In this document: positions 1-64,000 of the stretch, one piece after another
How the letters are laid out: every line of letters starts with the position of its first letter
How positions within the stretch are numbered: the stretch's first letter is position 1
Source: Candidatus Bilamarchaeaceae archaeon
GTDB taxonomy: Archaea; Micrarchaeota; Micrarchaeia; Anstonellales; Bilamarchaeaceae
Direction: 5' to 3'
Assembly: GCA_038870635.1 (NCBI GenBank)
Contig: JAVZJR010000001.1
Coordinates: 212,839 to 276,838 of the forward strand
DNA: 64,000 nucleotides
The notes under the pieces: model-generated
Told to the model about the DNA's origin: nothing
What the model saw: only the letters and a program-made list of their open reading frames with translations
Database searches by the model: none
Position numbers and translations under genes: made by a program

Positions 1-1
1 G

Positions 2-886
2 GAAACTCTTGTTTTGAATCTATGCAAAAAAGATGAGAATGCAGTGTGTTTTCCAAATGGTGAATTTGGCGAGAAGTGTGCAGAAACAGTAAGCATATAT
101 ACCAATGTAAAAATACACAAACATGAAGGACCAAAAGGCTGGAATCTTGAAAGAGCAAAAGCTGCGATAGACGAAAGCAATGCTCAAGTACTTGCAATGG
201 TCTATAATGAAACTGGATATGGTGTTCGTAATCACATAAAAGAAATATGTAAATATGCAAAATCAAAAGGTATGCTTACAATAATAGATGGGATATCTGC
301 TTGGCCAGGCACAGAAATGGATATGAAAGAGTTTTGTGTTGATGGGTTTGTAACTGGAAGTCAAAAAGGTATTGCCGCGCCCCCAGGAATGGCATTAATA
401 GGTTTAAGTAAAGATGCTGTGGAGAGGTTTACGAGTAGAAGTGATATACCTAGTTATTATTGCAATCTGCAGAGACATAGAAAAAGATACCTGAAAGACA
501 AACAAACACCAAACACGCCGGCAATATCTTTGTTTTGGGCGTTGCAAGAAGCGTTTAATGTACTTGATAAAAATGGCGGTGTACTGGCTGCTATCCAAAG
601 ACATGAGAAAGCAGCAATGCATGTAAGAAAAAGATTAACAGAGATTGGATTTCCTCTCGTTGCTGAAGAAGGATTTGAATCAAATACAGTAACAGGATTT
701 GTATGCAAAGACGCAATAGAAGCCAAAACAATAAAGGAAAGATTAGAAAAAGAATACGGAATAAAGATAGTAGGATGCAGGGGAGTATATATCGAAACAG
801 GACTTCGCATAGCCCATATGGGTAATTTTAAGACTGAATGGCTTGATGCTTGTTTGGATGCAATCGAGAAGATAAAGGGTAAATAA
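2..886 (+). CDS. Class V PLP-dependent aminotransferase (serine-pyruvate/alanine-glyoxylate family), 5' truncated by window edge
   Basis: Motifs YNETGYG, IIDGIS, TGSQKGIAAPPG (PLP lysine), QTPNTP, LRIAHMG; frame is open back to the window start. Confidence 0.88.
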   Translation, partial: ETLVLNLCKKDENAVCFPNGEFGEKCAETVSIYTNVKIHKHEGPKGWNLERAKAAIDESNAQVLAMVYNETGYGVRNHIKEICKYAKSKGMLTIIDGISAWPGTEMDMKEFCVDGFVTGSQKGIAAPPGMALIGLSKDAVERFTSRSDIPSYYCNLQRHRKRYLKDKQTPNTPAISLFWALQEAFNVLDKNGGVLAAIQRHEKAAMHVRKRLTEIGFPLVAEEGFESNTVTGFVCKDAIEAKTIKERLEKEYGIKIVGCRGVYIETGLRIAHMGNFKTEWLDACLDAIEKIKGK

Positions 887-915
887 TTTAAAACAGATTA
901 ACTAAATTAAATCAA

Positions 916-1008
916 AGCCCCATCGTCTAGTTCGGTAAAACCGAAGACAACGGTCAAGGATACGAGGCTCTGGACCTCGGGACACCGGTTCGAATCCGGT
1001 TGGGGCTA
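916..1008 (+). tRNA. tRNA-Gln(CTG) with 20-nt intron at position 15/16 (931-950)
   Basis: Acceptor AGCCCCA/TGGGGCT, anticodon arm CGAGG-CTCTGGA-CCTCG, T arm ACCGG-TTCGAAT-CCGGT; insert forms a BHB (helix GTCT/AGAC, bulges AG|T and AA|C); CCA not encoded. Confidence 0.93.
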
Positions 1009-1024
1009 TTTAAGGGTGTTTAAA

Positions 1025-1675
1025 ATGATTGTATTAAATTTGAAAACATATGATGCAGTGATAAAAAATCCACTTTATTTTGTTGACATTGCAAAAGAAG
1101 TCGTTGGTGAAAGCGGTGTACGCATACCTATTGCTGTTCCTGCACCCTATCTAAAAGAAGCTGCTGAAAGGTATTGTGATGTTTATGCGCAGCATATGGA
1201 CCACTATGAACCAGGTGCGCATACTGGAAGTATAATAGCAGAGATGCTCTCATATTTAAGAGTAAGAGGAACACTTATAAATCACTCCGAGAAGAGGGTA
1301 GCTCATAACATAATAAAAGAAGCAGTCGAAAGGGCACACCTCAATAACATAGAAACGATAGTCTGCGCTGAAAGTCCAGAAGAATCAGAAGTTTTAAGCG
1401 ATACACAACCATCGTTTATAGCAGTAGAACCGCCAGAACTAATAGGAAGCGGAATAAGTGTTTCCACTGCTAAACCAGATGTAATAATAAACACCGTTAA
1501 GAAAGTAAAGGCAAAAAATCCTCAAGTAAAGGTGCTTTGCGGTGCTGGTGTTAATAACAAAGATGATGTAAGAAAAGCGCTTGAACTTGGAGCAGAAGGG
1601 GTGCTTTTGGCTTCAGCTTATGTAAAATCCAAAAATCCAAAAGAATTTTTAGAGGAATTAGCATCTGTTTTTTAA
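1025..1675 (+). CDS. tpiA: Triosephosphate isomerase, archaeal type
   Basis: NLKTY, AQH, GAHTG, INHSE, AVEPPELIGSG, CGAG, GVLLAS motifs; ATG 1025 preferred over GTG 1016. Confidence 0.95.
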   Translation: MIVLNLKTYDAVIKNPLYFVDIAKEVVGESGVRIPIAVPAPYLKEAAERYCDVYAQHMDHYEPGAHTGSIIAEMLSYLRVRGTLINHSEKRVAHNIIKEAVERAHLNNIETIVCAESPEESEVLSDTQPSFIAVEPPELIGSGISVSTAKPDVIINTVKKVKAKNPQVKVLCGAGVNNKDDVRKALELGAEGVLLASAYVKSKNPKEFLEELASVF

Positions 1676-1704
1676 AACTTATGATAAGAATTATTAATAC
1701 TTAA

Positions 1705-1776
1705 GCGACCGTAGTCTACCGGTTATGATTCGAGATTGCCAATCTCGCGGACCGGGTTCAATTCCCGGCGGTCGCA
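1705..1776 (+). tRNA. tRNA-Gly(GCC), no intron
   Basis: GCGACCG/CGGTCGC acceptor, CGAGA-TTGCCAA-TCTCG anticodon arm, CCGGG-TTCAATT-CCCGG T arm. Confidence 0.93.
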
Positions 1777-1782
1777 TTTAAA

Positions 1783-1913
1783 GGGGTCATGGTGCAAAGA
1801 TAAAATAAATCGCACTACCAGGTAACACGGCGGGCTCCAGATCGGTCCTGCAAGCAGGACAAAAAAAGCCGTGTAGACACCCGCATATTAGGGTTCAAAT
1901 CCCTATGACCCCA
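1783..1913 (+). tRNA. tRNA-Trp(CCA) with two introns: 15/16 (1798-1817, 20 nt) and 37/38 (1841-1878, 38 nt)
   Basis: GGGGTCA/TGACCCC acceptor, GCGGG/CCCGC anticodon stem with CT-CCA-G, TAGGG-TTCAAAT-CCCTA T arm; first intron has BHB with helix GTGC/GCAC, second has a relaxed BHB. Confidence 0.9.
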
Positions 1914-1928
1914 TCACGCGGTGAAAAA

Positions 1929-2708
1929 ATGAAAAAAATTATTTTTATCTTAATGCTTGTTCTTTTGTTGCAATTTGGATGCACAGAGCAAAAACCACCA
2001 CATGAAAATAAAACCATGGTAGTAGAATACGGCGATGTAGTTTCAGTAAATTATATACTTACTGTTGATGGTCGTGTCATAGATACAAATATAGAAGAAG
2101 TAGCAAGAAACAACAATATCTATTCTATATATAGAGACTACAAGCCACTTAAATTTAGCGTGCTTTTAGGAGAAAACAACTTACTACCTTCGTTTGTTAA
2201 GGCAGTGGTTGACATGAAGGAAAATGAGACAAAAGAGGTAATAATAAAACCAAGAGATGGCTATGGGGAATATAACTACTCGCTTACCTACAATGTTAGT
2301 AGATATTACAACAAGAGTAAATACGAAAAGGTCCCGCGCTCTTTCTTTGAGAAAAACAATATAACAATAGAAGAAGGAAAAGGTTTCCCTACAGAAATTG
2401 GCCTAGTATTTATAGATAGCTTTGACAATGAAACTGTTACCATTAATTACTTCTTCAACAAAGGAGACAGTTTTGACTACAATGGATTCCACCAAGTAGT
2501 AGTTGAAGAAAATAATGACTCTTACTTAATAATGTATGATGTAAGAGAGAATGGCACATATAAAACTACAAGCCCAATAACAAAAGAGAAAACAATAGTG
2601 CGCGTAGTCGCATTAACTAACGAAACCATGACTATTGATGAGAATCATCCGCTTGCAGGAAAAACATTAACGTTTAACATTACAGTTGTCGGAATAGAAA
2701 AACAATAA
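1929..2708 (+). CDS. FKBP-type (SlyD-like) peptidyl-prolyl isomerase with N-terminal lipoprotein-type signal
   Basis: GDVVSVNY, VIDTN, DGYGEY, DENHPLAGKTLTF motifs; MKKIIFILMLVLLLQFGC signal; GGTGA RBS 4 nt upstream of ATG 1929 (track start 1905 lies inside the tRNA). Confidence 0.85.
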   Translation: MKKIIFILMLVLLLQFGCTEQKPPHENKTMVVEYGDVVSVNYILTVDGRVIDTNIEEVARNNNIYSIYRDYKPLKFSVLLGENNLLPSFVKAVVDMKENETKEVIIKPRDGYGEYNYSLTYNVSRYYNKSKYEKVPRSFFEKNNITIEEGKGFPTEIGLVFIDSFDNETVTINYFFNKGDSFDYNGFHQVVVEENNDSYLIMYDVRENGTYKTTSPITKEKTIVRVVALTNETMTIDENHPLAGKTLTFNITVVGIEKQ

Positions 2709-2709
2709 A

Positions 2710-4476
2710 TTATTTTTTCTTCTTTTTCTTTATTGATTCTGAAAGTTTTCTTTTCTCGTTATCTTTTTCCTCTACTATGCTGCGCAATTTCTTGCTTCTT
2801 GCTTCAGCCCTCTTTTTAACGCTGTCATAGTCAATGTCTGCTGTCTCTTTTCCAATTTTTTCAACCAGTTTTTGGCTTTGTTTTATAAGTTGGGCAATGC
2901 GTTCTTTTGCTTGCTCTATGTCTGCGTTTATTTCTTTCTCAGTTTTTATAGCATGCTCGAGTTTATCTTCGTACTTTTCTGAGAGACTCTGTAGTTCGGA
3001 AAGATATCTTTTTAAATAAGCTGCTTCAGCCGCCTGCTTAAGAGCAAGTATATCACGTTCACTTCTTTGTACATTTTCCTCTATTTCTGCTATTTTAGAA
3101 TCATAATCGTTGACATATTCCCTTATCCAAGCGGAGAGTTTGTTTAGCTCGTCAAACTCGTTCTCTATAGAGTCTAACTCTGCTCTTTTTTCAGCAGTAA
3201 TTTTTTTCATATCCTCAAGGGCAACAGATATTTCATCTTTTGTTTTCTTTGTTTCATTTAAGTAATCTTGAAGTGTTTGAAGCATGCCATTTAGTTCTTC
3301 TATCTTTTCCTTAACAGAGCCAATAGACAACTCAACTTTTTCTGCGCGCATGTTAATAGATTCTTTTATATTTTCAAGCGCATTTATTTTTTTCTCATTC
3401 TCACTTATTATTGTTTTTAGTTCTTCCATTCTATCCTTAACATCCTGTGCTGAAACCTTTAATGTAAGTGTTAAATGCTCTATTTTCTCTTTTGTGTTTT
3501 TTGCTGAATTTCTCCCTTCTTCTCCAAGTCTTTTAAGTTCATTTTTTAATCTAACTGCCGCTTCAACTTTCTCTGGTAGTTCAAGTATATTCTCACGCAA
3601 TTCTAAAAGCTTCTTTTCGTGCGCAAGCACAGCGTCTATAAAAGAGAGAAGTTCGCCTTCGCTCATCTTTTGCAAAGCACTCAGCTCTTCTTTGTAAAAG
3701 GTTTCTTTCTTTCTTTTTAATTGCTCTAATCTTGCGCGCTCTTCTTTTATTTCTTCCATATAGGCAGTGATAAGATCACGCATCTCATCATCTACAACAT
3801 TGCCTGTGGTTTTTCTTTCATCTGAAATAATAGGTTTAGACTGTTCACTCAGCTCTTCTTTTACCATAAGAGGTTCTGCGATTTCTTCTTCGCCATTTTC
3901 ATCAACCGCAAAACCACCCTCCTCGCTCTCGATTTCTTCGATAGTGTCAACTTCTTGAGCATCTTCTTCTACTTTTTTGAGAATGTTTTTCTTTATGTCA
4001 TTCTCATTATTCGGTGATTCTTTATCTACATCAGAAAGCTTTTTTTCTTCAAGTGCTCTTTTCATCTTAACGTATTCTTCCAAAAGCTCTTCTGGGGTTT
4101 TCTCATTCACATCTTCTTTTTCTTCTGTCTTAAACAAATCGTCCTCATCTGATATTTCTTCGATTTTTTTATCTAAATCGTTTTCCTCTTTCTTTAGTAG
4201 TGCTTCGTCGCTAACAGGAAGTTCCTCAGCTGATGTAGAATAATAATCGCCCCCCGCCCATATAATATAGGTACCAGTTATGCCATACTCAATTTTTACA
4301 TAACCTTCATCCTCTAAAACACGTATCCACGTCTCGAGATCATTACGGCTTTTTATACCTGCCAACCTTTGCAATTCTACAAAATTAAGTTTTTTCCTTT
4401 CTGATATTATCTTTATTAGTTTATCAACATCTGTGCTGATAAGAGCATCATCTATTTTAATTTTACCACTTTCCAT
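2710..4476 (-). CDS. Hypothetical protein: N-terminal winged-helix-like domain, acidic linker, long coiled coil
   Basis: 588-aa ORF; LETWIRVLEDEGYVKIEY wHTH-like pattern; heptad E/K/L-rich C-terminal ~350 aa. Confidence 0.65.
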   Translation of the reverse strand: MESGKIKIDDALISTDVDKLIKIISERKKLNFVELQRLAGIKSRNDLETWIRVLEDEGYVKIEYGITGTYIIWAGGDYYSTSAEELPVSDEALLKKEENDLDKKIEEISDEDDLFKTEEKEDVNEKTPEELLEEYVKMKRALEEKKLSDVDKESPNNENDIKKNILKKVEEDAQEVDTIEEIESEEGGFAVDENGEEEIAEPLMVKEELSEQSKPIISDERKTTGNVVDDEMRDLITAYMEEIKEERARLEQLKRKKETFYKEELSALQKMSEGELLSFIDAVLAHEKKLLELRENILELPEKVEAAVRLKNELKRLGEEGRNSAKNTKEKIEHLTLTLKVSAQDVKDRMEELKTIISENEKKINALENIKESINMRAEKVELSIGSVKEKIEELNGMLQTLQDYLNETKKTKDEISVALEDMKKITAEKRAELDSIENEFDELNKLSAWIREYVNDYDSKIAEIEENVQRSERDILALKQAAEAAYLKRYLSELQSLSEKYEDKLEHAIKTEKEINADIEQAKERIAQLIKQSQKLVEKIGKETADIDYDSVKKRAEARSKKLRSIVEEKDNEKRKLSESIKKKKKK

Positions 4477-4563
4477 CTATAACCACCAATAAATATTTTG
4501 TATGAAAACATTTAAAAATATAACAAAACACTGAATACCACAAAATAAAGTAAAAAAATAGAA

Positions 4564-5079
4564 TTATGCAGCAACCACGATTTTGTATTTGCCGGAAAGT
4601 TTTCTTTTTGCTCTTTCAAGTGCAGTCTTAACAACATTTACATTTTCTTTAAATGTTTTTATCTCAAAAACAACCTTATTTTTATCTATTATGGCTGCGC
4701 GATCAGTTGGTCTTCCGAAAGAGTGCCTCATTCCTTTTTGCAAACGGTCTGCACCTGCACCTGCAATCATCTTATTTTCCCGTATTATGTGGTGTGGATA
4801 AGGTTTGACAACAAAATAATAATTGCCATTTATATTTTTTTCAAGATGTTTATTGGCAGATTGCCTGGCGCTTTCTATCGCATTATCTCTTAAAACAATA
4901 TCTTTATCGCATACTAAGCGTACTACTACGTTGTAGTCGTCTTTCTTTACGCCCATTCTAAATTGATGGAGATCAGAATGAGGCATCGTTTTTATGTAGG
5001 ACTTAGTAGGATTTTTAGAAAACCTAGTCCATGGTTTCTTTTTTGGTTCCCTAATAGTGTGCGCTGGTCTCAAACCCAT
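4564..5079 (-). CDS. rpl10e: 50S ribosomal protein uL16 (L10e)
   Basis: MGLRPA start, AIESARQSAN, YPHHIIRENKMIAGAGADRLQKGMRHSFGRP. Confidence 0.96.
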   Translation of the reverse strand: MGLRPAHTIREPKKKPWTRFSKNPTKSYIKTMPHSDLHQFRMGVKKDDYNVVVRLVCDKDIVLRDNAIESARQSANKHLEKNINGNYYFVVKPYPHHIIRENKMIAGAGADRLQKGMRHSFGRPTDRAAIIDKNKVVFEIKTFKENVNVVKTALERAKRKLSGKYKIVVAA

Positions 5080-5157
5080 ATAAATACACCTCGTGTTGGT
5101 TAACATATTTTCTAACATTGGTTTTTAAAAACTGCGCCTTATTAGTTTTGGTTGCTT

Positions 5158-5243
5158 GCCCCCATAGTCTAACCTGGATAGGACACAACCCTGCGGTAAA
5201 ATGCAGCAAGGTTGCTGTTGGGGTTCGAATCCCCATGGGGGCG
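5158..5243 (+). tRNA. tRNA-Arg(GCG) with 12-nt canonical 37/38 intron (5197-5208)
   Basis: GCCCCCA/TGGGGGC acceptor, CAACC/GGTTG anticodon stem, CT-GCG-G then intron with helix CTGC/GCAG, TGGGG-TTCGAAT-CCCCA T arm. Confidence 0.92.
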
Positions 5244-5273
5244 TTTTTAGTTATTCGTTTTTAGGTATTCTTA

Positions 5274-5503
5274 CTGTTTTCTTGGCTTCTTACTGTTTTC
5301 TCTGTATTTCTAATGTTTTCTATGTGCCGTTACTCCGGTTTTCATCGGTGCCGGCAGGGGTTTTTATGTTTTCTCCTGTTTTCTTGGCTTCTTACTGTTT
5401 TCTCTGTATTTCTAATGTTTTCTATGTGCCGTTACTCCGGTTTTCATCGGTGCCGGCAGGGGTTTTTATGTTTTCTCCTGTTTTCTTGGCTTCTTACTGT
5501 TTC
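5274..5503. repeat. 102-bp direct tandem repeat, ~2.25 identical copies
   Basis: Unit starts at 5274, 5376 and 5478 (CTGTTTTCTTGGCTTCTTACTGTTT...). Confidence 0.95.
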
Positions 5504-5529
5504 TCCTATAGATGATTAAAAAAGCTAAA

Positions 5530-6264
5530 CTACGCGTTTATATATTTTGCTATTTCATCCTTTAGAGTTTGAAGAGAAGAAGCACGAGCAACTATAGAAT
5601 CTATTTCATCTTTTTTTGGATGGTTTTCAAATTTTTTTAAATTATTAATTACGTAATTAAAATCACCAGTAAATCGAAGACAGTCCATCAAATATCTTCC
5701 TTCATCACCGATTGTTACAAGTATCATCCGAATAAGTTTCCATCTTTGGTTTTCAAGAAACTCGCATTTTTGTGCCAACTCTGCGAGTTGAGTTGCTTTT
5801 TCAGGCTCGTATTTGGTAAGCGCGTTAGCTTCTAATTTAAACACATCAGCTAAAAATTCATAAAAACCGCTAGCAAAAACTTCTTTTTTAGTTGATTTTA
5901 ACTTTTCTATTGTAAGATAACACATTTCCTTTTCTAATGAATAATCGTTTCGTCTAACTTCTGTTATAATCATTTCAAAAAGGTCTAATGCTTGAAAAAA
6001 ACTGGCGGTTTTTATAAGAGGAGGAATTGCTTCTAAATAACAATCCACTTTAGTAAGCCAAAACTGCGCTTTATCAGCAATTTTTATGTAAGTTTTTGGT
6101 GGTAGATCTTCTTTTCTTAAAAGTGAAATGTTAGAATCCTCACTATAGTGCAATAAAAGCAGATTTTTCTCAAATTTTGCAAAAAACTTTTGAAAAATTT
6201 TAGATTTGTTAACCTGTACATTTCGCGGATTATTTTTTTGGTGGGTGCATAATTCTCTGTTCAT
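5530..6264 (-). CDS. Hypothetical helical protein
   Basis: Long open frame; ATG 6264 (MNRELC) chosen because the upstream extension overlaps the divergent gene. Confidence 0.6.
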   Translation of the reverse strand: MNRELCTHQKNNPRNVQVNKSKIFQKFFAKFEKNLLLLHYSEDSNISLLRKEDLPPKTYIKIADKAQFWLTKVDCYLEAIPPLIKTASFFQALDLFEMIITEVRRNDYSLEKEMCYLTIEKLKSTKKEVFASGFYEFLADVFKLEANALTKYEPEKATQLAELAQKCEFLENQRWKLIRMILVTIGDEGRYLMDCLRFTGDFNYVINNLKKFENHPKKDEIDSIVARASSLQTLKDEIAKYINA

Positions 6265-6382
6265 TGTATTTAGTAGTGGAGATTTATGTTTAAAAATCTT
6301 GCGGTCCCCTATGATAATATTTACTAATACAAAAAACCATAAAAAAACACATATATTTAAATATTTTGGGTAATAATATAGT

Positions 6383-7450
6383 ATGGGGAAGAGTATGAAA
6401 TTAAAGATAAATGAAATCAAAAAATCAAAAGATAACACTGATAAGAATAAATCATTTTTCAAAAAAGCCAAGGATTTTTTTGTTGATAAAAAAGAAAAGA
6501 TAAAAAAAATAACCGCCGGTGTTTTGTTAGGCGCTACTTTAACATTTTATCCCGGTTATGTTAACACAGTATATGCTGAAACTTCTATAAGAGAAGAATT
6601 AAAGCCAGAAGAACTATCAAACATATTAAACGACATCAATAATAATAATGATAATAAGTACAACATACAACTAATAGACTATGATAAAATATCAGCAATC
6701 TATGAAAAGAACATAACACCGGTTAATAAAATTATAGATATCAATGAAAATAACAACACAATAATATCTTCGGATAATAATAAAAATAACAATAATGTAG
6801 TAAAAGTACCAAATTCTACTATTACCATAATCACAGAAAAGATAGAAAGTATAGAAGATAAAGCTAATGAGAATCCTAAAATCTCCAAACTTAATGTTTG
6901 GTGTATTGGCGAGAAATGCATTGGGATTAAAAAAATAGAAAATGGTATAGAAGTTATAAATCACCAAAAAATAAATAGATGTAGAACAGAAAAATATTCT
7001 ACTCAGATATGTCAAGAAATCTTTATCTACCCACCCAGATCAGAGGTTGTTGGATGGACGGGCGGGGGACCAATAGTTGTTAGGAATGATCCGTCTACCA
7101 TGCTACAAAAAAGAAAAAAAATAAATAATTGCAGCGAACCAACAATCAGTACGAAAGAAAACTGTGAAGATGCTATTGTTAAATACTATTCAACTGAGAT
7201 ATACGGATCTCGCTTTTTCATTTTTGCCACTAAGAAGGATGGTGGAATTAATTATATAATTGGAAATAGAGAAGAAGAATATAGTAATGTTATTTTGCTA
7301 AAATGGAATAATAAAGAAAATTTGGAGGTTATAGAATTATTTAACAACAACGACGCTAAAAATATAATAAATAAAATAAACAATTTAATACCAAGTGGAA
7401 CTATGGACGCCTTTTTCAATATGTATAACCCATTAACAAATAAAAAATAA
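6383..7450 (+). CDS. Hypothetical Asn/Ile/Lys-rich exported or membrane-anchored protein
   Basis: 355-aa ORF, basic N-terminus then hydrophobic ITAGVLLGATLTFYPG...VYA; several Cys; very AT-rich. Confidence 0.6.
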   Translation: MGKSMKLKINEIKKSKDNTDKNKSFFKKAKDFFVDKKEKIKKITAGVLLGATLTFYPGYVNTVYAETSIREELKPEELSNILNDINNNNDNKYNIQLIDYDKISAIYEKNITPVNKIIDINENNNTIISSDNNKNNNNVVKVPNSTITIITEKIESIEDKANENPKISKLNVWCIGEKCIGIKKIENGIEVINHQKINRCRTEKYSTQICQEIFIYPPRSEVVGWTGGGPIVVRNDPSTMLQKRKKINNCSEPTISTKENCEDAIVKYYSTEIYGSRFFIFATKKDGGINYIIGNREEEYSNVILLKWNNKENLEVIELFNNNDAKNIINKINNLIPSGTMDAFFNMYNPLTNKK

Positions 7451-7478
7451 TGCAAAAAAAACTAGTAAATTCGCAATA

Positions 7479-7510
7479 TTCCATTGAAATCTTTCCTTTT
7501 TCAAATGGAA
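7479..7510. terminator. Imperfect inverted repeat between convergent genes, possible bidirectional terminator
   Basis: TTCCATTGAAA (7479-7489) ... TTTCAAATGGAA (7499-7510). Confidence 0.3.
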
Positions 7511-7513
7511 AAT

Positions 7514-10500
7514 TTAAATTAATTCTGTCTTGTTTTTCATCTCACCCATCTCTAATTCGTCTGGTAGAAGCATGCCTTTGGTTGTTTTAGTCCTCAATGC
7601 AGTATCTAAAAGTGTTTTATAATCTTTTTCATTTCCTTTTTCCATATTCTTAATTATTAGAGGTAGGATAACACTATTTTCAAGTTCTTTTTGATAAACA
7701 TCAATGTTTTTATCTTCTATCAAAATCCTATCAAGTATTTTATTCGTCATATTTACATAGTTATCATACTTTTCAAGTAAATTAACTTTATTTCCAGCAT
7801 TTCTTGCAGGCTCTAATCTTTCATAATCTTTAAACAGAGAAGTTACATTACCAACTTCTACCCGGTATTGCTCAGGAATCTCTGCAAGTGCATCTTCCCT
7901 CACTGTTTTAGCAATATCATTATCTTTTACTTGTGACCAATAATTACTACCGATTTTTTGATTATCTGGTAGCTTATTATAAATATCAAATATATCTTGT
8001 GTTATTGGGTCATTTGGTGATAAACGTCTTTCTTTTCCTTCATCAATCGTGTATACTACTATTTTCTTTTCTTCACCAACCATCTCTTCACTTATTATAT
8101 AAACTTTTTTTGAAGTTGGATCAGTTAAAACATAACTTGTAATTTTTTCATCATCAGCACTAACTTTTGAAAAAATAAATGTGTCAACTCTATTTATTTT
8201 AGTTGATATTTGGACATCTTTTGGATCCTTTCCTATTTTATACTCCACTTCTCCGTCATCTACAATATAGCTTTTAACTCTTTTTCCTTCTTCATCAGGT
8301 ACTACTGTAATTTTAAAGCCCTCATCAGAAGTAAAAGAAATACCCTTATCAGTTTTTTCTGCATTTATAACAGGCGTAACTGTTTTACCATAATAAATTG
8401 CATCTACTTTATCATAGGGGTCCTCTGATCTAAAAGCAAAGTACTTTTTTAAGTTTTCAAGTTGTTCTTTCTCCTCCATAGCAGAAGAAAAAGATGGAGC
8501 ATTCCCATTTCTAAGAAGATCTTTAATATTTTCAATATTTTTATCTAGAGTTTTAACAACATCATTGCCAGTTTTCTCTAACTGTTTTTCTGCAGCATTA
8601 ATTTCTTTTAAAAGACTATTTATATTTTTCTGCATATTTAACTGTTCTTCTGTCAAAGGATGTTTTGCTTCAGCATAAGCAAGAGCTTCTTTTTGAGCAA
8701 TTAAGTACTCTTTTACATTTTTATAACCACCTTCTTGTATTTCCTTAGATAATTGTTCTGCACTTATTCCTAATTTTTTGGCGGTGTAATCAGCAGACAA
8801 AACTTCGGTAAACCTCTCACTAGCTGTGTTATAACTCTCCAGTGCTTTTGACAACTTTTCATCCTTCAAGTCCTTTGTTAGATTTCTAACATTTATTACT
8901 GCAGCTTCATCAATCGCCCGCACATCTTTTTCATCAATATTTTGAGATACGATGGACCTTATTTTTTCCTTTCCCACTTCTATTTCCCCTTTCACCAAAA
9001 CATTACCTATTTGGCGAAAAAAGCCTGCTTCTCTTTTATATTCTGCTAATTTATCGTTATATTTTCCTAATGCATCATTATATGCACCCACTGCAAAATC
9101 GCTTCTTTGGTTGACAACCTCTTCATAAACATTCTTTATTTTATCAAATTCAGCCCCACTTAATTTACCAGCCACACCATACACCACAATATTAGCTCCC
9201 TCTTTAGTTACTAAATATTTTTGATCCCCTATTGTGATAGAAAGATATCCAACAGTAGATATATTTTTCTCTTCAAGGTCCTTACTTAGAATAGATATCG
9301 TTTTGTTAAGTCTCTCATTGTCTTTGTCACCTCTAAAAGAAACTTTAATTTTGCCTTCTTCTTCATAAGTAATACTTCCATCAGAATTAATCGATATGAT
9401 AGTAATTGAACGGTCACCAACTTTAATTGTTTTTCCTTCTAAAGATTCCTCTTTTTTTTGGAGTTCAACAGAAACCTTTCCTTCTTTTGTGTCAAAAGTT
9501 TGTTTTATTTTCTTTTCATATTCTTCCAGGTCGTTTTTAATATCTAAGAGAAATGCTTTTTTGATTTTTATTTCAGCATTGGTAGTTAAACTTAGTTTGA
9601 AATCATTAAATTTTTCATCTACTTTCTTAAAGTCTACTAAACCAAAAGTTATTTTAGAAAATAATGTAAAAATTGGGCTCGCATATTCTTTTTCTTTTTC
9701 TTGAGAACCTAAATTTAGAGCAACACCTCCTGCTCCTCCTCCAACGCCGCCTTCTCTCCTAAAAGGAGAAATAACTACGTGAGCAGATTTCTCTAAAATT
9801 TGAACTCCAGCCTTTGCTGTAAGTTTACCAATGTCTACAAAGGTATCCTTAAGTGACATTTTTTTATCAAACGAAGAACTTATCGCCCCCCCTATATTAC
9901 CCAATCTTGAGATCGGAGAAACTATATTTTTTACTTCATCTTGGAACTTTTCTTTTGCCAACGTTCCATAAGCATCAAAGAATGAAGAACCGGCATCCAT
10001 CCTGGCTTTTATTTCTTTTATTTCATTAACAGCAGTAGCGGTACTTCTTATTGTGAATAAAACAGATGTTATAGTATAACCTGCTCCCCTACCACGACTA
10101 TCATATCTTATATGCTTTCCTACTCTTGCACCTCCAATATCAAAACCCCTGAGTGGATTTCTCCCAGTTAAGGCAAGACTCCCCCCCAGTAGCGCGAATA
10201 TTATCGCCAGAGGTAAGCAAAAAGCAGGCGTAGCTGTAATGTCTTTTTGAGGTTTGCAGTAGGAATAAAACTCAGTTGCTGGAAAAGCATGATAATTATA
10301 AATTATCTCAGTATCATAAGGATTATAAGCACCTTTAGCAAGTGGGATAGAACTAATAGTAAATGGAATATTTGGAAGGTGAACATTTATCCCGTTCAAC
10401 TCAAAACAGCATTTTCTTACTTCAGTGTCATTACAGGAACAAAAAAGAATCTGATAAGTGAAACAATCGTTTTTATATGAAGAGAAGTCGTAAGTTGCTA

Positions 10501-10750
10501 TTCCTTTTAAATCAGTAAATGTTTTTTCAAAAAAATGGTCTGAAGTGTTATACCGATGTATTATTATAGGTGTATTTACTAAGGGCGCATTGTTAGTTGC
10601 ATTATATAAATATATTTTTAGGATATAATTCGACTCATCGGAAACAACAAACATTTTTGTAGGTGTTAGGGTAGCTACTTCTTCACATTTTATACATTCT
10701 TCAGCAATAGAAAAGGAAAGCATCAATAACAAAAAAAATATTTTTCGCAT
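7514..10750 (-). CDS. Large single-pass membrane protein (signal peptide, small Cys-containing outer domain, TM, ~880-aa C-terminal region)
   Basis: MRKIFFLLLMLSFSIA signal; TM CLPLAIIFALLGGSLAL followed by GRNPLRGFD; Gly-rich and coiled-coil segments. Confidence 0.75.
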   Translation of the reverse strand: MRKIFFLLLMLSFSIAEECIKCEEVATLTPTKMFVVSDESNYILKIYLYNATNNAPLVNTPIIIHRYNTSDHFFEKTFTDLKGIATYDFSSYKNDCFTYQILFCSCNDTEVRKCCFELNGINVHLPNIPFTISSIPLAKGAYNPYDTEIIYNYHAFPATEFYSYCKPQKDITATPAFCLPLAIIFALLGGSLALTGRNPLRGFDIGGARVGKHIRYDSRGRGAGYTITSVLFTIRSTATAVNEIKEIKARMDAGSSFFDAYGTLAKEKFQDEVKNIVSPISRLGNIGGAISSSFDKKMSLKDTFVDIGKLTAKAGVQILEKSAHVVISPFRREGGVGGGAGGVALNLGSQEKEKEYASPIFTLFSKITFGLVDFKKVDEKFNDFKLSLTTNAEIKIKKAFLLDIKNDLEEYEKKIKQTFDTKEGKVSVELQKKEESLEGKTIKVGDRSITIISINSDGSITYEEEGKIKVSFRGDKDNERLNKTISILSKDLEEKNISTVGYLSITIGDQKYLVTKEGANIVVYGVAGKLSGAEFDKIKNVYEEVVNQRSDFAVGAYNDALGKYNDKLAEYKREAGFFRQIGNVLVKGEIEVGKEKIRSIVSQNIDEKDVRAIDEAAVINVRNLTKDLKDEKLSKALESYNTASERFTEVLSADYTAKKLGISAEQLSKEIQEGGYKNVKEYLIAQKEALAYAEAKHPLTEEQLNMQKNINSLLKEINAAEKQLEKTGNDVVKTLDKNIENIKDLLRNGNAPSFSSAMEEKEQLENLKKYFAFRSEDPYDKVDAIYYGKTVTPVINAEKTDKGISFTSDEGFKITVVPDEEGKRVKSYIVDDGEVEYKIGKDPKDVQISTKINRVDTFIFSKVSADDEKITSYVLTDPTSKKVYIISEEMVGEEKKIVVYTIDEGKERRLSPNDPITQDIFDIYNKLPDNQKIGSNYWSQVKDNDIAKTVREDALAEIPEQYRVEVGNVTSLFKDYERLEPARNAGNKVNLLEKYDNYVNMTNKILDRILIEDKNIDVYQKELENSVILPLIIKNMEKGNEKDYKTLLDTALRTKTTKGMLLPDELEMGEMKNKTELI

Positions 10751-10800
10751 AAATAATTTTGTTTAGTTAAATTTTAAATATTTAAGTGAGTATTGGAGTT
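10751..10800. promoter_or_regulatory. Shared divergent promoter region with palindromic TATA-like box
   Basis: 50-bp gap between divergent starts; perfect palindrome TTAAATATTTAA at 10774-10785 roughly 20-30 bp from both ATGs; GGAG before ATG 10801. Confidence 0.5.
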
Positions 10801-12078
10801 ATGCGGTACCTGGCAGCATTCCTATTAACAATAGCTCTTTCTTTTGCTCAATCATGTTCACCTATAGGCACAGTGACAAATTATTTAACAAATGAGTTTA
10901 TGTCACTTTTCTTTATTACTTTGGTAATTACTGTGATTCTTCTTGCACTTATAAAAAACTTCTCTGGTCTTATAAATATGCCACAACTTGATGCATGGAT
11001 AAAAAACGAATTAAGAGAAGTAATAGTAACTGTAATTCTTTTTGTCATCATTGTTTCATCTTTTGGTGCTTTAGATTTAATTGTAAAAGCTATAACAAAT
11101 GTGGATTGTACAAGAGATGCTGCACTAAAAGCAGTCGATGGAATGGTAGAAAGGTATGATACTGCCTATCAATCTCTAATCAAAGCAATGACAAGACTAA
11201 GATTTATATCTTCCTATTCATCCTATGCATCATTAGGATTTATACTATATACAGGGATGTCAAATGCAAAATATGCAGGAGTTTACCCACTTATTAATTC
11301 GCTCTCAATGGCTGCATCCGGTTTAACTAATGGGGTATTTTTATATATGGCTATAGAAAAACTCCTAAATTTTTTTTATGTAACGATGCCAATGCTAATC
11401 CCTATTTCATTTTCTCTTCGAGCTTTTCCATTAACAAGAAGTATAGGAAATACTCTCATAGCCATTTGTATAGGACTTGTAATATTCTTTCCGCTATCAG
11501 TAATTTTAGTTGCCCAACTCAATAATATTGTAGGAGTACCAACACCCGAGATACCAAAAAATGAATTATCTGATTTGGTTGGTGGAGAACCTGGCTGGTT
11601 GATGAAAGTAGGAATTGCTGTTGCTACATCTGGCTTAGGTGAAGCAAAAGAAGGAGGTTTAGCCTCCTCTCTTCTTTCACCAGTGTGTAAAAATATGGTA
11701 ACGAGATTTGTATTTAATGTAGGTGAATATCCGTTTGGGCTCGTTGTTTGTCTACCTTTTTTAATTGCAATAGTAACAGCTCCATTTTATCCGACTTGTG
11801 TAGAAATAACGGCGAATATAATCTACCCAGCTTTAGCAGCATTAGCTAGTCTTGGTCTCGCAGCGCTTATAATGGTTGTTGATCATTTTACATTAAATTT
11901 TGATCCTGAAAAAGCTTTTAACATAATTTATGTTTTTCTTAGAGATGTCAACATATTAGTCGTTATTTCTTATGTAAATGTATTATTAATCGGATTAATA
12001 ACAATAAGTGGGATTAGATCAATATCAGCAACATTGGGAGGGGAATTATACCTCCCAGGAGTGGAGAAGTTGATATGA
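10801..12078 (+). CDS. Multi-pass membrane protein, paralog 1 of 6 (CedA/VirB6-like, inferred)
   Basis: Signal peptide; LDAWIKNELREV; LRAFPLTRSIGNTLIAICIGLVIFFP; C-terminal IRSISATLGGE. Confidence 0.75.
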   Translation: MRYLAAFLLTIALSFAQSCSPIGTVTNYLTNEFMSLFFITLVITVILLALIKNFSGLINMPQLDAWIKNELREVIVTVILFVIIVSSFGALDLIVKAITNVDCTRDAALKAVDGMVERYDTAYQSLIKAMTRLRFISSYSSYASLGFILYTGMSNAKYAGVYPLINSLSMAASGLTNGVFLYMAIEKLLNFFYVTMPMLIPISFSLRAFPLTRSIGNTLIAICIGLVIFFPLSVILVAQLNNIVGVPTPEIPKNELSDLVGGEPGWLMKVGIAVATSGLGEAKEGGLASSLLSPVCKNMVTRFVFNVGEYPFGLVVCLPFLIAIVTAPFYPTCVEITANIIYPALAALASLGLAALIMVVDHFTLNFDPEKAFNIIYVFLRDVNILVVISYVNVLLIGLITISGIRSISATLGGELYLPGVEKLI

Positions 12079-13046
12079 AAAAGACACTATTTACCCTTCT
12101 TTTAATTTCAGTGTTGTTTGCGCAATGCGAAAAAGATGTCTTAAATATAGTTTTATCAGAACAAGGAACGCTTATCTCGTTAGTAATAATAATAAGCGTC
12201 ATAGGCATCGCCTTGTTATATACTTTTGGTAAATTTGCTGAGAAACCAGAATATATTGTACTGGCAAAAGACGAGCTTTATCATTTATTTTTTTCAGCGG
12301 TCTTGTTAATCGCGTTTGGCGGGATTATTTTTTTCGGTTGTTTATTATCTTCTACTATTATAGATTTTGGAAAAGACAATCTTCAAATAAAACATCCTTG
12401 CTTGGCACAATTAAATGCAAACAATGTTGCATTGTGTAGCCTTATTTCTATTGAAAAAGAAATAGATAGCATAGTATATGCGCTTACAAAACAACAATTA
12501 ACTTACTTACAAGATGCAGGATGGGCGTATAGTGCGGGTGATATTATAAAAGGAGAAACAAAAACAACTTCCATGGAAGCATATAAACGAGTTTACGCAA
12601 GTGAAATAGACATTTTACTCACTACTTATCTTTTCCCTGCAAGATTAGCCATCACAATGCAAAAAACTGCAATAACACTAATAAATGATTCTATAATTCA
12701 ATGGATTTTACCAATCGCATTTCTTTTCAGATTTTTCCCACCTTTCCGCTCAGCAGGGAATATTCTTTTAGGTATATGCTTAGCACTTTATGTACTATTT
12801 CCTTTCTTTTTAGTTTTTAATTTCCTCATGTATTATTCAGTCTTTGATGATTGCCATAAATATGCCAACATATTCGAAGATAAACCGTTAGATAAAGAAA
12901 TTGGTTCCACTGTGTGTACATCACCAATATCCATGTGGAACGTAGCGCGTTTTATTCCAATTGCCTTCTTCCTTCCTAACCTTGCAATCGCGCTCACAAT
13001 AACTTTCATTTTTGCAATTGATAGGGCTTTAAGGGTGATTGGCTGA
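12075..13046 (+). CDS. Multi-pass membrane protein, paralog 2 of 6
   Basis: ATGA overlap; LAKDELYHL; FRFFPPFRSAGNILLGICLALYVLFP. Confidence 0.75.
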   Translation: MKKTLFTLLLISVLFAQCEKDVLNIVLSEQGTLISLVIIISVIGIALLYTFGKFAEKPEYIVLAKDELYHLFFSAVLLIAFGGIIFFGCLLSSTIIDFGKDNLQIKHPCLAQLNANNVALCSLISIEKEIDSIVYALTKQQLTYLQDAGWAYSAGDIIKGETKTTSMEAYKRVYASEIDILLTTYLFPARLAITMQKTAITLINDSIIQWILPIAFLFRFFPPFRSAGNILLGICLALYVLFPFFLVFNFLMYYSVFDDCHKYANIFEDKPLDKEIGSTVCTSPISMWNVARFIPIAFFLPNLAIALTITFIFAIDRALRVIG

Positions 13047-15136
13047 AAAAAATAATTTTGTTTTTGTTTATTTTTTTAATTGCGTTGGTAGGTGCACAGA
13101 ATAGTTTACAGTGTAATGGAAAAGATACAGAGGATCCATGTGCGTACCTTTCACCTCAATTATGCCAAGCGCTTAAATATTTTGAAGATTGGAAAGTAGC
13201 GGCACTTTTGGCATTAATAATCTCCACCCTAATAGTAGCCATAGCTTATATGATGGGTGCTGGCTTTGAGATGCCTGATTTAAAAGCATGGGCGACCAAT
13301 GAAATTTCACAACTAATAGCTACAGCTATAATAATTGCTGCGGTTATAGGCGTATTTACACTCCTCGATGGTATTGTTTTATTAATAGTCCAAGAGAGCA
13401 GAGTACCTAATTTAAGCTGCGCTATCGGTGAGAACTGCCTTAATAAAACTGCTTCTTTTTATCTTGACGATTACATATCAACAGCTAAAGAAGGTGCTTT
13501 GGAAGCATACAAAAAAGTAATTGAGGAAATTCAAACTACAACTACAAGGTACAATATCTATTGCAGTCAAGTAATTACACCTATACCATGCTTGCAAATC
13601 GGGAGCTCTATACCACGTGAAGGAGTAGGGAATGCGATTTTAAATAGTGAAAGAGAAACAATAGTATATGAGTATTACCAGGGGCTTTTGGCCTCGATGG
13701 AGGCTCAAAAATTCTTTGTTTCTAAAGTTGCGTTTGGGGTAGGACCGCTACTTTTGGCTATGGGTGTATTAGGTCGTGCGTTTTTCTTCACACGTCGTTT
13801 AGGCGGCCTCTTAATTGCAGTAGCGATAGGGATAATGTTTGTTTTTCCATTGATGTATATATTTGACTGGCTAACAATGCAGTTAACACTTTATGGAGAT
13901 TTGCCTTTTTCTGGATTTAGTTCTAATTGTCCTCTTGAATGCCAAAAAACAATTCCTGTTGCGTACATGGATACGACAGGTAAATTCGGCGGCGCCATCA
14001 CAGTTCAATTCAATAATACTGGTGAACTGATGAACCTCATATTTGATGAAATTAATAGAACAAAAAAATGTAGTGAAAAGCAAAATATGAAAGAAGCAAG
14101 TGAAATTGCAGCAAAACTAACAAGTGGTGAAATAGAAAAATATATTTTACCATATAGTAAGAAAACCATCGTATCTTGTGAAGGCGAAGCAAGCAAAGCA
14201 GTTGTAAAATTTACAAGTAAAAAAATGTGCATAGCAGAAGGGGAATCAGAAGATGAAATAGACTATTCCCTAAGCAAAAAAAAGGAAGACTGTCCAGAAG
14301 AAGATGAAGAAAAAAACTATACATGTCCATTGCAGTGTAGGGTGTTACCATACCCCTATTGGATACCAAAATGTGCAGAATATGGCACTCAGTTAGCTTG
14401 TAGCAAGCTTACTGAAAAATGCAAAATAATTAGATTTGTAGAGAAAGTTGATACTTTTCAGAACAATAGTTGCCCCGCAGAGTGTAAAATAATTCCACCA
14501 TTAAAAAATGACTGTAGTTCAGCAGCTATTATGACTTCTTTTTGTCCAGCCAGAATGGAAAGCCCATGTACAGTAGATGCTTGTCTTGACTCTCGTTTTG
14601 ATTGCCGTTCAAAGTATAGAACAAAAGGAACGCCATTTAAGGATTGGTTTGAGAAGCTAACATCAACATCTAAGGAAAATCCAGAAGTTGCTCTCATAGC
14701 ATTAGAGAAGTGTAGTTTTGCTACCACATGTGCAGGTTTCGATTTTAAAGCAGATAACACAAATAATTACAAAAACACGTTGGATATAGCTAAAAAAAGT
14801 TGTATTTATATATACCCAGATCCTAATAACCCATCGTGCAGTGGTTGTGTATTCACAGAAAAAGCATATCTTTACGATCCGGTAATACGACCAGATGATG
14901 AATGCAAAGATTTGTGCTCTTCTAAACCAACAGGAAAAAAACAGACAGGAGCAAATGCACCTTTGCTCGTAGAAGGTAACGTAGGACCAACTATTCTTAC
15001 TGATGTAGCCAAACTACTAGTACCTGTGTACCTATTACCTTTATTTAACATACTTGTAACTGTAATGTTTATTCGTTCCTTCTCAAGATTCTTAGGCGGT
15101 GATATAGAGATACCTGGATTGGCGAAGGTGTTGTAA
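13043..15136 (+). CDS. Multi-pass membrane protein, paralog 3 of 6, with large Cys-rich insertion; probable CTG start
   Basis: LKAWATNEISQL; GRAFFFTRRLGGLLIAVAIGIMFVFP; C-terminal IRSFSRFLGGD; track start is TTG 13058, CTG 13043 follows a GGTGA RBS. Confidence 0.75.
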   Translation: MKKIILFLFIFLIALVGAQNSLQCNGKDTEDPCAYLSPQLCQALKYFEDWKVAALLALIISTLIVAIAYMMGAGFEMPDLKAWATNEISQLIATAIIIAAVIGVFTLLDGIVLLIVQESRVPNLSCAIGENCLNKTASFYLDDYISTAKEGALEAYKKVIEEIQTTTTRYNIYCSQVITPIPCLQIGSSIPREGVGNAILNSERETIVYEYYQGLLASMEAQKFFVSKVAFGVGPLLLAMGVLGRAFFFTRRLGGLLIAVAIGIMFVFPLMYIFDWLTMQLTLYGDLPFSGFSSNCPLECQKTIPVAYMDTTGKFGGAITVQFNNTGELMNLIFDEINRTKKCSEKQNMKEASEIAAKLTSGEIEKYILPYSKKTIVSCEGEASKAVVKFTSKKMCIAEGESEDEIDYSLSKKKEDCPEEDEEKNYTCPLQCRVLPYPYWIPKCAEYGTQLACSKLTEKCKIIRFVEKVDTFQNNSCPAECKIIPPLKNDCSSAAIMTSFCPARMESPCTVDACLDSRFDCRSKYRTKGTPFKDWFEKLTSTSKENPEVALIALEKCSFATTCAGFDFKADNTNNYKNTLDIAKKSCIYIYPDPNNPSCSGCVFTEKAYLYDPVIRPDDECKDLCSSKPTGKKQTGANAPLLVEGNVGPTILTDVAKLLVPVYLLPLFNILVTVMFIRSFSRFLGGDIEIPGLAKVL

Positions 15137-16098
15137 TGAAAAAAATAATTATTTTGTTACTTTTGATTTTACTCGCGTATGCGGCAAACCCTAGTCAAAA
15201 ATTCCAAAAACCACTTCTCATAGAAACGGGTGCGACTGCAATAATTTTCTCTACATTAATATTAACACTTCTATATATGATAGGGCATGGGTTCAACATA
15301 CAAACACTTGTAATGAGCAGTAAAGACGAATTATACCACCTTATAATATCAATCATTTTGCTTGGAAGTTTTGTTTTAATCTCTCTATCTCTAGATAGTT
15401 TTATTGGCGGTAACGGCCTGTGGTGGGATGCTAGTAGCAAAATAGAGAAGGTTTCCTTAGGATTTAGAGTGATATTAAGTGGCATCCATTCTTTTGAAAA
15501 TGTAGCGATAGAAGGAACAGAAACATTAAGTTGCCAGTTTTTCAGTGCATCGTTAACAATGTCTCCTTGTGGTGGCTACTCCGCTCTCACACCGCCAGCA
15601 AACACAGCCAACTCCATACTTAGCATGGTTTTAGTTTCTTATTATGTAATACAAAATTTGTTATTGTTAGGTGTAGGCCCTGGTATAAATATTATATTCC
15701 CTCTTGGAATATTTTTTTACTCTTTTAAGTTCACAAGACCAGCTGGCTCGGTTTTAATTGCAATAGCATTTTCTTTATATGTTTTATTACCATTAATGAT
15801 AATAGTTGTAGAAGGAATTTATGACAAATATACACAAAACATAACAATTTCCAGTAAAGCACCTGAAGCGAAGGTAATAGGATGTACTGCAGACGATAGA
15901 ATTTCAACAAGTGAAAACAATGCTTTGGAGACTTATAAAAATATGAAAAAATTTTTAGAGTATCACATGGAAGTAGTGCTAATAAAAGGTTTAATCTTTC
16001 CAATAGTCTATATACTTTCATTAGCTGCTGGAATAAGAGGAATCGCGGCTGTTGCAGGTATTGAGGTGGACGTATCTGCGATATCGAGGTTGATGTGA
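15136..16098 (+). CDS. Multi-pass membrane protein, paralog 4 of 6
   Basis: TAATG overlap; SSKDELYHL; FYSFKFTRPAGSVLIAIAFSLYVLLP; C-terminal IRGIAAVAGIE. Confidence 0.75.
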   Translation: MKKIIILLLLILLAYAANPSQKFQKPLLIETGATAIIFSTLILTLLYMIGHGFNIQTLVMSSKDELYHLIISIILLGSFVLISLSLDSFIGGNGLWWDASSKIEKVSLGFRVILSGIHSFENVAIEGTETLSCQFFSASLTMSPCGGYSALTPPANTANSILSMVLVSYYVIQNLLLLGVGPGINIIFPLGIFFYSFKFTRPAGSVLIAIAFSLYVLLPLMIIVVEGIYDKYTQNITISSKAPEAKVIGCTADDRISTSENNALETYKNMKKFLEYHMEVVLIKGLIFPIVYILSLAAGIRGIAAVAGIEVDVSAISRLM

Positions 16099-17141
16099 TG
16101 GTTGGAGTTTGTGAAGGTTTTCTTGCTGGCGGCGGTATAATATACAACTCCATCCTTCCACTTGCAGGTTTTGCTGCGCTTATTACAATAATTGCTATAG
16201 TAATTGCGTATTATATAGGAACATTTATAGATAACCCAAAAGTAACAGTTTGGGCAAAAACAGAGATTGTACAGGTTTTTATTTCAGTATTGGCGGTTAT
16301 TATAATAATCGCAGGCATGCAATCTTTTTGTGCAATAGATTCTGGTGCTATAAGAGAAATTGTTGGGAGTAAAAACAACATAAAAGGAAACATCTTTGAT
16401 GAAGCTGAAAGTTATTTAGTTAATACTACTTCGTATGGCCACTATGCTATGGGTGTAACAAGATACTATCTTTCAGCATATGCTATTTTTATATATAGAT
16501 ATACTTTCTCCTGTGATTTATGGGGACTAGGTTGTCTTTTTGGTGGAAGCGGAACTTCGTACTCCAGTTTAGCTAATTATGGTGGTAAATATGGTTCATT
16601 AAATATGCTTTTTGGATCGACAGTCCTATATTTTCTAACTTCTGCAAATATGTTGTTTATTTTATTATTCACTTACAAAGGATTTATTCTTTTTTTCTTA
16701 CCTCTTGCCATCATCATTCGTTCTCTTCCATATTTACGATCGCTCGGGTCGGTTTTAATAGCTATATGCATTTCTTTTTTTCTCGTCTATCCGCTTGTCC
16801 TTTCAGTATTTTCTGTTGCAACGGACAACCTGTTTTACAAGCCGATTGTTTTAAAAGAAGAAAAATTCGAATCAAAGAGCGGCTCAAGTGAATTATTTTA
16901 TGGCTCGATACTAGGAGCTCTTGGTACCTCTGTTTATACAAATGACAACGTCCTGAAAGAAGATTTATTTGTTAATGGAAAGGATGACTACATTGAAGTA
17001 TTAAAGATAATAGCTACTGCTTTCGTTATATCTTTTGTTCTTCCTTCCTTAGCACTTGCGATAACACTTGCAAGCATTAGATATTTCGGAAGACTATATG
17101 GTGAGGATGTTGATTTAAGTAGATTATCACAATTGGTGTAA
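16098..17141 (+). CDS. Multi-pass membrane protein, paralog 5 of 6
   Basis: TGATG overlap; VWAKTEIVQV; IRSLPYLRSLGSVLIAICISFFLVYP; C-terminal IRYFGRLYGED. Confidence 0.75.
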   Translation: MVGVCEGFLAGGGIIYNSILPLAGFAALITIIAIVIAYYIGTFIDNPKVTVWAKTEIVQVFISVLAVIIIIAGMQSFCAIDSGAIREIVGSKNNIKGNIFDEAESYLVNTTSYGHYAMGVTRYYLSAYAIFIYRYTFSCDLWGLGCLFGGSGTSYSSLANYGGKYGSLNMLFGSTVLYFLTSANMLFILLFTYKGFILFFLPLAIIIRSLPYLRSLGSVLIAICISFFLVYPLVLSVFSVATDNLFYKPIVLKEEKFESKSGSSELFYGSILGALGTSVYTNDNVLKEDLFVNGKDDYIEVLKIIATAFVISFVLPSLALAITLASIRYFGRLYGEDVDLSRLSQLV

Positions 17142-17143
17142 TT

Positions 17144-18130
17144 ATGGCTGCACAATTACCTGGTATTTGGGAGGGTGCGTGGTTGCCTTATAGTATTGCG
17201 GCAATCTTTATCGCACTTTTAATACAAGGCCTTATATATGCCATAGCCAAAGCTTTTAATCTCACTGAGTTAGAGAGAGGTACAAAATCAGAAATAATGC
17301 AGGTATTGGCTACGTTCTTTTTAGCTGTTTTTCTGGTAATAATAGTCGGGAGTCTATCTGATTATGTTAATAGTCAAATTTATGGAACAATAATGTGTGG
17401 TGGAAAAGAGGTAACAGTAGAAAACACTGCTAGTGCCCTTTATGTTATGCAATGTAAAGTAATAGAAAAAGCAAGAGCACTGGAAAGTATTCATCTTGCT
17501 ATAAGAGAAGAGGCAAACGACGCGTATTACACATTTTACTCAAGCTTTAATGTTATGGGGGTGCCTGTTTTCTCAGGTCAATATATAAGCGGTTTATATA
17601 AAACAATAGAAAATTATAGATATAAAAACAATCTAACAACAACTCTTCTGATAGCCCTAAATGCTCTAATAACATTTATTGCTTATATCGGAGCATCAAT
17701 GCTTACTTTCTTTTTACCTTTAGGTGTTCTTCTTCGAGCTTTTTATTTTACAAGAGGAATAGGTAGTCTTTTTATATCACTAGCAATAGGATTTTACTTT
17801 ATATTTCCATACGTATTTATAATTACTGACCCAGGATTTGTTAAATTACCTCCTCCTGAAAAACCATCACCTACACTTTCTAATGAATTTTGTTATCAAA
17901 CATTTTCTTCTGTAATTTCTATTGTAAATTATAATACAAAACAAGGCGAATGGAAACAACCAGCTGGCTCTGATTACTTTACCACAAATGACCTTGCAAA
18001 AATATATGCTTCATTGATATTACATCCATTAGCATCCCTATTTTTAACCATCATATTTGTAAGATATTTAATGTATCTTTTTGGAGAGGAATCATACGAT
18101 TTGTTGCGTATGACGGCGAGGTTGGTATAA
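17144..18130 (+). CDS. Multi-pass membrane protein, paralog 6 of 6
   Basis: GTKSEIMQV; LRAFYFTRGIGSLFISLAIGFYFIFP; C-terminal VRYLMYLFGEE. Confidence 0.75.
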   Translation: MAAQLPGIWEGAWLPYSIAAIFIALLIQGLIYAIAKAFNLTELERGTKSEIMQVLATFFLAVFLVIIVGSLSDYVNSQIYGTIMCGGKEVTVENTASALYVMQCKVIEKARALESIHLAIREEANDAYYTFYSSFNVMGVPVFSGQYISGLYKTIENYRYKNNLTTTLLIALNALITFIAYIGASMLTFFLPLGVLLRAFYFTRGIGSLFISLAIGFYFIFPYVFIITDPGFVKLPPPEKPSPTLSNEFCYQTFSSVISIVNYNTKQGEWKQPAGSDYFTTNDLAKIYASLILHPLASLFLTIIFVRYLMYLFGEESYDLLRMTARLV

Positions 18131-21100
18131 TGAAGAGAGCGATTGTTCTTATGTTTGTTTTATTTTTCATTTTTGGCTGTACAGTAGAAAAACCATTAGA
18201 CAAACCCACAGAAAAAATAAGCTGTTGTAATAGAACAGTAGCAGAAAATGAGAATAGGTGTGAGTTAGTTAACCCCCCCGGACACTTCAGTTATCAACCG
18301 GGACCTTGTGACTTAGAAAAAAACACATGCAACATTACATTACTAAGTGTCCAAAAAGGCGGAACTTCAGGATCTTTGGGTGGAAGCGGCGGAATTGGAA
18401 CAACACCTATAGGCGGCCAAACAAAAAAAGAAACAATAGGACTTGAAAAAAATATAATAGAGGTTCCGATATGTAGTGGAGTTACTACGGACACTTGCGT
18501 ACAATCAAATTGTATGGCGATGGTTTGTGGTGATTTTCTTTACAGACCAAAACCACTACAATCAATGCCTACTGAAGAAGAAATAGAAGCAGGTGCAGCA
18601 CTGCCACTTACACAGAGCGAGGAAGAAGGTTTCTCGCTTTACAAAGCAGATTGCAAGTTTTTCAAGATGGATGAAAACCTTTCGAAATTACTTGAAAGAA
18701 GTGGTGCAGTTGTAAATAGCTTTAGATTTGGCATCGGAAGCGAACGCCCGCACTTTGAAGATTTTGAAAGATTTAGATATTACTTTCCACCGAGTGATAA
18801 ATTTTGTAGTATAAATACTAATGGAAATATAGATAGGTACTTAAATTATCTAGAGGTATGCAAAATAGTAGGCGCTGCGAACTCAATTCTTTTATGCAAC
18901 CAATATAAAAACGAGTTAAACAAAACGGATCCTCTGTCCTCTATTTCAAAATATCAATGTGTACCTTACACCGCGAGTCTAAAGGAATCAAATAAAATGA
19001 ATTTTAGAAAATTATATCCTTTCTTATACACAAATAAGGAATCAAATGATAAACTAGAACCAAACAGTTATAAATTAAAAGAGAGGGGGGAGATAGACAA
19101 GGAATACTATGCAAGAGCTTTAACGGCGGAGTATAGTGACTTAATATTTAAACAAAATAAAACTGCACCTTTTGAGTGTGAAATAGATGAATGTTTATCT
19201 GGCTTTTGTAATAAAAAAGATTATAAACGATCAGTTATATTAAAAAAAGATGGTACAAAGATACCTGTTGATTGCCATTACGGAACAATAAATGAAAGAA
19301 GGGTAGTTGTATGTGCTTCACATACTGCAGACCCCGAGTTCAGATGGGACAGCTCATTAGACGATGTTAATGTTTATCCAAATTATCAAAAAATACCAGT
19401 TTATGTTTTACAGTCACACATATTAAAAGAGAGGGGTTCATGCTTTGCGGCGGCGGGTGACGAACTTTCAAAAATAAAGAAGAAGTCTTCGACATTTTTT
19501 ACAGAGGCCATAAATGAAAATTGGGAAACACTTACATTTAAGGAACTTGGTGATGCAAGAAATGGAAAATGTAAAGAAAAAATAAACCAATATTTAAAAG
19601 AAGATACATATTATGTTTTTATGTCTAATCCAGTTCATTTATTGAAAGATATAGCAACGAGAACAAACGGAAAGGAAACTGATAATCCTTCTTATTATTG
19701 TCAAGGTGAGATCTTAGATTGCACACCACGTTATGAATTTGAAAATATTTTATATTTACCCCAAAATGAAATTTATGAAATAGAAGTAATTCCAAGTGAT
19801 TTTAATAGTGCTATGGTTTCACCTAATGAAGATGATAAATGTCCTAGTGGTTATATAAAAGGTAAGAATAATATGTGTTATGCAACTTCATTAGAAAAAG
19901 GAAAAAAATATCTACCAGCAGCAACAATTTATTTTTTTAATAACCTAGATTTAGCAAAAGGTGACAACAAAAAAATAATCGGATATGGAATTGGTAAAGC
20001 AGAAAACAGTGATTTAATAAAAAAATGTAATATGAAAGAGGGCAAAGACTATGAAAATAAAGATATAGCTATAGCTAATCCTTCAGAAATCTATATACAA
20101 AAAGAAGATAACACAGGTAGCTATCAACTTGGTTTGCAGCTAGGGATGGATACTCTCAGAGAGATAATGCCTTATTTTAATTACGATAACGACAAATATT
20201 ATTTCGACTTATACAAAATAAAAGCAACAAGCATACCGTGGGTATTGGCATATATGTCATGTAAGGATGATAAAGCTAATAATTGTGAACCGATTACACT
20301 TACCAAACCGCAACAGAGAATACTTATAAGAAATAATATATTCGCATTACCACTTACTGATAATAACAAAGTGGTACTAAATTCTGAAGATTTAGCTAGA
20401 GAGATTAGTTCTCCAACAGTCATAAATTATGTTCTAGCATCACGTTATTTTTATATTATTTATAGCTTAGGAGATTGTGAAATGGAAGAAGGAAGCGAAC
20501 TCCCGAAATTAGAAGAATATGGATGGTGCGAACCTTGTACATATGCAACAATGGCGTATAGCGGTGTTCAACCCCCACCATCTACAGAAGAAGAATCAAC
20601 AAAACTTCATTATCAAAATTTACAAATTACAAATTATCTGAAGAATGGAATATTTCCTATTTTAGATTTCAGAAAAGCAGCTGAATATGTTGATCTAAGC
20701 CAATGTACATCAGATATAAATGGGCAATTACAATGTCCATCCAATGTAAAAGAACCATGGATAAGTGAACTAAAGCTATTAGTAAAGACAGATACAAATG
20801 AAGATTTAGGACCAATTATAATCCTTGTTGGTAGCAGCAGAACAAAATACATGGTTGATCCTTGGGTGGCAAAAGAACAAACAAATAAAGTAAAAGAAAT
20901 ATGTAAAAAATGTTTGGCAGCAGTTCCGTTTTATGCTTCAGCGAGCTCTTACGCTACAGAAATATATGCAGATAATGAAGTAGTAATTACAAATTATGTT
21001 GATAGAGATGTAACCAATGAAATGGGTGAGTTATTTAAAAAAGCTAATAATATTGATGTAGCAGTAATAGAGTTTCCTATTGCAGATGTTATGATAGATT

Positions 21101-22653
21101 ATGCAAAAGACAGCGTCTGGTGGAACTCAAGAACAGCAAAAGAAAAAGCAGATATTGTTGTTGAAAGAATGTATAATTATGCATGGCAAATAAATTATGA
21201 AGCAAGAAAAGCAGGAAAACAACAGCCAGTACCAGTAGTGATATTATTTAACCTAGAAACAAATGAAGAAAAAGGCTGGCCAGTCTTCAACAGTAAAGAC
21301 GATACTACAGCACAAGAGAACAAAAGAAGATTTTATGCAGATTTTTTTGCTAATATATACTTATCAAAAGATAAATTAAGAAAAGCAGGAGTTATTGGCC
21401 TTGTTTATACCCCATTGAGCGCAAAAGGACAAACACCACCAGAATATCCTGCTAATATAGGAATAGTTAATCTTCCTACTAGTTTTGGTTCAAAATTCTG
21501 TTCTTTCCAAGAAGGAACATATGATTTTGTCAGTATTGAATTATTAAACAAAATAAATAGAATAACGCAGCCTAAAGAAAAATGTGATATGTTTGCAAAA
21601 GAACAAACCGTGCAATTCCAACAAATATGCCGCCCAGATGCAACAGGATGGGAGGGAGATATATTCAACTGCACTCTTACTTGTTATAATCAAACGGATA
21701 GTTGTTCCCTTATGTGCAAGCTGCAAAAATGCACTTCAATGCCACCAGATGCAGAACATTCAGATATATACTTATCTTGTGAACCCCCAACAACAAATGG
21801 TTTCATTAATTGTATGTTTAAAAATGGAAGAAAAATAGTAGGAGAAAAAGACTACAGTGAAACTGCCCTGTGTCAAATAAAAAGCCCATCTTTAAATCCT
21901 CAAATACAACAAAAAGAATGCAGCATAAAATGTGATAATGAAAATGGTGGTTGTAATCTAAACTGCGTAATTCAGATATTCCCAGAGTACTACTGGTGGA
22001 AAGATTTAGCTAAGTGTTTTATAGATACTTCATCTATAACAAAAAGCTGCGGACAAAAACTCAGCCCAAGCGGTGCGATTTATTGCCAACAATGTAGCTC
22101 AAATGAGTATTGCGATGAATCCTCAATGATATGTGATGACGGTACGCAATGTGTTGCCCCACCTGGAACAACCGGTCCTTATAAATGTCCGAAAGGATTA
22201 GTGAGTGAAAAATGCCAATTATGCAGTGAGAAAACAGGCACAGTCTCTTGTTTAATGAGAAGATATACCGAACCGAAGGCTATTGATCGTTTTGCTATAG
22301 GGGCCGGACTAAATTATGATAGTTATTTCAAAGAAATAAAGTATTCTTCTTTAACAGATGCAGATATGGATATAATAGCAAGATTGCCAAAAACAGATAA
22401 ATGCTGCCTCTTAGATGATGAAAATAAAAAATATACATACCTACTAACAGAAATGAACGCAATAAGTAGCACTCCAGTGATATTTGCTACTGGTCAACCA
22501 TCACCACAAGCAAGCTTATTACAAGATTGTGGTTTTATAGACTCAACGATAATTAATGCGCAAGGTGGGTTAAAGATATGTGGGATAACAATGACGCCAG
22601 ATGAACCATTAGCATGTAAAAAAACTGGCGAGTGGGTAACTTATGATAAGTGA
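18130..22653 (+). CDS. Giant Cys-rich surface lipoprotein-type protein (1507 aa)
   Basis: TAATG overlap; MKRAIVLMFVLFFIFGC signal/lipobox; about 67 Cys by hand count; no further TM segment. Confidence 0.75.
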   Translation: MKRAIVLMFVLFFIFGCTVEKPLDKPTEKISCCNRTVAENENRCELVNPPGHFSYQPGPCDLEKNTCNITLLSVQKGGTSGSLGGSGGIGTTPIGGQTKKETIGLEKNIIEVPICSGVTTDTCVQSNCMAMVCGDFLYRPKPLQSMPTEEEIEAGAALPLTQSEEEGFSLYKADCKFFKMDENLSKLLERSGAVVNSFRFGIGSERPHFEDFERFRYYFPPSDKFCSINTNGNIDRYLNYLEVCKIVGAANSILLCNQYKNELNKTDPLSSISKYQCVPYTASLKESNKMNFRKLYPFLYTNKESNDKLEPNSYKLKERGEIDKEYYARALTAEYSDLIFKQNKTAPFECEIDECLSGFCNKKDYKRSVILKKDGTKIPVDCHYGTINERRVVVCASHTADPEFRWDSSLDDVNVYPNYQKIPVYVLQSHILKERGSCFAAAGDELSKIKKKSSTFFTEAINENWETLTFKELGDARNGKCKEKINQYLKEDTYYVFMSNPVHLLKDIATRTNGKETDNPSYYCQGEILDCTPRYEFENILYLPQNEIYEIEVIPSDFNSAMVSPNEDDKCPSGYIKGKNNMCYATSLEKGKKYLPAATIYFFNNLDLAKGDNKKIIGYGIGKAENSDLIKKCNMKEGKDYENKDIAIANPSEIYIQKEDNTGSYQLGLQLGMDTLREIMPYFNYDNDKYYFDLYKIKATSIPWVLAYMSCKDDKANNCEPITLTKPQQRILIRNNIFALPLTDNNKVVLNSEDLAREISSPTVINYVLASRYFYIIYSLGDCEMEEGSELPKLEEYGWCEPCTYATMAYSGVQPPPSTEEESTKLHYQNLQITNYLKNGIFPILDFRKAAEYVDLSQCTSDINGQLQCPSNVKEPWISELKLLVKTDTNEDLGPIIILVGSSRTKYMVDPWVAKEQTNKVKEICKKCLAAVPFYASASSYATEIYADNEVVITNYVDRDVTNEMGELFKKANNIDVAVIEFPIADVMIDYAKDSVWWNSRTAKEKADIVVERMYNYAWQINYEARKAGKQQPVPVVILFNLETNEEKGWPVFNSKDDTTAQENKRRFYADFFANIYLSKDKLRKAGVIGLVYTPLSAKGQTPPEYPANIGIVNLPTSFGSKFCSFQEGTYDFVSIELLNKINRITQPKEKCDMFAKEQTVQFQQICRPDATGWEGDIFNCTLTCYNQTDSCSLMCKLQKCTSMPPDAEHSDIYLSCEPPTTNGFINCMFKNGRKIVGEKDYSETALCQIKSPSLNPQIQQKECSIKCDNENGGCNLNCVIQIFPEYYWWKDLAKCFIDTSSITKSCGQKLSPSGAIYCQQCSSNEYCDESSMICDDGTQCVAPPGTTGPYKCPKGLVSEKCQLCSEKTGTVSCLMRRYTEPKAIDRFAIGAGLNYDSYFKEIKYSSLTDADMDIIARLPKTDKCCLLDDENKKYTYLLTEMNAISSTPVIFATGQPSPQASLLQDCGFIDSTIINAQGGLKICGITMTPDEPLACKKTGEWVTYDK

Positions 22654-22825
22654 TCTTATGAAAGTGATGAATAAGCAAAAAATTGAAAGTACAGAACCAA
22701 AAAAATTAATAGAAGAAATAAAAAGATTAAGGAAGAGGATAAGAGAGTTAGAGCAAGAAAATAAAATACTACAGGACCAAAACAACAAAACAAATTATAG
22801 ATTATATAGAGATATAGAAAGATAA
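22643..22825 (+). CDS. Small coiled-coil protein
   Basis: 60-aa ORF overlapping the giant gene stop; LIEEIKRLRKRIRELEQENKIL heptads; start uncertain. Confidence 0.5.
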   Translation: MISDLMKVMNKQKIESTEPKKLIEEIKRLRKRIRELEQENKILQDQNNKTNYRLYRDIER

Positions 22826-23752
22826 TTATTTAGTCAATATCTCACAACCATCTGTGGTAACAAGTACTGTATGTTCTGCTTGACTTACTAATCCATTCCC
22901 TGCATCTTTTAGGACAGGATACCCTGTGATTATCTGCGCTTCTAAAAGCTCTCGAAGTGCTGCGTTTACAAGTATTTTTGAATTAAACTTCCTCATTACC
23001 CACCTTTCAGCAAATGGTAATAAGTGGTATTCTTTTATTATATGTTCTAAGATTTTTTTTGATTGACGCATAGTAGTGCTGCCAGGGCCATAAAAGCTAA
23101 ATATCCCGACTTCTTCAGCATCTTCGACGTAACCAGCACCATTAGTTATAAACGGTTCTATAGCATAGATCTCTCCCTCTTTTATAATATAATCGTCATC
23201 TGTTTTTATATTTGGAATATCTATACCTGCATGTAGCAAGCCTGTTTTTATCATATGGCCGCTTAAATTGCTTATTGGCTTAAAACCATACTTCTTGGCG
23301 ATTCCTTCTGTGATCGCTCCGAGGTCACCAATCTTAACACCTGGTTTTATAGCTTTTATAACTTCAGAAAGTGCCTCTTCAGCCGCATCCACTAATTGCT
23401 TATTTTTCTCGCTTAGGTCGATAGTATAAGCAGTATCACCTATAGCACCATTAACAGATACACCAATGTCCACTTTTAGGATATCTGTTTCCTCAACAAC
23501 GGTTGTATCATCTATGGATGGTGTATAGTGTGCAGCAATACTGTTTTTTGAGAGATTCACAGGAAAGGCGGGTTTTGCTCCCTCTTTCTCTATCATATTC
23601 TCTATAGTTTCAGCAATATCCAACAATGGCTCGCCAACCATGATAAGTCTTTTGCTTTCTTCTCTTATTTTAGCTGCTATCTTTCCAGCTGCTCTAAAAT
23701 CTTCGATATTGTCTTTTATATTTAATATACTTTCATCTAACTCTTCTGCCAT
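22826..23752 (-). CDS. map: Methionine aminopeptidase type II
   Basis: PAFPVN, AAHYTP, KVDIG, DTAYT, NLSGH, AIEPF, SQAEHT. Confidence 0.96.
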   Translation of the reverse strand: MAEELDESILNIKDNIEDFRAAGKIAAKIREESKRLIMVGEPLLDIAETIENMIEKEGAKPAFPVNLSKNSIAAHYTPSIDDTTVVEETDILKVDIGVSVNGAIGDTAYTIDLSEKNKQLVDAAEEALSEVIKAIKPGVKIGDLGAITEGIAKKYGFKPISNLSGHMIKTGLLHAGIDIPNIKTDDDYIIKEGEIYAIEPFITNGAGYVEDAEEVGIFSFYGPGSTTMRQSKKILEHIIKEYHLLPFAERWVMRKFNSKILVNAALRELLEAQIITGYPVLKDAGNGLVSQAEHTVLVTTDGCEILTK

Positions 23753-23799
23753 ATTTTCTTTTCACAAAGAGTGTTTTTAATGCTAACGGCTATCCAAAA

Positions 23800-24852
23800 C
23801 TAAAACAAAGCAATCCAAAAAGAAGGTCGCACCAAAGCATGCTTAAATAGATTACCTAAAAACTCCATATCGCCATATTTACTTAGAAATTCTTCTATGT
23901 TATTTTTTTTCAAAATTTTTATCTTTAACTCCATCTCAGCATCAGTTTTTTTATTTAAAAAAGAACGAATAAAATTATGTAAAAATAGTTGTTTTTGATA
24001 CTTAAAACGCCATTTCAATTCGTAATCGAAGCTACTCTTTGCTGTTGCTGCTATTTCTGCACACCAACACCCAAAAAGAACACCTCCACCTGTAGTTGGC
24101 TTAACTTGTCCTGCTGCATCACCTACCAATCGCACGTCATAACGATTAATTTTTTTTGCAGTAGATTTTCTTACATCCAGTGGGATAACATATGCTTTTT
24201 TATTTAAAGCTTTAACATCAAGTTTCCTCTCTAATAGTTGGAAAGAGTTATTCACATTAAAAGGAAGACGAACGCCGCATCCAATTTCAAACAATCTTTG
24301 CCCTCTTGGCACTACCCAACCAAGAAAACCCGGAAAAGATGATGAAAAGAATACTTTAACTTTTTGCTCATCCCAATTAGCCCTAACTTCCCCCTGCATC
24401 GTTCCAACAAACTGGCTGATTTTTGGAAACTTAAAAAAATCTGCTGTACTAGAAAAAGCGCCATCTGCACCTATAATTGTGCTTGCCTCATAACTACCAA
24501 CAACTCTATCTTTGTATTTTAGTTTTGCTCCTTCGTCTTCTGCCATAGAAGCGAGAATCCTGTCAAATTTTTGTCGATTGCAAACAACTGCGATTGGCGT
24601 TTTTTTAGCTACTGTTATGCACTCATTACCAAAATAAATGTCTGCACCGTATATCTCATTTTCAACACTTTCTTGCCAGTTTACGTATTTTTTAAGTGTT
24701 TTTAAACCACTTAAAGAGAAGAGACCAGTGCAGGGCTTTCCACCAGCAGAGGAGTGCTCCTCGCTAATAAGAACTTTTTTACCTTCTCTTAAAGCAGCAA
24801 TGGCGGCAATGCATCCAGTCGGGCCTGCGCCAACAATATGTAAATCAAACAC
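23800..24852 (-). CDS. Geranylgeranyl reductase-family FAD-dependent oxidoreductase
   Basis: VGAGPTG, IGADG, GWVVP, LVGDAAGQVKPTTGGG. Confidence 0.85.
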   Translation of the reverse strand: MFDLHIVGAGPTGCIAAIAALREGKKVLISEEHSSAGGKPCTGLFSLSGLKTLKKYVNWQESVENEIYGADIYFGNECITVAKKTPIAVVCNRQKFDRILASMAEDEGAKLKYKDRVVGSYEASTIIGADGAFSSTADFFKFPKISQFVGTMQGEVRANWDEQKVKVFFSSSFPGFLGWVVPRGQRLFEIGCGVRLPFNVNNSFQLLERKLDVKALNKKAYVIPLDVRKSTAKKINRYDVRLVGDAAGQVKPTTGGGVLFGCWCAEIAATAKSSFDYELKWRFKYQKQLFLHNFIRSFLNKKTDAEMELKIKILKKNNIEEFLSKYGDMEFLGNLFKHALVRPSFWIALF

Positions 24853-24902
24853 AAAAATAATTCATGTAATAGCTTTTTATTTTTTGGTTTTCAAAAGAGA
24901 TT

Positions 24903-26033
24903 ATGGCAGACTTTGTTGTTAACCCGTGGGAAGTAAGCGGCGAGATCGATTACGAGCGTTTAATAAAAGAATTTGGAACACAAAAGATAACAGACAGTTT
25001 AAAAGAAAAATTGGCGAAATTGGCTGGCGAAGAGCACGTAATGGTACGACGGGAGTACTTTTTTTCCCATCGAGACCTAGATTTGATTTTAAGAGATTAT
25101 GAGCGAGGAAAGGGATTCTTTCTTTATACTGGAAGAGGACCATCTGGACCTATGCACATTGGCCATCTTATACCGTTAATTTTTACAAAATGGTTACAAG
25201 ATAAATTCAATGTCAACCTCTATATAGAGATAACGGATGACGAAAAATTTCTTTTCAAAAAACAATTAGAGTGGGAAGATGTAAAAAAATACGCAAACGA
25301 GAATATCTTAGACATTGCCGCTGTTGGTTTTGACCCAGATAAAACTTTTATCTTCAAAGATAGCGAATATATTCGTAATGTGTACCCGCTTATGTTAAAA
25401 ATTGCAAAAAAAATAACTTTTTCAACTGCAAAGGCAGTCTTTGGTTTTACCAATGAGACCAACATCGGAGCGATATTTTATCCAGCCTATCAAATAGTTC
25501 CAACCTTTTTTGAGGAAAAGCGTTGCCTTATACCGAATGCAATAGACCAGGACCCATATTGGAGAATACAACGAGATATAGCAGAAAGTTTAGGATATCT
25601 AAAAACAGCTTCAATCCATTCAAAATTTATTCCTCCTCTTCAGGGCCCAACAGGCAAAATGAGCGCAAGTGTGCCAGAGAGCGCGATTTGGCTAAGTGAT
25701 AGTGATAAAGAGGTTAAAAGGAAAATAATGAAATATGCATTTTCTGGCGGACAACCAACAGTAGAAGAACATAGGAGGAAAGGAGGCAATCCTGCGATAG
25801 ATGTATCTTTTCAGTGGTTATCTATAATGTTTGAGCCAGATGATAAAAAACTTAAAAAAATAGAGGAGGACTATAGAAACGGCTCACTATTAACAGGCGA
25901 ACTAAAACAAATTCTCATAGACAAAATAAATGATTTCTTAGAAAAACATAGAGAAAGAAAAGAAAAAGTAGATATCGAGGCCTTTGTTAGAACGGGCAAA
26001 TTAGCTGAGAAGATGTGGGAAACGACCTATTAA
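24903..26033 (+). CDS. trpS: Tryptophanyl-tRNA synthetase (archaeal/eukaryal type)
   Basis: VNPWEV, YTGRGPSGPMHIGH, AIDQDPY, KMSAS, YAFSGGQ. Confidence 0.97.
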   Translation: MADFVVNPWEVSGEIDYERLIKEFGTQKITDSLKEKLAKLAGEEHVMVRREYFFSHRDLDLILRDYERGKGFFLYTGRGPSGPMHIGHLIPLIFTKWLQDKFNVNLYIEITDDEKFLFKKQLEWEDVKKYANENILDIAAVGFDPDKTFIFKDSEYIRNVYPLMLKIAKKITFSTAKAVFGFTNETNIGAIFYPAYQIVPTFFEEKRCLIPNAIDQDPYWRIQRDIAESLGYLKTASIHSKFIPPLQGPTGKMSASVPESAIWLSDSDKEVKRKIMKYAFSGGQPTVEEHRRKGGNPAIDVSFQWLSIMFEPDDKKLKKIEEDYRNGSLLTGELKQILIDKINDFLEKHRERKEKVDIEAFVRTGKLAEKMWETTY

Positions 26034-26596
26034 TCAGCATTTATGTCTACATTTTGTTTTTCTTCTTCTACTTTGAAATATTCAAAATCTTTCATCCCTA
26101 AAAGCTTCGCTATTATAAGGTCTGGAAATGAATGAATCCTAGTATTAAACAAATAAACTGAATTATTGTAAAATTCCCTTCTGTCAGCTATTTGATTTTC
26201 TAAAAGCACTAATTCATCATGGAGTTTAGAAAAATTTTCGCTAGCTCTTAATTTTGGATAGTTTTCTGAAACGATAAATAATAAATGTAGAAGGTTATCT
26301 AATCTTTTATTTATTTGGGCTTTTTTTGGAATTGATCGAACATTTATTAATTGCGATCTAAGAGCAGTAAGCTCGTTTAGAATTGTCTTTTCATGTTTTG
26401 CATAGCTTTGAACAACTTCGACTAGGTTTGGAATCAAATCTGCTCGTTTTTTTAACAAAACATCAACATTCGCCCAAGACTTATAAATTTGATTACGTAA
26501 CTCTATTAAAGAGTTATAAATAGAAAATATGTAAAAGAAAAATAAAAGGATTACAAACAAAAAACAAAAACAAATATCAAACATAAAATTCCTCAT
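26030..26596 (-). CDS. lemA: LemA family protein
   Basis: N-terminal TM, YNSLI, WANVDVLLKKRADLIPNLV, ENYPKLRA, RREFYN. Confidence 0.92.
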   Translation of the reverse strand: MRNFMFDICFCFLFVILLFFFYIFSIYNSLIELRNQIYKSWANVDVLLKKRADLIPNLVEVVQSYAKHEKTILNELTALRSQLINVRSIPKKAQINKRLDNLLHLLFIVSENYPKLRASENFSKLHDELVLLENQIADRREFYNNSVYLFNTRIHSFPDLIIAKLLGMKDFEYFKVEEEKQNVDINAD

Positions 26597-27439
26597 TTAG
26601 AAGATGTTAACAACAACAAAAAATATTAAAATTATAATAACTGGAACTATTATAAACAATAGCGCCCATGCGATAACACTCAAAAATTTTTTATTTAAAT
26701 TTTCAATAATTTTTTTCTCTTCCCTATTACCAATATAAAAAATACCATCTTTGCCTTTTGTAACATATAACGGAGACGAAGCGCCTGCTTCAAAATTCTT
26801 CTCAACCGAACCGATAACATAGATGTTTTGATTTTCTTCTAAGATGTATTCCTCGACCTTAAATTTATCATCAGAAAATTTCTTCAAATGTGGCTCTCTT
26901 TCAAAAATTGAATTAAGAAACTGAATCGCACGGTCATCAAGTTTTTGTCTAGGAAGGCCAGCAAAACCAGAAGGTGTTAGATGACCTTCTGAAAAAAATA
27001 CTTGGTCGATATCAAAAGTATCTTCTTCTTTAAAAGATGGTGAAAAAGGATGAGATATCTTATTTAAATCTATAAGTAAAGTGCCTGTTTCATCTTCTAA
27101 GTAAAAAGAATTGAATGATTTATCATGATATATCTCGAACCAACCGCGCTTTCGGCCTCGACGGGAATAATGAAAAACAATTAACTCATAGCATGCGCAA
27201 TTTTTTTTTGAAATAGGACTAATAACTCTTTTTATTGGTCTTACCTTTCCATAAAATTCTGCAAGACCATAAGCAACCGAGCGAATCTTAGATGTTGGCA
27301 AATTTTTGATTTTTTGTATTAAAGAATGATAACGTAATGCTTGGTAAAGAAAAAGAAGAATAAAAACAAAACTTGCTGGAAACAAAAAAACAAAAGACAG
27401 GGCGATATATTCAATCAGACACCCTAAATTTAAATCCAT
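26597..27439 (-). CDS. GIDE-domain-like membrane protein (two terminal TMs)
   Basis: LPTSKIRS, SPISKKNC, FYLEDETG, EEYILEENQNIYVIG; start codon uncertain. Confidence 0.7.
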   Translation of the reverse strand: MDLNLGCLIEYIALSFVFLFPASFVFILLFLYQALRYHSLIQKIKNLPTSKIRSVAYGLAEFYGKVRPIKRVISPISKKNCACYELIVFHYSRRGRKRGWFEIYHDKSFNSFYLEDETGTLLIDLNKISHPFSPSFKEEDTFDIDQVFFSEGHLTPSGFAGLPRQKLDDRAIQFLNSIFEREPHLKKFSDDKFKVEEYILEENQNIYVIGSVEKNFEAGASSPLYVTKGKDGIFYIGNREEKKIIENLNKKFLSVIAWALLFIIVPVIIILIFFVVVNIF

Positions 27440-27812
27440 AATGAATAAGACCTTCTGGGTCATCTCTTTGTATTATTCTAAAGCACTGTTCAACTCTAGC
27501 TCCAATCTTTAACTTATTCTCTGGCGTGTCCACTATCTGGCCCAACACCCTCGCACCTTCATCCAATTCGATTATGGCGATAGTGTAAGGAACCTGGTCT
27601 TCAAATCCTGTCGGAGGGCTATATATCGTCGTGAAGCTGTAAATCTTGCCCTTTCCTGAGTATTGAACTTTTTTTATCTTTCCTTTTCTTCTGCATTTAG
27701 GACAAACAGAACGTGATGGGAAGAAATGCTGTCCACATGTTTCGCACGTCGTTCCCATTAAACGATACCTTTCTGGGATTCTTCTCCAAGTTAGTGGAAT
27801 ACTTTCTTTCAT
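27411..27812 (-). CDS. Zn-ribbon/OB-fold protein (DUF35 family)
   Basis: CETCG..FFPSR..CPKC, GKIYSFT, PYTIAIIELDEG, YGFKF. Confidence 0.92.
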   Translation of the reverse strand: MKESIPLTWRRIPERYRLMGTTCETCGQHFFPSRSVCPKCRRKGKIKKVQYSGKGKIYSFTTIYSPPTGFEDQVPYTIAIIELDEGARVLGQIVDTPENKLKIGARVEQCFRIIQRDDPEGLIHYGFKFRVSD

Positions 27813-27908
27813 AAAAATCACTATTACTTTGTTTGCTAATTAATTAAAATTTATTGGATAAAATAACAATACCTTTTAATTAATTAACAATAGTATAGAT
27901 ATACGCCC

Positions 27909-27980
27909 GCGGCCGTAGTCTAGCGGTTAGGATTCGGGCCTTCCAAGCCTGCGACTCGGGTTCAAATCCCGACGGCCGCA
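27909..27980 (+). tRNA. tRNA-Gly(TCC), no intron
   Basis: GCGGCCG/CGGCCGC acceptor, CGGGC-CTTCCAA-GCCTG, TCGGG-TTCAAAT-CCCGA. Confidence 0.95.
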
Positions 27981-28028
27981 TTTTTAAATAGATAATTGTT
28001 TAAAATATGTCTAATAATTTACATAACG

Positions 28029-30326
28029 ATGATAAAACAGATAACTATCAAAAATTGGCGTTCACACGAAAATACCCAATTAACATTTGGAACAGGCACA
28101 AACTTGCTCGTTGGGATAATGGGAAGCGGAAAAACGTCAGTTCTTGACGCTATAAGTTTTGCGCTTTTTGGTACATTTCCAGCTCTTGAGAGAAGACAAT
28201 TGAAGTTAGAAGACATAATAAGGTATAATACAAATGAAACGAAAGTATCCCTTATTTTTGAATGGAATGGAAGTGAATACAAAGTAGATAGAAAAATAGA
28301 AAAGAAAAATAACAGAATAACATCAAAGGCAGATATTTACCGTGATGGTTCGCTTTTAGATAGCGGTTCAACCGCAGTCACTGAAGTTATAGAAGAAGTT
28401 CTCGATATTGATTACGATCTATTTACACGAGCGATATACTCTGAACAGAACAACATAGATTATTTTCTCTCTTTAGATCCAAAAAAAAGAAAGGACGAAT
28501 TTGATAGAATACTGGGGTTAGACCGATTTGAAAAAGCACGAGCCGCAACTGTTTCTATCGCAAATAGGCTTGAAAGCGTAGTCCGCTCGCTAACAGATAG
28601 ATATGATGAGAATAAAGAAAAGGAGATAAAAGAAAACATAAGAAAAACAGCTGAAAAAGAAGAAGAATTAAGCAAGGAGATAACCACTATAAAAAAGAAA
28701 AACGATGAAATAAAAAAAGAAGTTTTAGAACTTAAGGGTGCCTTTGAATTATTAGAAAAAAATAAGAGAACAGCGGAAGTACTATCAAAAGAATTGGCGT
28801 CCCTTCAAGGGCAAGTGGTAAGTTTAGAGAAGGGATTAACTAAAATCGAAGAAAAGGTATATAGTGAAAAAAAGCGAATTGTTGAACAATTGAGGAAAAA
28901 AAGAGAATTGTTACAGCAAAAGATAAATGAAAACAAAAGAATAGAAGTTGAAATAAATAAAAAAATAGCTTTTATCGAAGCAAAAGTAAAAGAAGTTGAA
29001 CAGAGAGCAATGCGTTTAGAAAAATTAAGAAGTATGCTAAACCAACTCCTGAATGGAAAGAGTAAAGATGAAATCATAAAAAGGCTAAATGAATCAAAAA
29101 GAGAGTTGGAGGATAAAAATTCCCAACGGGCCGCACTATTACAAATCATAACGCAAACAAGAGAACTGTTAAAGCACCTCTCATCGGCTGGTAATAAATG
29201 TCCTCTTTGTGAAACTGCTCTTGGAGCTGAAGGAATAGAAAAAGTAAGAAGAAAAAAAGAAGAAGAAATAAAAAATGCTGAAAAAAAAGCGAAAGAAATC
29301 TTAGAAGTAACGATCGCACTACAAGAAGAAAATAAAAAGATCGATGAAAATTTAAGAAAAATAGAATTAATAGAACAGCAGATTAAAAGCGAGGAGCAAC
29401 AACTAATCGATAAAGAAGAGTTTGATAAAGAAAAGGAAACACTCAAAAAACAACTCGACGAAGTGCTAAAACTAACGTTTGGGTTAGAAAACGAAAGCAA
29501 AAAATTACAACAAGAGATAGAAAAAGAAGCAGTAGAAATAAACAAAATGGAAGAAATGATTAGAAGAGAGACAATGATAAATGAGATAAAGAAAAAAATT
29601 TTAGAAGTAGAAGAAAAACAAAAAAAAGTAAAATACAACGAAGAAGAATACACAAGTAAAAGAAAAGAGTTAGAGGAAAAAAGAATAGAAGAGCAAAAAC
29701 TTCAGGCTAAAATAGAATATTTAGAAAAAGAGAAAAAAATGTTAGAGGAAAATAAAAAAACATTTGAAACACAGCTCAATGATATGTTAATGATAAAAAA
29801 TAGAGCATTGGTTACAAAGGAAGTTGTAGAAGAATTAAAAATTTACAAAAACGCTCTTCTTGAAACCCAAATAGAGTTAAGAAGAGAGCTCATAGACGCG
29901 ATAAACAATGCAATGAATGAGATATGGCGTATTTTCTATCCCTATGGAAACTATAAAGCACTAAGAATCAACATAACAGAAAAAGACTACGTATTTGAAG
30001 TTCTTGAAAACAATGAATGGAAAACACTTGAAAGTACAGCAAGCGGTGGGGAAAGAGCATGCGCCGCCCTTACGATACGAGCAGCACTTGCAATGGTACT
30101 AACACCGAATCTCAGTTGGTTGATATTAGATGAACCAACACACAATCTTGATTCGCAAGCAATAGCGCTTCTGTCGGAAACCCTTCAAACAAAAATGCCA
30201 CAAGTAGTAAAACAGATTTTTGTGATAACACATGAGGAAGCATTAATAGGCGCAGACTTCTCCAGAACATATAAATTAACAAGAGATAAAGAAAGTGGCG
30301 AAGCAACAAAAGTAGAAATGATTTAG
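28029..30326 (+). CDS. rad50: Rad50/SbcC-type SMC-family ATPase
   Basis: Walker A GIMGSGKTS, zinc hook CPLC, signature ASGGE, Walker B LILDEPT, VITH; long coiled coils. Confidence 0.9.
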   Translation: MIKQITIKNWRSHENTQLTFGTGTNLLVGIMGSGKTSVLDAISFALFGTFPALERRQLKLEDIIRYNTNETKVSLIFEWNGSEYKVDRKIEKKNNRITSKADIYRDGSLLDSGSTAVTEVIEEVLDIDYDLFTRAIYSEQNNIDYFLSLDPKKRKDEFDRILGLDRFEKARAATVSIANRLESVVRSLTDRYDENKEKEIKENIRKTAEKEEELSKEITTIKKKNDEIKKEVLELKGAFELLEKNKRTAEVLSKELASLQGQVVSLEKGLTKIEEKVYSEKKRIVEQLRKKRELLQQKINENKRIEVEINKKIAFIEAKVKEVEQRAMRLEKLRSMLNQLLNGKSKDEIIKRLNESKRELEDKNSQRAALLQIITQTRELLKHLSSAGNKCPLCETALGAEGIEKVRRKKEEEIKNAEKKAKEILEVTIALQEENKKIDENLRKIELIEQQIKSEEQQLIDKEEFDKEKETLKKQLDEVLKLTFGLENESKKLQQEIEKEAVEINKMEEMIRRETMINEIKKKILEVEEKQKKVKYNEEEYTSKRKELEEKRIEEQKLQAKIEYLEKEKKMLEENKKTFETQLNDMLMIKNRALVTKEVVEELKIYKNALLETQIELRRELIDAINNAMNEIWRIFYPYGNYKALRINITEKDYVFEVLENNEWKTLESTASGGERACAALTIRAALAMVLTPNLSWLILDEPTHNLDSQAIALLSETLQTKMPQVVKQIFVITHEEALIGADFSRTYKLTRDKESGEATKVEMI

Positions 30327-30367
30327 AAACTATATAATTAAAATATTTTGATAAATAATATTATATT

Positions 30368-31174
30368 ATGGTATTAAAATTAATGAAAGAAGATGGACCA
30401 GAAAAGAAACACGCTCTTAGACAAACAATAAGAACACCTTTCTACAGCGCTCTTCTAAAACCTCTAAAAGAAGATATTGCAGAAATAACAGTATGCGCAG
30501 GGGATGGCGTATGTTGGCAGCAGCAAAAACTTGAACTTCCAATGGCTGATAAAAGATGCGTCTCGTTAATAATTGGAAGAATGAATAGGTATCTTTCAGA
30601 AGAAAAAAAGCATAACATTAATCTTATAGAAAACGAAGAACAAGTTACAACTATCGTTAACAATGCATTCGAAGAATATAGAAATCGCCTTATAAACTTA
30701 GAGAAAAAATTTTCTATTATAGAAAAAATACGAAAAGAAATAATTAATAATGCAATAAAAAAAGTGGCGCAAGAAAACCCTGATTATAAAACAGAACTTG
30801 AGGAGTACGGTAAGGAGTTAGCAGACGAAATAAAAAATCTCCACTATAAAAATAAATCAAAAATAAGTCAACAAATTAAATTAGAAACCGATCGGCTTTG
30901 GCTTATCCGGGACTTAATTTTTTCAGATAGCTATGGAATATACCCTCCAGTTTGGCTAGTAAGCATGCCAATGGAATATAGAAAGATATCAGCGCTAAGA
31001 ACCATAATTTCTATCAAAAAGGTAGATATGGGAAAAGTATTAGTCGACGCCTACTCTCTTGTCCCACCAAAAGAAAATTATAAGGGGTGGCACCTAACTG
31101 AATATAAAGATAGTATGGAGATTTTCATAGATGATGCTTTAATATTAGTACTTCATATGGGTTATAGCTGCTAA
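30368..31174 (+). CDS. Hypothetical protein
   Basis: 268-aa ORF filling the intergenic gap; no motif recognised. Confidence 0.6.
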   Translation: MVLKLMKEDGPEKKHALRQTIRTPFYSALLKPLKEDIAEITVCAGDGVCWQQQKLELPMADKRCVSLIIGRMNRYLSEEKKHNINLIENEEQVTTIVNNAFEEYRNRLINLEKKFSIIEKIRKEIINNAIKKVAQENPDYKTELEEYGKELADEIKNLHYKNKSKISQQIKLETDRLWLIRDLIFSDSYGIYPPVWLVSMPMEYRKISALRTIISIKKVDMGKVLVDAYSLVPPKENYKGWHLTEYKDSMEIFIDDALILVLHMGYSC

Positions 31175-31186
31175 AAATGCGCTAAA

Positions 31187-31930
31187 CTACTCTGTTTCTA
31201 TTCTCGGCGCGAGATAATAAACAACAGAGGCGCCTTCTACAGAATATTCTAATTTCATTGGCTTATCTGTCTCAAGGTTTATTTTAATAGGAGAACTAGA
31301 AGGCGCGGCTTTAAGCATATCTTCAAGATATTGAAGTGGGAAGGTGGCTTTTGCATTTCCTGTTGTTTTTATTTCTAATACTTCATCTCCACCAACTTCA
31401 AACTCTTCTTTTATATCTCCACTATCTCCTTTAACTTCAACTACAAAGTCATTTGAATTTATGTTTAGGCGAACATGAGAACTAACAAGCTTTGCATCTT
31501 TTAAAACCTCTTTTAATGCATCTGCTTTGAGAACAGCATAGCTTTTGAAATCAATTTTTGGCTCTCTTTGCATCTTTTCACTTGTTTCTCTTAATGGCAC
31601 CTTAAACGTCCTTTTTCTTTTAGCTGCGTAAAACTTGACAATGAGCCTACCATCTTCTACAGAAAGTTCTGCCTTTTCCCCATTTTTTCCTCTTGAAAGA
31701 ACGCTAGCTAACTGGCTTATATCTATTCCGATTCGATTCTCTTCAGTTATTGAATATTCTTCGAATGCATTTTTAGGCATAGCAAAAGAAACCATTGAAA
31801 TTTGAGAAGGGTCCATTGCCTTCAGATAAAGACCATCTTTTGTTATCTCAAATTCCCCTTCCTCTACTATACTGACAATAGCATCTACTGCAGCTTTTAA
31901 AGCTGGAGCATTACTAACAACTAGTTTCAT
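31187..31930 (-). CDS. pcn: DNA polymerase sliding clamp PCNA
   Basis: LKAMDPSQISMV, ATFPLQYL, YYLAPRIE. Confidence 0.96.
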   Translation of the reverse strand: MKLVVSNAPALKAAVDAIVSIVEEGEFEITKDGLYLKAMDPSQISMVSFAMPKNAFEEYSITEENRIGIDISQLASVLSRGKNGEKAELSVEDGRLIVKFYAAKRKRTFKVPLRETSEKMQREPKIDFKSYAVLKADALKEVLKDAKLVSSHVRLNINSNDFVVEVKGDSGDIKEEFEVGGDEVLEIKTTGNAKATFPLQYLEDMLKAAPSSSPIKINLETDKPMKLEYSVEGASVVYYLAPRIETE

Positions 31931-32001
31931 TTTCCCACCTTGAACCTAATAGAACAAAAGGGAATATAAAGCTTCTCTCCTAAATTATTTTTGGTGGGCA
32001 G

Positions 32002-32718
32002 ATGCAAAAACAAATTTTAAGAGTCTTATTGTTAGTTGCTTTATTAACACTTGCTGGTTGTTTTGAACAAACTTCAACAGAAGTTGCAAATAATACAACT
32101 ATTGAAAATAAAACTAAACCAGTACTGCAACCATCCTTTATTATTATAAATCCGGAAGAAAACGAACAAATAACTGTTGAAGGCAAAAGTGGACCAGTAA
32201 CTATAATACTCAACACTAAAAATCTTGTTTTAAGGCAGGGTGGTGAGAAGAAAATCGGAGAAGGATATTTTGTATTTATCTTAGATGATGGCGAACCAAT
32301 AAAAGTTTACGAAAAAACATATACATTTGAGAATGTACCTGTAGGTGAACACACTGTTTATGTAGAACTAGTGCACAACGATGGCACGCCATACACACCA
32401 AGAATAACACGTTCAGTTCATTTCAGTGTTGCATCTTCTATTAAGGAATATACACCAAGTACCTATACAATTATTATAAATGATTTTTCTTATGAGCCTG
32501 CATCTATAGAAGTTAACGTGGGCGATACTGTTGTGTGGGTGAATAATGGCAAATTCCCACGTTCTGCTACTTGCACTGGAGTGTTCGATACGCAAATAAT
32601 AGCACCGGGTAAGAACGCCAGCATAACTATGACACAGCCCCTTGAATGCGATTTTATGTCGCTTAATCAACCAAATATGAAAGGCCATATAAAAGTTAAT
32701 CTTGCGCCTGGAAGTTAA
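32002..32718 (+). CDS. Lipoprotein-type protein with Ig-like domain and C-terminal cupredoxin-like domain lacking Cu ligands
   Basis: LTLAGC lipobox; GEHTVYVELVHNDGTP; FSYEPASIEVNVGDTVVWVN...MKGHIKV. Confidence 0.75.
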   Translation: MQKQILRVLLLVALLTLAGCFEQTSTEVANNTTIENKTKPVLQPSFIIINPEENEQITVEGKSGPVTIILNTKNLVLRQGGEKKIGEGYFVFILDDGEPIKVYEKTYTFENVPVGEHTVYVELVHNDGTPYTPRITRSVHFSVASSIKEYTPSTYTIIINDFSYEPASIEVNVGDTVVWVNNGKFPRSATCTGVFDTQIIAPGKNASITMTQPLECDFMSLNQPNMKGHIKVNLAPGS

Positions 32719-32724
32719 TTGTTT

Positions 32725-33708
32725 ATGACAGTCGAGGAACAACGCCTCCAACGGTTTATAAACGCGCAATACCGATTGGCAGGCAAACATTCAGCAGTAC
32801 AGATATGTAGTTGGACAAAAAAAGCACTACGTGGAGAGGGTTTTTGCTATAAGCAAAAGTTCTATGGTATTGATTGTCACAGATGCAGCCAAATAAGTCC
32901 TGCTTTTATATGGTGTCAACAGAGTTGTGTCCATTGTTGGCGACCAGCCGAATGGATGAAAAAAAATGATTTTGATAAAATAGAACTCGATAAACCCGAA
33001 ACAATAATAGAAGAAATTGTTAAGCAGAGAAAAAAATTGTTAACAGGATTTGGCGGCGCAAAGAATATTAAAAAAGAATTATATGAAGAAGCATATAGCT
33101 TATTCCCATCCCATTGGGCAATATCATTATCAGGAGAGCCCACCATATACCCATACATAGATAGATTAATAAAAGCTTTAAAGAAGCACAAAGAAGTCCG
33201 AAGTATTTTTTTGGTTACTAACGGTCAAGAACCAAATATTTTAAGAAAACTTATAAAGAACAAAAGTCTTCCTACCCAACTCTACATATCGCTCACTGCA
33301 TGGAATGAGAAAAGCTTCAAAAAACTAAATAAATCTACATATGAAAACGGTTGGAAAAGGCTTCTATCTTCACTAAAAATGCTAAAAAAGATGAAATGTA
33401 GGACGGTAATAAGATTAACTCTAATAAAAGGCATAAATGATAGTAAAGAAGCAAAAGAAAATTTCGCGAGATTATTTGAAATGGCGCAGCCAACCTTTAT
33501 AGAAATAAAAGCATATATGTTTTTAGGCGAATCTAGAAAACGTTTAAAAAAAGAAAATATGCCTTCTCACGAAGATGTTAAAAAATACGCAAATGATATA
33601 CTTGCTCTCCTCCACTCGTATAGGTATGAGGATGAAGACGAAAAATCAAGGATAGTTCTTCTTAAAAACAAAAAGACGAAAATAAAAAATTATATTCAAA
33701 GAGAGTAA
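32725..33708 (+). CDS. taw1: 4-demethylwyosine synthase (radical SAM, Taw1/TYW1)
   Basis: HSAVQICSWTK, CYKQKFYGI, CQQSCVHCWR, AISLSGEPT, FLVTNG, IEIKAYM. Confidence 0.95.
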   Translation: MTVEEQRLQRFINAQYRLAGKHSAVQICSWTKKALRGEGFCYKQKFYGIDCHRCSQISPAFIWCQQSCVHCWRPAEWMKKNDFDKIELDKPETIIEEIVKQRKKLLTGFGGAKNIKKELYEEAYSLFPSHWAISLSGEPTIYPYIDRLIKALKKHKEVRSIFLVTNGQEPNILRKLIKNKSLPTQLYISLTAWNEKSFKKLNKSTYENGWKRLLSSLKMLKKMKCRTVIRLTLIKGINDSKEAKENFARLFEMAQPTFIEIKAYMFLGESRKRLKKENMPSHEDVKKYANDILALLHSYRYEDEDEKSRIVLLKNKKTKIKNYIQRE

Positions 33709-35111
33709 GCGTACATCTCCATTAATTTAGCATACTTCAGCATTCTCTCTTTTATATCTTCTCTTTTGTTTTGTGCGTATTCTATGGCAGCCACTTTAAG
33801 ACGAACATTTGCGCGATAGCATTTGTAGTAGTTTAGAAGTTTATAAAGATCGTGATCTTTTGTGATATTGACATAGGTATCAACAAAAATTTTTGAAAGA
33901 TCTTCTCTACCAAAAGAATCTAAATCCATAGCCATAAACGCAATCTCACTTGCAACATCAACAAACCGAAAATCTTTGTTAAACTCTATACAATCAAATA
34001 TGTATATCTTATTCGCTAGGATAATATTTGCAGAATGAAGATCACCATGACAATCGCGTATAAAGCCTTCTCTTTGTCTTTTTCTAAACAGCTCTTTGTT
34101 CTTTTCGTTAAATAAAGCGCATTTCTTAAGAGAAAAATCAACTATCCGACCCTTACCAATCGCTGATTCTATCACTTCACGATGATTTGAAAGGTCATTG
34201 ATCTGCTGTTGAATAAGTTCAGGATTACCGTAATGCTTATCCTTTATTACCTTAATCCGTTTATGAAAATCGGCTACGATTGAGGAAATTTCTTTTATAA
34301 TTTTTTTGCTTACTTTCCTCTTCTCTAGTAGCTTATCCATTTGCCTTTCCATTGGAAGTTTTCGCATCTTTACTGCATACTCATCAGCGTCACTTGTTCC
34401 AAAAAGATAGCCGCCAAAATGCTTTTCTGCCTTAACAACTTTTAGATAGACATCTGGACAAAGACGTTTGTTAAGGCGCACCTCTTCCTTGCAAAAAAAC
34501 TTTCGCTTTTTTAAAGTTGAAAAGTCAAGAAAACTAAATTTAACTGGTTTTTTTATTTTATAGACAAAATCACCACAAAAATAAACCCTAGATATATGTG
34601 TATCTAAATAAAATTGACTAAATTTTCTTGAATAATGAAGAACATCGTTAATTTGTTTTTTAATAGGTTTAGAACAATCAACAATGAGATGTCTTTCTTT
34701 TATTGGTTCAAATTCACGTTTCACTTTTTTATATATTTCAAAATCAGCCTCGCTTTCATCAGCCTTACGGTTGAATAATCTCTTTCTTACTTCTTTTTCA
34801 GAGAGAGTACACTCAATCAAAATAACAGAAGTTCTATTTTTTTCTCCAAGTGTTTTTACCTTTTCACGCAAAGATTTAAGATAAAATGTCCCATCTAAGA
34901 TTACGTTCTTTTCTTTTTTTAGTTGATTTTCTGCTTTCTCTAACATCTTGTCGTATACAAAGAATTTTTCCTTTTGAGAATATGTTCTTCTTTTAAGGAA
35001 TTCCAGCCGTACACTATCAGTGCTTATATGAACGCATTTAAGCTTTGTTGCAAGCGCTCGTGCAAGAGTACTTTTACCAGTCCCTGGTAGCCCGCATAAA
35101 ACAAAAATCAT
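33696..35111 (-). CDS. Fused P-loop kinase (AAA_33-like) and aminoglycoside-phosphotransferase-like kinase
   Basis: N-terminal GLPGTGKS, ILDGTF; C-terminal THIS, YKIKKPV, EVRLN, CHGDLHSANI, FDCIEFN. Confidence 0.88.
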   Translation of the reverse strand: MIFVLCGLPGTGKSTLARALATKLKCVHISTDSVRLEFLKRRTYSQKEKFFVYDKMLEKAENQLKKEKNVILDGTFYLKSLREKVKTLGEKNRTSVILIECTLSEKEVRKRLFNRKADESEADFEIYKKVKREFEPIKERHLIVDCSKPIKKQINDVLHYSRKFSQFYLDTHISRVYFCGDFVYKIKKPVKFSFLDFSTLKKRKFFCKEEVRLNKRLCPDVYLKVVKAEKHFGGYLFGTSDADEYAVKMRKLPMERQMDKLLEKRKVSKKIIKEISSIVADFHKRIKVIKDKHYGNPELIQQQINDLSNHREVIESAIGKGRIVDFSLKKCALFNEKNKELFRKRQREGFIRDCHGDLHSANIILANKIYIFDCIEFNKDFRFVDVASEIAFMAMDLDSFGREDLSKIFVDTYVNITKDHDLYKLLNYYKCYRANVRLKVAAIEYAQNKREDIKERMLKYAKLMEMYAYSL

Positions 35112-35221
35112 AAGAAAAAAAGCACAAATATAAATTTAATACTTATGAGTAGTGCAGTGATTAAAAGGAATGAAATGGGATGAGCGTACAGGAGATATAG
35201 ATATGCTTAGAAAACATAAGA

Positions 35222-35345
35222 TGGGCCCGCCCGGAATCGAACCGGGAATCTCTACTGCTCTCAACCTATTCGCAGCTTTGCGCTGCTAAATGTGTGAGAG
35301 TAGCGTCTTAGCCATTATCGAGTAAAACTTTTCGACTACGGGCCC
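35222..35345 (-). tRNA. tRNA-Val(CAC) with two introns: 15/16 (35315-35330, 16 nt) and 37/38 (35258-35292, 35 nt)
   Basis: Minus strand GGGCCCG/CGGGCCC acceptor, CTACT/AGTAG anticodon stem with CT-CAC-A, CCCGG-TTCGATT-CCGGG; intron helices GTCG/CGAT and CTCA/TGAG with 3-nt bulges. Confidence 0.9.
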
Positions 35346-35346
35346 A

Positions 35347-35910
35347 TCAACTTCTTTTAGATATAAATGGTGGTTTAACAAATAAATACTGTTTCTCTTT
35401 TCCCTCAAGTTCGCTGATTATTCGATTAACAAAAATTAAAACAGGATCAGAAAGAGTTGGAACTCTTGATTTTATATCAGCGAAACTTTCAAATGGCTTT
35501 TCTTCTCGTTGCCTGAGAAGAGCTTCCATATTTTTCTTACCTATACCAGGTAAAAAATCAAGTGTATGGACTCTAATCGAAATCGGCTTTGCATTATTTA
35601 TAAAATTAACAAAGAACTTTTCTCTACTCTCGACAATTTTCTTTAGAGTAGCAGGCAAAAACTCCTTTGCGCTATTAGTAAGCTGGTCATAGCTAATCCT
35701 TCCTTTTATATGATCTATCTCTTTTCTATTTTCTTTACCAACATAAACTCTTTGGCCAAGAACAATTGATGCATCTGGCTTTACTGTTGCCTCGAGTAAT
35801 GTAAAATAATTCTCACCTACAAGTTGAACAATGGGCTCTTTTTTTATTTGTGTGGCATGGCCCATCGGGAGGTACTCAATAACCCAGGCATAATCCTCCA
35901 CATCATTCAC
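35347..35910 (-). CDS. DUF655 family putative RNA-binding protein
   Basis: EDYAWVIEYLP, FTLLE, FFVNFIN, LPGIGKK, PFESF; conserved position after rpl21e-rpoF. Confidence 0.9.
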   Translation of the reverse strand: MNDVEDYAWVIEYLPMGHATQIKKEPIVQLVGENYFTLLEATVKPDASIVLGQRVYVGKENRKEIDHIKGRISYDQLTNSAKEFLPATLKKIVESREKFFVNFINNAKPISIRVHTLDFLPGIGKKNMEALLRQREEKPFESFADIKSRVPTLSDPVLIFVNRIISELEGKEKQYLFVKPPFISKRS

Positions 35911-36227
35911 CCCAATAATTTTAGAATTTCATTTATTTCATCATCGTTAAGCTCGATTTTATCCTTCAAAAGTATTGCTTTTAAAGTAGATGCTTTTTTT
36001 GGTTGGACATCTATTATTTTTATTGCAGTTTCACGCAACAGCTTCTTGTTTTTTTCAAGTAGTGTGTCTACTAATTCTTGTGCTTTTTTGGGTGTAAGTT
36101 TTGATATTTTATCAGCATGCTCCAACGCCATGGCTTGCTCGTAATTCAATTCGCCTTCTTTTTTACGTTCTTCCAATATTTTTTTTACCTCTGCTACAGA
36201 TATTGGTTGAGACTCTAAAATATCCAA
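35907..36227 (-). CDS. rpoF: RNA polymerase subunit Rpo4 (F)
   Basis: ISVAEVKKIL, ELNYEQ..ALEH, AIKIIDVQP; synteny. Confidence 0.9.
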   Translation of the reverse strand: MDILESQPISVAEVKKILEERKKEGELNYEQAMALEHADKISKLTPKKAQELVDTLLEKNKKLLRETAIKIIDVQPKKASTLKAILLKDKIELNDDEINEILKLLG

Positions 36228-36231
36228 AAAA

Positions 36232-36510
36232 TCACCCTGCTTTCTTTAAATGTAGTGAATTAGTAATAATCTTTTTCTCTTTACTTCCATCCATTATAGC
36301 CACTACATAAGAACGGCCTCTTTTTTCAATAATAGTTCCATGCATGCCGCGGTATCTTCTCGGAATTCTTCCATCTTGGATATGAGAAGTTTCAAGAATT
36401 ACTTTATCACCAACATTAAATGTTTTCAATGCAGCAGAAACAGTAACTTTCTGCTTCTTCTTCATTTGTTTTGTAGACTTGCTGAGACTGCCTCTTGAGC
36501 GTTTTACCAT
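36232..36510 (-). CDS. rpl21e: 50S ribosomal protein eL21
   Basis: MVKRSRG, FNVGDKV, GRIPRRYRGMHG, GRSYVV, HLK. Confidence 0.93.
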   Translation of the reverse strand: MVKRSRGSLSKSTKQMKKKQKVTVSAALKTFNVGDKVILETSHIQDGRIPRRYRGMHGTIIEKRGRSYVVAIMDGSKEKKIITNSLHLKKAG

Positions 36511-36611
36511 TATAATCACTCTCCCTATACAGGGTAAAATACAATAGAAAGCCTTTAAAAAGAGTTTACATAAAACTTACTTTATTTATAAACTTTTCTA
36601 TAGGTGATAAA

Positions 36612-37169
36612 ATGTCTAAAGAAAAAAAACCAGAATTTATAATAACCAACATGGTCGCATCTGCTTCATTAGGACTTGAATTAGACTTATTCCAACTAGC
36701 AGTTAAGATAAAAGGTATAGAGTATGAACCAGAACAATTCCCTGGTGCAATACTAAAGTTTGAAGACCCAAAAGCTTCACTTCTGCTTTTCAAAAACGGA
36801 AAAATAGTTTGCGTTGGATGTAAAAGAAGAGATATGATAGAAAAAACTGTTGAGAAGGTTAGAAAACTTCTTTTACCGCATGCCCAAAAAATAATATCAA
36901 ACAAAAAACCACAAATAGAAATAACAAACATAGTGGCGGCAGCAGAGTTGGGCTTAAATCTTGACCTTTATAAAATAGCTTATAAATTAGATAACATTGA
37001 ATACGAACCAGAACAATTCCCTGGTGCAATACTAAAATTCAAAAATCCTAAAGTTTCTCTTCTGCTTTTCAAAAACGGAAAAGTAATATGTGCTGGCGCT
37101 AAAAACGAGGATGAAATAAGAAAAGTACTTAAAATGGCAAAATCAATGTTAGTAAAATATGCAGAGTGA
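36612..37169 (+). CDS. tbp: TATA-box binding protein
   Basis: Two repeats each with N.VA, EYEPEQFPGAILK, LLFKNGK..C.G; GGTGA RBS. Confidence 0.97.
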   Translation: MSKEKKPEFIITNMVASASLGLELDLFQLAVKIKGIEYEPEQFPGAILKFEDPKASLLLFKNGKIVCVGCKRRDMIEKTVEKVRKLLLPHAQKIISNKKPQIEITNIVAAAELGLNLDLYKIAYKLDNIEYEPEQFPGAILKFKNPKVSLLLFKNGKVICAGAKNEDEIRKVLKMAKSMLVKYAE

Positions 37170-37175
37170 ATTTAG

Positions 37176-37706
37176 ATGAATAAACTGATTATATTTTTAT
37201 CTCTATTTTCTTTATTTCTTATTTTTGGTTGTTATGGTCTTCAAAAACCTTCTGAATGCCAAGTAATACAACAACCGGCTGAACAGATGGCATGTTACAA
37301 AAGAGCAGCTATTGGATATGCCTATGCAGGTGACGAAGTTGGCGTAAGAGTTATGTGTAATGAGATATCTAACATAGGCCAAGCTTACGCATATCAAGGA
37401 TATAACGATGTAGAAAAAACTGCACGCGTCGAAGCAAACCAATGTTATTATGAAAGTGCAAAAATAATAGCAACAACAGAAGCTAAAGGAAGCGCTATTC
37501 AGATGTGCGAAGAGATAACCGAAAGCCAGTCAGCATTTGGTCTTTCATATGCTGGTGCGACTAAAGAAAAATGTAAAAGAGAAGTAAATAAAATAATCCG
37601 ATTTGCGCCTGATAAATATTATAGTACACCTGGCAACATTTGTGCTTTAAGTGGATCATTTATTGTACTATTAGCGGGAATATTCTTCAGAAACAGCATC
37701 CATTAG
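37176..37706 (+). CDS. Hypothetical Cys-rich lipoprotein-type protein
   Basis: FLIFGC lipobox-like signal; repeated CY...A...C..I helical pattern; hydrophobic C-terminus. Confidence 0.65.
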   Translation: MNKLIIFLSLFSLFLIFGCYGLQKPSECQVIQQPAEQMACYKRAAIGYAYAGDEVGVRVMCNEISNIGQAYAYQGYNDVEKTARVEANQCYYESAKIIATTEAKGSAIQMCEEITESQSAFGLSYAGATKEKCKREVNKIIRFAPDKYYSTPGNICALSGSFIVLLAGIFFRNSIH

Positions 37707-38000
37707 TTCGAGGGCTTTTTTGACACTCATACCCTCTCTAACTCCTACATTCTCTGCCCAACTAGTTACAGCTCGTATCTTTGCTTTTTTTAAATCTTCT
37801 ATTTTTTTAACACCAGCAACAAAAGCCGCAATATCACCTACACGTTCTGCTGTTTCTTTGTCTATATAACTACAGGCTATGTAGCCACCTTTAGCCTTAA
37901 CTACAATAAGTGGCATATTACCTATCTTTTGCTCTATAGCCTCGTAATTCTTCCCATCAAAAACAATTTGTTTTTTTATTTCAGAACGAGCCGGCACCAT
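37671..38000 (-). CDS. YunC/DUF1805 family protein
   Basis: PLIVVKAKGGYIACSYID, AAFVAGV, GVREGMSVKKAL. Confidence 0.85.
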   Translation of the reverse strand: MVPARSEIKKQIVFDGKNYEAIEQKIGNMPLIVVKAKGGYIACSYIDKETAERVGDIAAFVAGVKKIEDLKKAKIRAVTSWAENVGVREGMSVKKALELMDAVSEEYSR

Positions 38001-38238
38001 ATAATCCCCTCTTTCTTTGAGCTTGTTGTTTCTTTTTCTCAAAGATACCGCGGTGTTTTCCACAACTAACGCAGTAAGAGACTTCTATGGTGTCCATATA
38101 AGTAACATTTTCTTCTCCTTTTAAATCAGTAGAATAAGTTCTTCTTTTGATATCAGTAACTGCTTTATCACGAGGAATTTGACGGCCACAACCCGCACAA
38201 CGGACAAGTCTTTCTCTACCCCTTCTCCTCTTTCCCAT
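37981..38238 (-). CDS. rps26e: 30S ribosomal protein eS26
   Basis: RGRE..VRCAGCGRQIPRDKA ... YCVSC..H zinc finger. Confidence 0.88.
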   Translation of the reverse strand: MGKRRRGRERLVRCAGCGRQIPRDKAVTDIKRRTYSTDLKGEENVTYMDTIEVSYCVSCGKHRGIFEKKKQQAQRKRGLYGAGSF

Positions 38239-38242
38239 AAAA

Positions 38243-38956
38243 TCACTCTACCTCACTTAATTTTCCGATTAATACGCCGTGCATATTGAATAGTAATGCA
38301 TCGTTCAGTTTAAATAGATTGTTGTTTAGAATCGGTCCTAAGTGCTCTCCTTTTTTAATTGCAGAACCCACAAGAGGATTAAAAGCAGGCATTAGTATTA
38401 GTTTTGATTTTTTATTGAAATTATTATAATATTTTGAAATCTCAGCTGGATTAGCTATCGCCACCACCCAGCAAGGTTCAGAATGTACTTTACCAGATTT
38501 ATCAGTGAATCTTATCTGTGGGTGCTGATGTGCTGAAACAATCCATTTAGCAGACATAACTTCCTCGTTTGGCCAAGAGTGACCGTGGATTACGCCAACT
38601 TGACCATAAAGAAAACCTGAGGCATCAACCACTATCGCTTTTGTTTTTTCTATTCCGCCGTCATGATTTCCTTTAACAATTATAACTTCAACGTTATCAC
38701 AAAGGCTGTTTATCAGTTTCATTGTAATTTCATCTAGTATAGTTATTTCATCTTTAACGTCACCAGCGATTATTAGTTTTTTTGCTTTTGTGTTATAAAT
38801 AAGATTTTCTATTTTTTGTTTTAGTCGTTCGCTTAAAGTATTTTCATATATCCCTTTCTCCATCAGTCTTTTTTCAATACCAAAATGAACATCTCCTATT
38901 ATCAATGCTTTTTTGTAAAAAATCGCAGGTTCATTGTATAAAAAGCGTAAAACCAT
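38243..38956 (-). CDS. Metallophosphoesterase (ICC-like)
   Basis: GDVHFG, AGDVK, KGNHDG, HGH, AHQHP, MPAFNP; track extension to 39256 is a shadow of the divergent gene. Confidence 0.9.
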   Translation of the reverse strand: MVLRFLYNEPAIFYKKALIIGDVHFGIEKRLMEKGIYENTLSERLKQKIENLIYNTKAKKLIIAGDVKDEITILDEITMKLINSLCDNVEVIIVKGNHDGGIEKTKAIVVDASGFLYGQVGVIHGHSWPNEEVMSAKWIVSAHQHPQIRFTDKSGKVHSEPCWVVAIANPAEISKYYNNFNKKSKLILMPAFNPLVGSAIKKGEHLGPILNNNLFKLNDALLFNMHGVLIGKLSEVE

Positions 38957-39041
38957 AACAACCATTAAAAGAACGCGATAAGCAATCTTTAAATACCTTA
39001 CGCAATATTTCTCAAAAACACAACTAAATTTTTGTGAGATT

Positions 39042-39566
39042 ATGGAAAACGCTAACCCAGAAGAACTAAAAGCAAAGATCGCAGAACTTGAGAAAAAAAA
39101 GGAAGGACTAATCGCACAGATAACGAAGATAAATAAAAAGGTTAGATACAAGGAATACGAAAAGAAAGCGCTTGAACCATTTTTAGAACAAACAAAAAAC
39201 ATAAACACTGAACCAATAAAAAGAAAAAAAAGGATGCTAGAATTTAAAATAGCCACTCAAGCATACACCCCAAAAATAGAAAGGGAGCTAATAAAGGAAG
39301 TTAAGAAAATAGATAAAGAATTTGAAAAAATAAAAGAAATAGACAGGGCAAGAAGAAAAATCAAATATATAGAAAAAGACATCGAAGACGCAAAAAAGGA
39401 AATAGAAACAATAGAAAAAGATCTCAAAAAAATAAGAGAGGAACTCAAAGGTTTATATGAAAAAATGAAGGTGTTCAAAGCTGCAGAGAAAAAGAAGGCA
39501 GCCGCAGCAGCAAAAAAAGAAGAAGAACTAGTCAGCCTTGGCGATATGGCCCTTTTTGAAGAGTAA
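39042..39566 (+). CDS. Archaeal coiled-coil protein
   Basis: K/E-rich heptads, LEFKIAT..YTPK.E motif. Confidence 0.7.
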   Translation: MENANPEELKAKIAELEKKKEGLIAQITKINKKVRYKEYEKKALEPFLEQTKNINTEPIKRKKRMLEFKIATQAYTPKIERELIKEVKKIDKEFEKIKEIDRARRKIKYIEKDIEDAKKEIETIEKDLKKIREELKGLYEKMKVFKAAEKKKAAAAAKKEEELVSLGDMALFEE

Positions 39567-39942
39567 AGCGAAAATCAGTTAGAATTTCTTCGTGATCAAA
39601 AGCTAAATTCTCAGGTAAAGTTGAAAGATCGAACCATCGCACTTCGTCAGCATCGCTACCTGCTTTTAACTCCCCACTTATCCTTTGGACTAGGTAAACC
39701 AATGAAATTATGCCGCGCGGGTCTCTTTCTGGTTTTGAATAAACACCAAAAAGCCTTATTGGTGCCACATCTACCCCAATTTCTTCGCGTAACTCTCTTT
39801 TTAGGCATTCTTCTACCGTCTCGTTATCCTCTATTCTTCCACCAGGGATGGCCCATTTACCTTTTTCTGGCATATGGCGACGTCTTACAAGCAAAACTTT
39901 ACCATTCTCAATTAACAAACCATCGCAGGCAACTGTACGCAT
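39532..39942 (-). CDS. NUDIX hydrolase (ADP-ribose pyrophosphatase-like)
   Basis: Nudix box GGRIEDNETVEECLKRELREEIG, RDPR, LAFDH. Confidence 0.93.
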   Translation of the reverse strand: MRTVACDGLLIENGKVLLVRRRHMPEKGKWAIPGGRIEDNETVEECLKRELREEIGVDVAPIRLFGVYSKPERDPRGIISLVYLVQRISGELKAGSDADEVRWFDLSTLPENLAFDHEEILTDFRFTLQKGPYRQG

Positions 39943-39989
39943 GTTCTGTTATTGAAAATGAATTTAAAATACCTTTGCGTAAAAACTGC

Positions 39990-40718
39990 ATGAAGATAAA
40001 GATAATCATCAATCCGTTAAAAAGTTGGGCCGCAAAATTAGCAAAAGAAGTGGAAGCACTACTAACAAAAAATGGTTATCCCATAGTTAAGAAAAATGCA
40101 GATACAACGATATGTATAGGTGGAGATGGAACAATACTTTATGCAAACTACTCTGGAAATCTTGAAGGAAATATTCTAGGTATAGGAAGCGAACGAAGTT
40201 ATATATGCCAATTGCATATAAAAAATTGGAAAGACAAACTTCTTAGTATTTTAAAAACCAAAACAGACGACATTTTTGTTCTACAATATGAGATTAAAAA
40301 TGGGATAAAAACAATAAAAAAAGGCACAGCGATAAACGATGCGGTTGTGCATTCCGATAACTACAGAGTTATTCAACTTTCAGTTTCTATTAATAATAAA
40401 AAAAATGATTTCCGTGCTGATGGAGTAATAGTATCATCTGCTGTTGGAACAACAGGCTATGCCTATTCCGCAGGAGGAAAAAAACTTTCTCCAACCTCAA
40501 AAAAGATGGAAGTTGTTCCAATTGCACCATACCGCAGAATGTTTAAGCCGCAACTAATTGACCCCAAAAGTATTGTAAAAATAAGTGCTGAAAGGGACTG
40601 CGCTTTTATTGTTGATGGAATCTATGTAAAGAAATTAAAACCTGATGAAGTAGTAATTATAAAGCAAAATGGAGCGTTAAAATTCTTTAAGGGGGTTGGG
40701 TGGTATGAACAAGGATGA
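39990..40718 (+). CDS. nadK: NAD(+) kinase
   Basis: IGGDGTIL, AINDAVV, ADGVIVSSAVGTTGYAYSAGG, IVDG; real start ATG 39990. Confidence 0.9.
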   Translation: MKIKIIINPLKSWAAKLAKEVEALLTKNGYPIVKKNADTTICIGGDGTILYANYSGNLEGNILGIGSERSYICQLHIKNWKDKLLSILKTKTDDIFVLQYEIKNGIKTIKKGTAINDAVVHSDNYRVIQLSVSINNKKNDFRADGVIVSSAVGTTGYAYSAGGKKLSPTSKKMEVVPIAPYRRMFKPQLIDPKSIVKISAERDCAFIVDGIYVKKLKPDEVVIIKQNGALKFFKGVGWYEQG

Positions 40719-40998
40719 GATACTAAAGCAGGGATTTGTTATTGTAAAAGTCACTGTGGCCGGCATAAGACAAACACACAGATTGGACGTCGTAAAAGAA
40801 AAGAGTGGAAATGGATATTTTCATTATTTGAGAGGCAGGCACCCTATTCCTGAAAGCGAAATGATAAGACTCGCAGAAAAGTTGCAATTACCCATACGTT
40901 CAAAAGACACACTCGTATTTCCAAAAGGAAAGAGTAGACAAGATTTTACAGAGATAAGCATAACCCAACCAACAATAGAAGCAGAAATAGAAGATTAG
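40705..40998 (+). CDS. Hypothetical protein
   Basis: Operon-embedded ORF with GGTGG RBS. Confidence 0.6.
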   Translation: MNKDEILKQGFVIVKVTVAGIRQTHRLDVVKEKSGNGYFHYLRGRHPIPESEMIRLAEKLQLPIRSKDTLVFPKGKSRQDFTEISITQPTIEAEIED

Positions 40999-40999
40999 T

Positions 41000-41311
41000 A
41001 TGGAATTAATAGAAGTGAAGACAACTTTAGAGAACAAAAAGGATGCTGAAAGAATAGCAGCTGAAATAATAAAAAAAGGTCTTGGCGCCTGTGTACAAAT
41101 AACAAAAATAAAAAGTGTTTACAGATGGGAAGGTAAAATAAACAAAACAGAAGAATGGTTAATTTCTATAAAAACCAAAAAATCTCTTTATAAAAAATTA
41201 GAAAGATTTATTCTAGAAAACCATCCATACAAAATACCGGAGATAATCGCAATAGAAATAACAAAAAAAAGTAAAAATTATGGCGAATGGATTAAAGACA
41301 ATGTCGTCTAA
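41000..41311 (+). CDS. cutA: CutA divalent-cation tolerance protein
   Basis: LGACVQ, SVYRWEGKI, HPYKIPEI. Confidence 0.93.
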   Translation: MELIEVKTTLENKKDAERIAAEIIKKGLGACVQITKIKSVYRWEGKINKTEEWLISIKTKKSLYKKLERFILENHPYKIPEIIAIEITKKSKNYGEWIKDNVV

Positions 41312-42186
41312 ACTCTTATGTTCTTTAATATAGAGATTATTTCTACCCCTATTTTCATCTGTGCTTCTTTTGTGCTAGCGCCTAAATGCGGCGTACAGTA
41401 GACATTATCCAATTGAAGAAGTTTTCCGGTGTAAGGTTCTTGAGGAAAAACATCAAGGCAAGCAGCTGCAACTTTACCATTTTTACACGCATTATAAAGC
41501 GCATCTTCGTCAATAACATCACCACGCGCAGTGTTTATGATTACTACACCGTTCTTCATAATCTGAATTGTTTTATCATTTATCATTTTTTTTGTTTCTG
41601 GCGTAGAAGGCACATGTAAACTTATTACATCTGAGCTCTTGAGTAGTTCTTCAAATGAAACAAATTCCACATTTTCATCGCTTCTTGGTTCTGGGTTATA
41701 AGCTACTACCTTCATGCCCAAAGCTAATGCTTTTTTTGCTACAAGACTACCAATCCTACCATAACCTATAATCCCAAGCGTTTTTCCTTGTATTTCACGC
41801 CCAACCAGATTTTTTTTATCCCAGATATTGTTTTTCATCTGACAGTGTGCTTTTGCAATAAAGCGAAATGCTGAGAAGATATGACCTATTACAAGCTCAG
41901 CCACTGCATTTGAAGAGGCGCCAGGAGTATTGAAAACTTTGATGCCTTTTTCAGCACACGCACTAGCATCTATATTATCTAAACCAACACCAGCACGTAT
42001 TATTGTTTTCAGCTTATTTGCATTCGAAAGAAAATCACGTGTAACCTTTGTTTTACTTCTAACTATAAGGACATCTGCGTCTTTTAGTTCATTATTTATG
42101 TCTTTAGGACAATAACAAACCTCACCTATTTTTTTTATCTCTTCTACTACTTCATTCTCCATATCCTCTGCTATCAATATTTTCAT
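41308..42186 (-). CDS. D-isomer-specific 2-hydroxyacid dehydrogenase (D-3-phosphoglycerate dehydrogenase-like, no ACT domain)
   Basis: RAGVGLDNID, GIIGYGRIG, INTARG, LDVF..EP, TPHLGAST.EAQ. Confidence 0.9.
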   Translation of the reverse strand: MKILIAEDMENEVVEEIKKIGEVCYCPKDINNELKDADVLIVRSKTKVTRDFLSNANKLKTIIRAGVGLDNIDASACAEKGIKVFNTPGASSNAVAELVIGHIFSAFRFIAKAHCQMKNNIWDKKNLVGREIQGKTLGIIGYGRIGSLVAKKALALGMKVVAYNPEPRSDENVEFVSFEELLKSSDVISLHVPSTPETKKMINDKTIQIMKNGVVIINTARGDVIDEDALYNACKNGKVAAACLDVFPQEPYTGKLLQLDNVYCTPHLGASTKEAQMKIGVEIISILKNIRV

Positions 42187-44005
42187 AAAAAACAGCCTCC
42201 TTTTTCCAAAAACTCTCTACATATTTAGCAGGATTTGATGATATTATTGTTCGTTGCTCATTAAAAATCCATTTGTAGTTTTTCCATCTAAACCTCTCGT
42301 CAAAATAAACGACTGCAACTCTATCTGTTTCTTTTCTTCTTGCTCTCCCTGCTGCCTGAAGCGCTTTTATTGTTGCAGGGTAGAGATATGCGTACTCCCA
42401 TCCTTTTCCAAACCTTTTTTGGTAATATTTTATCAAAGCCTCTATTTCTGCATTCATTTCTTCTAATCCAACACCAACAATAATGATTGTTTTTATTTCG
42501 CTATTGCAGAAATCAACCCCTTCTGCTAATGAACCACCTTGTACGCCGCAAAGCACGCCACCCTTCTCTGAAAAACGAATTAATAATTCGCGTAATTCAT
42601 GCGGTCGCATTTTGCTTTGTTGTATGTGAAGTTTTTGAGATTCTATCAACGGCAAAATATTTTCCATTACATTATAGGATGGAAAAAATATGGCGCACCC
42701 CCCTGGTGTTACTTTAATTACTTTATTTATCTCAGATGCTATCTTTGAATAGGTTTCCTTATTCCTTTCAGTATATCTTGTTGTCGCGCCAGTAGCAATT
42801 ATATTCAAAATATTTGATTGCGGAAAAGGAGAAGGATAAGATTTTGCCATTATTCTGGTTTGGTCAAGACCTAAAACATCTCTATGCATCTCAAAAGGTA
42901 GGAGTGTGCCACTCATAAGTACAGAAGAATAGGTTTTATTCAGTGATGAAGTAAGTATAGATGGGTCAAGTATCTTTTTGGATATCTTAAATCCATTATC
43001 TGTTCTACTTACTATTCTAACTGATTCAGTATTATCATCCCATTCAGAAAGAAAAAGTGCTAGTTTAAGAGCAGCGCTCTTTCTTGTTTTATGATTTATG
43101 TAAGCTGTACCTGCTTCTTCAAGATTTATGATAAGCTCTTCAGAAAAGGAATGTAAAAGATAGACTAATTCTTCTTTTTCTATTACCACTTCGTCTTTCT
43201 TGCCTAATACATCATCTGCCCAAATTTGAAATTTCTCGGTTAAATCTTCACTTTCAAAACCAAAAAATCTAAGCTCTTTTTCTGCTTTTCTTATCATATT
43301 TGAAGTAACAGTAAATGAGAGGTAGCTTCTGGCTCTCTTGGCAAGATTATGTGCTTCATCAACTATAACGATACTATCCTCTATTCTCTTTTCCGTCCTT
43401 GCAAACAAACCTTCTCTTATTCGAGGAGCAAGAAAATGATAGTAATCACATATTATAACATTTGAAAACGGAGCTATACGCAATAAAAGTTCATAAGGGC
43501 AAAAACCATACGAAGAAGCAAAACCGATAGCATCAATAAAAGACTTGCCAGCGCCATATTCCTTAAGAATCTTTTCTAAGTGTTTTTCAGATAGAAAATC
43601 CAACTCTCTTACTCTATTGTAAAAATCACAAGTTTTTCTTTTTCTTTTATTGTCACAAAAATATTGAAAACTTTCGTTGTCGTATTCTTTAGTATCCAGA
43701 AGACACATATGCCTTCTTCCAACAAGATCGATAGCACGTATATTTAAGTTATACTTTTTTGCTATGCCTGAAACAACATCAAGCGCAATTTTATGTTGTG
43801 ATATTTTTGGGGTTAAAAAAAATATTGAAAGATTGGTATCAATGGCGTAAGTTATAGCTGCTGAAAGTGCCGCATCTGTTTTGCCGCTTCCTGTAGGTGC
43901 ATTTGCGAGAAATATTCCTCCTCTTGCTATCGCTGAATAGATGTCTTCAACTAACTCTTTTTGATGCTTTCTTAATTTTTCATGCCTAAAAAGAAAATCT
44001 ACCAC
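42152..44005 (-). CDS. xpd: XPD/Rad3-family Fe-S DNA helicase
   Basis: APTGSGKT, four Fe-S Cys ending in CPY, IVDEAHN, SGTL, AEGVDF, QAAGR. Confidence 0.9.
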   Translation of the reverse strand: MVDFLFRHEKLRKHQKELVEDIYSAIARGGIFLANAPTGSGKTDAALSAAITYAIDTNLSIFFLTPKISQHKIALDVVSGIAKKYNLNIRAIDLVGRRHMCLLDTKEYDNESFQYFCDNKRKRKTCDFYNRVRELDFLSEKHLEKILKEYGAGKSFIDAIGFASSYGFCPYELLLRIAPFSNVIICDYYHFLAPRIREGLFARTEKRIEDSIVIVDEAHNLAKRARSYLSFTVTSNMIRKAEKELRFFGFESEDLTEKFQIWADDVLGKKDEVVIEKEELVYLLHSFSEELIINLEEAGTAYINHKTRKSAALKLALFLSEWDDNTESVRIVSRTDNGFKISKKILDPSILTSSLNKTYSSVLMSGTLLPFEMHRDVLGLDQTRIMAKSYPSPFPQSNILNIIATGATTRYTERNKETYSKIASEINKVIKVTPGGCAIFFPSYNVMENILPLIESQKLHIQQSKMRPHELRELLIRFSEKGGVLCGVQGGSLAEGVDFCNSEIKTIIIVGVGLEEMNAEIEALIKYYQKRFGKGWEYAYLYPATIKALQAAGRARRKETDRVAVVYFDERFRWKNYKWIFNEQRTIISSNPAKYVESFWKKEAVFYENIDSRGYGE

Positions 44006-44029
44006 ATTGGTTTTTTCTCACTAAAAATA

Positions 44030-45670
44030 TTAAATCCTCCCTTCCAACACTCTAGTAAAAGATGCTATATAATTATCAGGAATCTTCAACCTACGCATTG
44101 CCTTTTGCACAATAATTACCTCTTCTTTTCCAAAAGAGCGGGATAGTATTAGCAAAACAAAATATATTACCGATGATAAAAGAAATAAAAGACCAAAAAA
44201 TATAAGTTTCACAAATTTAGTTAGAATTTCTGTATCTAAAAAACCTAAGTGAGCCATTACAATAGAGAGTGGAAGAGAGGAGATATATTCGATTATGTTC
44301 TGCCGTGTGATATACAAAATAAGAAAAGCAACCAAACCTGCAAAAATAGGGGGTAGTAATTCCAATGGGAAAGAAAAGGCAAAAAGTCTCTTTGAATAAT
44401 AAAATGCCAAGATAGTCATGAGCAAAAATGAGAAAAATGTTGCTATGGCAGCACCATCCATTTCCCACAATGGGATAAAGAGAAAGTTAAGGATTATATT
44501 AAGTATAGCACAGCCCACTGCAATCTTAAGTTCTATATCCAGCCTTCGCATAGCAGCTATTACTTTCATTGGAAGAAGAGATAGTGAAAATATAGCGAAA
44601 GATAACAGATAGACAATAAGAACATTATCGCCGCTTACATAACTTTCTCCATAAAAAACTCTCAAAAAGAATGATGAAAAAGATAAAAGCAAAATAAGAA
44701 AAGGCATTCCTATAATGATCGACCACTTTATAGCAACTGTGGTAATTTTTCTTATTTCGTCTAATTTTTCTTTACCAAAAAGCTCAGAAACCATAGGCAA
44801 AAATATAGTAATTATGGCTGAAAAAGGCAGAAGAACAAGGCCTGCAAATGTTGTAACAACAGAATATATACCAACTTTCTCTAAAGCATTTTCTTTTATA
44901 AGAACACCGAGCATAAATCGGTCTGTTGAAGATGCGATAACGTAGAGAGCCGCTGTAAGCGATAGAATAAGGCCAAATGAGAAAACTTCAAAAATAAAAG
45001 AGCGGCCTGTAACTGATTTATCTTCTTCATATTTTCCAAAATTCCTAATATCTTTAAGCGTAAAATAGGCATAGCCAATTATTAAAGGTATAAAAGAAAT
45101 AAGGTAAGCAAGGCTTAGAGAAACTGCATTAAAAGCTATAATAAACCCAAAAATAATTGTGAATATGATTTTTATTATACCTTGGAAACTGTTAACTAAT
45201 TGATAATCTCTTATGATCTTTCTTCCAACTAAAAAACCACCTAATAAAGCTGAAAGTTCGCTAACAAATGGAAAAAAGGCGAGAACCTGTAATGCTGGCG
45301 TAAGTTCTGGCTTTCCTAATAAAGAAGAAATATAAGGTGCTAAAAATAAGAGAATAAAAGAAGCTGCAATCGAGATAAAAAATCCAAGAATAAAAAGTAC
45401 TTTCAAGAGATAAACTACCCTGGCTTTTTGTCCTTTACTATAAAGGTATGGGACATACGTGGGTAATGATTGAGAAAAACCAAGATCGGTAAAGATTACA
45501 ATAAAACCTACTATAGACAAAACAAAATAAAAGATGCCAATTTCTTCTGTGCTAAATAACCTGGCCACAACTATTAAATAAATAAAACTAAAAAACTTTA
45601 AGAGCACTTGAGCTGCGAAAGTCCATACCGTACCTTTTGCCAAAGTTGACGAGTCTATCGTAGGTTCCAT
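44030..45670 (-). CDS. Oligosaccharide flippase (Wzx/MOP family)
   Basis: Multi-TM; ARLFS..E.G, DLGF, TDRFML, LNFLFIP...GAAIAT. Confidence 0.9.
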   Translation of the reverse strand: MEPTIDSSTLAKGTVWTFAAQVLLKFFSFIYLIVVARLFSTEEIGIFYFVLSIVGFIVIFTDLGFSQSLPTYVPYLYSKGQKARVVYLLKVLFILGFFISIAASFILLFLAPYISSLLGKPELTPALQVLAFFPFVSELSALLGGFLVGRKIIRDYQLVNSFQGIIKIIFTIIFGFIIAFNAVSLSLAYLISFIPLIIGYAYFTLKDIRNFGKYEEDKSVTGRSFIFEVFSFGLILSLTAALYVIASSTDRFMLGVLIKENALEKVGIYSVVTTFAGLVLLPFSAIITIFLPMVSELFGKEKLDEIRKITTVAIKWSIIIGMPFLILLLSFSSFFLRVFYGESYVSGDNVLIVYLLSFAIFSLSLLPMKVIAAMRRLDIELKIAVGCAILNIILNFLFIPLWEMDGAAIATFFSFLLMTILAFYYSKRLFAFSFPLELLPPIFAGLVAFLILYITRQNIIEYISSLPLSIVMAHLGFLDTEILTKFVKLIFFGLLFLLSSVIYFVLLILSRSFGKEEVIIVQKAMRRLKIPDNYIASFTRVLEGRI

Positions 45671-45719
45671 TCATGCACCAGCAAATAGTACAGTAAAATA
45701 TAATAAAAATATATTGAAA

Positions 45720-46271
45720 TTATTGTGGTATTAATTCTATTTTATCAAAATAAGCACTATAAACACTGCTATAAACATTCGGAGCGCGCACCACTACTTG
45801 AATATATGATGTATTGTTATGAATAGAAATATTGGTTAGTAAAAATTTCGACCAGTTAGATTGAGGGGTAAAAAATGTATAATAATAAGACAAAACTGAC
45901 CTATTAGAGTCCAGGAAGTAAACATACATTGCATAACTGCCATTGTTGCCGTAATTATTTTTTGCGTAAAGAGATAAATCTACAGTAGAATAATTCCCTT
46001 TTGAAAAATAAACTATTTGCTCAAAACCTTTGTTAAGTTGAAATATTGGCTTACTAACAAAAAGCGAGTAATTACCATCATAAGATTGATTGTTTACTCT
46101 TTCTACATAATTTGTTTTACCCCAGATACTGGTGTTTATTGTTGTATCAAAAGGTGAAGAAACTGTTAAAAATGAATTTGTTTCAAAACTTGGATTAGAC
46201 AATAAATTGATAGAAAACAAAATATTGAACAAAAGTAAATTTGTCAGCAAAAGAAAAAATATTTTTTTCAT
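45720..46271 (-). CDS. Secreted protein with carbohydrate-binding-module-like beta-sandwich
   Basis: Signal peptide; NLLSNPSFE, DGNYSL, W.KF, YFDKIEL pattern typical of CBM4/9-like folds. Confidence 0.6.
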   Translation of the reverse strand: MKKIFFLLLTNLLLFNILFSINLLSNPSFETNSFLTVSSPFDTTINTSIWGKTNYVERVNNQSYDGNYSLFVSKPIFQLNKGFEQIVYFSKGNYSTVDLSLYAKNNYGNNGSYAMYVYFLDSNRSVLSYYYTFFTPQSNWSKFLLTNISIHNNTSYIQVVVRAPNVYSSVYSAYFDKIELIPQ

Positions 46272-46317
46272 AAATAACACCTCTGTATACTCTTTTCTCC
46301 GTATACTATTTTAAAAG

Positions 46318-48081
46318 TTATTTTTTAAATTTTTTTCTTATGATGTAATTGCCACATTGAGAGATATCAAGATGAGAATTGTCCATTGTAAAGAACAACT
46401 CTCTTATAAAACCTATAAGAGGATAACCATGGATATTTAAAGAAGTGTTTAATATGCCACCAATTCCAGTTAATTTTCTATATTCATTAATAAGATCCCA
46501 ATACTCTTTGTTGTGATTTATTTTAACAACATTTGGCCTCATTGTATAGTCTTTCCGATGAATAGCTGCCTTTAAATGTTTTTTGCCATCTTCTGTTGTA
46601 TCATAAGCAGTTATCATATAATAAGGTATAGATTTACCATTAAAAATTGCATAATCCTCAAAATGCGAATCCAAAACCGAGCAAGCGAAAGGCATCCAAA
46701 AATCACGTGATTTAATAGCATAATTAATCATTTCAACACTTTCTAATTTCGATGGGTCAGCAAGAATGGCCCTATTCCCTAAACTCCTTGCGCCAACTTC
46801 GCCCCTCCCTGCGAATCTTCCAACTATATTTCCTTCTGCGACTAATTGAGCAACTTCTTTATTTATGTTTTTTGATTTTTCCAGCTCGTATTTTTTATCT
46901 AATTCATTTTCCCTAAAAAATCTTTCGATTTCCTCGTCACTGTACTCCTTACCTAGATACATTGTTTCATTAGAAAAACCAAATTCGCCTTGTTTTTCTA
47001 AAACGTAAAAGGCAGCGCCTACAGCGTTCATTTCATCCCCGCATGAAGGCATGAAATAGCACTTTTCAATATCAGGTAGCTCTTGAATTTTTTTGTTTAG
47101 CTTAACGTTCATAAAAAGCCCGCCGCCAAATGCAATTTTTTTTATTTTATATTTTTCTATATTCTGCCTTACAAATTCTGTTATTTTATCTTCAATTAAT
47201 TGTTGAATACCAAAAGCAATATTATCAAATCTTTCACGATAAAGACGACCGCGAAGAACGGTGTACGTATAAGCGCCAGAAAGAAAAGTTTTGTATCTTA
47301 AAGAAATTTTTGTATCTTTGACTGTGATTAAATCTTCAAATTTATTTTTATATACCTTCATCCCGTATTCTTTCGGTGGATAAGCAGCAAGCCCCATTAC
47401 TTTATGTTCATGCTCAAGCTCTTTCATACCCAAATACTTTGTAACTGCTGCATATAACCAAGCAGTTGAATCAACAAAACTTGTAGTACTCAATAGCTTA
47501 TAGTTCCCGTTTTCATACACTCCTGTCATACCTGCAAGAGTATCACCATAACCATCTTGCGTAATTATTAAAACCGGTTCTTTTTGTTTATGTAAATTAA
47601 AGAAACCGATTGGCGCGTAACTGTGGCAAAGATGGTGGTGAACAAAAACTATTTGATCTTTTCGAAAACCAAAAAGATTTTTTAATAAGTTAATGGTCGC
47701 TGTCTGGCTAAACTTTTTCTTTATTTTTTTTTGATAAAAAGTATATAAATTCTCAAACAATGGAGAAGTAAAGCCAAAGTATCTACTTACTAAAGCAGCA
47801 AAAAATAAACCATAGACTTCAATAGTAACACTTGTATTTGTGTGTTGTTTAGAATCAGGTATTTGCACTGAAGGAACATATTCACCGGCGATAGCTACAA
47901 AATCGATATTATCCGCGTTTAAATTGTATGTATTCATTATATATTTTATTGAATTCAATGGAAAACCACTATAATTTTTAATATTTGTAAATTTTTCCTC
48001 TGATAAGGAAATTTCCAGTTTATTATTTAAAATAAGGGCCGCGGTTGCATTATGGCCTACATGGATGGACAAAATATTCAT
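46318..48081 (-). CDS. Carbamoyltransferase (NodU/CmcH family)
   Basis: GHNATAAL, SEEKF, HHHLCH, DGYGD, KVMGLAAY, GARSLGNRAILA, RDFWMPFA, LNTSLN. Confidence 0.93.
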   Translation of the reverse strand: MNILSIHVGHNATAALILNNKLEISLSEEKFTNIKNYSGFPLNSIKYIMNTYNLNADNIDFVAIAGEYVPSVQIPDSKQHTNTSVTIEVYGLFFAALVSRYFGFTSPLFENLYTFYQKKIKKKFSQTATINLLKNLFGFRKDQIVFVHHHLCHSYAPIGFFNLHKQKEPVLIITQDGYGDTLAGMTGVYENGNYKLLSTTSFVDSTAWLYAAVTKYLGMKELEHEHKVMGLAAYPPKEYGMKVYKNKFEDLITVKDTKISLRYKTFLSGAYTYTVLRGRLYRERFDNIAFGIQQLIEDKITEFVRQNIEKYKIKKIAFGGGLFMNVKLNKKIQELPDIEKCYFMPSCGDEMNAVGAAFYVLEKQGEFGFSNETMYLGKEYSDEEIERFFRENELDKKYELEKSKNINKEVAQLVAEGNIVGRFAGRGEVGARSLGNRAILADPSKLESVEMINYAIKSRDFWMPFACSVLDSHFEDYAIFNGKSIPYYMITAYDTTEDGKKHLKAAIHRKDYTMRPNVVKINHNKEYWDLINEYRKLTGIGGILNTSLNIHGYPLIGFIRELFFTMDNSHLDISQCGNYIIRKKFKK

Positions 48082-48111
48082 AAAACCACTATTTATCTTA
48101 TTTAAATTACC

Positions 48112-49335
48112 TTATTTAAAATTTGAATTAATAATTTTAGAAAATATTTTTATAGCTTCTTTTGCATTTTCTGGCTTTATTGGATAAATTAATCTTTTAG
48201 CTGTATTTCGACCAATAAATAAACTTTTCAATGATTGTAAAAAGCGGATTGGAATGAAAATAATAGCTTTAACTAAACCAAAGAAAATATTAAAGCGAGA
48301 AGTCTTTAATATTATTTCATCAGTATATATAGTTGCTTTTTTTGATATAAAAAGCGATATGAATAAAAACGGAGTTAGAAGAAAACGCAAAATAGAAGAA
48401 TAAGGGTAAAAACCTTTTTCTTTAACTCTTTTTATTTCTAATATTTTGTTATTAATAAGGGCAGGATAAAAAAACTGAAAAAAAGGGGCTTTCTCAAGAG
48501 TTTTTGATAGTTCTCTATCTGAAAAAACATCAGCAAAGAATGAGTAAAACACATACCAAAGAATAAATTTTGCTATAGCAGATAAATCAGAAAAACTATG
48601 TAAAATAAAAGATTTCATAATTCCTGCTATATAAGGATAAAACTTTCTTTTTTCAGCCATTTTGTGGAATATTGTGTAACCAGCACGTGGATGTACAACA
48701 TAAGCATTTTTGTTAATATAGATTAAGTTCGCTTTTCCCAGTCTGATAAGTAATTCAAAATCTTCACCCCCTCTCCACGTATATGGAAGGTGAAAACCAA
48801 CAACCCCAAAAGCCTTCCGTGGATAGAATGCGAAGCCATTTACATTATAACTAAGTGCTTTATCTGGATTTGCGTCTTCTAAAGAAATACAAACAGGAAA
48901 AACAACTTTGTTTTCCTTTTTTACGATTTTTCTACATTCTAGGAAGGATCTTTTAGAATCTATAAAAACATTTATATCTGCTACAACTATTATTTCATAA
49001 CCTAAAGAATAGCCTAGATAAGTAGCTGCAAAAAAAGCGCCAGAGGTTCCTAATGGAATTTTTTCTTTTATTTGAAGAGCATTCAAATTTAGTGGAATAA
49101 AATCTAATCCATGTTTGTAAACAAAAATTACATCTGCCACTTCATTTATTTCAGTATCTTTCAAATATTTTACAAAATTTTTAAGTTCTTCTATATCTCC
49201 GACGGGGGCTACAATAACCGTATCTTTCATATTTTTTATATTAAGAGAAAAAGAAGAGAGTAAAATATCCAAACCACTATCTAAAAGAATTTGACTTACT
49301 TTTTTCTCTGTTAAAAAATCATGATTATTCTTCAT
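48112..49335 (-). CDS. Divergent GT2-like glycosyltransferase
   Basis: LGTSGAF, IIVVAD, GGEDFEL..R, VVHP; glycan-locus context. Confidence 0.6.
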   Translation of the reverse strand: MKNNHDFLTEKKVSQILLDSGLDILLSSFSLNIKNMKDTVIVAPVGDIEELKNFVKYLKDTEINEVADVIFVYKHGLDFIPLNLNALQIKEKIPLGTSGAFFAATYLGYSLGYEIIVVADINVFIDSKRSFLECRKIVKKENKVVFPVCISLEDANPDKALSYNVNGFAFYPRKAFGVVGFHLPYTWRGGEDFELLIRLGKANLIYINKNAYVVHPRAGYTIFHKMAEKRKFYPYIAGIMKSFILHSFSDLSAIAKFILWYVFYSFFADVFSDRELSKTLEKAPFFQFFYPALINNKILEIKRVKEKGFYPYSSILRFLLTPFLFISLFISKKATIYTDEIILKTSRFNIFFGLVKAIIFIPIRFLQSLKSLFIGRNTAKRLIYPIKPENAKEAIKIFSKIINSNFK

Positions 49336-49358
49336 GAAAACACCTGCAAATAAAGCTG

Positions 49359-50453
49359 TTATTTTTTGAAAAACTCTGCTATTTTATCAACTATATAGTA
49401 TACATCATTGTCACTAAGATTAACTGATGAAGGCAACCACAAACCCCGCGCAGAAATATCTTCAGTAATTGGAAAAGTACCCTCATAATCAAATGCTGGT
49501 TCTGAATGAAGAGGAGGATAAAAAGACCTTGTACCTATTCCTTTTTCTTTTAAAAAATCCATCAGTGGTTTTTTATCTTTTTTATCTTTTACTAAAACAT
49601 CAAAAGCGCACAAAGCAGTTTCCTTAAAATCAGTTGGGATAAGCTCTATTTCTGGTATTTCTTTTAACAAAGAGTAATATAATTTACCGATTTCCTTTTT
49701 CCTTTTAATTCTCCAATCAAGTTTTTTCAGTTGTTCCATACCTATCACTGCTTGAAGATCAGTAACTTTAAAATTCCACCCTTTTAAGACAAAGTGGTCC
49801 CCATCTGGTGACTCTCTTCCAAAATTCCTTATCTTTTTCATTTTTTCAAATATTTCATCATTATTAGTTACCACTGCTCCTCCCTGCCCTGTTGAGATTA
49901 TCTTTGGCATGCTAAAGGAAAAGCTCCCTATATCGCCATAAGTACCAAGAAATTTTCCATAAGCTGTAGAACCAAGGGATTGCGCGGCATCTTCGATCAA
50001 CCATATGTTATTTTTTTTACAAAAATATACGAAATCATTTATTCTCTTAGGATAGCGAGCGTTCATAGAAACTAACATTATCGCTTTTGTCTTATCACTA
50101 ATGGCTTCTTTCATAAGATTAAAGTCCATACATAATGATTCTTTTTCAATATCTACAAAAACTGCTTTTGCACCAAAAATCTCAACGGCAGTAGCACTAG
50201 CAACAAACGTATAGTCTGGAACAATAACTTCATCATCTTTTTTAATACCAATCGCAGCCAAAGCTAGCATTAAGGAAACAGTACCATTAAAAACGAAAGA
50301 ACAATACTTTATACCTAAATATTTAGCAAGCATTTCTTCGAATTCTCTAGTCTTTTTAAATTCAGTTAACCAGCCCCCAGATTCCATATACTTCATAACT
50401 GCGTCTCTTTCCTCAGGACCAAAAACTGGTTCTATTTGATTTATAAATCTCAT
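49359..50453 (-). CDS. DegT/DnrJ/EryC1/StrS sugar aminotransferase (perosamine-synthase-like)
   Basis: NGTVSL, TFVASA, IEDAAQSLG, FSFSMPKIISTGQGG, GLWLPS. Confidence 0.93.
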   Translation of the reverse strand: MRFINQIEPVFGPEERDAVMKYMESGGWLTEFKKTREFEEMLAKYLGIKYCSFVFNGTVSLMLALAAIGIKKDDEVIVPDYTFVASATAVEIFGAKAVFVDIEKESLCMDFNLMKEAISDKTKAIMLVSMNARYPKRINDFVYFCKKNNIWLIEDAAQSLGSTAYGKFLGTYGDIGSFSFSMPKIISTGQGGAVVTNNDEIFEKMKKIRNFGRESPDGDHFVLKGWNFKVTDLQAVIGMEQLKKLDWRIKRKKEIGKLYYSLLKEIPEIELIPTDFKETALCAFDVLVKDKKDKKPLMDFLKEKGIGTRSFYPPLHSEPAFDYEGTFPITEDISARGLWLPSSVNLSDNDVYYIVDKIAEFFKK

Positions 50454-51025
50454 AACAAACCTCGTTTTACATCATCCATTAATTTTTCAGCTTGTTTTTT
50501 TATTAGCGTACCATCTCTTTTTCCTAATTCTTTTGCGGGTATACCTGCATAAAGTGTCCATGGTTTGTATTCACCCTTTTTTACCAATGAAAAAGCACCA
50601 ATCGAAACGCCTTCTGGTAAATGAACGCCTGGAAGTATGACAACGTTACAACCAAGAAGAACATGATCATCTATCTTAATTGGTGCTATATCAGATTCAG
50701 CTCCATATCCTTCTGGTATGGGAGGACCAACAAGACCTCCACCTCGGTAGTCATTCTGCCCACCAACTAAGCAGCAATTCGGGCCGATATTAACAAAATT
50801 TCCTATTGTAACTTTAGCTTTTGCACCGCCTATCATTTTACACCCGGCACTGATATGCGTAAAATCACCAACACTTAATTGGCAGGAAATATAAGCAAAA
50901 TCATCAATTATGCTGTTTCTCCCCATCTCAAAAAATTCAGGTCGTCTAATTCTTACTGTTTTGCCGATTATTGAATTCTTGCCAATTTTTTTAATTTTAG
51001 AAAGGTCAAAAAAAATATTTTCCAT
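50450..51025 (-). CDS. Hexapeptide-repeat acyltransferase
   Basis: Left-handed beta-helix repeats, ILPGV, IGAFSLV, YAGIPAK. Confidence 0.88.
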   Translation of the reverse strand: MENIFFDLSKIKKIGKNSIIGKTVRIRRPEFFEMGRNSIIDDFAYISCQLSVGDFTHISAGCKMIGGAKAKVTIGNFVNIGPNCCLVGGQNDYRGGGLVGPPIPEGYGAESDIAPIKIDDHVLLGCNVVILPGVHLPEGVSIGAFSLVKKGEYKPWTLYAGIPAKELGKRDGTLIKKQAEKLMDDVKRGLL

Positions 51026-51083
51026 AGAATAATTACATCAGCATATTTTTTAATTTTAACCTAATAAAAAATGAAAGGATTGG

Positions 51084-52175
51084 ATGATGAGAATTGCAGA
51101 AATTTTAATAGAGCCAAAGTATCCCATAAAAACAAGCGGAGAAATTGTTATAGAAAATCTTATTGCTCAAATTAAACAGATTTACGGAAACAAATATGAT
51201 ATTACAATTATAAAAAGAAGTGAATTTAAGATTGATAGTATAGTAAATGGAATTTTTAGCATGGTTGAAACACGTATAATCAGAAGTATTTTGATATTTT
51301 TACTGGGAGTAATAATTTTGCCAAAAATAAATACAATTTTAAAAAATTTTGATGTTGTAATAATTAATGGTTATTTTACAGCAGTCTTTTTATTTCCTTA
51401 TTTAATAATAAAGAAGAAAAAAAGTATTTATTGTCCTCACACCAATGTAAAACCAACAAAGATCAATGCGTGGCTAATGAATTTTTTTGATGCAGTGGTA
51501 TTTTTATCCGATTACAATCGGCAAGAACTGATAAATAAAAATAAAAAACTAGCCAGCAAAACCTATGTCATATATAACTTTGTTCAAAATAATAAAGTCA
51601 AAATTAAAAAAAATATAAAGAAAAATAGTTTAGAATACTTGTTTGTAGGTAGAGCAGTTGAAGTAAAAAGACCATGGTTATTTATAGAGAGCATCATAGA
51701 AGCGGTAAAATTAAACAGAAATATAAAAGCTACCATGGTAATTTCAAAAGGAAGTTTGGAAAATAAAATAAAAGAAATGATAATTGATGCAGAAAAAAAA
51801 TATAATTGTAAAATAAGCCTATTCCAAAATGTAAAAAGAACAGAATTAGAAAATATATACAATAAAGCAGATGTTTTTGTTTTTACATCAACTCAAGATG
51901 AAGGATTCGGAGTCGTTTTATTAGAAGCTATGCAACATGGCCTGCCAATTATATGCACAGACCATCCAAAATTCAAGGAAATACTAAGGAATAGCGCGCT
52001 ATATTTTAATGATAAAGAATCGCTTGTAGAAAAAATATTGAAACTATCACAAGATAATAAATTATACTCGAAATACAAAAGTAGATCTTTAAAAAGATTT
52101 CATAGTTTTTCTCCACAAGAAATAACTAAAAAATGGATAGAATTATTTAACAAACTTGAGATACAAGAAAAATAA
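51084..52175 (+). CDS. Glycosyltransferase family 4
   Basis: FVGR...K, EGFGVVLLEAMQHGLPII. Confidence 0.9.
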   Translation: MMRIAEILIEPKYPIKTSGEIVIENLIAQIKQIYGNKYDITIIKRSEFKIDSIVNGIFSMVETRIIRSILIFLLGVIILPKINTILKNFDVVIINGYFTAVFLFPYLIIKKKKSIYCPHTNVKPTKINAWLMNFFDAVVFLSDYNRQELINKNKKLASKTYVIYNFVQNNKVKIKKNIKKNSLEYLFVGRAVEVKRPWLFIESIIEAVKLNRNIKATMVISKGSLENKIKEMIIDAEKKYNCKISLFQNVKRTELENIYNKADVFVFTSTQDEGFGVVLLEAMQHGLPIICTDHPKFKEILRNSALYFNDKESLVEKILKLSQDNKLYSKYKSRSLKRFHSFSPQEITKKWIELFNKLEIQEK

Positions 52176-52190
52176 ATATAAGGTGAGCAT

Positions 52191-52889
52191 ATGAAAGATA
52201 AGTTTTTGATAACTTCAAAAAATATAATGAAAAAGATATTATCTCTCTTATCTTTTTTAATTCCAATATACTTTTCTAACTATTTTATAAGATTTATAGT
52301 TTTCTTATTTTTTCCCAATTTAAAATTTGATAAAACCGCCAGGATAAATATTACAAAAATAAATACATATCAATTCGGTAAACATTGTTGCATTGGTAAA
52401 TATGTTGTTATAGGACCCTATTTTAAATTAGGAGATTATAGCTATATAAATGAGGAAACAATAATATCTTCATCTAAAAAATCTCCTGTTTTGATTGGAA
52501 AGTTCTGTTCCATTGCAGATAGGGTTACAATCGCCCCAACTAACCACCAATACAACAACATTACTACGTCGCCTTCTCTCTATAATATAATTGGAATCAC
52601 TCCAAAAAATTATTCGAAAGGAGGGGTAAAAATAGGAAATGACGTATGGATTGGAACAAAATCTATTATAATGGATGGAGTAACTATCGGAGATGATGCT
52701 GTAATTGCAGCAGGTTCTGTGGTTACACACGATGTTCCACCATATACTATAGTTGAGGGCGTACCAGCAAAAACAATAAAAATGCGTTTCACCCCCTCAA
52801 AAATTAAAAAGTTATTAGAAATAAAATGGTGGGAATGGGATGAAGATAAGATAAAAAGAAACAAAAATTTCTTTATTAGCGGGCTGTAA
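52191..52889 (+). CDS. CatB/Vat-related O-acetyltransferase
   Basis: IGKFCSIA, IGNDVWIG, GVTIGD, VTHDVPPY, LLEIKWWEW; GGTGA RBS. Confidence 0.9.
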   Translation: MKDKFLITSKNIMKKILSLLSFLIPIYFSNYFIRFIVFLFFPNLKFDKTARINITKINTYQFGKHCCIGKYVVIGPYFKLGDYSYINEETIISSSKKSPVLIGKFCSIADRVTIAPTNHQYNNITTSPSLYNIIGITPKNYSKGGVKIGNDVWIGTKSIIMDGVTIGDDAVIAAGSVVTHDVPPYTIVEGVPAKTIKMRFTPSKIKKLLEIKWWEWDEDKIKRNKNFFISGL

Positions 52890-52902
52890 AAAATAGGGCG
52901 AA

Positions 52903-54021
52903 TTATTGAACAAAGATTAAAATACAAAATTGATTGATAGTAAATGTCTTATTTGAGACCACCTCTCCTTGTGGATTACTGATTGGGATAACTGCTTTCT
53001 TTGGATTGCTGGCTTTTTCCACAAGATAAGATAGTATTTGTTTTGAAGCTGGTATCGCATCGGTATCTGCTATTATTATAATTTCATAATCTTATCTGAA
53101 TAGAGCATAAGAACCAATAAAAAAAGCCCCAGAGGTCCCTAATGAAAACTCTTCTTTTGCATGGACTGCTGATAAATCTTTGAAAAGTTCCGCGTAGGGA
53201 TCTATAGAAAGACCTTTTCTATAAAGGAAAAAATAATGTATTTTATTATATCCATCTAATTGCCGCATAGTTGTGATGAACTCCTTTAATTGGAGGAGCA
53301 TTTCTACCACTGGACAAAAAAGAGCTATTTGTGCATTATTTTTTCTCTTATCTGCAACTATCTTACATAGAGGAACTATCATAGATGTATAATACTTTCG
53401 ATTTTTTGTATTTATTTCATAGTGCTGTATATCAGTACCATAATCTTGAAGATTTATAGAAAAAGTAGTTATTAATTCGTCCAACATGATAGCACCTTTC
53501 CCGCATACATTAAATACTTCTTTGTTTTTCATTAACAATTTTTCTATTATTTTGGCGACAACAGCGGTATTTATAAACTGAAATTGCGACTTAGGATTAA
53601 TAAAAAGTTTTTTGAGATAAATTATGTCATATATGGGGTTTTTCTTTAAACCTTCACCAATCATTCCTCCTAATCGAAGAATTAACCAATTTTGAGCATA
53701 TTTTTTAACTAAGAGTTCACCTAAGTACTTATCGAAGCCATAATTAGAAAGCAGTTCTGGTTTTATAATAACATCTTCATAATTATTCAGTGGATTTGAT
53801 ACATCATTATAGACATCTACTGATGATAAATAAACGTACTTCCTTATTTTAAAATCAAATAAAGTGTTTAAAGTAGTCTGCACATTCATTTCAAAATCAA
53901 GTTTTGGCTCTCTTGCAGCAAGTAATTTTTTTGAATTGCCATTTGCATTTATAAAAACATCAAAATACTGACCAAATAATGAAGAATAGTTATCTCTGTT
54001 TATACCAATAACTTCATAATC
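52903..54021 (-). pseudogene. Decayed fusion: N-terminally deleted NAD-dependent epimerase joined to a fragment of a GT2-like paralog of 48112-49335
   Basis: Epimerase frame lacks start and GxxGxxG (begins DYEVIGINR after TGA 54022-54024); 3' part matches LGTSGAFF...YEIII.AD with in-frame TAA at 53092-53094 and ends prematurely. Confidence 0.8.
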
Positions 54022-54943
54022 TCAACTTATCTAGATTGCTAATAAACCAATTATATGTTTTTCTAACACCGTCCTTTAAATTTGTTTTTGGTTGAAAGCT
54101 GAGCTCAGTATTCATTCTTGTAACATCAAAAATTTTCACTGGATGGCCGTCAGGTTTTGTAGGATCCCATGTAATTTTTCCTTCAAAACCAACAACTTCT
54201 TTTACTATTTCAACAAGCTCTTTTATTGCAACTCCATTTCCAGTAGAAATATTTATCGGCATCTCAGAATGGTAATTATCAAGCATAATAACAAGGGCAT
54301 CGGTAACATCATCTACATATATAAAATCTCTCACAGGCTTTCCACTTCCCCAAACAATCACTTCTTTGTCTCCTCTTTCTTTTGCAAAATGGAACCGCCT
54401 TATGAGACCTGGAATAACATGCGAACCTGTTTCAGAAAAATTATCATAAGGACCATAAGCATTTCCAGGGATTGCTGCTACCCAATCCAATTTATATTGT
54501 TTTCTGTATGCAACAATTTGTAGGTAATTAGTTGCCTTCGCAAGTGAATAGAACATAGCATTTTCATCAGGAAGCCCCCTAAAAAGATATTCTTCTTTAA
54601 TAGGGTTAGGTGCATCTTTTGGATAGGAACAACCACAAAAAGTATAAATAAGCCTTTTAACACCAGCCTTTCTTGCTTCTTCTAAAAAATAAGTATTTAT
54701 CGCAAGGTTTGTATATATAAAATCAGCTGGATAAGTTTTGTTAGCAAGGATGCCGCCGACCTTTGCAGCAAGATGGTACACTACATCTGGTGAAATATCC
54801 TTAAACAATTTACGAATTTCATTTTGTTCTAATAAATTGTAATCTTTTGAAGATAGAGCAATAACCTCATATCCTTTATTAATCAATTTGGGCACTAAAT
54901 TACTTCCTATGAACCCTGTACCACCAGTAACTAAAATTCTCAT
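54014..54943 (-). CDS. GDP-L-fucose synthase-like epimerase/reductase (Fcl/WcaG family)
   Basis: GGTGFIG, AAKVGGI.AN..YPADF, YSLAK, YGPYDNF, SHVIPGL, WGSG...RDF. Confidence 0.9.
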   Translation of the reverse strand: MRILVTGGTGFIGSNLVPKLINKGYEVIALSSKDYNLLEQNEIRKLFKDISPDVVYHLAAKVGGILANKTYPADFIYTNLAINTYFLEEARKAGVKRLIYTFCGCSYPKDAPNPIKEEYLFRGLPDENAMFYSLAKATNYLQIVAYRKQYKLDWVAAIPGNAYGPYDNFSETGSHVIPGLIRRFHFAKERGDKEVIVWGSGKPVRDFIYVDDVTDALVIMLDNYHSEMPINISTGNGVAIKELVEIVKEVVGFEGKITWDPTKPDGHPVKIFDVTRMNTELSFQPKTNLKDGVRKTYNWFISNLDKLRL

Positions 54944-54952
54944 AAAAACCAC

Positions 54953-55954
54953 TTAATAATTTTTAAACCTATAATCTCTAAATGCTTGATAACCTTTTAT
55001 AAGTTCATCTATGCCTTCATCTAAAGTATACTTATAAACAAAACCTGTTTTTTGTATTTTTTCTGTTGAAACAATATAATTTCTTTTATCTGGGTCTTGG
55101 CCAATCTCAGCATAGAAAATATTAAGGTTAGGTATTTTCTTTTTTATTAATAAAGCAAGTTCTTCTTTTGAAATGTTATAATCAGGATGGCCTAGATTGT
55201 AAATATTATTTTTCATTTTTTCCCAATTAACCATTGCCCAAAGAAAACCTCTAGCGGCATCACGCACATGCAAAAAATTACGTTTAAATGTTCTCTCAAA
55301 AAGCACTATGCTTTTGTCTGTTAACGCTTTAAGTACAAAATCATTAACTAAGAGGTCTGTTCGCATTCTAGGAGAAAAACCAAAAAGAGTTGCGAGTCTA
55401 AATGAAATCGAATTACCTTCTGCCATCACTACTTTTTCCGCTTCTGCTTTACTTTTTCCATAAGTAGAGATCGGATTTAAAGGTGATTCTTCAGTACAAA
55501 ATGTTTCCCCTGTTGTAGTTCCATAACCAGAGTTTGTATTCGGAAAAATTATTTTCTCTTCTTTCTTTCGGTACTTTAATAAATTTACTATTGCGTGGTG
55601 ATTAATCATCCATGTTATCTCTGGTTTTTGTTCAGAAATAGGAAAACCTACAATAGCAGCAAGAGGAAAGATAAAATCATATTTTCTTTGTGAAAGTAGA
55701 GTAGCGATTAGTTTATCATTAGTAACATCACCATAAATAAACTCAAGTTTTTGTGTATAAAAAAGGTTAAATAAAGTATTCTGACCATAGGATAAATTAT
55801 CTATAACTGTAACTTTGAAACCTCTATTTATAAGCATCTCTACAAGAACTGAGCCTAAATAACCAGAACCGCCTGTAACAAGAATGGTGGTTCCATCTTC
55901 TGCCATCTTTTTTAATTTTGTTTCTGTTATCTTGTCAAACTCATCCACAAACAT
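54953..55954 (-). CDS. Extended SDR; GDP-heptose C4-dehydrogenase-like (C. jejuni Cj1427-type)
   Basis: GGSGYLGS, PLAAIVG.P, FPNTNSGYG, CTEESPLNPIS.YG..K, FRLAT.FG.SPRMR.DLLVNDF, IGQDPDKRNY. Confidence 0.8.
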   Translation of the reverse strand: MFVDEFDKITETKLKKMAEDGTTILVTGGSGYLGSVLVEMLINRGFKVTVIDNLSYGQNTLFNLFYTQKLEFIYGDVTNDKLIATLLSQRKYDFIFPLAAIVGFPISEQKPEITWMINHHAIVNLLKYRKKEEKIIFPNTNSGYGTTTGETFCTEESPLNPISTYGKSKAEAEKVVMAEGNSISFRLATLFGFSPRMRTDLLVNDFVLKALTDKSIVLFERTFKRNFLHVRDAARGFLWAMVNWEKMKNNIYNLGHPDYNISKEELALLIKKKIPNLNIFYAEIGQDPDKRNYIVSTEKIQKTGFVYKYTLDEGIDELIKGYQAFRDYRFKNY

Positions 55955-56013
55955 AAGAACACCAACAAAATGTATTATATAATATTATAAAAGTTTTCTT
56001 AAAAAAATAAAAC

Positions 56014-57051
56014 ATGAAAACTCTTTATATAAAAGCTCGTGCTCCTTCTAGAATAGGAATTGGTGGGGGGGGTTCAGACCTACCTGCCTTTTTTGAAAGA
56101 TATAGTGGCGCAGTGTTAAATGCTGCTGTCGATCTCTATTCCTACACTAAAATTCATTTAAATGGAAATAAAAATACAAAAATAATATCTCATGATTGGG
56201 AATTTGCAAGAGAGATAACTGACACCAATCTTGAATTTGAACAAAATAAAAAAGACAATGTAGATATAATAAAAGCAGTGATGAAAGAATGTGAACTCAA
56301 CCCCGCGAACGGCTATGAAATTCTCATACACTCGATGGCACCTAAAAACAGCGGGCTTGCAGGCTCATCCGCATTACTAGTTTCGTTACTACTTGCAATG
56401 TCAAATGTGGCGGGTAAACCAATCCTTGACAGAAAAATTCTTGCCGAAACTGCGATAGATATAGAGAGAAATATTCTCAAAAGAATAGGTGGGCACCAAG
56501 ATCAATATGCGTCTGTTTTTGGAGGGTTTAATTTTATTGAATTTTCAAAAAATGAAACTAAAATATATCCGTTAAGATTGCAGGAAGACCTTATAGCAGA
56601 ACTCCACTCAGCGATGATGTTGTTTGAAACACCTTACCAAAGGGTGCAACAAGCGCATGAAATAGAAAAAAAGAAAGAAGAAGACATCTGTAGAGAAGGA
56701 GAGAGTGTTGAACATTTAAAAAAGATAAGAGATTATGCTTATGATATGAAAAATGCTCTTATCAGTGGAGACTTGCAAGCACTTGGGGAACTTCTTCATC
56801 AATCATGGTTAGAAAAACAAAAATTACCAGGTGTAGCTGACAAAAACATTGAAAGATTATATAAGATTGCCCTTGAGAATGGTGCATATGGTGGTAAACT
56901 GTGCGGTGCAGGCTCAGGAGGTTTTTTATTTGTAATAGCTGAATTATCAAATAGGAAAAAAGTTATAAATGCACTAAAAAAAGAAGGCGGGAATTTAGTT
57001 AATTTTGACTTTGATTTTAAGGGGGCACTCACATGGAGGACAGCATATTAA
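56014..57051 (+). CDS. hddA: D-glycero-alpha-D-manno-heptose 7-phosphate kinase (GHMP)
   Basis: ARAP.RI..GGGGSD, SGLAGSS, GGHQDQYA..FGGFN, GGKLCGAGSGGF. Confidence 0.9.
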   Translation: MKTLYIKARAPSRIGIGGGGSDLPAFFERYSGAVLNAAVDLYSYTKIHLNGNKNTKIISHDWEFAREITDTNLEFEQNKKDNVDIIKAVMKECELNPANGYEILIHSMAPKNSGLAGSSALLVSLLLAMSNVAGKPILDRKILAETAIDIERNILKRIGGHQDQYASVFGGFNFIEFSKNETKIYPLRLQEDLIAELHSAMMLFETPYQRVQQAHEIEKKKEEDICREGESVEHLKKIRDYAYDMKNALISGDLQALGELLHQSWLEKQKLPGVADKNIERLYKIALENGAYGGKLCGAGSGGFLFVIAELSNRKKVINALKKEGGNLVNFDFDFKGALTWRTAY

Positions 57052-57611
57052 AAAAAAATCTTCAAGAGAATAAAGAATTAATCGAAAGAATGCAAAAAGA
57101 TGAAAAATTAACACAACTGATAGAAGATGTTTCAAAAAAAATAATAGAATGCTATAAAAATGGTGGTAAAACTATATTTTTTGGCAATGGAGGGTCAGCA
57201 GCAGATGCTCAACATGCTGCAGCTGAATTTATAGGTAAATACTTTAAAGACAGAAAAGCACTACCTTCTATTGCGCTAACGACTAATACATCTGCATTAA
57301 CTGCAATAGGAAACGATTATAGTTACGATGAGGTTTTCAAAAGGCAACTCGAGGGTTTACTAAACGAGGGAGATGTTGTTGTAGGAATATCGACAAGCGG
57401 CAACTCACCCAATGTTGTAAAAGCGCTAGAATACGCAAAAAATAATGGCGCCATTACTGTTGCTTTAGTAGGAGCAAAAAAATGTAGATTAGAGGAAATT
57501 GCAGATATATGTATAAAAATACCAAGTGAATCAACGCCAAGAATACAAGAAATGCATGAACTTTTATTACACACGATATGTGAAATTGTTGAAAAAGAAC
57601 TATTTCCTTGA
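57033..57611 (+). CDS. gmhA: Sedoheptulose 7-phosphate isomerase
   Basis: FGNGGSAADAQH.AAE, TAIGNDY, ISTSGNS.N, RIQEMH. Confidence 0.96.
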   Translation: MEDSILKKNLQENKELIERMQKDEKLTQLIEDVSKKIIECYKNGGKTIFFGNGGSAADAQHAAAEFIGKYFKDRKALPSIALTTNTSALTAIGNDYSYDEVFKRQLEGLLNEGDVVVGISTSGNSPNVVKALEYAKNNGAITVALVGAKKCRLEEIADICIKIPSESTPRIQEMHELLLHTICEIVEKELFP

Positions 57612-58880
57612 TTTTTTGTAAAGTTTTTTAATTAATTTAGCTGCCTCTAATAAGTCATTCACCACAAATGACGGAGTGGCAACATAATTTTTATCTTTTC
57701 CTTTTAAACCTTTTTTTACTAAGATAGTGGTGCTGCCCACAATATTCCCCATTAATATATCGGCAGAAGAATCACCGACAACATAAGATGAAGAAAGATC
57801 TATTCTAAATTTTTTTTGTATTTTTAAAAGCATCCCTGGTTTTGGTTTTCTACATTCACAATTATCTTCTGGCCTGTGAGGACAAACAAAAATACCATTT
57901 ACTTTTATATTATTTATTTTGAATACTTCTAACATTTTTTTGTGAATTCTTGAAAGCATATTTTTAGTTGCTATTCCTCTACCAATCATAGATTGATTAG
58001 TAACTATAAATATTGGCAGTTTAAGTTTTGAGAGTTTTTTTAAAGCAGGGATAGAATTTTTTTCAAATACAAATTCGTGTGGAAACTTTACATAGTCAAA
58101 ACGATGCTTATTTATAACCCCATCTCTGTCAAGAAAGATTGCTGGTTTTCCTTTTTCCCTATTTTTAAAAAATTCTTCAGCTTGTTTAAGAGATTGGAAA
58201 GTACCAATATCAAGAAAAAAACCCTTACCGTGGTAAGCGAATAATTTCTTTTTTGCAGCAAAGAGTGGAAACACATCCTTTTCTATAGAAAAAATGCGAG
58301 GCAACCTTCCTTTTTTTAAGAGGGAATGTAAATACCTTATAGCTGCTGAATTAAAAAGATAAACACCTGCATTGAAAAGCCCAAAACCACTTTTTTGTTT
58401 TTCTAGAAATTCTTTAACTAAGCCATTTTTTTCTATTACGATAGAACCGCGATCCTTAAGTTCACCCTCCATAGCATAGATGCTTGCCCATGCTTTTTTT
58501 TGGTTATGAAAAGATATGAAACTATCAAGATCAAAATTTAGATAAGTATCACCATTAAAAAGCAAAATTGGCTTGGTAACCGCTTCTGAAAATGCATTAA
58601 GAAGAGCCCCACCGGTCCCAAGAGGCTCTTTTTCTTCTGAATAAGTAATACGAAGACCGAACTTTTTTCCTTCACCACAAAAACGTTTTACCATTTTTCC
58701 CTTATATCCTAGTAGAAGAACAACTTCTTTTAAGCCTAACAAAGAAAGTTGGGATAATAGATAATACAAAAAAGGTTTTTTGTTTATTTTTATAAGTGGT
58801 TTTGGTATTTTTAACGTAAGAGGTCTTAAACGGGTTCCTAACCCACCTACAAGAATAGCAACTATTGGTTTTTCAACCAT
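57600..58880 (-). CDS. Fused heptose 1-phosphate nucleotidyltransferase (HddC-like) and heptose 1,7-bisphosphate phosphatase (GmhB-like)
   Basis: GGLGTRLRP...PKPL, EPLGTGGA, NGDTY; then FLDRDGVIN, VTNQS, CPH..C.CRKPKPGM, VGD. Confidence 0.9.
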   Translation of the reverse strand: MVEKPIVAILVGGLGTRLRPLTLKIPKPLIKINKKPFLYYLLSQLSLLGLKEVVLLLGYKGKMVKRFCGEGKKFGLRITYSEEKEPLGTGGALLNAFSEAVTKPILLFNGDTYLNFDLDSFISFHNQKKAWASIYAMEGELKDRGSIVIEKNGLVKEFLEKQKSGFGLFNAGVYLFNSAAIRYLHSLLKKGRLPRIFSIEKDVFPLFAAKKKLFAYHGKGFFLDIGTFQSLKQAEEFFKNREKGKPAIFLDRDGVINKHRFDYVKFPHEFVFEKNSIPALKKLSKLKLPIFIVTNQSMIGRGIATKNMLSRIHKKMLEVFKINNIKVNGIFVCPHRPEDNCECRKPKPGMLLKIQKKFRIDLSSSYVVGDSSADILMGNIVGSTTILVKKGLKGKDKNYVATPSFVVNDLLEAAKLIKKLYKKSRK

Positions 58881-58964
58881 TTTTACACCTTTACATACAA
58901 AACTTACTAAATACCATCCACTTGTATATTTTTAAGCAATATTGATTACTTACATTATGATTTT

Positions 58965-60071
58965 ATGAAAATCTTACAAGCAGTGCATGCTTTTCCTCCA
59001 AGCCAGGGAGGAATAGAACATCACGTCTATCATCTTAGCAAGGAACTTGTAAAAATGGATAACGAAGTAGTTGTAGTAACAACAAACGAAAAAGGACAAA
59101 AAAGTGAAGAAAAACTAGAAGGAATTGAAATAAAACGTCTTCCAGCCATAAAATTTCCGCTTTTTTCAGCAGCAAGATTGCCTATCGGTGCGTGTATTAC
59201 AATGATAAAAGAAAATGCAGACATATATGCTTCGCATGGTTATGGATCTATTATGCCTCTCTTTACAGCAATGGCGGCCTTAGTGAGAAAAAAACCCTTT
59301 ATATTTACACTTCATGGCTATCCAATAGTAAAAGGAAAAAGAAAAATTTTCTATTATTTTTATAGATTATTTATTGCGCCTGTTTTTTTAGCACTTGCCA
59401 CAAAAGTAATCGTTGTTTCTCGAGCATCTTTACCTTTTATAACTAAAGAAGTATCAAAAAATAAGATCGTATATATACCTAATGGAATAGACGAAAAATT
59501 TGACTGCAAGCTGGATTATGAAAACAAAAAATATATTACATATATTGGAAGACTAGATGAAGATAAAGGCATAGATATACTCATCAAAGCATACTCAAGA
59601 ATAAATAAAAAATACCCTAACCTAAAACTCCAAATTGTGGGAAAAGACGAAGGAATAAAAAACAAATTACAAAAACTTGCAGAAAAATTAAACGTTGAAC
59701 TAATATTCAAAGAAACACCTTATGACAGAATAAAAGAGGTGTATTGCGAAAGTAAAGCAATAGTACTGCCAAGTAAGTATGAGGGTTTTAGTCTTGTTTG
59801 GCTTGAAGCCACAGCGTCAGGCAGGCCGATGTTCTCAACACCTGTAGGGGAAGCGCCGGCTTTTTTTGAGCAAGTTTATGAAAAAAACAAAGATTTGTTT
59901 TTGTTTAAAGACGAAAACGAATTAGTAAAAAAACTTGATGAATTTTTGACTGATGAAAATAAATACAAAAAAATAATAGAAAGAGCAAAGTATATTGTTC
60001 ATGAAGAATATTCCTGGGAAAACATTGCATTACAAACTCTAAATGTATATAAAGAAATAGTCAAAAAATAA
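58965..60071 (+). CDS. Glycosyltransferase family 4
   Basis: FPP..GGIE, IPNGID, IGRL...KG, EGFSLVWLEA. Confidence 0.92.
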   Translation: MKILQAVHAFPPSQGGIEHHVYHLSKELVKMDNEVVVVTTNEKGQKSEEKLEGIEIKRLPAIKFPLFSAARLPIGACITMIKENADIYASHGYGSIMPLFTAMAALVRKKPFIFTLHGYPIVKGKRKIFYYFYRLFIAPVFLALATKVIVVSRASLPFITKEVSKNKIVYIPNGIDEKFDCKLDYENKKYITYIGRLDEDKGIDILIKAYSRINKKYPNLKLQIVGKDEGIKNKLQKLAEKLNVELIFKETPYDRIKEVYCESKAIVLPSKYEGFSLVWLEATASGRPMFSTPVGEAPAFFEQVYEKNKDLFLFKDENELVKKLDEFLTDENKYKKIIERAKYIVHEEYSWENIALQTLNVYKEIVKK

Positions 60072-61919
60072 TCAACTATACTTAATTTTGTATATCGCTG
60101 CTATCTTTTGCTCGTTTTCTTTATAACTCCAAACTTCTTCTAAATATTTATCCAAGCCTGGGTGCCATGGTCTTTCAATACTTCGATAATTTTCATAAGA
60201 TACTATCAAAAGAGGGTATTGACGAACATACCAAACCTTAACAGAGGGATCGATCCATGTTGTGGTATTAATATACTTTATATTATTTTTATCCAAATAC
60301 GCACGATTAGATGGAGTATCAAAAGTCAATAAAGGATCGAAAGGATAAATCGTACTCTTATCGGGCGCTAAACCGAAATCTAAAAACACCCAATTAATAT
60401 CCCAATAAAGATAAGTTATATTATACTTTTTTAAGAGTGTTAAACGTTCTTCATCATTATTTCCATAAAGTATTATTGCTGCTTCAAGATCGCGCTGTGG
60501 CGTATCAGCATAGGGGTCATTTTGGTGCGCCCATCTATTTGTGACTAATTTTCTACCCGTAAGAGCATTAAGTATAAAACCAAGTTCTTTTTGAGAAAGA
60601 AAAATATCATTTACTGATGTATTATGTTTTACGTAAGTGGCTGCAGATGTAAAAGATTGAGGAATGGGATAATAAGCATTTTTAAAAAAAACATTATTTT
60701 CTCTTCCAGCAGTACCATTTTGCACTATCAAATAAAAAAGTATGACAAAAGTAACAAAGAAAACAAAACTATTTTTTTGTAAGTTTATAAAAGTTTTTTG
60801 TTTTTCTAGGAAAAAAGTACCGCATAAAAACAACACTGGAATAAAAGCTATGCTACGAATGTAATTGTTAATAAAATTAATATGAAGTAAAGGTTCTGTT
60901 ATAAAATAAGAAAGCATCGCAGATAAAACCCCTACAAGGGCTATATAAATAAAAGTGCTCTTTTTATCTTCTTGCCATTTTTTTAGATTAAGAATAAGAG
61001 AAACCGCTGCAAAAATAAAAAAGAAAGACGAAATATTAGAAAAATTAAGAAAATAAAGTTGGATGGTATCAAAAATAAACCAAATCTGCACATCAATCAA
61101 ACCAAAATCTGGAATATCCATGTGTACTCTGTCGTAGGCAGGTTTAAGATGATAAAAAAAGATTGGTTGATAAAAATAGAGTAAGATTATAGGTATGCTA
61201 ATAAACAAAAAAGCAAGTAGTGGTATTCTATTTTGAATTACAACTGATTTCAAGTCTTCTTTTTTTATAGTTAGAAAATAGAGTTTATAGACAACAAAGA
61301 ATCCCAAGATAAAAGATGCAGAAATAAAAACAACCAAATGGGAAATTGAAAGGATAGAGTAAAAAAAAGCAAAAGCGGTGGTATTTTTTAAATTAAAGTT
61401 ATTATACGTTTCATATAAAAAAAATAAAAACAAAGGAAAAACAACAAGATAGGTAAAATTTGTATATTTTATTATCGGAAATGCAAGGGGATTTTCTACT
61501 GCTAAGAAAAAAAATAAAACGCATAATAATGCAAGGTTATTGTTATCTACAAATTTTTTTATAAGAAAAAACCAAATTAATGGAATAATGAATGCTAAAA
61601 TAACTGAAAAATATACTAAAGCGTGAAAAGCATCCATTCCTGTTATAATGGCAAATAAAGCAACAACTATAGAAAAAAGCGGTAGATAACCAGGCATGCG
61701 ACCGCCACTGAGTGATGAACTCTCAAAAGGGTTACCTCCTTCTAAAATGTTTATTACAGAACCAAGTTGATAATACATATCTCCCCCAAAAATAGGTGAG
61801 GGCAACGCCTGAAATTTTGAAACTATATCATAAGTGGAATAAGCAAAAAAAACACAAAAAAACAATAGAAGGACATATGGAAAAAATACAACTGGAAAAT
61901 TAAATCTCATAAACCACAT
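60072..61919 (-). CDS. Multi-pass membrane protein, GT-C-like architecture
   Basis: N-terminal loop GGDMYYQ...YLPLF, ~12 TMs, soluble C-terminal domain (LLKKYNITYLY). Confidence 0.6.
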   Translation of the reverse strand: MWFMRFNFPVVFFPYVLLLFFCVFFAYSTYDIVSKFQALPSPIFGGDMYYQLGSVINILEGGNPFESSSLSGGRMPGYLPLFSIVVALFAIITGMDAFHALVYFSVILAFIIPLIWFFLIKKFVDNNNLALLCVLFFFLAVENPLAFPIIKYTNFTYLVVFPLFLFFLYETYNNFNLKNTTAFAFFYSILSISHLVVFISASFILGFFVVYKLYFLTIKKEDLKSVVIQNRIPLLAFLFISIPIILLYFYQPIFFYHLKPAYDRVHMDIPDFGLIDVQIWFIFDTIQLYFLNFSNISSFFFIFAAVSLILNLKKWQEDKKSTFIYIALVGVLSAMLSYFITEPLLHINFINNYIRSIAFIPVLFLCGTFFLEKQKTFINLQKNSFVFFVTFVILFYLIVQNGTAGRENNVFFKNAYYPIPQSFTSAATYVKHNTSVNDIFLSQKELGFILNALTGRKLVTNRWAHQNDPYADTPQRDLEAAIILYGNNDEERLTLLKKYNITYLYWDINWVFLDFGLAPDKSTIYPFDPLLTFDTPSNRAYLDKNNIKYINTTTWIDPSVKVWYVRQYPLLIVSYENYRSIERPWHPGLDKYLEEVWSYKENEQKIAAIYKIKYS

Positions 61920-62012
61920 TATTTTCTAAGTGGTTAAAAACATATCTAAAGAGCGACTAGTTCTTACAGAAAATAACAAATCATTTTAATATATTAGCAG
62001 GAATATAGCGAT

Positions 62013-62672
62013 ATGAAAATAGCAGTATTACTTCCCACTTATAATGAAGAAGAAGAGATTGGGAAAATATTAAAAGACATAAAAAAATTAAATAATGAAA
62101 TAAAAAGTTATGTTGTTGATAGCGGTTCAAAAGACAAAACTGTTTTTATAGCAAAAAACACTGGAGCTTCAGTAATAGAAATCTCTAAAAGAGGAAAGGC
62201 TATGGCTGTAAGGGAGGCCTTAAAAAAAATAAATGAAGAGTATTTAGTTATGATGGACTCGGACGGAAGCTATTCTATAAAAGATATCAGTTTAATTATA
62301 GAAAAACTAAAAGAAGCAGATGTTGTAATAGGTTCGAGATTAAAGGGAAGTATAGAGAGGGGGGCCATGGCAGAAATAAATAGAATCGGGAACATTTTTT
62401 TGAGTTTTTTAGCAAGTCTTATTTATGGAAAACAAATAAGCGATGTTTGCTCGGGTATGTGGGGTTTTAGGAAAAAAGCTTACAAACAATTAGACATAAA
62501 AGCAAAACATTTTGAGTTAGAAGTTGATTTGTTTGCAAACTGTGCCAAAAAAAATTTCAAAATAATAGAGGTGCCAATAACTTATAAAAAAAGGACAGGA
62601 AAAACAAAACTAAATCCTTTTGTTGATGGAACAAAAATAGCATTTCATTTAATAAAGAGAAGATTTTTTTAA
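62013..62672 (+). CDS. Glycosyltransferase family 2 (polyprenol-phosphate glycosyltransferase-like)
   Basis: PTYNEE, VDSGSKD.T, MDSDGSY, VIGSR, DVCSG, EVPI.Y..R.G.TKL. Confidence 0.9.
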   Translation: MKIAVLLPTYNEEEEIGKILKDIKKLNNEIKSYVVDSGSKDKTVFIAKNTGASVIEISKRGKAMAVREALKKINEEYLVMMDSDGSYSIKDISLIIEKLKEADVVIGSRLKGSIERGAMAEINRIGNIFLSFLASLIYGKQISDVCSGMWGFRKKAYKQLDIKAKHFELEVDLFANCAKKNFKIIEVPITYKKRTGKTKLNPFVDGTKIAFHLIKRRFF

Positions 62673-62692
62673 ATAGTGTACCTATTTAAAAC

Positions 62693-63999
<1,307 letters not shown>

Positions 64000-64000
64000 T

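Follow-up and report, generated by a model that had tools for sequence, protein, structure and literature searches.

The window, by which we mean the whole stretch of DNA analysed, comprises 64,000 nucleotides of contig JAVZJR010000001.1 of a Candidatus Bilamarchaeaceae archaeon, whose genome (859 kb, 8 contigs) is 89.6% complete. It contains six consecutive ORFs on one strand between positions 10801 and 18130 (g1-g6), preceded by a divergent gene (g0) and followed by a very long one (g7; Table 1). Both this arrangement and the junctions, ATGA, CTGA, TAATG and TGATG overlaps and a 2-nt gap (-4, -4, -1, -1 and +2 nt), were described correctly in the initial annotation, from which the additional TAATG overlap joining g6 to g7 was absent. 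For g2 and g3 to overlap by CTGA, g3 must begin with CTG; its first start codon of a common type is TTG at 13058, 11 nt past the g2 stop. GC content of the locus is 34.8%, compared with ~35% for the large contigs of the genome, and the genes flanking the cassette are housekeeping genes. A sigma-70 promoter scan, with a model not suited to archaea, gave no excess over shuffled sequences. Elsewhere in the window, a 102-bp tandem unit (5257-5502, 2.4 copies, 97% matches) belongs to a dispersed intergenic repeat present in 13 places on 5 contigs, and a large cluster of sugar-nucleotide and glycosyltransferase genes, probably for surface glycosylation, occupies positions 44030-63622.

Table 1. Genes of the six-member cassette and its two neighbors (positions in the window).
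Gene	Position	Strand	Description
g0	7514..10750	-	1078-aa protein, divergent from g1, start 50 nt upstream of g1
g1	10801..12078	+	VirB6-like paralog, position 1, 425 aa
g2	12075..13046	+	VirB6-like paralog, position 2, 323 aa, without C-terminal LG(G/E)(D/E) tail
g3	13043/13058..15136	+	VirB6-like paralog, position 3, 697 aa (CTG start) or 692 aa (TTG start)
g4	15136..16098	+	VirB6-like paralog, position 4, 320 aa
g5	16098..17141	+	VirB6-like paralog, position 5, 347 aa
g6	17144..18130	+	VirB6-like paralog, position 6, 328 aa
g7	18130..22653	+	1507-aa exported protein, 67 Cys, N-terminal hydrophobic segment

The six proteins are paralogs, as had been proposed: 26 of the 30 ordered pairs reach 10 bits in phmmer comparisons, while only 3 of 900 locally shuffled pairs do so (883 reported, best control 11.8 bits). 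The weakest pair is g1-g4 with 0-2.7 bits. All three motifs claimed for the family are present in the six, with invariant E, R, G and P residues; in the hairpin motif of g4 Y replaces the first R, and the C-terminal motif is indeed truncated in the second paralog. Judging from Cys counts of 6, 7, 32, 3, 5 and 3 in g1-g6, only g3 possesses a large Cys-rich insert (~370 aa). Pfam and NCBIfam scans of ten genes of the locus, including g0 and g7, gave nothing over cut-off, no family of these collections matched more than one of 85 homologs at E<=0.01, and a TrbL Pfam match is absent for the six-gene family. Four family profiles run against PDB sequences gave no meaningful match, and no PDB chain, CedA1 included, was matched by the N-terminal family profile. 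One Atlas cluster was matched (score 0.90) in which 23% of the members carry PF27251 CedA1, which is a lead toward Ced only.

The AlphaFold2 model of g6 (pLDDT 79, pTM 0.71) predicts a helical hairpin at the N-terminus, then a long stalk of helices, a turn bearing the RxFxxTR motif and another two long helices. Its best structural matches, at 6-10% identity, are DotA of the Legionella Dot/Icm system and TrwI/VirB6 of R388. It could be argued that the family is unrelated to VirB6 and merely shares a common helical arrangement, its linkage with VirB4 and pilins (see below) then marking some other envelope complex; there is no sequence-level match, the Z scores are moderate and Foldseek with the g6 model returned no match at E<=0.001. 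However, DotA and TrwI/VirB6 are unrelated in sequence to each other and yet take the top two ranks, aligning with almost all of g6, and VirB4 and VirB2 were assigned by searches separate from this one, so we regard this explanation as very improbable. A VirB6-like T4SS origin of the family is, in our opinion, highly probable.

With the N-terminus of g3 we found 10 related loci, in all of which the order and one-to-one orthology of g0 and the paralogs are kept. All six paralogs, with g7 after g6, are present in nine of them, and the contig of the tenth ends after g3. In one MAG locus the ortholog of g6 falls into two ORFs (L013:14101-15122), a frameshift or sequencing error. The g0 ortholog is divergent from g1 in 10 of 10 loci and its profile also matches the divergent gene before a cassette of another genome (G093b, E 5e-7); g0 travels with the six-gene cassette. 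The protein possesses a signal peptide, a small Cys-containing outer domain, one TM helix, the conserved motif GRNP..GF..GG.R.G and a long variable tail. g7 is a candidate surface adhesin or tip component; its profile does not match the giant Cys-rich proteins beside the cassettes of other families.

A profile of g1-g6 finds seven more members in the source genome, namely a second run of six with the same positional subfamilies (contig C2 25898-33459, L001:9899-17460) and one single-copy paralog (C1:199673, L003:9674-10693). Directly after the second cassette lies what is presumably a RuBisCO-like gene (L001:8470-9882). All 14 cassettes that we counted, across lineages, carry six members. Position-specific profiles, with whole lineages held out, assigned 79 of 84 proteins to the correct position; the five errors concern positions 1, 4 and 5. 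In a quick LG+G4 tree (78 of 90 rows, two close cassettes left out, with long-branch warnings) positions 2, 3, 5 and 6 are each recovered as a single group (support 86-96), positions 1 and 4 do not resolve, and the single-copy genes group apart from the cassette positions. Position needs 6 changes, compared with 29 for lineage, and the LG(G/E)(D/E) tail is absent from all 12 position-2 proteins inspected. Recurrence of the positional subfamilies across lineages indicates that the six subfamilies predate the split of these families and that the cassette was duplicated whole.

Since every one of the six represents an ancient subfamily of its own, joint assembly with a single copy of each is most likely, and overlap of the genes, fixed number and fixed identity point in the same direction; that all share one hetero-oligomer is thus probable. 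Alternatively, each paralog could build its own homo-oligomeric (pentameric) stalk, or the paralogs could mix freely, so that different hosts or substrates would be served by different channels. VirB6 and DotA stalks are homopentamers in solved structures (see the account in PMC12857230), the outer loops vary widely, multiple uptake channels are proposed for the five Rickettsia virB6 genes in the cited text of PMC2653234, and single-copy modules exist in five genomes (see below). Nevertheless, the number of members in a free repertoire should vary, while six members in order were found in all 14 cassettes, as fixed subfamilies in overlapping genes and with position 2 always tail-less, and we therefore consider separate or freely mixed stalks unlikely. 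For the shared hetero-oligomer, a five-plus-one arrangement is as plausible as a hexamer because the solved stalks are pentamers.

The initial annotation had remarked that neither a VirB4 ATPase nor a pilin is evident at the locus. None lies beside the six genes, but both are found elsewhere on the chromosome, and the remark is misleading because in the source lineage the ancestral operon is split. Two operons outside the window (C1:385647-388057 and C1:176018-178234) consist of a 2-TM gene followed by an ATPase of the VirB4 family; both ATPases score over the AAA_10 and DUF87 cut-offs and one over that of P-loop_TraG. Their matches in plasmids include VirB4-like conjugal ATPases at 23-29% identity, and the predicted fold of the 2-TM protein is like the N-terminal part of VirB4. 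The second operon (L004:5316-8235) is ~21 kb from the single-copy paralog. On the same stretch, L004:15409-17721 encodes a 770-aa protein that we take to be a P-loop protein, with a presumably SRP54-like neighbor. Three pilin-like genes (C1:207057, 207780 and 292585) are also situated outside the window. The first two, in tandem ~5 kb before it (L003:17058-18209), are 95% identical and differ near the C-terminus, which may reflect recent duplication, tip variation or an assembly effect. The pilins are of VirB2 type (TrwL match E 6.5e-4; T4SS_pilin 7 of 14 and TrbC 6 of 14 at E<=0.01). The channel N-terminus may be related to them (hhalign probability 72.5 and 63, pairwise E ~3e-5 to 7e-5), and the pilin profile matched 7 of 90 channel-family members at E<=0.01.

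A coupling protein (VirD4/TrwB, one family, PF10412) gave only three sub-threshold P-loop matches in this 89.6% complete genome, two of which are the VirB4-like ATPases, and neither a relaxase of two families (PF13814 and PF03432) nor ComEC was found; this fits a domesticated machine. Origin from a mobile element is disfavoured by the housekeeping flanks and by lack of close relatives of g6 in plasmids and of the ATPase in viral contigs. A patchily distributed third ATPase, HerA/TrwB-like (contig C6, L006:8621-10402 in G000, with a second copy in two pieces at C1:337877-339620), was rejected as a core part since it is present in 28 of 151 genomes.

The undivided operon was examined in six genomes of three other families, picked for strong matches and near-complete assemblies (G103, G006, G078, G090, G016 and G038). 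In all of them two 2-TM genes come directly after the six paralogs, and then the ATPase, a short stretch that matches the ATPase C-terminus and three more conserved genes. Pilin genes lie immediately upstream in four genomes; in G016 one gene intervenes, and in G038 the distance is ~4.5 kb. A giant Cys-rich gene follows the operon in three or four of the six. The three unannotated genes (167, 246 and 862 aa; L005:12055-15882), present after the ATPase in every large operon examined, are likely further parts of the machine. The ATPase of G006 (L019:6485-9628) possesses a ~535-aa insert just past the Walker A lysine that ends in HN and that we presume to be an intein. Like the source genome, G093 has two cassettes that lie apart and, separately, a pilin-ATPase operon. 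A minimal module of one channel gene, one 2-TM gene and the ATPase is present in G145, G016, G038, G108 and G133, and in three of these five a weak pilin match lies immediately upstream; in G108 and others the single-copy paralog and the 2-TM/ATPase operon are adjacent, forming a minimal Ted-like module. The g6 fold, the split VirB4 and the VirB2-type pilins, joined in one operon in other families, are three separate lines of support for the VirB6-like channel of T4SS or Ced type that had been suggested for the six genes.

Within Micrarchaeota, the phylum surveyed, the channel family was found in 135 and the ATPase in 134 of 151 genomes (G000 and one unpublished genome, G029, included; related genomes are not independent). 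Both are present in 134 and neither in 16, the one discordant genome being 89% complete. Since no more than ~12 candidates were scored in each genome, copy numbers of the channel family are minimum values. The pilin query matches 125 of the 151, none in families without channel and ATPase, and some of these matches may be pilin-like repeats of channel proteins. A 50%-identity representative library contains 3180 family matches at E<=0.001. Homologs bearing organism names are from Micrarchaeota, and with two broader profiles one of the matches listed is labelled Marsarchaeota, word-based searches of this kind being unable to show absence from other phyla. In Candidatus Mancarchaeum acidiphilum the family members are on record as multipass membrane proteins without names.

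Our best explanation, to which we give a probability of roughly 60%, is that the six genes encode the stalk or channel of a chromosomally domesticated T4SS-like machine of most Micrarchaeota. The proteins would be membrane-anchored subunits with the predicted VirB6/DotA/CedA fold, one copy each, in a six-membered ring or as five tail-bearing subunits with the tail-less position-2 subunit. The split VirB4, a 2-TM N-terminal-domain protein with its ATPase, would power the machine from the cytoplasm, while VirB2-type pilins, recruited via the pilin-like N-terminal hairpin, would cap or extend the channel, and the variable outer loops and giant Cys-rich g7 would face a partner cell. In the source lineage the ancestral operon would have been split and the cassette duplicated. 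We infer a pilus as well as a substrate, direction and partner, the likeliest role being transfer on contact between the symbiont and a second cell, more probably its host than a plasmid recipient; for a role directed at the host we see even odds.

A use in DNA import or exchange within the species, for repair or recombination as in Ced and Ted, seems rather improbable to us. Three components are shared with those systems as described in PMC9905601 and PMC11868833, CedA has a paralog, CedE, in Saccharolobus, and the negative searches for relaxase (two families), coupling protein and ComEC noted above would suit it. On the other hand, G016, G038 and the source genome also hold the one-channel Ted-like module with its own ATPase, which could fill this role, and giant exported proteins accompany the six-gene cassette; coexistence of the module and the cassette in three genomes argues for a role of the six-gene machine beyond DNA exchange of the Ced type. 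A platform for pilus assembly and anchoring, serving attachment without transport, would agree with the proposal of VirB6 as a pilin-recruiting platform in the text of PMC12857230, with the two extra N-terminal pilin-like repeats in the position-2 protein of the second cassette and with the failure to find a coupling protein. We find it more improbable still, because Ced and Ted move DNA though their available descriptions include no separate coupling protein, and six specialised subunits seem elaborate for mere anchoring. Within the T4SS-like reading, a stalk of six non-interchangeable VirB6 proteins with pilins and giant Cys-rich tip proteins might form a host-docking and feeding organelle, with the minimal module serving Ced-like DNA exchange; we propose this tentatively and doubt it as a whole. 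That 16 genomes lack the system speaks against a feeding role that cells could not do without. In PMC11329633 a 21-nm barrel without assigned genes is described from the envelope of Microcaldus ARM-1, where host nanotubes dock; that this barrel is the organelle is speculation.

The way in which DPANN archaea connect with their hosts and draw on them is still being sought, with interface envelope structures lacking assigned genes; the system described here is a candidate means by which such small host-dependent cells exchange material with others. The gene set in 134 of 151 Micrarchaeota genomes searched provides a defined parts list that can be traced in existing co-cultures. No paper on the six-gene system was found in CC-licensed PMC and bioRxiv literature, so that a real and conserved system, related to T4SS and of putative function, is apparently undescribed there. 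Its novelty is tempered by four precedents. Ced (CedA, CedE, CedA1, CedA2, CedB and CedD, in Sulfolobales) and Ted (TedA, TedB and TedC, in Thermoproteales) import DNA, as presented in PMC9905601 and PMC11868833, the supplement of the former containing HHsearch alignments of CedA, TedA and VirB6. Compared by layout, they are likewise chromosomal and combine a VirB6-like channel, whose N-terminus resembles pilin as may also be so in Micrarchaeota, with a VirB2-like pilin and a VirB4-like ATPase, the VirB4 N-terminal domain being spread over more than one protein and a relaxase not found. They have one or two channel genes, whereas Micrarchaeota have six fixed subfamilies, twice in the source genome beside the single-copy module, together with large variable outer loops and a giant exported partner. 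In R388 and Dot/Icm the VirB6/TrwI and DotA stalks are homopentamers, and the VirD4 counterpart was looked for here (one family) and not found. Should the six belong to a single stalk, this would be a hetero-oligomer of a component for which just the homopentameric form is known, with parallels in the T4SS that Patescibacteria have domesticated and in the Rickettsia virB6 array. The latter, in the rvh system as described in PMC2653234, consists of tandem, strongly diverged, vertically inherited virB6a-e next to virB3-virB4; the genome is reduced and host-dependent, and the system is dispersed in islets. It belongs, however, to a bacterial diderm with a full VirB/D4 set, recognisable TrbL domains and four to five copies; at the level of fold it looks like a parallel. 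The T4SS of Patescibacteria (MPF-FATA-related) is, by the descriptions in PMC12102498 and PMC12857230, chromosomal, widespread in small-genome epibionts, mostly without relaxase, provided with VirB2-like pilin arrays and essential for epibiotic growth in one species; it includes a coupling protein, which was not found in the source genome, and multiplies pilins where Micrarchaeota multiply the channel subunit to six. A T4SS-like host-interaction machine with a giant surface protein has been proposed in another DPANN phylum, Nanohaloarchaea, where, in the description given in PMC10266531, the giant Ig-repeat protein is fused to a VirB4/TraG ATPase and neither a VirB6 array nor a VirB2 pilin appears.
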